Shown here piece after piece: positions 1-64,000 of a stretch of 64,000 bases of DNA (the stretch's first letter is position 1; each line of letters begins with the position of its first letter). The notes under the pieces were generated by a model, which was given only the letters and a program-made list of their open reading frames with translations, did not search any database and was not told the DNA's origin. The DNA is from Eledone cirrhosa (Eukaryota), in assembly GCA_964016885.1 (NCBI GenBank), contig OZ024743.1, positions 328,414,001-328,478,000 on the forward strand, given 5' to 3'. Both the position numbers and the translations under genes were made by a program.

Positions 1-23
1 TATGTTTTTTTTGTTACATAATT

Positions 24-41
24 ATATACATATACATACAT

Positions 42-105
<64 letters not shown>

Positions 106-599
106 TACGTCATATATATTCGTATGTTTAATATTTCTAGATTCATATCAATCATATCTCGGTAAGAAGTGGCTAATCCACAGATTGTTGGTATGGATGA
201 ATATAACCATAAATAAAACAACGAAAGAAAACACAATATAATATAGTTTTGTAGCAGGAAATGTTACATAGGATTTTTTGTAATTTTACACTGTATGGTT
301 GCATGGTTATAAGATATTTAGAGAAAGCCACGCATATATTGAACACATCTCAAATATTGATCGTATTCTCCTCCTCTATGGTGCTCCAACAGTCACAGCT
401 ATAACGTAGAGTTGTCATGACAGCTAAATATCAAATATACTTTTTGTATCTGCCTCTGTATGTGTATATGTATGTATGTGTATACACACACACACACGCA
501 TGCACACACAAACACTCATACACACACACACACATATATATATATATTTATATAAGTATATATATATATAAGTATATATATATATATATATATATATAA

Positions 600-641
<42 letters not shown>

Positions 642-834
642 ATGTGGGTATCTGTGTATGTGTGCTTGTGTCGGTCTGTCTATCTGTTTGTTTGATGTCA
701 GTATGTATGTATGTATGTATGTATATGTATGTATGTGTACTTGTGTGTGTATGTAAGTATGTACGTATTTATATATGTGTGCGTACATGTGTATGTGTAC
801 GTATCTGCGTGTGTATGTGTAAATGTATATGTAT

Positions 835-894
<60 letters not shown>

Positions 895-1320
895 GTGGAT
901 ATATGTGTATGTGTGCTTGTGTCAGTTTATCTATCTGTTTGTCTGATGTCAGCAAGTATGTCAGTATGTATGTATATATGTATGTATGTACGTATGTATG
1001 AATGTGTGAATGTGTACTTGTGTTTGTAGGCTTGTATGTGTGTGTATGTATATGTGTGTGTATATATGTGTACTTGTGTGTGTATGTATGTAAGTATGTA
1101 TGCATGTAGGTATGTATGTATTTATGTATTTGTGCGTGCATGTGTATGTGTACGTATCTGCGTGTGTATGTGTATGTGTGTGGGATTTGTGTGCTTGTGC
1201 GTGAATATATATGTAGGTGTATGTATTTGTATGTTGAGTGTGTTTGGGTGTGCTGTGCCTGTGTATATATGTATGTGTATATATGTATGTGTTTATCTCT
1301 ATGTGTGTGTGTGTGATGTG
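24..1320. repeat. Compound microsatellite field: (TA)n, (CA)n, (TATG)n/(TG)n
   Basis: Direct reading; overlapping ORFs are low-complexity YI/HT/VC translations. Confidence 0.95.
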
Positions 1321-1399
1321 ATATTGTGGTATTGCCATTGACATTGAGACAGATTTCTACAACTGGTAATTGCTTTACATGTGTACTGTGATATTACTT

Positions 1400-2175
1400 G
1401 ATATCATTTGATAATAATATCATAACGATATTTCAACAGGAGGCCCGTGGTCTAGTGGGTAGGCTTTATATCTGTATTGTGATATCATCTGATAATAATA
1501 TCATAACGATATTTCGACAGGAGGCCCGTGGTCTAGTGGGTAGGCTTTATATCTGTATTGTGATATCATTTGATAATAATATCATAACGATATTTCGACA
1601 GGAGGCCCGTGGTCTAGTGGGTAGGCTTTATATCTGTATTGTGATATCATCTGATAATAATATCATAACGATATTTCGACAGGAGGCCCGTGGTCTAGTG
1701 GGTAGGCTTTATATCTGCATTGTGATATCATTTGATAATAATATCATAACGATATTTCAACACGAGGCCCGTGGTCTAGTGGGTAGGCTTTATATCTGTA
1801 TTGTGATATCATTTGATATCATTTGATAGTAATATTATAGCTATATTTCAACAGGAGCTCCACGGCCTAGTGGCTTGGCCTTATATCTGTGTATTGTGGT
1901 ATCACTTGATATCTTTTGATAACGATATTTCAACAGGAGGCCCGTGGCCTAGTGGGTAGGCTTTATATTTGTGTATTGTGATATCATTTGATATGACAAT
2001 GATATAAAAAGATATCATTTGATATCTTTTTATAACGATATTTCAAGAGGATGTCCGTGGTCTAGTGGCTAGGCTTTATATCTGTGTACAGGGGTATCGT
2101 GTGATATGTGATATCATTTGATAACGATATTCCAACAAAGGGTCGGAAGTCCGTGGCCTAGTGGTTAGGTCTATT
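1400..2175 (+). repeat. Tandem repeat, 81-bp unit (~9 copies, decaying rightwards), each with a Pol III A-box-like motif
   Basis: GGCCCGTGGTCTAGTGGGTAGG recurs with 81-bp period (1441, 1522, ...), matching the 27-aa repeat in ORF 1398..1826. Confidence 0.9.
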
Positions 2176-2315
2176 GACATTTTCCTGATGTTTCTTAAGT
2201 CAACTGGATGTTGACACTTGTAGCTACTGGTTTAAAATATTCTAAAAGGCAGCAATTGGCAGCAGCTTCCAGTCGCCAAGTATCCAAGATGGGTGGGGTT
2301 CGATTCCTCACGGGC
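2149..2315 (+). other. tRNA-like / SINE-head structure with extended A-B spacing
   Basis: GTCCGTG (2149) can pair with CACGGGC (2309-2315); A box TGGCCTAGTGG and B box GGTTCGATTCC (2297-2307); no clear anticodon arm. Confidence 0.5.
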
Positions 2316-2436
2316 GCCTCTCTTCACTTAATCCCGTCTCCAGGAGTACTTTACCCAATTTTCTCAACTATTATTGTCACACACACACACATATATATAT
2401 GTGAAAAATTGTCTACCTGGGTTTTACCACCTCCAT

Positions 2437-2474
<38 letters not shown>

Positions 2475-2556
2475 AGAGAGAGAGAGAGAGAGAGAGAGAA
2501 CAATATATCATTTGAGAAACATGATCATCATACATATTAAATATGTATTGATACCT

Positions 2557-2624
<68 letters not shown>

Positions 2625-2803
2625 TTATTAAAATAACAGATTATAGTTTAAGCAAAGAATCGTTAAGGGTGAAAGCAGCTATTCTTTGCTTAAACTTCAA
2701 TCTGTTATTTAAATAAATATTTGCTCTACGGTTCTTATATATTTCATATATATTTATGCTTATCGAGCCCTCTTTGGATTTTAGTCTTCACATTTATTAT
2801 TAT

Positions 2804-2840
<37 letters not shown>

Positions 2841-2847
2841 AATATAA

Positions 2848-3033
2848 TTGTTTCTACTTTAGGCACAAGGCCAGCAATTACCCAGTGCATTACTGGTACT
2901 TTATTTTATCGACCCCGTAAGGATGAAAGGCAAAGTCAACCTCGGCGGGATTTGAACTCAGATCGTAAAGGGACGTAACTATGCTGGAAAGCATGGCGTC
3001 CGACCCTCTACCGATACTGCCAATCCACGGCCC
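2848..3033 (-). mobile_element. tRNA-derived SINE (family 1)
   Basis: Minus strand: TGGCAGTATCGG A box, GAGTTCAAATCC B box, then GCCTTTCATCCTTACGGGGTCGATAAAATAAAGTACCAG (resembles a Nin/Deu-type central domain, from memory). Six copies in window. Confidence 0.85.
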
Positions 3034-3348
3034 TTATATATATACAAATATAATTTCAGCGAGATCGTATTTCGGCGGTGGCCAAAACAAAACGAAACGC
3101 AATCTTCAAGATATGCCGGCAAACACTCAATGGACTAAGAAGAAACCAGAGCAATTAACATGTGTTATAAAGGCCAGATAAAATGAAAACAGTGGTTGTG
3201 AGGTCAACAGCCACCGTAGCCGAAAAAACGAATCAAGCTAAACAGGTTAACAAATAATTACCTGTGCCTTCCCGGAAAGTGTTGGTAAAATCCAATGGGA
3301 GGTTTCTGTGACCCCTAAATCAAGTATACTGTCTGCTTTCGTTGTAAG

Positions 3349-3393
<45 letters not shown>

Positions 3394-3601
3394 CTTACAA
3401 CGAAAGCAGACAGTATATATATATATATAATATATATATATATAATTTTACCTTGACTTCGGATTTTCATTTTGATACTTATACTCCGTTTTACATCATC
3501 TAGCTGTTCCCTTGAATGGAATTGGAGATATACAAAAGCGCGGAGAACTTAATATTGCTAATATAAATTTATTGGACCATTTTACAACCAGTAATGCACC
3601 T

Positions 3602-3661
<60 letters not shown>

Positions 3662-3919
3662 CTTACAACGAAAGCAGACAGTATATTTATATTATCGACC
3701 TTAATAACACATCGAGCTTGACGCACGTTAATAAAGTAATAGTGAATTATTCCACTCTCATTTTCTCTATTCTATATATATATTAGAGTATATGGTTAAC
3801 AGACCAGGGATGTGCAGACCACATTATAGTCGGTCGGTTGTGAAGCAGATAAAAAGAAGCGTTCAACGACCTGTATAATTGGTGCGAGCCGGAGCACAAT
3901 ATATGTTTTTCTAATATTT

Positions 3920-4096
3920 TGGCAGTATCGGTAGAGAGTTGGACGCCATGCTTTCTAGCATAGTTACGTCCCTTTACGGTTTGAGTTCAAATCCCGTCGA
4001 GGTTAACTTTGCCTTTCATCCTTACGGGGTCGATAAAATAAAGTACCAGTAATGTACTGGGTAATTGCTGGCCTTGTGCCAAAAGTAGAAACAATT
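3920..4096 (+). mobile_element. tRNA-derived SINE (family 1)
   Basis: Reverse complement of the 2848-3033 sequence. Confidence 0.85.
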
Positions 4097-4105
4097 AATA
4101 TTAAT

Positions 4106-4310
4106 AATTGTTTTTACTTTAGGCACAAGGCCAGCAATTTTGGGGGAGGACAAAGTCGATTAAATCTACCCCAGTGCATGACTGGTACTTTATTTTATCG
4201 ACACCGTAAGAATGAAAGGCAAAGTTAACCTTGGCGGGATTTGAAATCAGAACATAAAGGGTCATAACTGCTTCAAAGCATGGTGCCTGACGCTCTACCG
4301 ATACTGCTAA
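4106..4310 (-). mobile_element. tRNA-derived SINE (family 1), tail-to-tail with previous copy
   Basis: Same sequence as 2848-3033 with ~30 extra nt. Confidence 0.85.
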
Positions 4311-4311
4311 A

Positions 4312-4901
4312 TTGGCAGGTAAACAGTATACGGTACTGATGAAGAGTAATCACCCAGAAACATTGGTGTTTGCCGGTCTGTTTAATGTCAACACAAGGGC
4401 AAGAATTCGGGGTTATTCTACTGACATTGCTTAAGAGGCTGTTTGAATAATTGCAATCGAATCAAATATTATTATTATTACTCGAACAACTCAGATTACA
4501 TTTCTTGTATTCAACCATATAGAGCGATAAAACTATTTGTTTGTTATTTGACAATGGCAAAGCCGGCCATTAATCGCTCGTATACTTAAAACTGACTGGC
4601 CTATCTGCTGATATGCAAATCTGGCTGATCAGTGGGTCTGCTAATATGCAAATCAGACCGATCAGTCACTGTATATTCAAGAAAATATAATATATTTTCA
4701 CTACCTTTGACAGTTGGCAGGTAAACGGTATACGCTACTGATGAAGGGTAATAACCCAGAGACATTAGTGTTTGCCGTTCTGTTTATATGCCAACACAAG
4801 AGCAATAATGGTGGTTCATTCTACAGACATGGCTTAAGAGGCTGTTTGCATAATTGCAAACGAATCGAATATTATTATTAATATTCGAAAAACTCAGATT
4901 T
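4312..4901 (+). mobile_element. Partial tandem (~402-bp period) pLTR/retrozyme-like element with two hammerhead motifs
   Basis: 4312-4500 repeats at 4714-4901; first motif CGGTA-CTGATGA-...-GAAA-CATTGGT-GTT-TGCCG; second has GAGA in place of GAAA. Confidence 0.75.
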
Positions 4902-4916
4902 ACCCCCCCCCCCCCC

Positions 4917-4947
<31 letters not shown>

Positions 4948-4970
4948 CGGAGACGGAATTATATTCTAAG

Positions 4971-5060
4971 CATATCTGACGATCTTTCGATTACAGAGTC
5001 AGGTTTCATCTATAATATGTCTTGCCTCGAGCTGATCGATAATGAAACATATGTAATATG
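4971..5060 (+). ncRNA. Type I hammerhead ribozyme (canonical core) in a short (TA)n-flanked insert
   Basis: Stem I CATAT/ATATG, core CTGACGA, stem II TCGATTA/TGATCGA, GAAA, palindromic ACATATGT stem III, GUA site. Confidence 0.8.
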
Positions 5061-5111
5061 TTATTAAATATGTTATGATACAACATTGAATCCTTGTTCC
5101 TTATCCTTATA

Positions 5112-5151
<40 letters not shown>

Positions 5152-6065
5152 TAAAAGAGAAAACACAGGTAAGCATTAAAAGAAGGATTTTATCCAGGTA
5201 TTTACGATCGTTTCATTGGTAAGTGCAACCTTATATTGCTATACTGCAAATAGCAGCCACTCAATTATGATTGTTGTTCACAGTCCAAATTTTCAAAATA
5301 GTGAGTAAGTTACTCTTGAAATAATTCTTAATATATAGAGAAAAACATTTATTTGGAATTGTATTTACTAGTATAGAGAGAGAGGAATCAGACGGTGAGG
5401 GGACAAACGGAATAGTATAGAGAGAGAGGAAGGGGGAAGAGGTAGGAAGTAGAGTGACAAACTGAGATGGAGGGAGGGGTAGAAGTGGAAGGATTCTTCG
5501 GTCAGTTTTGATAGCAGACTTCATGTCGTGGAATGTAGTGAGTTAAAGAGAATTAAATTGATCATAGTGGGAGGGATGGATAGAGAGGGAGAGAGAGAGT
5601 GGGGGGAGATATAAAGAGATAAATATATATATATATAAAATAAAGATAAAGATAATAATGACAAAAATAAAAGCAAAGAAGGGGGTGAGAAAGAAGAAAA
5701 GAAAAGATAGCCAAGAAGGGGAGGGAAGGAAGAAAGAAAACGAAGAAATAGAAGAGGAATGAGGGAGAAGAGGGGGATATATGTATTGGTTTTGTGGGTA
5801 ATTAAAAGGGTTTAGATACAAGAGGGTATAAAGTCTAAGTATATGCAGTTTGTCAGTTGGTAGTAAGAGGTTAAGGGTTCGATTTGTAGTGCGAAAACTT
5901 CTCTTTGAGTCTATGGTTACAATAAATTGATCTTTCGATTTTATTGTTGAGTAACTTATTCTTCGAACTCAAGATGTGGAATAGCTCAAAGTCGCATAAT
6001 CGACAGCTTCTCATACCACTCCGATATGGGGGCGCGTTCGATAATTTTTTTAACTTCAGGGTGTA

Positions 6066-7805
6066 TTGATGGTTAATTTCCCTCATATATTAGACCGAGT
6101 GATAGCACAAATGAAGAATAAACTAGTGATTAAACTATGGGGTAACGCTACCGAAACAATTAAGTGGTTTAACAATATAGCTAACAAAGAAGTATCTAAA
6201 TTTATACAATTTGACATTAACGATTATTACTTATCTATATCCCCCAACACCTTGGATAAAGCCTTAGCATTCGCCAAAGCCAATTCTGACATAACAGACG
6301 ACGAGATAAAAATCATATTAGCTGCTAGGAAAACAATAATTAAATTTGAAAACGCCTATTGGAAACGTAAGGATAGATTAAATAACTTTGACATCACGAT
6401 GGGGGCTAACGACTCGGCTCAAGTCACAGATTTAGTAGGTATTTACATAGCCCATAGTTTACAAAGTGAGTTTAGCGACCTTCACGGTGGAATCTACAGA
6501 GACGACGCCCTTCTCCTAGTTAAGAACCTAAATAACCAGAGCATAGAAAGACTCCGTAAGAATATTAGAAAGACTCTCGGAAAACTAGGTCTTAGCATAA
6601 CGTATGAGTATAGCACTAAAACAGTTAACTTTCTAGACGCGACGCTTAACCTAAATACGGGACTTATAAGACCTTTTCACAAGATTAATGAAAACTTAGC
6701 ATACATCAACTGTAACTCAAACCACCCACTATCAATAATTAAATCCATTCCACGCAGCATATCCCTTAGGATCTCCCGCCTCTCGTCTAACCGACAAATC
6801 TTCGAAGAACATGGAGAATACTACAATACCGCATTAGACAAGGCAGGCCACTTAGATAGAGTAGAATATATAGATGAAAGCCTCCGTGAAGCGCACACGA
6901 ACACGCATAACACAAACTCCGGTAACACACGCACACACGCACTTACGCATAGAACTGCAAAGTATACGGCAAATAGAAATACAACATCGAAATCAAACAA
7001 GTCACGCAGTAGAAAATATATTTGGTATAACCCCATATTTAACACCTCTATTAGTACTAACCTACCCTCTACCTTCTTTAGAATAATAAATAAGCACTTT
7101 CCAGATTCACATAGATACAGCAACATCCTTAACACTAAATCTATTAGACTATCTTACTCCACGGCACCAAATATAGAGGCACACATTAAGATGCTTAACG
7201 CTAAAAAGATACATAACAACACCAAAACGCAAATTTACAATAATAACAATACAATCACCACCGAACACAACAGAATATCTAATACACAACCACCCGCTAA
7301 TAGGCAAACAAAACGTAACACACTTGTACAGGCATCGCAGCCCACCAATAATGCCAAAGTTGCCCATGACAAGAATTGTAACTGCCACCTACCTGAAACC
7401 TGTCCATTACATAATGAATGTATGCAGTCTAACCTGGTTTACCAATGCACAGTGGAATCAGACAACCAGAAATAGTATTACATCGGAGCGACTGGGAATA
7501 CATTTAAAGCCCGTTGGTATACACACCGTTACGCAATGAAACATTCCCAGCATCGTTATGTAACTACCCTTGCAAACAAGACCTGGCAACTGAGGGAAAG
7601 TAACTATCAATACACCCTGAAGTGGAAAAAATTATCGAACGCGTCCCCATATCGGAGTGGTATGAGAAGCTGTCGATTATGCGACCTTGAGCTATTCCAC
7701 ATCTTGAGTTCGAAGAATAAGTTACTCAACAATAAAATCGAAAGATCAATTTATTGTAACCATAGACTCAAAGAGATGTTTTCGCACTACAAATCGAACC
7801 CTTAA
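6066..7805 (+). pseudogene. PLE reverse transcriptase + Cys linker + GIY-YIG endonuclease, 5'-truncated, one in-frame TAG at 7473-7475
   Basis: FDINDYY, ITMGANDSAQ, GIYRDDAL, FLDATL, SNHP; CNC...CPL...C; LVYQC...*YYIGATGNTFKARW; CRLCDLE; ORF 7536..7805 continues in the same frame. Confidence 0.9.
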
Positions 7806-8375
7806 CCTCTTTCTACCAACTGACAAACTGCATATACTTAGACTTTATACCCTCTTGTATCTAAACCCTTTTAATTACCCACAAAACCAATACATATATC
7901 CCCCTCTTCTCCCTCATTCCTCTTCTATTTTTTCGTTTTCTTCCTTCCTTCCCGCCCCTTCTTGGCTATCTTTTCTTTTCTTCTTTCTCACCCCCTTCTT
8001 TGCTTTTATTTTTGTCATTATTATCTTTATCTTTATTTTATATATATATATATTTATCTCTTTATATCTCCCCCCACTCTCTCTCTCCCTCTCTATCCAT
8101 CCCTCCCACTATGATCAATTTAATTCTCTTTAACTCACTACATTCCACGACATGAAGTCTGCTATCAAAACTGACCAAAGAATCCTTCCACTTCTACCCT
8201 TCCCTCCATCTCAGTTTGTCACTCTACTTCCTACCTCTTCCCCCTTCCTCTCTCTCTATACTATTCCGTTTGTCCCCTCACCTTCTGATTCCTCTCTCTC
8301 TATACTAGTAAATACAATTCCAAATAAATGTTTTTCTCTATATATTAAGAATTATTTCAAGAGTAACTTACTCAC

Positions 8376-8477
8376 TATTTTGAAAATTTGGACTGTGAAC
8401 AACAATTATAATTGAGTGGCTGCTATTTGCAGTATAGCAATATAAGGTTGCACTTACCAATGAAACGATCGTAAATA
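8376..8477 (+). ncRNA. Type I hammerhead ribozyme, U3-A8 core variant, in PLE pLTR
   Basis: TATT-TTGAAAA-TTTGG...CCAAT-GAAA-CGATC-GTA-AATA; mirrored in the inverted pLTR and repeated near 36135-36235. Confidence 0.7.
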
Positions 8478-8656
8478 CCTGGATAAAATCCTTCTCTTAA
8501 TGTTTACCTGTGTTTTCTCTTTTATACTTTATACTCCAAGATTGAACGGAATTCTTACAAACTTGTAGAGTTACCCCTAACCGTACGTTGAAACCATCCA
8601 TGAAACTGGCTTTCTTAACCAAGAACTGGATCACAATAAGCAATTTGTTTGCTTCT

Positions 8657-8706
<50 letters not shown>

Positions 8707-8732
8707 GGGTGTGTATGATTGTGTATAGAAGA

Positions 8733-9065
8733 TTATATTAATAAAAGGAATTCCAACTTTGTCTGATTTACTCGTTTTATTTACAATCCTTTAACATTTA
8801 TAATGGTATTAGAATGAAATAGTATGGTATGGTAGAATATTAAATGTTAAGTGTTAATTGAACAAGTTAAAAATTGCAAACTTGACTGTCACCACACAAT
8901 ATGAACCTGAAGATTGCGAAAGCACGAAAGTACTTGTTCAATTAACACTTAACATTTAATATTCTACCATACCATACTATTTCATTCTAATACCATTATA
9001 AATTTTAAAGGATTGTAAATAAAACGAGTAAATCAGACAAAGTTGGAATTCCTTTTATTAATATA
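8733..9065. mobile_element. Fold-back element (~135-bp arms) with central hammerhead
   Basis: 8733-8867 is the reverse complement of 8932-9065; ends in (TA)n. Confidence 0.85.
8902..8940 (+). ncRNA. Minimal type I hammerhead ribozyme
   Basis: TGAAC-CTGAAGA-TTGC GAAA GCAC-GAAA-GTA-CTT-GTTCA; palindromic AAGTACTT stem III. Confidence 0.8.
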
Positions 9066-9394
9066 TATATATATATATATAATTTGTTTTGCAAGATTCT
9101 TGATGTGAAAACATGTGTTGAAATAGATATTGATGTACTTTGTGATTAATTAATCAGATAATTAGTTTGTTAATCAGTTGTTTAAATCAATCAGTTAATT
9201 AATTAATTAGTCCATCAGAGTTCTTTCGTCACAAGCTGTGACCTTAACGATAGCTACGTACCCTATTCGTTTATACTTACTTTCTTAGATAATTTTGAAC
9301 GAATAAACGAGAGAAAATGTACTCAATACGTGATACCGTAGAGTTTATTTATTCCGGTCTATACTTCCGGACCATGTGGCGAATTGACAGAGTT

Positions 9395-9820
9395 GTTAGA
9401 GTAAGGGTAAAGACCCCCTTTGGTCACGAACAACCATGGGATTTATACCTAGAAAGTTCTCCTCCGAGGCACATGTCAGGGCAAGGTTGTTTGTGGAAGA
9501 CCAGCAGTCACCCATACATACCAGCCTCCCCCTCTCCATGTCACCGATGTTGTCCAAAGGAAAGGCAATGGCCGATACAGGTTTACACCAGTGACGTCGC
9601 AACTCATTATTACTGCTGAGTAAACGGGGGAAACGTGAAATAAAGTGTCTTGCTCAAGGACACAACACATCACCTGGTCCTAGATGTTAGAACATTAGAT
9701 AGGATTCTTTTCCGTATTCGTTTTAGCTCTCCGCACCCTGAGTTTAAATCTCCCCGAGGTTAATTTTGCGTTTCAATATTTCGAGGTCGATAAATAAAGT
9801 ACCAGTATTGTACTGGGGTA
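9395..9820. mobile_element. Degenerate SINE fragments
   Basis: AATAAAGTGTCTTGCTCAAGGACACAAC (also ~12225 and inverted ~12985); family 1 remnant at ~9740-9820. Confidence 0.6.
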
Positions 9821-10269
9821 TATTTATCTTCTGTGTCTTTCGCATTTCCTTTCTCCCTCACTGTCTTTCTCAGTTTTTCTCAGTCTTACTGTGTTCAGGC
9901 CTGGAGATAGATGGCTTCTGACAGCTTTAATTCCCAACACACGTCGTATGTCATTATGGCGCCCTTAAGACTCCACAAGGAGTTAAGGTCGCATGCATGC
10001 ATACTTTTGGAAATTGTTCTTAATGTCTTGTCAATCGTGTTTCGTCAATCCGCCAACATATCACTGGTATCGTGTCCTATCGAAACCCCGAACATATCAC
10101 TGGTATCGTGTCTCGTCAATATCCCGAGTATACCACTGGTATCGTATCCTATAGACACCCCCGAACATCCTGGGAAAGTTTCTTCTACTATAGCCTCTAT
10201 TATAACTTCGGGTTGACCAACTGAGAGACATTTGGTAGATGAAAACTGTGTAGAAGCCTGTCGTGTGGT

Positions 10270-10418
10270 GTGTTGTTGTTGTTGTTGTTGTTGTTGCTAT
10301 TCTTGCTGTTATTGTTATTGTTGGTGATGTTGTTGATGTTGTTGTTGTTGATGATGATGATGATGATGATGTTATTGTTGTTGACTGTTGTTGATACTGT
10401 TGCTGTTGTTGATGATGA

Positions 10419-10468
<50 letters not shown>

Positions 10469-11005
10469 TGTCGTTGTTGATGTATGCGCGTGTGTATGTG
10501 TATATGTGTAAGTATGTTTGTACGTGTGTATATATGTGTGTATGTGTATGTGTATGTGTGTATATGTGTGTATGTGTGTATGTGCATGTATGCGTGTATA
10601 AATGTCTATGTGTATGTGCGTGTATGTATATATGCATGTTTAAGTTTACTGTGTGTACATTTCCTGCAACTTTGTATATTTGACATAAAGAGATCGATAT
10701 AATAAGTATCAGACTTAAAATAATACTGGATCGATATGACAGCCTAAATACTTTCAAGGTGGGTCTAAACAACAATATTAACAACAACAACAACAACAAC
10801 AACAAGAACAGTAGTAGTAACAACAACAGTAATAGTATAACAACAACAACAACAACAGTAACAACAACAGTAACAACAGTAACAACAGTAACAACAACAA
10901 CAATAACAACAATAACAACAAGAACAGTAGTATAACAACAACAGTAACAACAACGGCATCGGCAACAGCAATAACAACAAGAACAACGTGAGTAGTTGTT
11001 GTTTG
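10270..11005. repeat. (TTG)n/(GAT)n, (TG)n and (CAA)n microsatellite field
   Basis: Direct reading. Confidence 0.9.
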
Positions 11006-11216
11006 TGCCAAGGTGGATTAAAATGTGACCTTGAGCCAAGGTCATGAAATATTTAGGCTTTAATCTCTCTGTTAGTTTTATAATGAGTCTGAATGTCAGT
11101 TTATGATTTTTTAGATATGACTGTAGTTATAACCAGACGTCTTGAAATTAAGGAAACAAGGAAGAACAGATGAGAAGAGATGTCCTAGTTGAGTGTTTGT
11201 CTGTGAAACATATAGA

Positions 11217-11523
11217 CTAGGTCAGAACACAAAGGAACCAAACTCCCACTGTCACTGCCTCCGTCTCTCGCGCCCTCACCATCTCTCATATGCACCAGAT
11301 TCGAACACAAAGGAACCAAACACCCACTGTCACTTCATTCGTCTCCCCCGCTCTCACCATCTCTCATATGCACCAGGTCTGAACACAAAGGAACCAAACA
11401 CCCACTGTCACTGCCTCCGTCTCCCCCGCTCTCACCATCTCTCATATTCACCAGGTCTGAACACAAAGGAACCAAACACCCACTGTCACTGCCTCCGTCT
11501 CCCCCGCTCTCACCATCTCTCAC
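11217..11523. repeat. 78-bp minisatellite, ~4 copies
   Basis: GAACACAAAGGAACCAAAC...CACCATCTCTCA x4; 26-aa period in ORF 11193..11531. Confidence 0.9.
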
Positions 11524-11751
11524 TATTATAAGCAAATGGGGGCCCACGCACTGGCCTCCCCATGGCCCCGATGGGCTGGTCACCCCCACGGCCCCAGCAG
11601 ACAGAATAGAGAAGGCGTTTTCCATGAGACGTCCTGGAAGAGCCATTCCAGCTCGCGAAGCTCACACCTGCGGCGGGTAGCCAACTCTGTGCTGATGGTG
11701 GTGAGTAGGGAGGTGGTCTGAGATTTCTTTAACGAACAGAAATACAGAATA

Positions 11752-11938
11752 ATTGCTTCTACTTTTGGCGCAAGGTCAGCAATTATCCCAGTACATTACT
11801 GGTACTTTATTTTATCGACCCCGTAAGGATGAAAGGTAAAGTTAATCTCAACGGGAATTGAACTCAGACTGTAAAGGGACGTAACTATGCTGCAAAGCAT
11901 GGTGTCTGACCCTCTACTGATACTGCCAATCCACCACC
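11752..11938 (-). mobile_element. tRNA-derived SINE (family 1)
   Basis: Matches 2848-3033. Confidence 0.85.
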
Positions 11939-12624
11939 CAATTCACTACAGAATAATGTTGTGAGACGTTCTCCGTATCCAACTTAGTCACTTCGGTCAC
12001 AAACCCCGGTACTGCGGCTGGCAATGTAGAAGACTGGAAGACAAGCAAATACCGCAGCTTGTTCGGCCGCGTCGTCTTTACACCGGTCGCCGTTGAGTAC
12101 TCCACAGAGACTTGTGTACCGTCAACTTACTTCTCAGGGAGATTCAGCGTGGTACAGAGTAAGACAAGACTATTTGAACAAGTACAACCAATTTTTACAA
12201 GCTGACTGGAAAGAAACAACGTGGAATAAAGTGTCTTGCTCAAGGACACAACGTGACGATCGTTAGTTGAATACCTTAACCATTAAACTGAGTGCGTTCC
12301 CCGCTGGCAGATACCACCATTGACATGAGCAATGGAAACATTGCTTCCTTGGTCCGATCTGAATATCTCTAGACAGTATCAGCAATGGAAAAACAAATGG
12401 AAACATTGTTTTCTTGGTCTGATCTGTGATTGGCTCCTTCCATATTCGATAGTGTTTAAAATAGTTTGGAATACGGAATGGAATGGATCTCCTTCGATTT
12501 CGACTACGAGTGTTCATGAAATTAACATCTAAGTAGCTGAGTATTCCACAGACACGTGTACCCTTAATATAATTCTCAGAGGATTCAGTTTAACGATATG
12601 TGACAAGGCTGACTCTTTGAATTA

Positions 12625-12801
12625 CAGGTACAGTCCATCTGACGGGCTTCCAAACTGTTTCCGTCGACCCAATTTCACTCATAACCCACATGTTTACTCA
12701 ACCGAGGCTATGGCAAATGACATTTACCTATGGTACCCCACAGCAGGATCGAACTCAGGATATAATGTCAGCGAAGCGAACTCCTTAACCATTCAGCCAT
12801 A
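12625..12801 (-). mobile_element. tRNA-derived SINE (family 2)
   Basis: Minus strand starts ATGGCTGAATGGTTAAGG (A box) and has GAGTTCGATCC (B box); 3' part resembles 10175-10265. Confidence 0.7.
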
Positions 12802-13254
12802 CTATATCCATAAAGTTTGGAAAAGCTGCCCCCTAAATATAACAATGTCCTCCCTGTGAGGGTGAGAACTCGACGTTGTGAATACCTGACGTGGAGGCTC
12901 CAATGTCTAGCAGTTATATACTGTTATTGGTGAAATTAACTTACAATCATAATGTCGTGGGTTCGATTCCTCAACTGGGCTGTGCGTTCTTGAGCAAAAC
13001 ACTTCATTTCATGCTACAATATATTGTAAAAGATCTACCAATTATAAACAAAACCTTGAGTACATGGAGGTTACGAAAAGATTCAACAACAGAAACTTCT
13101 AACTACCTTGCAGCTTCCCTTATTTTTCTTTTTTTCTTTATCCTTTTTATGCGTATGTTTGCCTCCCGCTGGCCTTCCATATCTAACATTTAAAATAAAA
13201 TTTATTTTCATATTTATTTATCTCCGTTTAGATTTTGTTGTTTCTCAACTGTAA

Positions 13255-13620
13255 GACGGGTCTTTGGAGTAATGTTACTCGATAGAGTCCGTAGCTCGGA
13301 GATGAGAGAGTCGCTTCAGGTAGAGCCGCCGCTACTTCTTCGAATTGAGAGATCACAGCTCTATAGGAATGTGGTTAGAATGTCTCAGGAAAGAATCGCA
13401 GGAGACCCAGGGGTAGAACTCGAGCAAGATGGTTGGATAATATCCATGAGTTTGGCTGGTCTCGCTTGGGGATCCAACTGGATCAGTCGGAGATGGTTGC
13501 TTCTGACAGGACCCGTTGGAATGAGTGTTTGAGGACTCTGCCCCCACGACCCTCTCAGGAATAAGTGGGTGAAGTAGGAATAAGAAGTAGGAATAATAAT
13601 AATAATAATAAGAAGAAGAA
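13255..13620 (+). mobile_element. Degenerate RTE-like LINE 3' end with (AAT)/(AGA) tail
   Basis: LDRVRSSEMRESLQVEPPLLLRIERSQL resembles RTE C-termini; same 3' end at 39440-39855 and inverted at 26794-26856. Confidence 0.65.
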
Positions 13621-14267
13621 ATATTAGATGCTTCTCCTAGTCTGTTATGGCTTACTAGCTCTGTACAGACGTATGAACTGATTAAATAAATAAGTACGAA
13701 GAGAAACGGGATTTGGGATGAGATTGTGGCAAAATGAAGGTAACGACCGATATATTCCTTGTTCCATAATAGTTCTCTGTGAGAATTTGGTAGGAATAAA
13801 ACACTTTAACGGATATCTGAGAGCAAGAACAACAACCACCCTAACACACTGTCTACAGATTCAGCAAGAACTACGAGAAGAAACGGGATTTTTGGCGAGA
13901 AACATTTGTGAAAATAGTTAAAGGCGTTTCTCACTTCTGGCAAAAAGCTTCCCAATGTTTCTGTATTAGTCATCAAAAGAATATACAATCGGAAAAAGGA
14001 ACAAAGAACGATACAAGAAGTGCTAGACGGGAGTCACTGTGTCTTCAATATGGCTGTTATATAATAACATAGACATATTTTACTACGATACAATATGTTG
14101 TTGTGGAGAGGGTTTGTGGTGTGGAGTGATGGAGTGATGGAGGAAGTTTCCTTAAAACTAGGTTCTAGAGAAGAAATATGAAAAAAGAACAAATAAAAAA
14201 AATAACTAAACAAAATAATACAAAATAAAGCTGTTTACATAATCATTTATTTCTCAGGTTTATGTAC

Positions 14268-14375
<108 letters not shown>

Positions 14376-14598
14376 CTCTACGATGGACACATGTGCTGAG
14401 CTCGCTCGGTAAGTTTTTGTTTAAATTCATACGGAAATTGTAAACTGTAAACTTTCATTTTTGTATCATTTTGTAGAGGGACTGCCAGGTCAAATTTTGA
14501 TCTGGTCGGTCTCTCAAAATATTCTGCGCCTTTGGGCGAAATAGTATTGTGAACATTTTATCTTTCGAAAAACTTCGAAAAACCCTATTTTGAGAAAA

Positions 14599-14775
14599 AT
14601 GGCTGAATCATCTTCACCATCAATCAAAGAAGGAAAGGGGAAGTCATACTCACAGCTTCCCCCTGCCACTGTCACAGCAGCAGATGCCAAAGGCAGAGGT
14701 CAGAGAGAGGAAGAATTGTCTTCACCTGTTGACCGACCACTAGATGTAGCCACAACTACACAAGAATTTGAAAAC

Positions 14776-14806
<31 letters not shown>

Positions 14807-16462
14807 GCAACAATAAAGACAACAAAAACAACAACAACACAAACGTCACAAGTATCCACATACGAAACGAGAAAGACAACAACAACAACAAAGATGAAAA
14901 CAACTCAAACGACGAGAAACAAAACAATACTAATATCCAAAACGAAAACAAAATATCTTTTGCACAAACGGCTAAATTATCAGTCGCTTATGTGCTGGAA
15001 GATATTTCAAAAGCAAAAGAAATGCTGGAAAAAGCCAAGAAATATGTGTCTTTTGGCGAAAACGGATCGTTTTCTATACATTCACCTCCGGAGCTAAAAA
15101 GACAGACGGAATTACGAACTGTCGTATTCCGAACAATTTTAAATAAAACAAAGAAACCAGCGCAACCATCTCAAGCGGAAACTCAGTTAGTCTTGAAAGA
15201 CGCGATGAGAGACATCACTTTCATACAAAAGGATAAACTCTATGGGAGTTTATCCATATTGATGAAAGACGAATTGGCGGCAAAAAAAAAAAAAAAAAAA
15301 ATACTCTGTGTCGCCAATTCAGTCCACACACTACACCTTCTTCCCTACCTACATGGGTAAAAAAACCCAGAGGATATGGATAACCACCATCACCCCAAAC
15401 ATAAACTACTGGTGGTTACTAACCGGTTTCCTCAATTTAGACGAGGACAACCTCATCTCAATAGGGAAGGCATCCGGCGACGCGTTCAGTGGAACGAGCA
15501 TCGAAGTTCTGACCCAAATAAGGCCAGAACGCATCGCCCAAATCCCTGAGCGCGTCATGCTGGATGACCGTACCCACCTCAACATTATTGTGGAGGGTAG
15601 GCGTCCCTCCTGTTACCTCTGTGGCAATAGAGGTCACCTGAGGGCTGCCTGTCCCCAGCTCACACAGAAAAAAACACTGCTACCAACACCAACACCACCC
15701 CAACTACAACAACAAAAACAACCACAACAACAACAAAAACCAACAACCCCACCACCACCACCACAACAACAACAACAACAAACACGTGAAAAAATAACAC
15801 AGAATACTGTCCCACCCAATCCCTCCCCACCCAAAACAAATACAAAAACACGCACACCGCAAACACTACCAGAAAACATACCCCTCCCACCCAACAAGGA
15901 AGACGAACCTCTTTCGTCGCAAGACGAAAAAGATCCCTTCCAACAAGTAAAAAGAAAGAAGAGGAGACGCACCACAGACACACATGTTAACTTTAATCCC
16001 CCCCAAGAGAACACAAACTACACACAAACCACCCCTCCCTGTCACACAACACTAACTGCTACACAAAAAAAGACATTACAATACACATACATGAACACAG
16101 ACAACAAAGAATTACGGAAAACAATTTCAGCAAACCCTTCGGTCCAAACCGAAGGGCCAAACTTTATAACTGCTGTGGGACTACCTCATTTGAAAATGAT
16201 AAAAGTCCCAATGCACTTGTACAAAACACTGAAAATAAATTTCACGGAGGACGTGGGCCCCCCCTGCGCCAAACCAATCAACCGCGTCCTCCTAAAAAAT
16301 TTCACCCCCCCACCTCACCCAGACACCCACTCAACGACAAACACCCCAACCCCACAACACACCGATGCCCCTTCACTTCCACAAACCACAACCCCACCCA
16401 ACAACCCATCCCCAACCAGCATGGAAATTGAGCGGCCCGTTTCCCGGGACGCAGAGAGGTAA
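14599..16462 (+). pseudogene. LINE ORF1 (CCHC zinc knuckle), frameshifted at A20 run 15282-15301
   Basis: ORFs 14590..15360 and 15308..16462 together align to ORF1 of copy 2; CYLCGNRGHLRAAC. Confidence 0.88.
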
Positions 16463-16486
16463 GTGCCTTTTCTCTTTACCACCAAC

Positions 16487-19400
16487 ATGGCTGTGCTAAG
16501 AGTAGGGTGTCTAAATGCGCGTGGCCTGGGCTCGTCTTGGAAGCAAGCAATGCTTCTAAATGACCTCAGGTCACAATCTATAAATGTGATGGTTATCTGC
16601 GAGGCCCGGATCAGCAGCATGCGACAGCTAGCCCCCACCTTTGACGACTTTGAGATGCACGCATCTCTCTGTCAGCCCGGAGGTGGGGGTGGGGTTGTCG
16701 TTCTGCTGCAAAAACATATGGGCCTTGCAACACAGATAGTTCACTTGGACCCAGGGGGTCGACTGGTGGTGCTGGACCTTGGCAGTGGTGAAGGTAGAGC
16801 CTTTAGGCTGATAGCCGCATATGCCCCTTTTGGGACAGAGCGGCCCGACTTTTTCCAGCGTCTGGAGTCTTTTCTAGGGACGTCCCGTTCCCTGCTTTTA
16901 GTGGGGGATTGGAATGGTATCCTGGATGCACGTTGGGACTATGCAGGGGCATGTCCCGATAGAGAGGGGTGCAACAGCCTCAAGGGGTTACTCGGCCGAT
17001 TTGACCTGGCCGATAGATTTCGACTAGATTTTCCGACGGTGCCAACCTGGTCTTGGTCAAATCGCAGCGGATCATCTAGATCGTACCTAGATAGATTTTT
17101 AGTTAGAAATAAGGACAGGGACTTTTTAAGTTGTCCAGAAATGCTCATGGTTGGCTATTCAGACCACAAGTTGGTAACCTGCATGGTCAACCTTGATAGA
17201 ACGCATAGACAGGGCCCCGGTTACTGGAAGCTCAACTTGTCCTTGCCGGCAAGTAGAGCCTACAGGAATCGGATTAGTACGTTAGTTAAGGAACGGTTGA
17301 CTGGAGCGATCGTCAACAGCAGGTGGTGGGTATCTCTAAAGAGAGAGATTAGAGTAGTCTCGATTGAATTTAGTAAGGTTCTAGCTGCGGATAGGAATAG
17401 GAAGGAAAGGGAGCTAATAGATAGAGTAGAAGAGGCAATTAGAAGCGGCGACGTGGCCAGAGTGCTAGCGTCGAGAACGGCTTTGAGCCAGTTTTTCGAC
17501 GCGAAGCACGAAGGCTGCGTTGTCCGAAGTAAAATACGTGCTCTAGGGAACGAGGGGGCCAAAGCTGTTAGCTGGGCCCGCGTGACAGAGGCCAACAGTG
17601 GAACTAAATCCACCATCCGGTCTTTGCGAGACCTGGATGGACGGGCGATTCTTGAGCCTAAGCAGATGTGTGAGGCCTTTCAAAGGCACTTTGCCCGACT
17701 GTTCGGGAGGGGCGGGGAGCCGGTTGGAAACGTGGACTTCGGTCCATACCTCGACGGCCTGCCGCGCCTCTCGGACAGGGAGGCGAAGTCTTGCGAGGAG
17801 CCGATTTCGGCCGCTGAGATAGAGGACGTGCTGGGCCAATGCGGCAAACGCAAATCCCCGGGTCTCGATGGTCTTCCTTACGAATTATATCTAGCTATGC
17901 CGGACTTGTTCCCCGATCTCCTCGAGGCGGTCTACTGCAACTGGCAACAGAACGGGAGAATTCCCTGTACTGTGACCAAGGGCGTAGTCACGCTAGTGAG
18001 GAAGGACGAGAACAAGGGGGACGAAATAAGTAACTTCAGGCCCATAACTCTGCTAAATACAGAGTTACAGATTTTGGCCAAGGTGCTAGCAAAGAGGTTG
18101 GCGCTTGTCGTGAGCAACCTGGTGGGAGATGCGCAGACATGCGCTATCCCGTCCAGGTCCATCCATGACAACCTCCACCTCATGCGATACATCATAGAGA
18201 GGGTTGGGAACGAACCCGGCTTTGGTGGGGCTCTGATCAACTTGGATCAATCTAAGGCGTTCGATAGGGTCGACCATGGTTACCTGGATGCGGTGCTAGC
18301 GGCGGCAGGCTTCGGACCCGTTTTCAGGGGCTGGATCACTGCTATGCACAGCAGCCGCATCTGCTCTAGGGTCAAGGTGAACGGCTACCTCTCGGAGCCG
18401 TTCAAAATCGCGCGGTCCATCCGACAAGGGTGCCCTCTCTCCTCCCTTCTGTATGTGCTGACTCTCGAGCCACTACTGCGGAAGTTGGAGTTGTTGCAGG
18501 GCATCCCTTTGGAACCGGGATTGCGGAAAGCGGTGTCAGCCTACGCCGATGATGTGACAGTAATGGTGTCGACGGCCTCCGAAATCGAGGCGGTCGGCAC
18601 CTTACTGGAGGAGTACGAAAAGTTCACAGGGGCTAAGCTGAACCGGGACAAGTCGATCGGTTTGCAACTCGGCACGTGGAGGGGCAGACCGATGCCCTCC
18701 GATGGCGTCGTCGGACGCTGGACGGAGGGCCCGGTGAAGTTGCTCGGGGTCTGGTTCGGACCGGACCTCCAGGTGGAGAAAAACTGGGCGGAGGTTACGA
18801 ACAGGGTGTTTGCACTGACCCAGAAGTGGGCCAGTTGCAAACTATCCCTGAAAGGTCGGGCGGAGGTGGCGAACACTTATATAGCGTCCGTCATCTACTA
18901 CCGCCTGACCGTAGTGCCCTGCCCAAGGGAAACCCTCACCAAGATGGAGCGCGCGCTCTTCCAATTCCTTTGGAAGGGGCGGGCTCCTATGGTGAGGAGA
19001 TCCATCTGCTGTCAACACCCTTCGAAAGGAGGGCTGGGGATGCCGTGGCTAATGATGCGTAAACACGCATTAAGGCTACGGCACCTCTACGTATTCCTCA
19101 CCAGACAACCGGTGTGGGCCCCGTTTGTGAGACGAACCTTTCCCAGACTCGTCTCACTCACCGAACTACAATCCTGGGTCAAGCAGAGACCGAGAAAACT
19201 GGGCGCCTGGCACACTGAGTGTGCCCAGGCGCTCACCGCCCTCTGGCAGGCGGACCCGGTTATCAGTGGAGACTCCACCGCAACATTCTATAGAGGGCTG
19301 GTACGCAGCAGGTGCGACGACGCCCTCGGAGAAGCCCTAGACATGGAGGAGGACGAACTGGCCAGCCTGTTCGGTAGGACATTCAGCCCGGGACCTATGG

Positions 19401-19924
19401 ACAACTTCCAGAAGTCCCTGGCCTGGCAGTGCTACCGAGGGGCTTTACCCGTTCGAGAAAGGCTCTACAGACACGGGCGCCCGGGTAGGGACCCCGCCAA
19501 AAAGATCTGTCCCAGATGCGTGTGCGACGAGGAAACCGTTGCACACGCATTGGTACACTGCTCGGGCGTAGCCGATCTGTGGGGCTATGTCGAACAACTG
19601 CTGTCAAGGGTGGGACCGATCCGGTTGACCACCGAGTCTATTGTAATGATCAAGCCGCCTCCCCCCTTCAAAGATGAAGCAGAGGCGGTGTTTCTGTGCG
19701 TAATAGCCATGGCGAAAGAGGTTGTATGGTGGACGCGTCTGAAAGGACTGAGGTCGGGCGCCTTTCTCTCTGGCCAACAACTGGTCCGTTTCTTCCGATA
19801 TCATTTCGGAAGAAGGATCAGGATGGAGAGAGAGGTGCTGCACCCCAGTCGTTTTTATGAAAGGTGGGTGAAAGTGGCGAGAATGGCCCGTGTGAATGGG
19901 CCTTCTCTTTACATAAGCCTGTAG
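16487..19924 (+). CDS. LINE ORF2: APE endonuclease + reverse transcriptase + C-terminal Cys/His finger
   Basis: LNARGL, GDWN, LDRF, SDH; SPGLDG, FRPITLLN, DQSKAFDRV, RQGCPLS, AYADDV; CPRC...ETVAHALVHC; first ATG at 16487. Confidence 0.96.
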   Translation: MAVLRVGCLNARGLGSSWKQAMLLNDLRSQSINVMVICEARISSMRQLAPTFDDFEMHASLCQPGGGGGVVVLLQKHMGLATQIVHLDPGGRLVVLDLGSGEGRAFRLIAAYAPFGTERPDFFQRLESFLGTSRSLLLVGDWNGILDARWDYAGACPDREGCNSLKGLLGRFDLADRFRLDFPTVPTWSWSNRSGSSRSYLDRFLVRNKDRDFLSCPEMLMVGYSDHKLVTCMVNLDRTHRQGPGYWKLNLSLPASRAYRNRISTLVKERLTGAIVNSRWWVSLKREIRVVSIEFSKVLAADRNRKERELIDRVEEAIRSGDVARVLASRTALSQFFDAKHEGCVVRSKIRALGNEGAKAVSWARVTEANSGTKSTIRSLRDLDGRAILEPKQMCEAFQRHFARLFGRGGEPVGNVDFGPYLDGLPRLSDREAKSCEEPISAAEIEDVLGQCGKRKSPGLDGLPYELYLAMPDLFPDLLEAVYCNWQQNGRIPCTVTKGVVTLVRKDENKGDEISNFRPITLLNTELQILAKVLAKRLALVVSNLVGDAQTCAIPSRSIHDNLHLMRYIIERVGNEPGFGGALINLDQSKAFDRVDHGYLDAVLAAAGFGPVFRGWITAMHSSRICSRVKVNGYLSEPFKIARSIRQGCPLSSLLYVLTLEPLLRKLELLQGIPLEPGLRKAVSAYADDVTVMVSTASEIEAVGTLLEEYEKFTGAKLNRDKSIGLQLGTWRGRPMPSDGVVGRWTEGPVKLLGVWFGPDLQVEKNWAEVTNRVFALTQKWASCKLSLKGRAEVANTYIASVIYYRLTVVPCPRETLTKMERALFQFLWKGRAPMVRRSICCQHPSKGGLGMPWLMMRKHALRLRHLYVFLTRQPVWAPFVRRTFPRLVSLTELQSWVKQRPRKLGAWHTECAQALTALWQADPVISGDSTATFYRGLVRSRCDDALGEALDMEEDELASLFGRTFSPGPMDNFQKSLAWQCYRGALPVRERLYRHGRPGRDPAKKICPRCVCDEETVAHALVHCSGVADLWGYVEQLLSRVGPIRLTTESIVMIKPPPPFKDEAEAVFLCVIAMAKEVVWWTRLKGLRSGAFLSGQQLVRFFRYHFGRRIRMEREVLHPSRFYERWVKVARMARVNGPSLYISL

Positions 19925-20187
19925 GTGGAAAAGAGGAAGGAACGAGGGAGCACCCCCTCTCTGTGCTCCTGAGGAAAAGGGTTGCACACTTTTTTCGGGG
20001 GTGTGTGCGACCCCCCAAGGCGCCTCCTCTCTATTGAGGATTTTGTTAAAAATTTTATTTTTTGTTATATCTTATTTTATTTTTATATTTTGTTATTGCC
20101 TCCTCCTTATTGAGGACGCCTTTTTGTGTAAACTCCCCCCTTTGTACTTGTCCCACTTTTGATGCCCTAGTGGCAAATAAAAGAAAC

Positions 20188-20281
<94 letters not shown>

Positions 20282-20500
20282 GCTGGGATGGACACACGCG
20301 TATAACTTGCTGAGTAAGTTCTGTTTAAATTTCTATAGAAATTCTTGTCTGATAACTTTAATTTTTGTACCATTTTGTAGAGGGACTGCCAGGTCAAACT
20401 TTGATCTGGTCAGTCTCTCAAAATATTCTACGCCTTTAGGCGAAATAGTTAAACAAAAAAAAAAAAAGTTTTTTCTTGTTGAAAAGTCAATATTTTTTAA

Positions 20501-22297
20501 ATGGCCGAAGCTTCTTCACCAAAATTCGAAGGAGGAAAGGGGAAAATGAACTTACAGCTTCCCCCTGCCACTGTCACAGTAGCAGAGGTCAAGAAGAAAG
20601 GTCAGCCAGAGGAAGAATTCTCTCCACCTGTTAACCGACAACTTGACGTTGCCATGGCAACAACCCAAAGAATCAGCAGCAACAGCAACAACAACAACAA
20701 TGCGACGGACGAAAACAACACCAATAACAATAACAATAACAACAACAACAACAACAAGACCAATAACGGTGACAACAACAACAATGATAACAACAACACC
20801 ACCAACGACAACAACAACACAAACAAACAAAATTTCTCCTTCGCCGAGACGACAAGGAAAACCCTCGACTATCTGCCAGTAGATATAACAAAAGCGAAGG
20901 AGCTACTGGCGGATGCGAAAAAATATATAGTGTACGGGGAAAATGGTTCATTCACAATCCATTCCCCCCCGGAACTAAAAAGCCAGAGACTCCTAAACAC
21001 GGTCATGTTTAGGACAATCTCGAACAAAAGTAAAAAACCAGCTCAACCATCACAGAGCGAGATAGAGCTGGTTTTAAAAGACGTCATGAAGGACATCACC
21101 TTCATTCAGAAGGATAGACTCTACGGGAGTCTATCCATTCTCATGAAGGACAGGGACACAGCAGTGAAACTGTCCATCAAACCAATCACATCCACCGCAT
21201 ACACCTTCTACCCTACGTACATGGGTAGAAGAACACAAAAAATAAAAATCCACACCATCCTGCCGATTATAGACATATGGTGGGTTTTGACAGGTTTTCT
21301 GGACCTGGAGGATGACATGCTGGTGTCCATGGGAAAGGCATCGGGTGACGCGTTCAGTGGAACGAGCCTCGAACTTGTAGTTCAAATGAGGCCCGAAAGG
21401 ATCGCCCAGATCCCTGAACGCGTCATACTGGATGATCTAACCTTCATCAACATTACCGTTGAGGGTAGACGGCCCTCGTGTTACCTCTGCGGAACCAGAG
21501 GTCACCTGAGGGCTGTCTGTCCCCAACTTAATAAGAAAACCCCAATCCTGCCTACACCACCAACAACTGCACAACCAACACAATCACCACAACTACCACT
21601 ACAAAAACAACCACCACAGCTCAAACCAAAACAAAACAATGTCCAACCCATCCCCTCCACTCAAAAAACAAAAACAATTTCCAAAACACCCGTACCGCAA
21701 ACACAACCCGAAAATATACCCCTCCCTTCCAACGCGGAAGATGACCCTAGTTCGTCGTCAGACGAGGAGGAGCACTTCCACACAATCAAAAGAAAAAAAA
21801 GAAAACACACCTCAGACACACAAATGAAAAAAAACCCTCCCCAAAACATAACACTGACACCAACACAAAAGAGCTCACAACAGCAAACAAAAAACACCAC
21901 ACAAAAACAAAAACATGCATACACATACATAAATACAAGAAACAAAAAACTGTTAAACATTGTATACAACAACAATCTAATAAAAACACAAGGGCCTAAC
22001 TTCACCCAGGCAGGGGATTTCCCCCACCTCAAAATGATTAAGGCTCCACAGGACACCTATAAAACTTTAAAAAACAATTTTAAAGAGGACGTGGGTCCCC
22101 CCTGCGTCGGGCCCATTAACCGCGTCCTCCTAAAAAACTATCCCACCCCCTCCCCAAACACCCACACAACTCCAAGCTCCCCAACCACACAACACACTGA
22201 TGCCCCCACACTTCCACAAACCACCACCCCACCCAACAACCCATCCCCCACCCTAATGGAAATTGTGCAGCCCGATACCCGGGACGCAGAGAGGTAA
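20501..22297 (+). CDS. LINE ORF1 nucleic-acid-binding protein (CCHC knuckle; Asn-rich and Pro/Gln/Thr-rich tracts)
   Basis: 598-aa open frame; CYLCGTRGHLRAVC; immediately upstream of ORF2. Confidence 0.92.
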   Translation: MAEASSPKFEGGKGKMNLQLPPATVTVAEVKKKGQPEEEFSPPVNRQLDVAMATTQRISSNSNNNNNATDENNTNNNNNNNNNNNKTNNGDNNNNDNNNTTNDNNNTNKQNFSFAETTRKTLDYLPVDITKAKELLADAKKYIVYGENGSFTIHSPPELKSQRLLNTVMFRTISNKSKKPAQPSQSEIELVLKDVMKDITFIQKDRLYGSLSILMKDRDTAVKLSIKPITSTAYTFYPTYMGRRTQKIKIHTILPIIDIWWVLTGFLDLEDDMLVSMGKASGDAFSGTSLELVVQMRPERIAQIPERVILDDLTFINITVEGRRPSCYLCGTRGHLRAVCPQLNKKTPILPTPPTTAQPTQSPQLPLQKQPPQLKPKQNNVQPIPSTQKTKTISKTPVPQTQPENIPLPSNAEDDPSSSSDEEEHFHTIKRKKRKHTSDTQMKKNPPQNITLTPTQKSSQQQTKNTTQKQKHAYTYINTRNKKLLNIVYNNNLIKTQGPNFTQAGDFPHLKMIKAPQDTYKTLKNNFKEDVGPPCVGPINRVLLKNYPTPSPNTHTTPSSPTTQHTDAPTLPQTTTPPNNPSPTLMEIVQPDTRDAER

Positions 22298-22321
22298 GTG
22301 CCTTTTCTCTTCACCACCAAG

Positions 22322-25300
22322 ATGGCTATGCTAAGAGTAGGCTGTTTAAATGCGCGTGGCCTGGGCTCAACTTGGAAGCAAGCAATGCTTCTAAATGACC
22401 TCAGGTCACAACGTATAGATGTGATGGTTATTTGCGAGGCCCGGATCAGCAACGTGCGACAGCTAGCCCCCACCTTTGATGACTTTGAGATGCACGCATC
22501 TCTCTGTCAGCCCGGAGGTGGGGGTGGAGTTGTCGTTCTGCTGCAAAAACATCTGGGTCTCGCAACACAGATGGTACATTTGGACCCGGAGGGTCGACTA
22601 GTGGTTCTGGACCTTGGCAGTGGTAAAGGCGGAGCGTTTAGGTTGGTAGCCGCCTACGGCCCTTTCGGGTCAATGCGGCCGGACTTCTTCCATCGTCTGG
22701 AGACTTTTCTGGGGACGTCCCGCTCCTTGCTATTAGTGGGGGACTGGAATGGTATCCTAGATGCACGCTGGGACTACGTAGGGGCCTGCCCCGATAGAGA
22801 GGGGTGTAATAGCCTCAAAGGGTTAATCGGTCGATTTGACCTGGCCGATAGATATCGACTAGATTTTCCGACTGCGCCAACCTGGACTTGGGCAAATCGT
22901 AGCGGATCATCTAGGTCGTACCTAGATAGGTTCTTAGTTAGAATTAAGGATAAGGACTTTTTAAGTTGTCCAAAAATGCGCATGGTTGGCTATTCAGACC
23001 ACAAATTAGTGACCTGCATGGTCAACCTTGACAGAACTCATAGACAGGGCCCCGGTTACTGGAAGCTCAACTTGTCCTTGCCGGCAAGTAGAGCCTACAG
23101 GAATCGGATTAGTACGTTAGTTAAGGAACGGTTGACTGGAGCGATCGTCAACAGCAGGTGGTGGGTATCTCTAAAGAGAGAGATTAGAGTAGTCTCGATA
23201 GAATTTAGTAAGGTTCTAGCTGCGGATAGGAATAGGAAGGAAAGGGAGCTAATAGATAGAGTAGAAGAGGCAATTAGAAGCGGCGACGTGGCAAGAGTGC
23301 TAGCGTCGAGAACGGCTTTGAGCCAGTTTTTCGACGCGAAGCACGAAGGCTGCGTTGTCCGAAGTAAAATACGTGCTCTAGGGAACGAGGGGACCAAAGC
23401 TGTTAGCTGGGCCCGCGTGACAGAGGCCAACAGTGGAACTAAATCCACCATCCGGTCTTTGCGAGACCTGGATGGACGGGCGATTCTTGAGCCTAAGCAG
23501 ATGTGTGAGGCCTTTCAAAGGCACTTTGCCCGACTGTTCGGGAGGGGCGGGGAGCCGGTTGGGAACGTGGACTTCGGTCCATACCTCGACGGCCTGCCGC
23601 GCCTCTCGGACAGGGAGGCGAAGTCCTGCGAGGAGCCGATTTCGGCCGCTGAGATAGAGGACGTGCTGAGCCAATGCGGCAAACGCAAATCCCCGGGTCT
23701 CGATGGTCTTCCTTACGAATTATATCTAGCTATGCCGGACTTGTTCCCCGATCTCCTCGAGGCGGTCTACTGCAACTGGCAACAGAACGGGAGAATTCCC
23801 TGTACTGTGACCAAGGGCGTAGTCACGCTAGTGAGGAAGGACGAGAACAAGGGGGACGAAATAAGTAACTTCAGGCCCATAACACTGCTAAATACAGAGT
23901 TACAGATTTTGGCCAAGGTGCTAGCAAAGAGGTTGGCGCTTGTCGTGGGCAACCTGGTGGGAGATGCGCAGACATGCGCTATCCCGTCCAGGTCCATCCA
24001 TGACAACCTCCACCTCATGCGATACATCATAGAGAGGGTTGGGAACGAACCCGGCTTTGGTGGGGCTCTGATCAACTTGGATCAATCTAAGGCGTTCGAT
24101 AGGGTCGACCATGGTTACCTGGATGCGGTGCTAGCGGCGGCAGGCTTCGGACCCGTTTTCAGGGGCTGGATCACTGCTATGCACAGCAGCCGCATCTGCT
24201 CTAGGGTCAAGGTGAACGGCTACCTCTCGGAGCCGTTCCAAACCGCGCGGTCCATCCGACAAGGGTGCCCTCTCTCCTCCCTTCTGTATGTGTTGACTCT
24301 CGAGCCACTACTGCGGAAGTTGGAGTTGTTGCAGGGCATCCCCTTGGAACCGGGATTGCGGAAAGCGGTGTCGGCCTACGCCGATGACGTGACAGTAATG
24401 GTGTCGACGGCCTCCGAAATCGAGGCGGTCGGCACCTTACTGGAGGAGTACGAAAGGTTCACAGGGGCTAAGCTGAACCGGGACAAGTCGATCGGTTTGC
24501 AACTCGGCACGTGGGGGGGCAGACCGATGCCCTCCGATAGCGTCGTCGGACGCTGGACGGAGGGCCCGGTGAAGTTGCTCGGGGTCTGGTTCGGACCGGA
24601 CCTCCAGGTGGAGAAAAACTGGGCGGAGGTTACGAACAGGGTGTTTGCACTGACCCAGAAGTGGGCCAGTTGCAAACTATCCCTGAAAGGTCGGGCGGAA
24701 GTGGCGAACACCTACATAGCGTCCGTCATCTACTACCGCCTGACCGTAGTGCCCTGCCCAAGGGAAACCCTCACCAAGATGGAGCGCGCGCTCTTCCAAT
24801 TCCTTTGGAAGAGGCGGGCTCCTATGGTGAGGAGATCCATCTGCTGTCAACACCCTTCGAAAGGAGGGCTGGGGATGCCGTGGCTAATGATGCGTAAACA
24901 CGCATTAAGGCTACGGCACCTCTACGTATTCCTCACCGGACAACCGGTGTGGGCCTCGTTTGTGAGACGAACCTTTCCCAGACTCGTCTCACTCACCGAG
25001 CTGCAATCCTGGGTCAAGCAAAGACCGAGAAAACTGGGCGCCTGGCACACTGAGTGTGCCCAGGCGCTCACCGCCCTCTGGCAGGCGGATCCGGTTATCA
25101 GTGGAGACTCCACCGCAACATTCTATAGAGGGCTGGTACGCAGCAGGTGCGACGACGCCCTCGGAGAAGCCCTAGACATGGAGGAGGACGAACTGGCCAG
25201 CCTGTTCGGTAGGACATTCAGCCCAGGACCTATGGACAACTTCCAGAAGTCCCTGGCCTGGCAGTGCTACCGAGGGGCTTTACCCGTTCGAGAAAGGCTC

Positions 25301-25759
25301 TACAGACACGGGCGCCCGGGTAGGGACCCCGCCAAAAAGATCTGTCCCAGATGCGTGTGCGACGAGGAAACCGTTGCACACGCATTGGTACACTGCTCGG
25401 GCGTAGCCGATCTGTGGGGCTATGTCGAACAACTGCTGTCAAGGGTGGGACCGATCCGGTTGACCACCGAGTCTATTGTAATGATCAAGCCGCCTCCCCC
25501 CTTCAAAGATGAAGCAGAGGCGGTGTTTCTGTGCGTAATAGCCATGGCGAAAGAGGTTGTATGGTGGACGCGTCTGAAAGGACTGAGGTCAGGCACCTTT
25601 CTCTCTGGCCAACAACTGGTCCGTTTCTTCCGATATCATTTCGGAAGAAGGATCAGGATGGAGAGAGAGGTGCTGCACCCCAGCCGTTTCTATGAAAGAT
25701 GGGTGAAAGTGGCGAGAATGGCCCGTGTGAATGGGCCTTCACTCTACATCAGACTATAG
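22322..25759 (+). CDS. LINE ORF2: APE endonuclease + reverse transcriptase + zinc finger
   Basis: Same motifs as copy 1; open frame. Confidence 0.96.
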   Translation: MAMLRVGCLNARGLGSTWKQAMLLNDLRSQRIDVMVICEARISNVRQLAPTFDDFEMHASLCQPGGGGGVVVLLQKHLGLATQMVHLDPEGRLVVLDLGSGKGGAFRLVAAYGPFGSMRPDFFHRLETFLGTSRSLLLVGDWNGILDARWDYVGACPDREGCNSLKGLIGRFDLADRYRLDFPTAPTWTWANRSGSSRSYLDRFLVRIKDKDFLSCPKMRMVGYSDHKLVTCMVNLDRTHRQGPGYWKLNLSLPASRAYRNRISTLVKERLTGAIVNSRWWVSLKREIRVVSIEFSKVLAADRNRKERELIDRVEEAIRSGDVARVLASRTALSQFFDAKHEGCVVRSKIRALGNEGTKAVSWARVTEANSGTKSTIRSLRDLDGRAILEPKQMCEAFQRHFARLFGRGGEPVGNVDFGPYLDGLPRLSDREAKSCEEPISAAEIEDVLSQCGKRKSPGLDGLPYELYLAMPDLFPDLLEAVYCNWQQNGRIPCTVTKGVVTLVRKDENKGDEISNFRPITLLNTELQILAKVLAKRLALVVGNLVGDAQTCAIPSRSIHDNLHLMRYIIERVGNEPGFGGALINLDQSKAFDRVDHGYLDAVLAAAGFGPVFRGWITAMHSSRICSRVKVNGYLSEPFQTARSIRQGCPLSSLLYVLTLEPLLRKLELLQGIPLEPGLRKAVSAYADDVTVMVSTASEIEAVGTLLEEYERFTGAKLNRDKSIGLQLGTWGGRPMPSDSVVGRWTEGPVKLLGVWFGPDLQVEKNWAEVTNRVFALTQKWASCKLSLKGRAEVANTYIASVIYYRLTVVPCPRETLTKMERALFQFLWKRRAPMVRRSICCQHPSKGGLGMPWLMMRKHALRLRHLYVFLTGQPVWASFVRRTFPRLVSLTELQSWVKQRPRKLGAWHTECAQALTALWQADPVISGDSTATFYRGLVRSRCDDALGEALDMEEDELASLFGRTFSPGPMDNFQKSLAWQCYRGALPVRERLYRHGRPGRDPAKKICPRCVCDEETVAHALVHCSGVADLWGYVEQLLSRVGPIRLTTESIVMIKPPPPFKDEAEAVFLCVIAMAKEVVWWTRLKGLRSGTFLSGQQLVRFFRYHFGRRIRMEREVLHPSRFYERWVKVARMARVNGPSLYIRL

Positions 25760-26023
25760 GTGAGGAAGATGAAAGACCAAGGGAGCACCCCTTCTCTGTG
25801 CTCCTGAGGAGAAGGGTTGCACACTTTTTTCGGGGGTGTGTGCGACCCCCCAAGGCGCCTCCTCTCTATTGAGGATTTTGTTAAAAATTTTATTTTTTGT
25901 TATATCTTATTTTATTTTTATATTTTGTTATTGCCTCCTCCTTATTGAGGACGCCTTTTTGTGTAAACTCCCCCCTTTGTACTTGTCCCACTTTTGATGC
26001 CCTAGTGGCAAATAAAAGAAACA

Positions 26024-26087
<64 letters not shown>

Positions 26088-26092
26088 CGTTT

Positions 26093-26725
26093 ATGCCCTA
26101 GATGCGTGCGTCACGAAGAAACCGTGGCGCACGCATTGGTGCAATGTCCTGGCGTGGCTGATCTGTGGGGCTACGCCGAACAACTGCTGTCGCGGGTGGC
26201 GCCGATTAAATTGACCGCCGAGTCCGTGATGACAATCAAACCGCCTCCCCTCTTCACAAAGGAAGCAAAGGCGGTTTTTCTGTGCGTAATAGCCATGTTG
26301 AAAGAGGTTGTTTGGTGGACACGATTGAAAGGTCTGAGGTCAGGCAACTTCCTCTCTGGCCATAGTCTGGTCTACTTCTTCCGATATCACTTCGGAAGAA
26401 GGATAAGAATGGAGAGAGAGGTGCTTGGCCACAGGCAGTTTTATGAAAGGTGGGTGATAGTGGCGAGAATGGCTCGTGTAAATGGGCCTTCTCTGTATAC
26501 CATCCTGTAGGTAAAGAAGTAAAGGAGAGGGGAGCACCTTCTCCATGTGCTCCCCGGGCAAAGGATTGCACACTTTTTCGGGGGTGTGTGCAACCCCCAT
26601 CACGTCCCCTCCCTTTTGAGGTTATTTTCGATTATTTTCATGTTACACCCTTTTTACTCGATTATATGTAAACTCCCCCTTTGTATTTGTCCCTTCTTTT
26701 TATGCCTTTATGGTAAATAAAGAAA
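26093..26725 (+). mobile_element. Tx1-group LINE copy 3, 5'-truncated, diverged subfamily, with target-site duplication
   Basis: ORF 26106..26510 aligns to ORF2 C-terminus; flanked on both sides by ...TATCTATCCGTTT. Confidence 0.92.
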
Positions 26726-26793
26726 TCTATCTATCTATCTATCCGTTTGAATGACTGTCTGTTTGTCTGTCTGTTTTTCTCTCTCCCTCTACA

Positions 26794-26856
26794 TCTTCTT
26801 CTTCTTCGCCCACTTATTCCTGGAAGGGTCATGGGGGAAGAGTCCTCAAACACTGC
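26794..26856 (-). mobile_element. RTE-like 3' terminus with (AGA)n tail
   Basis: Reverse complement of CAGGAATAAGTGGGCGAAGAAGAAGA seen at ~39755. Confidence 0.65.
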
Positions 26857-27087
26857 ACGAAACCGGATAAACTTTTAGTTTGAGACACACACACATATAT
26901 ATATAAATTTATATATGTACGCATATATATATATATATATGTAATGCACGTGTATAATACTATACGTATGCAATGATGTGCGTATTTAGAGGTCTACGTA
27001 TGTAACACTGTATATATGTCTACAATTCTGTATGTATATAGCTGTGTATGCATGTAATGGTGAATAAATATACATACATACACACAC

Positions 27088-27181
<94 letters not shown>

Positions 27182-27288
27182 ATATATATATATATATATA
27201 TACACATGCATACATACACATACACACACACTCACACATACACATACGTATGCATATATACAAGCATACACACATATATAACTATATG

Positions 27289-27341
<53 letters not shown>

Positions 27342-27590
27342 TTATACAATGCTGTGTATATGTAAATGTCGGAGTGTAAAGTAATGTTTACGGTTGCTTT
27401 TAAGTGTTCCTTCCCTTTACTAAAGTGCATAGCCTCATAAATAAGGAGGAATGACTTGGCAGAGAAGATGTCGATTATTATTCCATTCACAGCAATGTCC
27501 AGCGAATACCTCCCATAGCGGAAATCACATTGAATACTGGGAAATTAGATGATCACTTGCTCATACGGCATATCAGCAATGTAACGGACG

Positions 27591-30500
27591 TTGATAGAAC
27601 TAGGAGGTAGTTATTACTACAACATTACTATATTATGTTGATAGTACCAGGAGGTAGTTATTACTACAATATTACTATATTATGTTGATAGTACCAGGAG
27701 GTAGTTATTACTACAACATTACTATATTATATTGATAGTACCAGGAGGTAGTTATTACTACAACATTACTATATTATATTGATAGTACCAGGAGGTAGTT
27801 ATTACTACAACATTACTATATTATATTGAGAGAACTAGGAGGTAGTTATTACTACAACATTACTATATTATATTGATAGTACCAGGAGGTAGTTATTACT
27901 ACAACATTACTATATTATATTGAGAGAACCAGGAGGTAGTTATTACTACAACATTACTATATTATATTGATAGAACCAGGAGGTAGTTATTACTACAAAA
28001 TTACTATATTATATTGATAGAACCAGGAGCTAGTTATTACTACAACATTACTATATTATATTGATAGTACCAGGAGGTAGTTATTACTACAACATTACTA
28101 TATTATATTGATAGTACCAGGAGGTAGTTATTACTACAACATTAGTATATTATATTGATAGTACCAGGAGGTAGTTATTACTACAACATTACTATATTAT
28201 ATTGAGAGAACTAGGAGGTAGTTATTACTACAACATTACTATATTATATTGAGAGAACTAGGAGGTAGTTATTACTACAACATTACTATATTATATTGAG
28301 AGAACCAGGAGGTAGTTATTACTACAACATTACTATATTATATTGAGAGAACTAGGAGGTAGTTATTACTACAACATTACTATATTATATTGATAGTACC
28401 GGGAGGTAGTTATTACTACAACATTACTATATTATATTGATAGTACCAGGAGGTAGTTATTACTACAACATTACTATATTATATTGTGAGAACCAGGAGG
28501 TAGTTATTACTACAACATTACTATATTATATTGATAGTACCAGGAGGTAGTTATTACTACAATATTACTATATTATATTGAGAGAACTAGGAGGTAGTTA
28601 TTACTACAACATTACTATATTATATTGAGAGAACTAGGAGGTAGTTATTACTACAACATTACTATATTATATTGAGAGAACCAGGAGGTAGTTATTACTA
28701 CAACATTACTATATTATATTGAGAGAACTAGGAGGTAGTTATTACTACAACATTACTATATTATATTGATAGTACCAGGAGGTAGTTATTACTACAACAT
28801 TACTATATTATATTGTGAGAACCAGGAGGTAGTTATTACTACAACATTACTATATTATATTGATAGTACCAGGAGGTAGTTATTACTACAATATTACTAT
28901 ATTATATTGAGAGAACTAGGAGGTAGTTATTACTACAACATTACTATATTATATTGAGAGAACTAGGAGGTAGTTATTACTACAACATTACTATATTATA
29001 TTGAGAGAACCAGGAGGTAGTTATTACTACAACATTACTATATTATATTGAGAGAACTAGGAGGTAGTTATTACTACAACATTACTATATTATATTGATA
29101 GTACCGGGAGGTAGTTATTACTACAACATTACTATATTATATTGATAGTACCAGGAGGTAGTTATTACTACAACATTACTATATTATATTGTGAGAACCA
29201 GGAGGTAGTTATTACTACAACATTACTATATTATATTGATAGTACCAGGAGGTAGTTATTACTACAATATTACTATATTATATTGAGAGAACTAGGAGGT
29301 AGTTATTACTACAACATTACTATATTATATTGATAGTACCAGGAGGTAGTTATTACTACAACATTACTATATTATATTGAGAGAACCAGGAGGTAGTTAT
29401 TACTACAACATTACTATATTATATTGATAGTACCAGGAGGTAGTTATTACTACAACATTACTATATTATATTGATAGAACCAGGAGCTAGTTATTACTAC
29501 AACATTACTATATTATATTGAGAGAACTAGGAGGTAGTTATTACTACAACATTACTATATTATATTGATAGAACCAGGAGCTAGTTATTACTACAACATT
29601 ACTATATTATATTGAGAGAACTAGGAGGTAGTTATTACTACAACATTACTATATTATATTGATAGTACCAGGAGGTAGTTATTACTACAACATTACTATA
29701 TTATATTGAGAGAACTAGGAGGTAGTTATTACTACAACATTACTATATTATATTGAGAGAACTAGGAGGTAGTTATTACTACAACATTACTATATTATAT
29801 TGAGAGAACTAGGAGGTAGTTATTACTACAACATTACTATATTATATTGAGAGAACTAGGAGGTAGTTATTACTACAACATTACTATATTATATTGAGAG
29901 AACTAGGTGGTAGTTATTACTACAACATTACTATATTATATTGAGAGAACTAGGAGGTAGTTATTACTACAACATTACTATATTATGTTGATAGTACCAG
30001 GAGGTAGTTATTACTACAACATTACTATATTATATTGAGAGAACCAGGAGGTAGTTATTACTACAACATTACTATATTATATTGAGAGAACCAGGAGGTA
30101 GTTATTACTACAACATTACTATATTATATTGATAGTACCAGGAGGTAGTTATTACTACAACATTACTATATTATATTGAGAGAACTAGGAGGTAGTTATT
30201 ACTACAACATTACTATATTATATTGAGAGAACTAGGTGGTAGTTATTACTACAACATTACTATATTATATTGAGAGAACCAGGAGGTAGTTATTACTACA
30301 ACATTACTATATTATATTGATAGTACCAGGAGGTAGTTATTACTACAACATTACTATATTATATTGAGAGAACCAGGAGGTAGTTATTACTACAACATTA
30401 CTATATTATATTGAGAGAACTAGGAGGTAGTTATTACTACAACATTACTATATTATATTGATAGTACCAGGAGGTAGTTATTACTACAACATTACTATAT

Positions 30501-30774
30501 TATATTGAGAGAACTAGGAGGTAGTTATTACTACAACATTACCATATTATATTGATAGTACCAGGAGGTAGTTATTACTACAACATTACTATATTATATT
30601 GATAGTACCAGGAGGTAGTTATTACTACAACATTACTATATTATATTGAGAGAACTAGGAGGTAGTTATTACTACAACATTACTATATTATATTGAGAGA
30701 ACTAGGAGGTAGTTATTACTACAACATTACTATATTATATTGAGAGAACTAGGAGGTAGTTATTACTACAACAT
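27591..30774. repeat. 47-bp minisatellite, ~68 copies
   Basis: Unit GA(T/G)AG(T/A)AC(C/T)AGGAGGTAGTTATTACTACAACATTACTATATTATATT. Confidence 0.98.
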
Positions 30775-30947
30775 AGCGAGGAAATGCTTTGCATGGAGCC
30801 AATCCCACTCTTTGGACATTGAATACATTTACCCAAAAGAAGAACTGGTAGACATCATTGGATGCCACGAAGTCGGAGTGCCCTTCTCCTAGAGACATGT
30901 CTTAATGAAGACCAGGAGTCCCTCGCGCCATAAAAAAAAACTTTATA

Positions 30948-31139
30948 GGATGGCCGTTGACTCTCATGAGTTCCTCCACCCTTTTGATGGTTTATTTTTT
31001 CATTCCGCAGGGTGTTTAAATATTCCCCTCCTCACCAAACAAGCTTGGTGGGGTTGCTGGTTTAGTCAGCGACGATCCGACCATGCACAGGTTGTACTGG
31101 GTTACATGTTACCAGTAGCGCTGAAGAGCGACCTGACAT
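30948..31139 (-). mobile_element. Interspersed repeat related to the left part of 51718-52327
   Basis: Minus strand GCTACTGGTAACATGTAACCCAGTACAACCTGT...GACTAAAC...GGTGAGGAGGG matches ~51720-51910. Confidence 0.7.
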
Positions 31140-31159
31140 ATATATATACATATATATAT

Positions 31160-31426
<267 letters not shown>

Positions 31427-31886
31427 AATATGAGAATAAACGTGCTGCGTGGTTGCGAATGGGTTACATATGAATAAAGTTAGTCCTTCATCAGTGATCT
31501 TCCAACCATCATTGGTATTTCATCGCTTTAAAGACCATATACCTCCAGTTAGTGCGAGCAACGGCTAAAAAAAAGTCGTTGGGACACGTAAATAAAGGGG
31601 ACACGAGAGTGTAAACAAACAAAGATGGTGAAGCAACGAAAAGTGAGGAAGAACGAGTCAAGTCCCAAATTCGGTGAAATCGGGAACGAGAGAGAATAAA
31701 GACCATCAAACCTGCGAATTCACCGAACATGCACACACACACATATATAGAACAACATTAATTGGTTGAAAGATCTAATTGATAAGGTTTCGCAAGAAAT
31801 TTCAAGCTCCTATATATGTATATATATATATATATATATAAATTAAAACAATGAAATAGAAAATCAAGTCATTAGAGATATACTTC

Positions 31887-32022
31887 ACTGCTTTACGATC
31901 GTTTCTAGATGGTGATAATACATTGTATCTATACTCAGTTATTGATCTATGTAAGTTTACAAACTATCAGATAGAGAGAATATTTACTTACATGCATATC
32001 ACCAGCTGTTTTCAAAAGCAAT
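31887..32022 (-). ncRNA. Type I hammerhead ribozyme, U3-A8 core variant
   Basis: Minus: ATTGCTT-TTGAAAA-CAGCTGGTG...CACCATCTA-GAAA-CGATC-GTA-AAGCAGT, within the (TA)n-flanked insert 31841-32866. Confidence 0.72.
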
Positions 32023-32863
32023 AATAATTTTATTCAATAATAATTTTACTCAGAATTAGTATCATGTCCATATTTGGAGGTAGTTGAAGAACTAACGAAT
32101 CAAATTATATTTTTCATATGGTGTTAAGATGAAAAGTAATACACTTTAGTTGAGGTTATGACCCTTTGAAAGGAATGGTTGAAAGGTGTTAGTAGAAATG
32201 CCATAAAAATCTATTAGGAAGGAAGGGGATTGTCAAACTGATAGTTGAATGTATCTTGTATAGTGAATTTAAAAGGAATGTCAAAATAAATGGTGATTAG
32301 TGTTGTATTGAGTTTTAAGGTGAATATAAATTAATGTTATAGCTAGGAAAGAGAGTATATTAAAAGATGAACATTATAATAAGATAATGTGATATAGTAA
32401 TGCGATAATATACAACTTAACGTGATATAGTAATGCGATAATATACAACTTAACCAACAGAATATAGTACGGTGTGGTATAACATATTATACGCTCTAAA
32501 ATATTACTAAGTATGTTTATGCATAAATAATCAAACTCAGATAAGTACATGTTGGCATAGTTAAAACACATAAATTTCATAGTCTACAAAGTGCACATAT
32601 TCACACCACATATAGAGAGAGGTACAGTTATATTGATATCTAACCAAAATATACATACGTGCAAATAGATACAAACCTAAATACACACCCACACGCATGC
32701 ATATAATCATATATATACATATCCATACATATCTATATTCACACATACACATCTATACCTCTTTTTTTATCTCTGAGATTTATCTTAACCTACAACATTT
32801 TCAACATATGGATTACATTGAGTTCTTCATACAGAATAGACCCCACAACTTACAGTGTATACC

Positions 32864-32901
<38 letters not shown>

Positions 32902-32904
<3 letters not shown>

Positions 32905-33608
32905 GAAAGTATAGAAATTATTGTGAGCGTGAACCCAACAGTATTTCATAATATATAAGTGACTATAACGTCAAAATGGAAAAATAGTTAACGTAAGATA
33001 TGGGAAAATAATTCAAACTCAATTAAAAAAAAATCAAGACATAGATTTATCCACAGAATTTTGTGGAATCAAGGGAAAAATCAATAGAGCCTTAACTCAG
33101 AATAAAATAAAGTTTAAATACTCATCCTTCAATTTGGAAAAACTACAAATATAGTCTTAAAAAGACTATTTCACGAAACTTTCAGTGGGGATGGTCACGG
33201 TTGGAGTCGTTCGTCAGCAGAGCTCAAACACGATAACCCTAGTAACACTGTTAGAATATGCCAAAAAGGGAATTTAAAAAAACAGGCTAGTCCACATCAT
33301 GCGTAATTATGAAAATAAACGCACATGGAGAGATATGGCTGGTGACGCCATAATGAGACGAATATCTGTTTACAGGAAACAGCAGTCAAAAAACATTCCG
33401 AAAAAAACTCTACAAATGTAAGGAGTTCAGCAAAATAACAATATTATCCTGTTTTTTTAAAAAGAAAGACCAGGATTAGTCACAAATAATTTTAAGCACT
33501 CTATGAAAAAATTGAGAGTATAAATATAAATGAAAGTATAGAAATTATTGTGAGCGTGAAGACAACAGTATTTCATAATATATAAGTGTCTTAACGTTTC
33601 GGACGCTA
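32902..33608 (-). mobile_element. (TA)n-flanked element with ~70-bp terminal direct repeat (pLTR-like)
   Basis: 32902-32970 recurs at 33529-33597; minus strand begins with hammerhead 3' half TAGCGTCCGAAACGTTAAGA. Confidence 0.7.
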
Positions 33609-33684
33609 TATATATATATATATATATAAAATATTAAACAAATAATGAACAAACAATTCCTTATATTAAACAAAAAAAGTTCAC

Positions 33685-33829
33685 TATTTAACGATCGTTT
33701 CTAGGGTATATATGTGTTATAATTGGTATGCATATTTAACAGATCTATGTACAAAATTATACAAAATTATACAAATTATCAAGATTAAATATACATACCT
33801 AACTCATATATACGCCGTCTTCAGAAATA
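33685..33829 (-). ncRNA. Type I hammerhead ribozyme with long stem II insert, between ~62-bp inverted repeats
   Basis: Minus: TATTT-CTGAAGA-...-GAAA-CGATC-GTT-AAATA; IRs at 33628-33690 and 33841-33902. Confidence 0.72.
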
Positions 33830-34162
33830 ATGTGTGAACTTAAATAGTGAACTTTTTTTGTTTAATATAAGGAATTGTTTGTTCATTATTTGTTTAATAT
33901 TTTATCTTGACTCTGTATACCGTTTATCTTTCACCGAAAGTGGATTTTCATTACATCTCTTCTTTCCATGATATCCGGAATACATTGAGTTCTTCATACG
34001 GATTGGACACTACCGTAAACTCTTGGTAGATTTATCTACATATATATATATATATATATATAGCGTCCGAAACGTTAAGACCCTCTTCCTGGTATATCAA
34101 GCGTTAACCTAATATATCCCTTCCATATACTGTACCGATTGTGTTGTTATTTCTGTTTACCT

Positions 34163-34258
<96 letters not shown>

Positions 34259-34261
<3 letters not shown>

Positions 34262-34776
34262 TACCAGCTGAGCCCGGTTGCACCCGGGGCCACTTTTTAT
34301 TAAGTTAATAATTTGAAAAAATATTATTGAAAGTTTATTATAAAGAAGCAGTTTCAGGAAAAAAAAATATAGAAATATGCACTTGGGGCTGGACGGCGTA
34401 CAATGAGAAGCGTTGTTTATTAACAGCGAAATGGCAATGTCGATGATATGCAATTTGAAAAATACTACTTACTGAAAGTGGTAGTTAAGATGTATTAGAA
34501 TTAAAATAAAAACACACGTCCCTTCTTCGCAATTTAAGGGTTTTATTTCTTTTGATGGAAAACAGTGACCGTACTGCAGAATCGATTTCATAAAACGGTA
34601 TTGTAAGATCGTTAAATGTAGAAGGATGATAGTTTATTAACAGCGAAATAGCAATGTCGATGAGATGCAAGTAGTTTAAAAATGCATGTTATGAAGGTTT
34701 GTATGATAGTTTACAATTTTCCTGAAACTGCTTCTTTATAATAAACTTTCAATAATATTCTACCCCGGCCGGGTAG

Positions 34777-34778
<2 letters not shown>
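34259..34778. mobile_element. Possible Helitron/Helentron- or MITE-like non-autonomous element
   Basis: GC-rich terminal hairpins (CCCGGTTGCACCCGGG; CTACCCCGGCCGGGTAG) and ~40-bp internal IR (34323-34363 / 34717-34757). Confidence 0.4.
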
Positions 34779-34813
<35 letters not shown>

Positions 34814-34819
<6 letters not shown>

Positions 34820-35570
34820 GGAAAAAATGAAACGAAATTTCATTTCTCACTCTTAGTACGGCTGTTACTTAAATATAAGTATGTATACGTACATACATAT
34901 ATGTATACAGGCGTACAGTAGTATGTATATATATATACATGCACACATATATATATATATATATGTACGTATGGATTCACCGAACACTTATTACAATGCT
35001 CGGTGTGTTTGTAAACAAACATCCCGAATTAAGCCGTACAGTGTCTAGCAACCATCGTTGCTCATTTGTTTAATCCTGACAAAGGAACGCTGTACTAGTT
35101 TCAAACTTATTAGCTATCGTCAGCAACGTATACCTTCATGCCAGATGATTGAACATCTGAAAGCATATACTTTCCTTATGCATATTAACGGCTGAGCAGC
35201 CTAATTTGCATATCGAGTGAGTTAATCGGCCGGAGTACCGAAAACGATAAACGGAAAAAATGAAACGAAATTACATTTCTCATTCTTAGTACGGCTGTTA
35301 CTTAAATATAAGTATGTATACGTACATACATATATGTATACAGACGTACAGTAGGATGTATATATATATACATACATGCACATATATATATATATGTAGG
35401 TATGGATTCACCGAACACTTATTACAATGCTCGGTGTGTTTGTAAACAAACATCCCGAATTAAGCCGTACAGTGTCTAGCAACCATCGTTGCTCATTTGT
35501 TCAACCCTGACAAAGGAGCGCTGTACTAGTTTCAAGCTTATTAGCTATCGTCAGCTAATAAGCTTGAAAA
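34814..35570 (+). mobile_element. Partial tandem (~434-bp period) with two decayed hammerhead-like motifs
   Basis: TAAACGGAAAAAATGAAACG at 34814 and 35248; CTGACAAAGGA(A/G)C...GTTTCAA at ~35077 and ~35507. Confidence 0.65.
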
Positions 35571-36419
35571 TCTTACTACCAACTGACAAACTGCATATAC
35601 TTAGACTTTATACCCTCTTATTGTATCTAATCCCTTTAATTAACCACAAAAACCAATACCTATATCCCTCCCTTCTCCTTCATTCCTCTTCTATTTCTTC
35701 TATTTCTTCCTTTCTTCCCTCCCTTTTTGGCTATCTTTTCTTTTCTTCTTTCTGCCCCCTTCTTTACTTTTATTTTTATCATTATTATTTTTATCTTTAT
35801 TTTTTATATATATATTTATCTCTATATCTCCCCCCTCTCCCTCTCTCCATCCCTCCCACTATGATCAATTTAATTCTCTTTAACTCACTACACTCGACGA
35901 CATGAAGTCTACGTATCAAAACTGATCAAGGAATCCTTCCACCTCTACCCCTCCTCCATCTTAGTTTGTCACTCTACTTCCTAACTCTTCTCCCCCTTCC
36001 TCTCTCTCTATACTATTCCGTTTGTCCCCCTCACCTTCTAATTCCTCCTCCTCTCTCTCTATACTAGTAAATACAATTCCAAACAAATGTTTTTCTCTAT
36101 ATATTAAGAATTATTTCAAGAGTAACTTACTCACTATTTTGAAAATTTGGACGTGAACAACAATTATAATTGAGTGGCTGCTATTTGCAGTATAGCAATA
36201 TAAGGTTGCACTTACCAATGAAACAGTCGTAAATACCTGGATAAAATCCTTCTCTTAATGCTTACCTGTGTTTTCTCTTTTATACTTTATACTCCAAGAT
36301 TGAACGGAATTCTTACAAACTTGTGGAGTTACCCCTAACCGTACGTTGAAACCGTCCATGAAACTGGCTTTCTTAACCACGAACTGGATCACAATAAGCA
36401 ATTTTCTGCTTCCCTAACT
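35571..36419 (+). mobile_element. Solo pLTR of the same PLE family as 5147-8661
   Basis: Aligns to 7810-8661 and ends at the same 3' terminus (GCTTCYCTAACT). Confidence 0.9.
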
Positions 36420-36773
36420 TCATTTTTTAATTTATTTAGAAAATTGTTTAATAACCGTTTGTTTCGCTACTTTTATATTGTTCTGGTATCTCGAATTAGT
36501 GCCATTGAACCACATGTATTATAAACAACTTGAATATTTCTACAAGTACATTGTACCTGTTGAGGTATCCATCCACTTCTATAATTTATTCTCCTTACGT
36601 AGAGAACAAAACGTTGAATAATGCCGCTAATTTTAGTGGCAATTCGACATGTTTATAATATCCAGCTTTTATCAGCGACCTGATTTGCGTGTGTGTCACT
36701 TTAACGGCTTGACCGCATGCGTTGGGCAGGGAGCATAATATTTACTTGCTATACCTTATAGCGTGGAAATAGG

Positions 36774-36854
36774 GCTGTCTGAAGATTCATTTCTTTCCAT
36801 TGGAAATTCGTTGGATTTCCAATCTTTCGGAATGATGAAACCGTCGGTAACAGC
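36774..36854 (+). ncRNA. Type I hammerhead ribozyme (canonical core)
   Basis: GCTGT-CTGAAGA-TTCATT...AATGAT-GAAA-CCGTCG-GTA-ACAGC. Confidence 0.85.
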
Positions 36855-37230
36855 ATCTGAACAGGTGATTATTTAATCATTTTTTAATTTATTTAGAAAA
36901 TTGTTTAATAACCGTTTGTTTCGCTACTTTTATATTGTTCTGGTATCTCGAATTAGTGCCATTGAACCACATGTATTATAAACAACTTGAATATTTCTAC
37001 AAGTACATTGTACCTGTTGAGGTATCCATCCACTTCTATAATTTATTCTCCTTACGTAGAGAACAAAACGTTGAATAATGCCGCTAATTTTAGTGGCAAT
37101 TCGACATGTTTATAATATCCAGCTTTTATCAGCGACCTGATTTGCGTGTGTGTCACTTTAACGGCTTGACCGCATGCGTTGGGCAGGGAGCATAATATTT
37201 ACTTGCTATACCTTATAGCGTGGAAATAGG

Positions 37231-37311
37231 GCTGTCTGAAGATTCATTTCTTTCCATTGGAAATTCGTTGGATTTCCAATCTTTCGGAATGATGAAACCG
37301 TCGGTAACAGC
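37231..37311 (+). ncRNA. Type I hammerhead ribozyme, second tandem copy
   Basis: Same sequence as 36774-36854. Confidence 0.85.
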
Positions 37312-37493
37312 ATCTGAACAGGTGATTATTTAATCATTTTTTAATTTATTTAGAAAATTGTTTAATAACCGTTTGTTTCGCTACTTTTATATTGTTCTGG
37401 TATCTCGAATTAGTGCCATTGAACCACATGTATTATAAACAACTTGAATATTTCTACAAGTACATTGTACCTGTTGAGGTATCCATCCACTTC

Positions 37494-37600
<107 letters not shown>

Positions 37601-38029
37601 TTATATATATATGTTTACTTGCATCTTCCATACTCATACTGGCAAAACAAGATGCCCCCTTCTTCTTCTTCTTCTTCTTCTTCTTCTTCTTCTTCTTCTT
37701 CTTCTTCTTCTTCTTCTTCTTCTTCTTCTTCTTCTTCTGCTGCGTGTGAGAGGTGTATACCGTCACAATCGACCCACAATAAATTGAAGTAAACAAAATG
37801 TATGAATGAATGACGATAAAGAGATCGATAAATACGAGATGAAATAAATACATTAAAACAACAACAAAATAAATAAATATTTAGATGAATGATAAAATGA
37901 TAACTGCCTCTAGCTTGACTATTGATAATAGAGTTTCACTTCCGCTATTGAATCATTAACTTCCGGTTGTACAATGTAGTATTCAAGATAAAAGATGGAT
38001 GACTGATAAAACAATAAGAGACATTGATG

Positions 38030-38554
38030 GAGATAAGGGTGAAAGACAGAGATAGAGAGTGATGGAGAGTGATGGAGAGAGAGATAGAGAGAGATGGAGT
38101 GATGGAGAGGGATTGATAGAGAGAGATGGAGAGAGGTGGAGAGAGATGGAGAGATAGAGAGAGATGGAGAGAAATGGAGAGATGGAGAGAGATGGAGAGA
38201 GATAGAGAGAGATATGGAGAGAGATGGAAATATGGAGAGATAAGAATGAGGGAATAAGAGTGAGAGAGAAAGAGGTGCAGAGGAGAGGGAGGTAGGGAGA
38301 TAGGCGAGAGAGTGAGAGTGAGGGAGATTGTGGAGAGAATGATGGAGAGATATGACTAAGGGAATACAGAGGGAGAGTGAGGGGCGGAAGAGAGGGAGGG
38401 TGATAGGTGAGAGAGAGGGAGAGAGTGAGAGAGAGTGGGGAAAGAGAGTGAGATAGAGGAGAGAGTGATGGAGATAACGGTGAAAGAGATACTGAAATAT
38501 GAATAAGGGAGTAAAGAGGGGGAGGAAGAGAAGGAGGAAGATAGGCAAGAGAGA

Positions 38555-38613
<59 letters not shown>

Positions 38614-39405
38614 GATGAGGGAGCGAGAGGGAGAGAGAGAGCGAGAGGAAGCCGGGAGAGAGAGAGGGAGGGAGAGTGGGGCTTGGAGGAGTAAGACAGA
38701 ACTGTTTTTGGTAGTGTAATGAAATGTTTAAAATGGCGTTCATGATGAGAGAAAAATGTGGAGAATAACTACACAAATTAATTATGGATACATACACATA
38801 CACATACACATACATACTGATATATTGGTACACACACACATATACATACACACTGATACATTGGTACATACACACTGATACATTGGTACAAACACACACT
38901 GATACATTGGTACAAACACATACACACTGATACGCACAGATATACACACATGCACACAGATACACACAGATACACACATGCACACAGATACACACAGATA
39001 TACACACACACATACTCATTGACACCCAAACATACACACTGACTCACAAATTGACGCATATACACACACAGATAGTCACATATATACACAGAGATGCACA
39101 CAGTCATACATAGACACACGTATACACACACATCCACACTGACACACAAACATACATAAATTGACGCATATACACACAAACACACATAGATACACACAAC
39201 TACACACATATCGACACATATGCACACACAGATACACACAAACACACAGAGATACACATAGACGCACACGGACTCAAAAGGATACATAAACATACACACA
39301 GATACACAGATACTCGAACATTCACGTACACACACAAATACACATAGACACACACACAGACACACATATATACACACACATATACATACACAGATACACA
39401 CATAC
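38030..39405. repeat. Degenerate GA-rich then CA-rich simple-repeat tracts
   Basis: Direct reading. Confidence 0.9.
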
Positions 39406-39439
39406 GCGAATACAAGCGGCCGAAATGGGGTTCCTCCGA

Positions 39440-39824
39440 AGGGTCTTTGTAGCAATGTTACTCGATAATTCGGAGACCAGAGAGTCACTCCTGATAGAGC
39501 TGCTACTTCTCCGAATTTAGAGATCACAGCTCCGATACTATGGACATGTGGTTAAAATGTCTCAGGAAGGAATCGCTGGACAGATTTTACGGACGAAACC
39601 AACTGACCGGAGACCTAGGAGTAGACCCCCAAGGAAGATGGTTGGATAACATTCATGAGCTTGGCTTGGGGATCCAGCCAGGTCAATTTAAGACGGTTGT
39701 TTCTGACAGGCTCACTGGAAGGAGTGTTTGAGGACTCTGTCTCAACGAACCCCTCAGGAATAAGTGGGCGAAGAAGAAGAAGAAGAAGAAGAAGAAGAAG
39801 AAGAAGAAGAAGAAAAAGAAGAAG

Positions 39825-39855
<31 letters not shown>
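39440..39855 (+). mobile_element. Degenerate RTE-like 3' end with (AGA)n tail
   Basis: Homologous to 13255-13620. Confidence 0.65.
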
Positions 39856-39856
<1 letters not shown>

Positions 39857-40168
39857 CTAGACACTTCCTCTAGTCTGTCATTGCTTACTAGCTCTATACA
39901 GACATACATAGACAAACACAGATATCCATAGATTCCATGATTACCTATATGCTGATGTTCTGTAATTTAAACAAGTGTTGTTATGTGCTGAAAATAACGA
40001 GACGTATCAAAACTACAGAAGACCAGCATAAATATAAACATAACCCGGGATATTACAGCTCTGAAAAGCTCACGAGAGTTAAAACCAGTAAGTAAAAATG
40101 AGATAGCTATGTTTCTTTTTGAAAAAGCCTTTTTTGTATGAACTAATATATATATATATATATATATA

Positions 40169-40883
40169 TATCTTTATGATGTATTGTTTTTGTTTATGCC
40201 ACGAAACTACGTAGTCGAGGAATCTAGGAGCAGTTTAGGTATGATACATTTTATTACTAATTATATCTAAATGTTTCTTCTCTCTTCATAATGTATTTTT
40301 AACTCTGATACTGGTTCAGTCTAGTTCAACCGGATTGGTCTGTCCCAGTCATTCATTGAGCAACATCGATGAAGTTGGCACCCTTAACTCACGGTTGGGT
40401 GCGGATGCATTCATGTATATGTGTGTGTCCGCATGTATCTGTGTGTTTCTAAATATATTGTTAATAACTCCCTCTGGTCGAGCAATCTTTGAAGTGTGGG
40501 GACTGCTGGAAAGCTTCCATTACTCATACTTCTCGCCCCCTTCACAACCTCTTCTACGGCTTCGATATAAATACCCCCTCCGCCTCCGTGGTATTTTCTT
40601 CGGGGTTATAAGAGGCTTAGCTCTGTTTCTCGACCGTTATATCGCGTGACTATCTCCCCCTCCGCCTTTTGGGATTCTTTCTCACGTCGTGTAGACGCGT
40701 TCTTGAGACTATTAAAATGAGGTATCCTCTTGATAAGTCGGCAGACCTCGCAAGGACTCTATATCTTTATGATGTATTGTTTTTGTTTATGCCACGAAAC
40801 TACGTAGTCGAGGAATCTAGGAGCAGTTTAGGTATGATACATTTTATTACTAATTATATCTAAATGTTTCTTCTCTCTTCATA

Positions 40884-40887
<4 letters not shown>
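40169..40887. mobile_element. (TA)n-flanked non-coding element with ~125-bp terminal direct repeat
   Basis: 40169-40295 recurs at 40760-40887 (~591-bp period). Confidence 0.75.
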
Positions 40888-40954
<67 letters not shown>

Positions 40955-40956
<2 letters not shown>

Positions 40957-43152
40957 AGGTTGCTGTTTTCTAATTGTTCTTTAAGTTTAAGTTTAAGTCT
41001 ATTGTCCCACCATACCATGAATAGGTTAGCTATGTCACCTGCAATGCTAACACCAATGGCTGCTCCCTCCTCTTGGGCATATGTTTTTCCATTAAATTTG
41101 AACATATGTTCCTTAAGGGTTAATTTTATACTGGCCCCCACTGCATGTGCAATAATTTTCTTTAGTTCATCGAGGTTTTCGGGGGTCCGTATGGCTCTAG
41201 TCCACCCGTTCCATCTTTCTGTGTGGGTTTTCTTGGCCATTGAGGTAATGGTAGGTGGTCTGCCTCTTGCTGGTGTTGTAGGGCACAGGTTGCTAAGGTC
41301 ATATGTATCTAGATAATCATTACTATAGGTAAGTTTAAGTAGGAGTCCCAGCTCACTGGTATCAATCCCACGGAATTCAACATTGCTCTCACTGATCATT
41401 TCTACGCATTTCTCCACAGCAAAATCCACGTCAATGGATGGATATAGGGACACAACATCCATACTACCAATTATGCAGTTTGTTAGGTCCCTAGATCGGT
41501 TACTTTCGCTGATTCTGCTGAGGAGGTCCTCCGTGCTGTCACATATATCTGGGGACATTTCAATGAAGGGGCGTATGATCATAGAGAGGAAGTAGGAAAG
41601 TCTGTAGTTACTAGCAATGTTAGCTCCACAGACTGGCCGTGTTGGTGGTCCTGTGACAGGGTCACTGCTCGTTTTATGGTCTTTTCGAAGCCCATACAAC
41701 GCTGGCACGTCATTGTTCCAGGCTTGGAAGTTGTTGGCAGCCCTTTTATTGGGCTGCATTATGTTCGTCCACATCATCATATGGGCATTGAGGGTTTTCT
41801 CCCTATCCTCATGCTCTTGTGGTGTTACTTCTCTTGTGTTAGTGATGTGGGGTTGCATTGCCTGGATGTAGTTTGACAGACTGTTAACCGACATTCTGCC
41901 AGACTTGTCTGTTGGAAAGCTGCAATCTCTCCATTACGCGAGCGCTGCATGAGCTTACGCAAGCCATTTGCAGATTTTTCTCCCAGTTGCTGGACCTCCA
42001 TTCTATTTTGCTTATTGCTATACTGTTCTGTAATATTTCTAAGTTTAGATCTAGCTATACTAAATTGTGCTTCTGTTTGTTCATCGACCTGCGACGGCAA
42101 TTGCGTGCGTTTGTTAAAAGCTAAAGTCGTGGCGTGGACTCGTCGTAGGTCGAAGGACATATCGGAAGGATTATAAAAAGTAGAGTTCCAGGATGCTGCT
42201 TTATGTGTACTATTGCTATTGTTAGTTGCGTTGTTTCTATTTCTATTTCCACCAACAGCCTCATGGTTGTTTCTGTGTCTCTAATTATTACCCCTGTCTC
42301 TTTCCTCTGGCTCATTGTTATTATCTACTCTATTTTGTGTGACTGTGTGTTCGTTCTGGTTATTTTCTCTGTCAGTATCGATAGTCTCCCTTCTCCTCTC
42401 AATCCCATTACCTTCCCTCACTTCTGTGTTACTGTCATTACCTGTTTTCTGTGTCTGTGTTTGTTAAGATTGTGGTGGTGGTGAGAGGCATAGAATATGT
42501 GTGTGTTGTTGTTGTTGTTGTTGATGTGTGCTGTTGTTGATGTGTGTTGTTGTTGTCTCCGTGTATGTTATTATTGTTGTGTGTGTTGTTGTTATTGTTG
42601 TTTGTGTCTGTGTATCTGTTGTTGTTGTTTCTGAGTATGTTATTATTGTTCTGACAAGCATTTTATCATATTTACCTTATTATATGTGGCATATTTAGGT
42701 GGTAGCTGTAATATCGATAATTCATCAGAGTCGACTGTAGTGTTGCCGTATATATTTGTGTTGTTGTTGTTGAATTCATCTGTTAATGAGATATCGGCCA
42801 TGTTTATACCATCAATCTTGTCTGGATATTTATCCCTATTCTCTGAAGTTTCTTGGTTTAGTTTCATCTGTTTGAGCCACCTTAATTTCTTGTTAAAGTG
42901 TTTGTCACATTCTTGAACAATGTACTTTTCTTCGAGACATATAAGGTTTATATATATTAATTTTTCTCTTGGTGTGGTGATCTTAGTTATTTCTTGTATT
43001 AGGTTACGCTTATGTTTTTCTTGATGACTCAATTCTCTGTAAATCTTCTTTTTTATGTTTAGAATTAATGTTCGTTTTAGCCTATCTGCTTGCTTTTTGG
43101 TAAGTTGTAATCTTCTTACATCGGGTTTGATGTTATTGTTTTTCGTAGACAA
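40955..43152 (-). pseudogene. PLE reverse transcriptase, frameshifted and truncated before the catalytic DD motif
   Basis: LPPKYA; LYGLRKDHK, PTRPV, SMDVVSLYPSID, YAQEEGAAIGVSIAGDIANLFM. Confidence 0.85.
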
Positions 43153-43399
43153 CAGAACATGGTGGTTTTCAGTATCTTGTTAGCCTGGCTAAGGCTTACT
43201 ATATTTCGTTTCTGAATTTGTTTAGCAAGATTCTTTATCTGAAAACGTGTGTTGAAACCGATATTGTTATGCTTTGGGAGGGTCATGTTGCCAATAAGAA
43301 ACATACGCACCAGTTGATTTCACTCCAATTTATTATAAATTAAATTTATAAATTTTAGGTTGGTTGGTTGGTTCCATAACCGGACGGTTGTTCATATAT

Positions 43400-43447
43400 T
43401 GTAAAAGTTCTTTCGTCACACATTCTGTGACCTCTTCAGTGACTGGG
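43400..43447 (-). ncRNA. Hammerhead-like motif in PLE pLTR
   Basis: Minus: CTGAAGA-GGTCACA GAATG TGTGAC-GAAA; stem I is poor. Confidence 0.55.
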
Positions 43448-44247
43448 GATTCTTTTCTTTGTTTTTGTGCCTCTCCTTTGTTCTGTCCTACGCCATCTTG
43501 TTTTTGTGAGTGTTGCGTGCTTAGTTTGCGCATGTGTTACATCCGGATGTCTGTGTGTGTTTATATTTGTTTATTTATTTGTTTATTTACATGTTACTGG
43601 TTGGTTGTTTGTTCTATGTGTGTGTGTTTTCATTTTGTCCTTAACTGTAAGTTGTGATGCTGCTATTCCATTCATGTTTTCTATTTAATTTTGGTTGGAG
43701 TTCATTTATGTTTATTGCCTCTGTAATTTGTCTAAACATTGCGTCTTATCTGTCTGTAGATTCTATTTTTATTTCTATGTTCTCTAATTTGCCCTTATGT
43801 TCTATTTTAGCATGTTGGTGGAGTATTGATGATTCTTTTTTATCTTGAAGTTCTCGCCAGTGTTCATTTAACCGTTCTCCTATACTACGAGCTGTCTCAC
43901 TTATGTACACTATATTCTTATCTTTACATTGTCCTTCAGTACATTTCTAGTTTTACAGTTAATATAGGGGCTTAGTTTACAGATTATGCATTTCTTATCT
44001 ATACAGGGAGGTCTTTGAAAAGGGTATGTATTGCTAATAAGTGTTTTTATGGAGGTACCTGGTCTTTCTACTATCTTAATATTAAGTTTATGTTTATCTA
44101 GGGCCCTTCTATATATATATATATATATTTATTTGGTTCCTTTACCGGTTTCGCAGTTCTTCTGCTTTTCATAAGTAGAGTTGAGATGGAGGGTCTGTAG
44201 TTTTTCACAGATGTGAGAAAAACCACAGACCCTCCATCTCAACTCTA

Positions 44248-44283
44248 CTTTTGAAAAGCAGAAGAACTGCGAAACCGGTAAAG
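44248..44283 (+). ncRNA. Minimal type I hammerhead, U3-A8 core variant, in fold-back element 44128-44296
   Basis: CTT-TTGAAAA-GCAG AAGAA CTGC-GAAA-CCG-GTA-AAG; second copy at 44904-44939; mutated inverted copy at ~44140-44175. Confidence 0.8.
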
Positions 44284-44290
44284 GAACCAA

Positions 44291-44327
<37 letters not shown>

Positions 44328-44663
44328 AGTTCATACAAAAAAGGCTTTTTCAAAAAGAAACATAGTTATCTCATTTTTACTCAGCGGTTTTAACTCTCGT
44401 GAGCTTTTCAGAGGTGTAATATCCCGGGTTATATTTATATTTATGGTGGTGTTCTGTAGTTTTGATACGTGTCGTTATTTTCAGTCTCGCTCGTTTCACC
44501 CTATTTTACTTGTCCCAATAACTTTATTTAGTTATTGCTCGCACCAACCAGAGGTATATGATTTTTAAAGCGATGGAATACCAATGAAGGTTGGAAGATC
44601 ACTGATGAAGGACTAATTTTATTCATATGTAACCCCTGTGCAACCACGCAGCACTCCATTTTT

Positions 44664-44730
<67 letters not shown>

Positions 44731-45070
44731 TAACTAGAAATTGATTAACATATATATAAACATGAATAATCACAGGAGATAATTTTTTGTATATCTTATA
44801 TATATAAGATATATAAAAAAAGTATATATATGTGATATATATATTATATATATATATATATCACAGATGTGAGAAAAACCACAGACCCTCCATCTCAACT
44901 CTACTTTTGAAAAGCAGAAGAACTGTGAAACCGGTAAAGGAACCAAATAAATATATATACTTAAAAAAAAAAAAAGACTCCAGTTGCATTTTCGATTTCA
45001 TCTTTTTTTCTTTATACTTTCACTCGTGTAGGACACCTCGGTTATTTTTCATTTTGTAAAAAAACCTCAC

Positions 45071-45130
<60 letters not shown>

Positions 45131-45287
45131 CGAAGGAAGTGTGGTAAGGAACCAGATGGACCATAACGCACCAGAGTACTCAATACTTAGGGTAGTAGAG
45201 TGCGTAATAGGGAAATGTTTAACCCCGACGGCAGAGCTGAAGCCGTGAGAAACGGCTTGAGCTCTGCCGTCGGGGTTAAACATTTTC

Positions 45288-45370
<83 letters not shown>

Positions 45371-45579
45371 AAAAGAGTCGGGACCCCGACGGCTGAGCTC
45401 CGGCCGTTTCGACAGCTAGTTCAGAACTATGTGTCGAAACGGCTGTAGCTCAGCCGTCGGGATCTGACTCTTTTTCTATTACCCACTCTACTACCCATAG
45501 TATCGAGTACTCTGGTGCGTTGTGGTCCATCTGGTTCCTTACCACAATTCCTTCGTTATATATATATATATAGGAACCA

Positions 45580-47133
45580 GTAAGACCCCGACAGCTGAGC
45601 TCAAGCCGTTTCGACGGCTAATTCTGGACTAAATGAAAATTTATCCTGGTATTTAAATAGCCGATCTTCTCAAGGGGTAATTCCATATATGGTCAAAGTG
45701 ATTGTCAAAAATCAGTAGTAATTCTGTGGTTGCAAATTAGTAGGGGAGATGGTGGCTAAACCTGCCAGTAGGAGAAAGAGGGGAGGGGTGGAGTAGACCC
45801 AATCAAGCGTTGGTAGTGCCAGCTACAGCTGGGCATGAGGTCAAAGAAGATACAGGGGAGGGGGAGGGGGAGGAAGTCGGAACGGTAGGTAGAACAATGG
45901 GGGGTAGAAATATATAGGAAAGAAAAAATACTGAGAGTGAAGAAAAGCAAATAAGTGTAAAGAAAAAAGTAAAGTAAATTAAATTCTACGACCTAGCTCT
46001 CAGGCTATTGTTAGGCTAGAATAAAATAAAGAAAGAAAGAAAGAAGTAAATAAATAAATAAATAAATAAATAACGAAATAAGTAAAAGAACTAGGTGGGA
46101 CGAAATAGGCAAGGACCCTTTTAAGAGGTATAAGTACGTAAATGATACGGTGACGGGTCAACAAAAGGGGCCAAAATACTAAAGAGACTACCACGAAATA
46201 AACAATAAAGGTTTCCATCCCGGGCCAGCAACGACCCAGTGCAGCAAAGTGAACTTGTACGAGATAATAATTCTGAGTCCCGAGAAAAAATTTTTTGTAG
46301 CTTGTTTTAGATCTTTTCGAGTTAGCATTAGTATATATTTTTCTCGGGACTCAGAATTATTATCTCGTACAAGTTCACTTTGCTGCACTGGGTCGTTGCT
46401 GGCCCGGGATGGAAACCTTTATTGTTTATTTCGTGGTAGTCTCTTTAGTATTTTGGCCCCTTTTGTTGACCCGTCACCGTATCATTTACGTACTTATACC
46501 TCTTAAAAGGGTCCTTGCCTATTTCGTCCCACCTAGTTCTTTTACTTATTTCGTTATTTATTTATTTATTTATTTATTTACTTCTTTCTTTCTTTCTTTA
46601 TTTTATTCTAGCCTAACAATAGCCTGAGACCTAGGTCGTAGAATTTAATTTACTTTACTTTTTTCTTTACACTTATTTGCTTTTCTTCACTCTCAGTATT
46701 TTTTCTTTCCTATATATTTCTACCCCCCATTGTTCTACCTACCGTTCCGACTTCCTCCCCCTCCCCCTCCCCTGTATCTTCTTTGACCCCATGCCCAGCT
46801 GTAGCTGGCACTACCAACGCTTGATTGGGTCTACTCCACCCCTCCCCTCTTTCTCCTACTGGCAGGTTTAGCCACCATCTCCCCTACTAATTTGCAACCA
46901 CAGAATTACTACTGATTTTTGACAATCACTTTGACCATATATGGAATTACCCCTTGAGAAAATCGGCTATTTAAATACCAGGATAAATTTTCATTTAGTC
47001 CAGAATTAGCCGTCGAAACGGCTTGAGCTCAGCTGTCGGGGTCTTACTGGTTCCTATTACCCACTCTACTACCTCAAGTATTGAGTACTTTGGTGCGTTA
47101 TGGTCCACCTGGTTCCTTACCACATTTCCTTCG

Positions 47134-47137
<4 letters not shown>
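45580..47137 (+). mobile_element. Fold-back pLTR-type element, ~710-bp inverted arms, ~48-bp spacer, (TA)n-flanked
   Basis: 45580-46289 is the reverse complement of 46338-47056; shorter copies ending TTCCTTCGTTATA at 45128-45290, 45366-45560, 48394-48552. Confidence 0.9.
46949..47042 (+). ncRNA. Type I hammerhead, U3-A8 core variant with long stem III
   Basis: ACCCC-TTGAGAA-..CGGCTA...TAGCCG..-GAAA-CGGCTTGAGCTCAGCT-GTC-GGGGT. Confidence 0.75.
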
Positions 47138-47221
<84 letters not shown>

Positions 47222-47817
47222 AAATGGCGTGCTGCGTTGTTGCGAATGTGATACATATGAATGAAAATAGTCCGAGAAACGGGACTGTCCATTATCAGTA
47301 GTCTGCTGATTATCATTGGTATTTCTTCGCATTAAAGACTAGATACCTAAAATCAGTGCGAGCGATAACTAAAATAAGTTATCGGGACAGAGTGAATTGG
47401 AAGGGGGAAGTAAACAAAGAACATGGTAGTAATGCAACGTAAAGAGAGGAAAAGAGAGACAAGTCAATGAATCTTGTGGACTTAAGCCCAAACAAATCAA
47501 TCGACGAGACGAGGCAGACACGCGAAAAGTGAGAGAGAAAAGGGTTTCACACAGGTCAGACGGGAGGAAGTGAGAGAGGGGGAGTAGCAGTGAAGTGAGT
47601 TAGTGAAAGTGTGAGGAAGAGGCCAGCCCTTCTCTCCCTTTCTTCTCTCTCCATTTTCCCATCACTCTCCCTCTTACTCGTCAACCGATATATCAACTCT
47701 GTACCTAACACCTGTAAACACATACACACTGACACATATAAACATCCTGTTGTCTTAAGAAGCTTTGGGAAAATTGAAAATTGAAATATGGTCGACCCAA
47801 CGTAGGTAACCATAATG

Positions 47818-48008
47818 ATTGTTTCTATTTTTGGCACAAGGCCAGCAATTATTCCAGTGTATTACTGGTACTTTATTTTATCGACCCCGTAAGGATGAAA
47901 GGCAAAGTTAACCTCGGCGGGATTTGAACTCAGACCATAAATGGCCGTATTTCTTTGCTGCAAAGCATGGCGTCCGACCCTCTACCGATACTGCCATTCC
48001 ACCGCCCT
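47818..48008 (-). mobile_element. tRNA-derived SINE (family 1)
   Basis: Matches 2848-3033. Confidence 0.85.
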
Positions 48009-48331
48009 ACCGTAGGTAACCATAATAATAGTGAATAACTATAAATAATAGTTGAAAAAATCGGTTAAAGAAAGAGAGAAAGAACGAGAGAAAAGGGTAG
48101 CGGGAGAAGGAAAAGAAAGAAAGAGAGGGAGAGAGAAAGGAGAAGGAAGGAAGAGAAAAAGAAGCAAAGAAAGTGAGTCAGAGTTTTGTCGCAGTTTCCT
48201 CTTCCCCCTCCACCTGTCCCCTCATCATTTGTCCTTCCCCCTTCCTTTGAAAGACATTCATGTGACCGAGAAATGAGGCGCGTGCGCATGTGTGTGAAAG
48301 AGAGCGAGAGAGAGAATACCGCAGATGATAA

Positions 48332-48397
<66 letters not shown>

Positions 48398-48550
48398 CGA
48401 AGGAAGTGTGGTAAGGAACCAGATGGACCATAACCCACCAGAGTACTCGATACTTGGTGTAGTAGAGTGGGTAATAGGAAAATGTTCAAGATCCCGACGG
48501 CAGAGCTCAAGCCGTTTCGACGTTCGGCGGCTATTTCTGGACTAGTCCAG

Positions 48551-48587
<37 letters not shown>

Positions 48588-48685
48588 TGTATATGTATAT
48601 AAAAGGTAAACAGAAATAACAGCACAATCGGTACAGTATATGGAAGGAATATATTAGGTTAACGCTTGATATAGCAGGAAGAGGG

Positions 48686-48721
48686 TCTTAACGTTTCGGA
48701 CGCTAGTCCTTCATGAGAAGA
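48686..48721 (-). ncRNA. Minimal hammerhead with G5C core mutation (probably inactive)
   Basis: Minus: TCTT-CTCATGA-AGGAC TAGC GTCC-GAAA-C-GTT-AAGA; same family as 34061-34160. Confidence 0.65.
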
Positions 48722-49570
48722 ACGAATGAGAAATAAGATAAATTGAAGAGACGTGCGGGTTGGAATTGGAGAAAATGTCTTCAGATAAAAATAACAGGTC
48801 CATTCAGGTTGACATCTCTTATATATATATATATATATATATATAAACTTAGGAAAATCAACAAAGAGAGGACAAGACAAAATACAAAACAAAAAACAAT
48901 AATAAATTACTTTTTGAAAACGAAAGACGCAGACGTCCAGGGTTACAGCGTCTGACACAAGTCGAAGCGGTGTCCTGTGGAGTAAGAGACGAGACAAAAC
49001 ACCAACTTATATGACACGTACACAGAATTTCACGTGACGACAAGGTAAAGATATAGTGTCTCATAGTACGAAACTCTCGTGAGTGAAACAGGGGGGAATA
49101 GAAGAAGAAGAAGAAGAAGAAGAAGAAGAAGGCATGATATCGTGTTAAAAAATGTGTGCCATTGAAAATAATGGCGGGGAGAGTAACAAGACTTACTGTT
49201 TAGCCTTAATAAAATTTATATATATATATATAGTAATAATAATAATAGTAATAATAATAATAGTAATAATAATAATAGTAATAATAATAAATTTGAAGAC
49301 TAAAATCCAAAGAGGGCTCGATAAGGATAAATATATATCAAATATATAAGAACCGTAGAACAAATATTTATTAAAACAAACAGATTCAAGTTTAAGCAAA
49401 GAATCGCTGCTTTCACCCTTAACGAGATCTTCTGAAACTAACGAAGTCAATCTGTGAACGCAGAAGTGAATATTTCAAAAAACGTTGCAACCGGAGGAAG
49501 ACAGGAAGACGATACTTTGGTTTTAGGTATGTTTTCCTGCTTGATTCTTTGATTAAACTTTAATCTGTTA

Positions 49571-49615
<45 letters not shown>

Positions 49616-49997
49616 GGAAATCAGTAAAATCGAATCTCTGGCGGTTTGTAAGTGAATTCGGCCTACTTATATGAAATGATGAGTTAGCAAAGCACTCGAT
49701 AAGATAGGTCCTTAGAGTAATAACATACGTTTAAAAAGCTTGACAAATCGAACATTGTGGTAGACTAAACTAACACACAATATGTATACCAGAGCAACGA
49801 TAGCACTAATCAGGTTGAGAAAAAGTACACCTGGACAAATTAGACGAATAGACGTTTAAGACAAATTAGACGAATAGACGTTTAAAGTGTTTCTCTGAAT
49901 CCAAAATCAAATATCCGACTTACTTGAAAGGCAAGCTCCTGGCAATTGATGACCGAACGTTGGATTCAATTTTTCAACAGGTTTATCGTTCTTCCTG

Positions 49998-50072
<75 letters not shown>

Positions 50073-51285
50073 CTGCTTCTATTGCTGATTATGCATGAAT
50101 AATAACTTTGCCAATTACTTTATAACAACTTTTATAACAACTAATATATCGTGACTGCTTAAATTCTATCGCACACTAACCTAAACCTGCTTATGCATGG
50201 CTTCTTTTTATGCCTTAAATGTATTTACTTGTTTCACCCAGCAATATCATATATTAACCACATGTTCTGGAGTGAGACCTATGCCTTTGTGATACCTTTC
50301 TATATACTTGTGAACACCAATTGGCTACCTAGTTCGGGTACCTACTGACATACCTTGTGTATGTATAGTATGATGGTCATTCGAATTACTGTGGTCCTTT
50401 GTGATGTACTAAAAAATCTCTTCACGCCTGTATATAAACTACTGACATCCTACTCGCTTGTGTTGCTAGGAACTGCGCTTGTAATAACTTGCTTCTCTAA
50501 GGACTCATAACATATGACTTTTTCTCAATTTATTAAATATTTTTAATCTTTTTTAATTTAATTTTATCTTATTATTATATTATTATTATTATTTTTTAAA
50601 AATGTTATTACCATTTATTAATATTTTATTATGTTTTTTTTAATATTAATTTATTGTATTTTAATTTATTTTTAGTATATATCTTTTATTTAATTGTTAT
50701 ACTTTATTTCATTTTATTTTTCTTCATTTCATTTTATTATATTATCTCTACTATTATTATTTTTTATCTTTATTTTTATATTTTTCATTATATATATCTT
50801 TTATTTAATTATTTTACTTTATTATATTTTATTTTTCTTCATTTCATTTTATTATATTATCTCTACTATTATTATTTTTTATCTTTATTTTTATATTTTT
50901 CATTATTTTTTATTACTTTAATATAATTTATATTATGTTTTAACATTTGCCTGTATTTCCTTATGTACTTTTTATATATTTTTATGTATTTTTTTATGTA
51001 TTTCGTATGTATTTTTATGCATTTATATATTTTTATGTATTTATTATGTACTTTTTAATGCTTTCACACTTTTTGATTTTAAATTCTACATTTTTGAGTG
51101 CCATCTACTGTGTCTTCATCTTATTGAATCCAATTGTACCTTGGTATTTTGCAGTGTTGCTTAGTAACCCCAGCATGAACCTATTTGTTAGCTATCTCCA
51201 ATCCCCCTATTATTTTTTATGTTTTTTTTTATTGTTCGTGTGACTAAGTTATTGTGGGGCTTATACTCAATACGGTATTTGTTGA

Positions 51286-51330
51286 GCTCTGATGATTCCT
51301 ACCTAAATGTGAGGATGAAACATTGTTAGT
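51286..51330 (+). ncRNA. Minimal type I hammerhead motif
   Basis: GCT-CTGATGA-TTCCT...AGGAT-GAAA-CATT-GTT-AGT within a (TA)n-flanked insert. Confidence 0.6.
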
Positions 51331-51536
51331 GAATAAAGACTGTTTGAGTATGTAAGCGTTCTTTGGTTTCTTTTGCATATAACGGCTCTGTCTATGTACA
51401 TTGAGCTAACACAATACTGCAATAATACAGTACGGTGAGTAAGTGTTTATGCACATATGCTCCGAACTTTACGTAAATAAATATATATATATGAAATTTT
51501 AAGCTTGTTGAATCCCAACAAAATAAATATAACCTC

Positions 51537-51610
<74 letters not shown>

Positions 51611-51717
51611 TATCGAGTTGCAGCCATCATGTATGTATGTATGTATGTATGTATGTATGTATGTATGTATGTATGTATGTATGTATGTATGTATGTATGT
51701 ATGTATGTATGTATGTA

Positions 51718-52327
51718 TGTCAGGTCACCAGTTGGTGCTACTGGTAACATGTATCCCAGTACAACCTGTCTCATGGTCGGGTCGTTGGCGACTAAACTGG
51801 CAACCCAACCAAGGTTTCTTGGTGAGGAGGGTGACTTTGGACATCCTGCAGGACTAAAAACAAAACCTGTCAAAGAGCAAAGGAGCTCTTAAAAGTCAAT
51901 GGCCATCCAAAATCACCGGGAGAGATGACTCCTTAGCCTATTTCAAGGCAGAATTCTAGGAGAAGGAAAACTCTGATATAACACCTGCAACCCTGATGGT
52001 ATCCAATGATGTTGACTTGTTCTTCTTTTTGGTAAATATCATCTTGGTTAAGAGAGTGGGACTGGCTTAGTGCAGTGCCTTTGATCACTATAAAAGCTTC
52101 ACGGCACAGGCATTGCTTTATATCTGGAGATCTCTCTGCACTTGTCGTCACATGGGACCATGGGCCCAGCACTATGTGTCAATAATTGTCACAAGTGTAG
52201 TGTTTGTACCAGAGTTTTCAAGTCGCTGGCTGGACTAAAAAGTCACACTCGTTCAGCGCATTGGTAGGGGTTCTCCTACATGGATATAAAGTAGTGGCCG
52301 TACTCGAAAACGAGTTGGCAGCCACCA
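51718..52327 (+). mobile_element. ~610-bp non-coding element flanked by (TATG)n
   Basis: Right ~285 bp recurs at 60696-60982; terminal GAGTTGGCAGCCACCAT has a near-match at 51614-51630. Orientation is inferred. Confidence 0.65.
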
Positions 52328-52404
52328 TGTATGTATGTATGTATGTATGTATGTATGTATGTATGTATGTATGTATGTATGTATGTATGTATGTATGTAT
52401 GTAT

Positions 52405-53020
52405 GTTCTTCTGGTTTTATAATTTCACACATTTTTGCCAATACAGAGAGAGTCGGTTTCTAACATAGACACAAGAATCTCTCATTGGAATTTTCACATC
52501 AACTAGAGATATGTATGCATGTATGTGTAGATATAGATGTTATTGTATGTGTGGATGTGTATGTTTTGAGTTGCATGTGTGCATGTGTATATGCTTAGTA
52601 TCTGTACATGTGTATATGCAGTTATTAGATGCAACATTTTTAGAATGTTTTACATATTTTTACTGTTCAATTAATGGATTGTACTTGTAATTTCCTAACT
52701 AGTTGTGTTCATTCTGTTCCTGTGAAGCCTAGCTTCTCAATATTTGTATTGAGGCAGTTACTAACATACCCCAGTGCCCCAATAATCACAGGCATAAATC
52801 TGAAGGTGTAATCAGGGTGGAATATCTGCAGATTTCTCATAATTTCTGCATAAATATTCTCCTTTTCGCTAATCTTTGATATTATATTGGCATCTGCTGG
52901 GCAGCTAACTTCCACTACTGTGCATGCCTTCTTTTCCCTGTCCCATATCATAATATCTGGTCTGTTATGCCTGCATCTTATTGGGGTTTTTACTGAAACA
53001 TTCCACCAGTACTCTTTCAT
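52405..53020 (-). mobile_element. R4/Dong-like LINE family B, 3' fragment (RLE domain + 3' UTR)
   Basis: EYWWN...HNRPDIMIWD...VVEVSCP...KENIY; (TATG)n on both sides. Confidence 0.88.
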
Positions 53021-53048
53021 ATGTATATGTATGTATGTATGTATGTAT

Positions 53049-54458
53049 GTTTTCTCTTTCTCTTAATTTCGAGTATATTTTTTTGACCGGCCACCTTCCT
53101 GGTGGCAAGGTTGTAAAAGAAAAGAAATTGTCATCCCTTGAATCGCAAGAATGTTTTGCAAATTTTGAAGGTGCCAGCTATCGCAGCCATTTGTAGACTA
53201 TGAATTAGGGAGCTGCGCTTTTTGTCCGCAAATCCAAGTTCGGTCATACTTTGGTCCAAGCGGGTTGGTATATAACCCGTAGCACCAATAATGATGGGTA
53301 TGAAGCTAAAGGTGTATCTTGGATACTGGATTTGTAAAATCCTCATCAATGGTCCGTAGATGTCCTCCTTCTCCTGTATTTTTCTGACAACGTTGACATC
53401 AAGTGGGCAGCTGATCTCCACAACAGAACACGTTTTCAATGTGTGGTCCCAAACTACAATATCAGGCCGGTTGTGCTTTAATTTGGTGGCAGTTTTTATT
53501 TTCAGGTTCCACCAGTATTCCTTAGTGCCATCTGTCTCAATATATTCTTCCTCGTTTGTTGTTAATTTTGTTTTCCGAAGTGCGTTCCAGATAGTTCTAG
53601 CTATCCCATCGTGTCTCATGAGGAGGTAGTAGCGAGATGACATTCTTTCGCAGCTGGCAACAATGTGGCTTACATCCTCGATCTTTGTTTTACATAGCCT
53701 ACATTTATTGTCAGCTGCTGGCCCTCCTCTTTTGTGCAGCAGATATTTGGTAGGGAGTTCTTGTTCCTGTATTGCATAGAGATATCCCTCAAGGTGTGAT
53801 GTCATAAAATTGTCGGAACTCCATGCCAGGCTTTTTGAGTGGTTTATCCCCTCTATGGTCTGTGTTTTACGCCTCAAGTATCCATGCACAACTTTCTCTG
53901 TAAATTGGTCAATTTTTTTTCCTTGTTTGAACATTGAATAGGATCTTCCGATTTCTCTGGGTGAGAGATTTATATCAGGCTTTATTCCATATCTCTCCTC
54001 CAGATCAGTCGCTATTCTAATGATATTTCTTTTTTCATGCTCATAAACCTGAGCAAGATGGTCGCCAACCTTTTTCCTCTGTTGAAGGTGTTGCTTCAGT
54101 GTTACTATCCGGGTCTCATATGTTGTTAATATTGATTTTAGACCCCGGCCACCTTCCTTGCGTGAGAAGTATAGCCTATCCACATCACCATTGATGTTAA
54201 AGTTCCCAGTAACACTGAGAAGTTTTCGAGTTCTAACATCCATCTCACTTAGTTCTTGCAATGACCAGTTCAGTAGGCCAAATGTTGGCGTTAGAATTGG
54301 CACAGCATAGGTATTGTGGGCAATGTATTTGTTGTATGCTGACAGTTCTGATGACCATATTTTTTTTACTCTTCTGAGGTATTCATTTCTGGTTCTCTCC
54401 TTATTTATGGGTCCATCATATCTGAGATTCTCATCCTGTCCAAGATATCTGTAGTTGT
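53049..54458 (-). mobile_element. R4/Dong-like LINE family A, 5'-truncated copy with open frame
   Basis: YRYLG, EGGRGL, CRLC...HIVASC, RHD, HNRPDIVVWD...VEISCP; (TATG)n on both sides. Confidence 0.93.
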
Positions 54459-54525
54459 ATGTATGTATGTATGTATGTATGTATGTATGTATGTATGTAT
54501 GTATGTATGTATGTATGTATGTATG

Positions 54526-57500
54526 TTTTCTCTTTCTCTTAATTTCGAGTATATTTTTTTGACCGGCCACCTTCCTGGTGGCAAAGTTGTAAAAGAAAAG
54601 AAATTGTCATCCCTTGAATCGCAAGAATGTTTTGCAAATTTTGAAGGTGCCAGCTATCGCAGCCATTTGTAGACTATGAATTAGGGAGCTGCGCTTTTTG
54701 TCCGCAAATCCAAGTTCAGTCATACTTTGGTCCAAGCGGGTTGGTATATAACCCGTAGCACCAATAATGATGGGTATGAAGCTAAAGGTGTATCTTGGAT
54801 ACTGGATTTGTAAACTCCTCATCAATGGTCCGTAGATGTCCTCCTTCTCCTGTATTTTTCTGACAACGTTGACATCAAGTGGGCAGCTGATCTCCACAAC
54901 AGAACACGTTTTCAATGTGTGGTCCCAAACTACAATATCAGGCCGGTTGTGCTTTAATTTGGTGGCAGTTTTTATTTTCAGGTTCCACCAGTATTCCTTA
55001 GTGCCATCTGTCTCAATATATTCTTCCTCGTTTGTTGTTAATTTTGTTTTCCGAAGTGCGTTCCAGATGGTTCTAGCTATCCCATCGTGTCTCATGGGGA
55101 GGTAGTAGCGAGATGACATTCTTTCGCAGCTGGCAACAATGTGGCTTACATCCTCGATCTTTGTTTTACATAGCCTACATTTATTATCAGCTGCTGGCCC
55201 TCCTCTTTTGTGCAGCAGATATTTGGTAGGGAGTTCTTGTTCCTATATTGCATAGAGATATCCCTCAAGGTGTGATGTCATAAACTTGTCGGAACTCCAT
55301 ACCAGGCTTTTTGAGTGGTTTATCCATATATGGTCTGTGTTTTACGCCTCAAGTATCCATGCACAACTTTTTCTGTAAATTGGTCAAATTTTTTATCTTG
55401 TTTGAACATTGAATAGGATCTTCCGATTTCTCTGGGTGAGAGATTTATATCAGGCTTTATTCCATATCTCTCCTCGAGATAAGTCGCTATTCTAATGATA
55501 TTTTTTTTTCATGCTCATAAACCTGGGCAAAATGGTTGCCAACCTTTTTCCTCTGTTGAAGGTGTTGCTTCAGTGTTACTATCCGGGTCTCATATGTTGT
55601 TAATATTGATTTTAGACCCCGGCCACCTTCCTTGCGTGAGAAGTATAGCCTATCCACATCACAATTGAAGTTAAAGTTCCCAGTAACACTGAGAAGTTTT
55701 CGAGTTCTAACATCCATCTCACTTAATTCTTGCAATGACCAGTTCAGCAGGCCAAATGTTGGCGTTAGAATTGGCACAGCATAAGTATTGTGGGCAATGT
55801 ATTTGTTGTACGCTGACAGTTTTGATGACTATATTTTCTTTACTCTTCTGAGGTATTCAGTTCTGGTTCTCTCCTTATTTATGGGTCCATCATATCTGAC
55901 ATTCTCATCCTGTCCAAGATATCTGTAGTTGTCACCTGACTGCAGAGGTTGTATTGTCAGGCCGTTCATCTCTAGATTTCTAGAGGAGGGCACAGCTCTT
56001 CCACGTTTTACTGCCAAATATGCACACTTGGACTCACCAAATTTCATTTTGATGTCGGTTGAAAATTGTGTAATGAGGTCCAATTGTTTCTTGATGTCAT
56101 TGATATTTGGCCCATACAACTTCAGGTCATCAACAAAGAAAAGATGGGAGATACTTCTGGGCCCACTTCTTTGTCCACCTTGTTTCCTGAGTAGGTAAGA
56201 TAGTGGATTCAGTGAGAGAACGAAGAGTAGCACTGACAAGCTATCACCCTGAAAGATGCCCTTCTGGTAATGTATCTTATCAGTCTTAACCTGCTCCTTC
56301 TCACCTCTAATGATCAAATTGGTGTACCAGTTCTTGGTCAGGCGTTCAACAGCAGCTACAAATGCTTGTGGGACTTTAGCTAACTGTAAAGCCTTAATAA
56401 TCCACCCATGAGGTACACTATCAAATGCTTTTTGATAGTCCAGCCACACCACAGTCATGTTTCTGCGATTCTTTGTTGTTTTTTCCTGAATCATTTTGTT
56501 AGTAGGTGATCTATGCAACCCCACACCTCCCTCTTTCCACCAGCTTGCTCAGGTGTTATGATGTTGTTGGTAGCACAGTGATCCTGTAAGAACAGGTTAA
56601 GGCATCCAGTATATAATTTATACATGATGTTTTGGCAGGCAATTGGGCGGTAATTTTTAGCAAGGGTGGTTTGGCTATTTTTGGGAATGAGGAGAGTAGT
56701 GGCAGTTGATAACCATCTGGGAAGTTCTTGTGTGCCCTTAATGGTTTCTGTAAACAGCCGTATGAGATCTTGCCGATAGAAAGTGAAATTCTTCAACCAG
56801 TATCCTGTAATGAGGTCTGGGCCTGGCGATTTCCTATTCGACATTTTCTGTAGAGCTGTTTCCAGTATTGACCCATTGTCTGGACATGTTGGCAGTAGTC
56901 CTGTTCCAGTTCTTTTAGCCAATTAGTTTGTCTGTTGAATCCGTCATTCGTTTCCCATACAGATCTCCAGTAGCTCTCAACCTGTTCTTTTGAAGGGGTG
57001 TCGTTTACAGGGATTGAGCTTTTGCCACCGAAGCTGCGATAAACTGATTTAGGATCTCTGGCAAACAATCTATTTAGCACTTGTCGTTTATGTGCTGTTG
57101 ACTTATATTTTAGTCTTTCTGTTGTAGCTGTGAGTTGTTGTTTCAACTGGTGTAATTTGGAGTTCAAAGTTTTAAATTTTGTATCTCCAAATCGTCTCTC
57201 TAACTTTTTCTTTAGGTCTTCCTGGTGTCGTGTGAAGTTGCTCTCTATGTTGCATTTCATAACGACTGCGATGTGTGAGATACTTCGTCTCAGGGACAAA
57301 ATTTTGGTTTTTAAATTTCGCATCCACGCTGGTTCAGGCTTTCTGTTTGTATCTTGATTGCGTGGTTTTAGATGTGTGTTATATGATAGCAATGTGACAG
57401 CTGAAACATATAACAAAACATTAAGCGTTTCAAATGTCGTTTCTACACCTTTAGATCGTATAGCCTTCAGATAATTGCCAGCTATTTCGTTCACCGCTTC

Positions 57501-58578
57501 CAATTCCAATTTAGTGGGTTCTTTACTGACTCTAGTGTTGTATGGTCTATCACTCACATTAAGTCTGTGTATCTCTTGAAACATATCTTTCCATATCACT
57601 TGTAGGGTGTCCACAAGTTTTTGGTGCTCTGTTTGTTCAGTAGAGTCATGAATCTCAGCCTCGTTGTTGATGTGGTGACAATTACTACTAGAGTTAGCTG
57701 ACCTTTCTCGCTGTTCTTCAGTGGAAGTGGGATGGATTTCAGCAAAATTGTTGGTGAGCTGTTCACTGTTAGATTTAGCTGGCCATTCTCTTTGTCTGTC
57801 AGTGGAGGTGGGGTGGTTGTCTACAAGGGCTGTATTTGTAGTATCACTCAATTCCGTTAGATGTACCAATTTACATCTAATGATACGTTTTGCCTGTTCA
57901 TTTAAATGCTTTGGAGAAAAGTCTAATTCTGGGTGTTTGGAGTTCCATAAAGTTTTTAGCCTTTGCATAAAACCGAACTTTTGGGGTTCAGATGTTTGTA
58001 TGCTTCATATAATACTTTGTTAAGCTCGTAGCTCCACTGTACACAACGGTTGTTTGCGATTTGGTCGAAGGAGACTTGTACGTTTTGCCATGATGAGTTC
58101 GTCTATTCACTAATATTTCGTATTTATTTTTCATAATAGTCGATGATCTTCTTTAAAAGTTTCGACAAAGTTCTGTCAGAATCAAATTTAAAGTTATTCA
58201 CAGCTTGGGTAATATTTCTTTTCAGTTAGTTTTTAATTCTACAACTGTGTTTTAACGTTGTTCTTGAATCGTTTGAATCGAGAACAAAAAGAACCGTTAC
58301 TTAGTATATTCCTTTATGAATGTAATATAATATAACAACGCTGTATTTATATGTTAAAGTTTATGTATCATTCATATAAATAGGTGTTCTACAACTTATT
58401 CACAACATATTCACAGTTCAAACACTTATGTTTTTGTTTCTGAATCGAAAACGTTACTTGTATATTTCTTTATAAATGTAATATAACAACGTTGCATTTA
58501 TATGTTAAAGTGTATGTATCGTTCATATATCATAAGTGTATGTATCGTTCATATAAATAGGTGTTTTACAACACACTC
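54526..58578 (-). mobile_element. R4/Dong-like LINE family A, near full length
   Basis: Single-ORF RT + CCHC + restriction-like endonuclease; 3' end as in the 53049 copy; (TATG)n on both sides. Confidence 0.93.
54607..58093 (-). pseudogene. RT + zinc knuckle + PD-(D/E)xK restriction-like endonuclease, multiple frameshifts
   Basis: KSPGPD, NYRPIAC, WLDYQKAFDSVPH, GIFQGDSLS, HLFFVDDLKLY, RHD, RPDIV split over five ORFs. Confidence 0.92.
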
Positions 58579-58677
58579 ATGTATGTATGTATGTATGTAT
58601 GTATGTATGTATGTATGTATGTATGTATGTATGTATGTATGTATGTATGTATGTATGTATGTATGTATGTATGTATG

Positions 58678-60648
58678 TTTTTCTGGTTTTATGATTTCAC
58701 AAATTTTTTCCAATAGAGAGAGAGAGTCAGTTTCTAACATAGACACAAGATTCTCTCATTGGAATTTTCACATCAACTAGGTAGATATGTATCCATGTCT
58801 GCATACATGCATGTGTATATATGGATGTTATTGTATGTGTAGATGTGTATGTTTTGAGTTGTATGTGTGCATGTGTATATGCTTAGTATCTGTACATGTG
58901 TATATGCAGTTATTAGATGCAACATTTTTATAATGTTTTACATACTTTTACTGTTAGTTCTGCAGATGTTAGTTCTGCAGAGTCTGCACCTGTTATCACA
59001 TCTAGGTGTTTTGCCTGCATCCCTATCTCTTTTGTGAATCAGGTATTTCGTCTTAATTTCCTGTTCTTGGATTGCAAAAGCGTATACTTCAAAGTGGGAG
59101 CCAATATAGCGGTTGTTGGTCCAAGATAGACTACTTTCCTTATCTATATTACTCTCACTCTGGAGCTTCCTGGCAACATATCCATGCATGGTTTTTTGCT
59201 GATAAGCATGTAGTTTTTCATCCACTGATTCACTGCGATACTGCTGAGCGACTTCCCTGGGTGTGAGTTTTTGACTGTCACACAGGGAATATCTCTCGAG
59301 GAGTTCCTTCCCAACTCTCATGATCTTATCTGTTTCATGCAGATAGACTTGCTCGAGATACGGGCTCTACGCTTCGAGGTTCGTAGATGTTATCGGAGGG
59401 ATATGATGCGACATTCAAATGTTGTCTGGACTGATGTTAGGCCTCTGCCTCCCTGCTTACGTTTCAAGTAAAGGTGGTCTATGTCACTGTTGATGTGGAA
59501 GTTTCCGGTGTTGTTTAGTATTTTTCGAGTTCCAATATCAACTGCTCAGATTTTGTCTATCGTCCATTTGAGTATTCCAAACGTTGGTGTTAGGACAGGC
59601 ACAGCAAACACATTGTGAGCCACTGTTTTGTTTTGCGCAGAGAGTTCCGATGACGAGATCTTTCTTAATCGGGTGTAGTATTCCCTGGTTACGCGTTCTT
59701 TATTACAGATACCATTATAGGATATGTTCTCATCTATCCCCAGGTATCTGTAGCAGTCCTCATCAGATATCAATGAAACAGTTAGGCCATTGTTGACAAT
59801 GTTGCTAGATTGGGTTGTTGTTTTTCCCCGCTTTACAGTCATATATGAGTATTTATCTTGGCCAAACTCCATTCCTATATCCTTTGAGAACGTTGTAACC
59901 AGGTCAAGATTTTTCTTCATCTCATCCATGTTCTTGGCATAGAGTTTCAGATCATCCACAAAGAAAGTATGGGTTAGGTTCGTATTTCTATCCTCCTGTG
60001 AGCCAATGATGTATCCTTCACATTTCTTGAGCAGAAAGGACAAGGGGTTTAATGACAGGATGAATAATATCACAGAGAGACTGTCTCCCTGAAATATACC
60101 CCTGCAATATTTTATTTTATCAGTGAAAATAGAGTGCCCTCTCTCTGTCTTTAACCTTAGGATAGTAGCCCAAGAAGAGGACAGCCTCTCTATGGCTCTG
60201 ATAATAATGTCTGTCTCCTTTAAGAACTTGTTAGTAGAGGTCAGTAAGATACCTCCGATAGAATACCAGTTTTTTGTACCAGTAGTCGACAATCATGTCT
60301 CTTCCTGGTGTTTTCTTATCTTGGAGTTTTCCTATCACAGTCTCAAGGGTACCCTCACTTATTTCGTATTTTTTTGTTGTAGTGTAGGAGCAAGCAATAG
60401 TTCTTTCGGATTTCTTTTAGCCACACTGCATCTTGGTTGAAATTCTTCTTTCTACCCCATATTTTGCTCCCAAAGGAATCTGTCTTTCTGGGATGGGGCC
60501 TTAGTGACACTTATTATTTTGTTCTTCAGATCTCTATAGACTGATGTTTGGTTTCGTCTGAATCTTTTATTAAGCACTTTTCTCTCATCTACCTTCTTCA
60601 AGTATCGGCGTTTTTCGCTAACAGCTCTCAATTCTTGTTTGAGGGTTA
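58678..60648 (-). mobile_element. R4/Dong-like LINE family B, 5'-truncated with internal deletions
   Basis: GIFQGDSLS, HTFFVDDLKLY, CRLC; 3' UTR matches 52405-52665; RLE domain missing at ~58955. Confidence 0.88.
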
Positions 60649-60695
60649 TGTATGTATGTATGTATGTATGTATGTATGTATGTATGTATGTATGT

Positions 60696-60982
60696 ATCTT
60701 GGTTAAGAGAGTGGGACTGGCTTTGTGCAGTGCCTTTGCTCACTATAAAAGCTTCACGGCACAGGCATTGCTTTATATCTGGAGATCTCTCTGCACTTGT
60801 CGACACATGGTACCATGGGCCCAGCATTATGTGTCAATAATTGTCACAAGTGTAGTGTTTGTACCAGAGTTTTCAAGTCGCTGGCTTGACTAAAAAGTCA
60901 CACTCGTTCAGCGCATCGGTAGGGGTTCTCCTACATGGATATAAAGTAGTGGCCGTACTCGAAAACGAGTTGGCAGCCACCA
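60696..60982 (+). mobile_element. Truncated copy of the (TATG)n-associated non-coding element
   Basis: Highly similar to 52041-52327. Confidence 0.75.
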
Positions 60983-61289
60983 TATATGTTTGTATGTATG
61001 TATGTATGTATGTATGTATGTATGTATGTATGTATGTATGTATGAATGTATGTATGTATGTATGTATGTAAGTATGTATGTATGTATGTACGACTGATTA
61101 GCAGATCGATATTGAAGCGAGGTCTATAAAATCGATAAATAACTCGAGTCGATCATCTGTGAAACATACGTCACGTTCGGTTATGTGGATGTGTGTGTAG
61201 GGTGTCGGGGAAGGGAGACATGGGGTTTACTTAAAGAATATAAACGTACCGTCACTATATAGGAGAGATTGCCACACGCTTTTAGCCTC

Positions 61290-61640
61290 ACCCCGCCACT
61301 ACCGCCATATCACCGACACCCCCTACACCACCACGACACCGACACCCCCTACACCACCATATCACCGACACCCCCTACACCACCACATCACCGACACTAC
61401 CGACACCCCCTACACCACCACGACACCGACACCCCCTACACCACCATATCACCGACACCCCTACACCACCATGTGTCCGACACCACCGACACCCCCTACA
61501 CCACCACGTGTCCGACACCCCCTACACCACCACATCACCGACACCCCTACACCACCACATCCCCGACACCACCTACACCACCACGTGTCTGATAGCCCCT
61601 ACCCCACCACGTCACCGACACCCCCTTCACTACCACCTCC
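61290..61640. repeat. C-rich degenerate minisatellite (CACCGACACCCCCTACACCAC)
   Basis: Direct reading. Confidence 0.85.
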
Positions 61641-61699
61641 TGTACTGAGTCTTTTGAGAGGAAGTCCCGCAGAGAAATGTTTCTTGAAGATGAGAAAGA

Positions 61700-63500
<1,801 letters not shown>

Positions 63501-64000
63501 CGAGAGAGTGAGCAAGAGAGTAATAGACAATAGCAAAAGAGAAAGAGAAAAAAAAGTGTGAGCGACACATTTTCTCTGACAAGGAAATTCTTGCTCGAAA
63601 TCATGATTTTTATTTTATCAATGACACAGACAATATTTTCTAAGGATTCTTTAGTGAAAGAAACATTTTTTACCTCCTCCATCCAACACCCAGAAACCCC
63701 TCACACATTCACATTTACCTGATATCACATGACTTTTAAAAGATGATTATCAAAATAGGTGGGAGTGGTGGGAGTAAGATGGTAGTAAGGTGGGAGTAAG
63801 GTGGGAGTGGGATGAGAGTTGGGAGTGTCATTCTTTCTTCACTTCTGTTTCGTTTTAATTATGTACACACACACACACATATATATATGCACACATATAT
63901 ATACACATACCCACACGCATATATATGTGTATATATGTGTATATAAATATATATATGTATATATAGAATATATATATATTTCTTTATATATATAAAGGAA

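Follow-up and report, generated by a model that had tools for sequence, protein, structure and literature searches.

Two Dong-like retrotransposon families that likely insert into (CATA)n repeats

A cluster of broken copies in tetranucleotide arrays

The window analysed here is a 64-kb stretch of DNA in which four minus-strand copies of non-LTR retrotransposons, belonging to two families designated A and B, all have (CATA)n on both sides (Table 1, where the arrays are written as (TATG)n). The arrays are perfect or near-perfect, and since perfect (CATA)n/(TATG)n runs amount to 517 nt within the cluster compared with 140 of the 54,499 nt outside, a chance association between cluster and repeat can be dismissed. 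None of the four copies is intact: copy 3 is frameshifted, copy 4 lacks the RLE, and copies 1, 2 and 4 are 5'-truncated. Copies 2 and 3 of family A are 97.7% identical across 1408 nt (31 mismatches), while copies 1 and 4 of family B share a common 3' end with 89% identity across 278 nt. Between the families the DNA match is patchy (about 68%) and protein identity is 36-52%.

All four 3' junctions have one shared phase. The element ends in GAAGAA in copy 1, in GAGAAAA in copies 2 and 3 and in GAAAAA in copy 4, followed in each case directly by CATACATA. The initial annotation had described four co-oriented insertions of two diverged families, bounded by (TATG)n on both sides and with 3' ends in GAAAA or GAAGAA, and both the coordinates with their arrays and the four junctions bear this out. 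Microhomology at the 5' junctions is 1, 5, 3 and 3 nt, where 0.41 nt would be the mean by chance. All but one of the four 5' arrays also serve as the 3' array of a neighbouring copy, and the array at 60647-60694 is therefore the sole independent upstream target in the window.

Table 1 Features of the cluster and its surroundings.
Feature	Positions	Strand	Remarks
(TATG)22 array	51629..51720	+	belongs to a short 3' stub of RTE-like type (about 51605-51631) as its tail; 5' flank of the RTE-derived element
RTE-like element, internally deleted	51720..52329	+	5' leader joined to the end of an ORF with a C-terminal C2H2-type motif; (ATGT)n tail
(TATG)19 array	52330..52405		flanks copy 1 on its 3' side; also the 3' tail of the RTE-like element
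Copy 1, family B	52406..53023	-	5'-truncated; RLE domain and 3' UTR; premature stops near the C-terminus
(TATG)6 array	53026..53049		right edge imperfect
Copy 2, family A	53050..54457	-	5'-truncated; frame open across thumb, CCHC knuckle and RLE; 5' junction with 3-nt microhomology to the repeat
(TATG)17 array	54458..54525		
Copy 3, family A	54526..58581	-	near full length, 4056 nt; frameshifted; N-terminal three-helix domain, RT (FVDD), CCHC knuckle, RLE; 5' UTR AT-rich with a tandem unit at about 58292-58387 and 58449-58539
(TATG)24 array	58582..58677		
Copy 4, family B	58678..60646	-	5'-truncated; internal deletions took out the RLE and some of the N-terminal RT region
(TATG)12 array	60647..60694		sole upstream flank that forms no other element's 3' tail
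RTE-like element, second copy, 5'-truncated	60696..60982	+	97% to 52041-52329; then degenerate (TATG)n to about 61090

On either side of the cluster lie pieces of a plus-strand element that we take, from its motif likeness, to be RTE-derived, and whose tail is (ATGT)n. Its region 52041-52406 recurs at 60696-61061 with 97.3% identity. The element is thus found twice in the same arrays, which suggests that the array attracts an unrelated LINE as well. No rRNA match was found between positions 50000 and 62000 and the flanks are microsatellite, so the copies are not 28S rDNA insertions as R4 in the strict sense would be.

Encoded proteins and their relatives

Families A and B are RLE-type non-LTR retrotransposons. 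RVT_1 was matched by copy 3 (E 7e-19) and copy 4 (E 4.5e-11), and the RT is of the non-LTR type, with profile searches matching the RTs of R2 and LINE-1. The best profile and fold matches of the family are R2 structures in the PDB (profile E 5e-52; Foldseek 1e-34); a phmmer search of copy 2 against the PDB gave no matches. Family A carries the RT, a CX2CX8HX4C knuckle, RHD, RPD...E and the first K of K..KY, and the motifs from CCHC to endonuclease are complete in copies 2 and 3. In family B, copy 1 contains the RPD...E...EK motifs and copy 4 has lost the RLE. According to PMC4838377, the first K of K..KY is a catalytic residue in R2Bm and cleavage is impaired when KY is changed. The subclade of families A and B has I or T in place of the second K. 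Other non-LTR traits are present too, as there is no N-terminal APE domain, there are no LTRs, and the 5' truncations have common 3' ends. No Exo_endo_phos match was obtained in the window pieces or in the full-length relatives P0002 and P0189, while the APE-type ORF2 of the window has one.

Across 32 aligned rows the N-termini form a three-helix domain with a W..ELN motif and no conserved Cys or His, and the motif S-x-RRxNRDY is found there throughout the clade. The likeness of this domain to Myb/SANT is weak (best Z 7.1; atlas 0.85), and Foldseek returned no match for it at E<=0.001. Rfam gave no ribozyme match, and the 5' 159 nt of copy 3 fold no better than shuffled sequences (z -0.95), in a copy that may lack its true 5' end since one public-read contig extends 146 letters beyond 58567. 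MicroRNA-like Rfam matches on the repeats were dismissed as compositional.

Among named proteins, one of Argonauta hians is nearest to family A. In trees built without named Dong, R4, Rex6, NeSL or HERO sequences and without an outgroup from another clade, families A and B are placed in a distinct clade (support 100/100) that has a long stem (0.41-0.59) and is about 30% identical to the outer group. Of its remaining members, those whose ends are visible carry (CTTA)n. Closest outside the clade are proteins of insects and fish together with (TAA)n-flanked elements, consistent with Dong and Rex6. (TAA)n is present on both sides of L030 and L041, at the 5' side of L017, L024, L034 and L038, and at the 3' side of L009, L021 and L025. 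These flanks, together with the RT, CCHC and RLE motifs and the matches to R2 structures, support the original reading of the copies as Dong-like RLE elements. Judging from the repeats at the ends of its members, a Dong-type lineage has likely moved to tetranucleotide targets.

A search with alignment A1 gave no match in viral contigs or bacterial genomes. The broader alignment A2 gave 30 + 1 loci, and none of the 19 placed in the trees fell in the clade of families A and B; multi-copy or short loci (L020, L022, L024, L026, L031-L033, L035-L037, L039 and L040) were kept outside the trees. The sequence of L001 stops before the element ends, and 'ACATACATAG' near the 3' end of L003 was rejected as too short for a repeat flank. 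A single clade of families A and B with Argonauta was also rejected (p-AU 0.025, for a group named after the first tree and with family B partial).

Target choice and its alternatives

Sequencing depth declines from 3' to 5' in all four public runs. Loose-end rows were ranked by support and the best 24 of 919 were used, 13 of which are 5'-side. Pure (GTAT)n is found at three of these 13 (54632, 54793 and 55261), compared with a background frequency of 0.13% for such a 9-mer. They are 5' truncation points joined straight to the repeat and none is a junction of the window itself; all three come from one organism label and from family A, family B being represented by its two window copies. For three other rows of the 13 (54859, 55930 and 58118) there is no explanation; they may mark joins to flanking sequence of another kind. 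High-count loose ends in a RAD run (54605, 54636, 54637, 54682 and 54956) were discarded as library joins, lying at AATT with an agreement of about 0.35. Confinement of the repeat to the 3' end, which the initial annotation had named as evidence against a (CATA)n target, is not what the reads show, since three independent 5' junctions adjoin (GTAT)n. Within the window, 3 of 3 copies of APE-type LINEs lie in a different repeat, (TATC)n.

We consider it likely, with a probability of about 0.78, that the four broken copies represent two Dong-like RLE families which insert into (CATA)n by sequence-specific target-primed reverse transcription. Cleavage would then itself be specific for (CATA)n. Every insertion of such an RLE-type element would keep (CATA)n on either side, and because the repeat is left on both sides, later copies of either family could accumulate in tandem. 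The (ATGT)n tail of the RTE-like element was likely the starting point of the array in the window.

It is also conceivable, if unlikely, that the target is set by RNA-DNA pairing, in which case an RNA ending in CAUA repeats could start reverse transcription solely at TATG runs nicked by an RLE of loose specificity; the preference would then be genuine, yet the repeat would not be read by the protein. The single phase of the 3' junctions fits such pairing, as does the unrelated RTE-like element with its (ATGT)n tail in the same arrays. For RTE elements, 3' microsatellite-like repeats have been proposed to choose the primer site (PMC6007223), and template homology arms can redirect R2 orthologs (PMC13586686). 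On the other hand, the target repeat tracks the protein tree, in which (CTTA)n and (CATA)n share one clade and (TAA)n lies outside it, and R2-type RLE proteins position the cut through DNA-binding domains (PMC4838377). The agreement between target and tree does not separate readout by protein from readout by RNA, because tail and protein are inherited together.

We find it improbable that the repeat is merely a 3' tail made at insertion, the locus owing its contents to chance or to being a general hot spot in which one LINE inserts into the tail of another. This would accommodate the three 5' arrays that are a neighbour's 3' array, the accumulation of the RTE-like element and the three unexplained rows among the best 24 of 919, but the array at 60647-60694 is no element's 3' tail and the three independent 5' truncations elsewhere adjoin (GTAT)n. 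Furthermore, no copy is present in the (AG)n arrays of the window or in its (AT)n, even though the latter is three times commoner than the target repeat (1616 vs 528 nt). A local duplication or assembly artefact in place of separate insertions is very improbable. The near-identity of copies 2 and 3 and the repeated RTE-like region would be expected from it, but the 31 mismatches, the distinct 5' ends with microhomology and the presence of two families so diverged in protein would not, and the read junctions would be left unexplained.

Comparison with known elements

Elements of the R4 clade lack N-terminal zinc finger motifs, and families A and B share this trait. As in Dong (Bombyx mori), DongAg and DongBg of that clade, a single ORF encodes RT and RLE without N-terminal zinc fingers, and as with Dong the copies lie within a microsatellite that continues on either side of them, with truncated copies in tandem. 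The target of Dong is TAA (PMC3812793; PMC1635306), whereas families A and B appear to target (CATA)n (all four window copies and three read junctions). They also differ from the Dong group by their separate long-stem clade, by S-x-RRxNRDY and by a subclade with K..(I/T)Y for K..KY. A self-cleaving ribozyme is present at the 5' end of Dong (PMC3774820). With R2 (R2Bm, R2Tg and R2Pm) the two families share the RT, the CCHC knuckle and the PD-(D/E)XK RLE, but identity is 16-20%, N-terminal zinc fingers are absent, and a microsatellite takes the place of the 28S rDNA target.

Waldo elements belong to the R1 clade. WaldoAg1, WaldoAg2 and WaldoFs1 target ACAY repeats and have an N-terminal APE endonuclease (PMC3812793). 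ACAY covers (ACAT)n, the same repeat as in families A and B, which have a C-terminal RLE and no APE domain, so that the target would be convergent and the enzyme unrelated. None of the literature searched describes (CATA)n as the target of an RLE element. The new RLE specificity put forward at first thus stands in part: no RLE report was found, but the repeat itself is already a Waldo target, and for this reason novelty is confined to RLE elements. Togen (NeSL-related, (TG)n) and some HERO families are described as microsatellite-targeting RLE elements in PMC4640811; compared by description only, they share RLE and a microsatellite target with families A and B, and the Togen repeat differs. 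Such elements being known already, families A and B would represent a new target and not a new mechanism.

In Octopus vulgaris, Dong-R4 is abundant and recently active, with 51 families and 92.7 Mb (supplement of PMC13282606) and, in a further count, 5 families with 1129 recent insertions. The accessible parts of PMC13282606, PMC9115989, PMC8967140 and PMC10294476 name no target sequence for it. Like these 'Dong-R4' LINEs of octopus genome annotations, the nearest named relative of family A is octopod. If the (CATA)n preference is real, it would account for the tandem pile-ups and bear on claims about where octopus Dong-R4 lands.

More tentatively, an undescribed and widespread Dong-like branch marked by RRxNRDY may have moved from an ancestral (TAA)n to tetranucleotides, which would be (CATA)n in octopods and, in a sister branch, (CTTA)n, with octopod sites derived from RTE (ATGT)n tails and much of the octopus Dong-R4 load placed non-randomly. 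Such a branch would offer a natural series for retargeting of RLE proteins, and in octopods one LINE family would be generating insertion sites for a second. A TAA/CTTA/CATA series in one protein family could serve to test which part sets RLE specificity outside R2, and would be useful to those mining RLE elements for insertion tools. If RTE tails do provide another LINE with its targets, this would tie LINEs to microsatellite growth in a concrete way.

A cluster of elements in (CATA)n

Four minus-strand elements (52406-60646) form a real cluster in the window, with (TATG)n arrays, that is (CATA)n on the element strand, between them and at both outer edges. The initial annotation had described four co-oriented insertions of two diverged families bounded by the repeat on both sides, and we see these junctions at all four copies. 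Read on the element strand, (CATA)n precedes every 5' end, and all 3' ends enter CATACATA in one common phase. Perfect runs of the repeat amount to 517 nt within the cluster compared with 140 of 54,499 nt outside it. Family A (copies 2 and 3) shows 97.7% identity across 1408 nt and family B (copies 1 and 4) 89% across the 278-nt 3' ends, while the families share approximately 68% DNA identity in patches and 36-52% protein identity. None of the four is intact. The start of copy 3 falls part-way inside a tandem unit of the family A 5' UTR (58292-58387 and 58449-58539, 83.5% over 97 nt).

Features of the window and repeat flanks of relatives outside the A/B clade
Feature	Position or locus	Strand	Remarks
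Copy 1, family B	52406-53023	-	5'-truncated
Copy 2, family A	53050-54457	-	5'-truncated
Copy 3, family A	54526-58581	-	near full length, frameshifted
Copy 4, family B	58678-60646	-	5'-truncated, without endonuclease
(TATG)n arrays around and between the copies			19, 6, 17, 24, 12 units
RTE-like non-autonomous elements, (ATGT)n tails	51605-52329	+
	60696-60982	+	truncated copy of the 610-nt element, 97%
	~30770-31160	-	diverged 5' part (74-77%) after TA-rich run, adjoining large satellite
Second microsatellite-bounded LINE array	14377-20188, 20283-26022	+	full-length APE-RT elements; (TATC)n on both sides of each
	26088-26726	+	third copy, 5'-truncated; (TATC)n on both sides
Satellite	27591-30774		47-nt period, 67.7 copies, 95% matches
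(TAA)n on both sides	L030, L041
(TAA)n on 5' side	L017, L024, L034, L038
(TAA)n on 3' side	L009, L021, L025

RVT_1 was detected in copies 3 and 4. Family A carries a CX2CX8HX4C knuckle and the motifs RHD, RPD...E and EK..IY, and copy 1 of family B carries RPD...E...EK..IY. Of the K..KY motif in R2Bm, the first K acts catalytically, and changes of KY impair cleavage in part (available text of PMC4838377); the subclade of families A and B retains the first K, but the second is substituted. A profile built from 24 relatives matched R2 structures at E 5e-52, and the structure model (pLDDT 90) of P0002, a full-length relative protein, matched R2 best, at 16-20% identity. APE domain and N-terminal zinc finger are absent, and the N-terminus is a three-helix domain. 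With this domain, a fold search returned many Myb/SANT matches with a top Z of only 7.1, Foldseek gave no significant match, and an atlas match to the Rap1 Myb scored 0.85; the modelled likeness to Myb/SANT is a lead only.

The repeat as target or as tail

Three of the four 5' arrays double as the 3' array of the adjacent copy, leaving 60647-60694 as the sole 5' array in the window that is no element's tail. Since the 5' arrays are thus mostly shared with neighbours, four public sequencing runs were compared against copy 3. In all four the read depth declines from 3' to 5', as expected from 5' truncation. Among the best 24 of 919 loose-end rows by support, 13 lay on the element's 5' side, and three of these were pure (GTAT)n, the same repeat, at 54632 and 54793 (run X4) and at 55261 (run X13; 447 reads, possibly one locus). 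The chance background of a 9-nt run of the repeat is 0.13%; none of the three junctions is present in the window, where the element itself has no such repeat at these positions. The other ten rows comprise two at AATT library sites, one fitting letters absent from the window copy, four that by eye are sister-family coding sequence, and three without assigned source (54859, 55930, 58118) that could be junctions with other flanks. Confinement of (CATA)n to the 3' ends, which would have spoken against the initial annotation, is thus contradicted by three read 5' truncations abutting (GTAT)n in these best 24 of 919 rows. As the rows are ranked by support, and the three junctions carry a single organism label and concern family A only, they show that 5' joining to the repeat recurs but do not tell how often. 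At four 5' junctions the microhomology is 1, 5, 3 and 3 nt, compared with a chance mean of 0.41.

By analogy with R2, the protein would bind the (CATA)n repeat and nick its TATG strand at a constant phase. Reverse transcription would be primed at the nick, and truncated copies may be completed via short microhomology. Since each insertion would again be bordered by (CATA)n at its two ends, the target would be renewed. The source of the preference may be either the protein or the RNA tail. Pairing of the RNA tail, in which the protein would not read the repeat, remains a rival explanation because an unrelated RTE-like LINE also occupies the (TATG)n arrays; a role of 3' microsatellite-like repeats in the choice of the primer site is proposed for RTE elements (PMC6007223). 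Among the other repeats of the window, (AT)n exceeds (ACAT)n threefold in abundance and holds no copy, while an APE-type LINE has three copies in (TATC)n.

At this locus a short stub and then a plus-strand element of 610 nt come after an (AT)n run, and both terminate in (ATGT)n. We take the 610-nt element to be RTE-like by its C-terminal C2H2-type motif and leader. Most likely, we infer, the (TATG)n array began as an RTE tail and later received the four RLE copies in opposite orientation. Microsatellite tails are common in RTE elements (PMC9115989, in part), and CATACATACATA occurs within the TSD of an RTE insertion in O. bimaculoides (one occurrence in the file searched from the PMC9115989 supplement).

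Relatives and known specificities

A search with the copy 2 protein gave 168 proteins, 23 of which form a close group (38-59% identity), the nearest named one being from Argonauta hians; other relatives, insect and fish included, show approximately 30%. These matches suggest an octopod host. Each of three trees (56, 62 and 29 rows) places families A and B in a single clade with a long stem, supported at 100/100 in the careful tree, and family A is sister to Argonauta. A clade of A, B and Argonauta was rejected (p-AU 0.025), a result to be read with caution, as this group was named after the first tree and B is partial.

Of 41 fetched loci, four were tree-placed in the A/B clade (L001-L004), the ends of L001 and L003 being uninformative. 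L002 ends 3' in (CTTA)11 (L002:4651-4694), and L004, 68% identical to it in DNA and open over 1163 codons, opens 5' with (CTTA)10 and then CATAC variants (L004:1-58), pointing to a putative second tetranucleotide target of the clade. Outside the clade (TAA)n adjoins the element in nine loci, an arrangement that mirrors that of Dong and acts as a positive control; most other loci showed no flanking repeat, often since the contig stops early. Families A and B probably belong to the R4 clade, with a likely change from TAA to tetranucleotides; we grade this only as likely because the trees were midpoint-rooted and without named R4, Dong, Rex6, NeSL or HERO rows. Long (TTC)n runs lie upstream of two outer-group elements (L014:4084-4353, L036:3513-3711), whose branch also holds L012 and L021 with (TAA)n nearby; these runs may mark another change of target or be fortuitous. 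Thirty loci from bacterial genome records (L011-L040) encode animal-type RLE retrotransposons, several amid eukaryote-like microsatellites, and are likely host contigs binned into MAGs.

In the text available of the following sources, the target of R4 is 28S rDNA and that of Dong and Rex6 is TAA (PMC1635306), TAA being used by Dong in silkworm, mosquito and the snail Biomphalaria (PMC3812793); Togen is directed to (TG)n, and microsatellites are the target of some HERO families (PMC4640811). Families A and B appear to work in the same way as Dong but differ in target, and therefore lie outside Dong as strictly defined. A ribozyme is present at the 5' end of Dong (PMC3774820, in part); none was found at the 5' end of copy 3, itself possibly truncated. 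Dong-R4 elements are an abundant class in octopus (PMC13282606 with supplement, PMC9115989, PMC8967140, PMC10294476), and the parts available of these four papers name no target for them; 'Dong' is absent from PMC12988792 and PMC9068888. Fell et al. 2025 is said to find several site-specific families, with targets unlisted in the available part of PMC13586686. The suggestion of a new RLE specificity holds to the extent that our literature search turned up no RLE element that targets (CATA)n, but the repeat itself is no new target, as APE-type Waldo elements target ACAY repeats, (ACAT)n included (PMC3812793, in part). An earlier description is quite possible, because our search did not cover Repbase, Dfam, Fell et al. 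2025 or Kojima and Fujiwara 2004.

Other elements of the window

The two full-length two-ORF APE-RT elements (14377-26022) are 87% identical with open 1153-aa second ORFs. Together with the third copy they are presumably L1/Tx1-like, and (TATC)n/(GATA)n is probably their specific target. Two ORFs, at 6054-7475 (+) and 40860-41933 (-), have by eye RT-like motifs (YRDD; SMDVVSLYP) and no Pfam match at E<=0.01; we take them to resemble Penelope-like elements.
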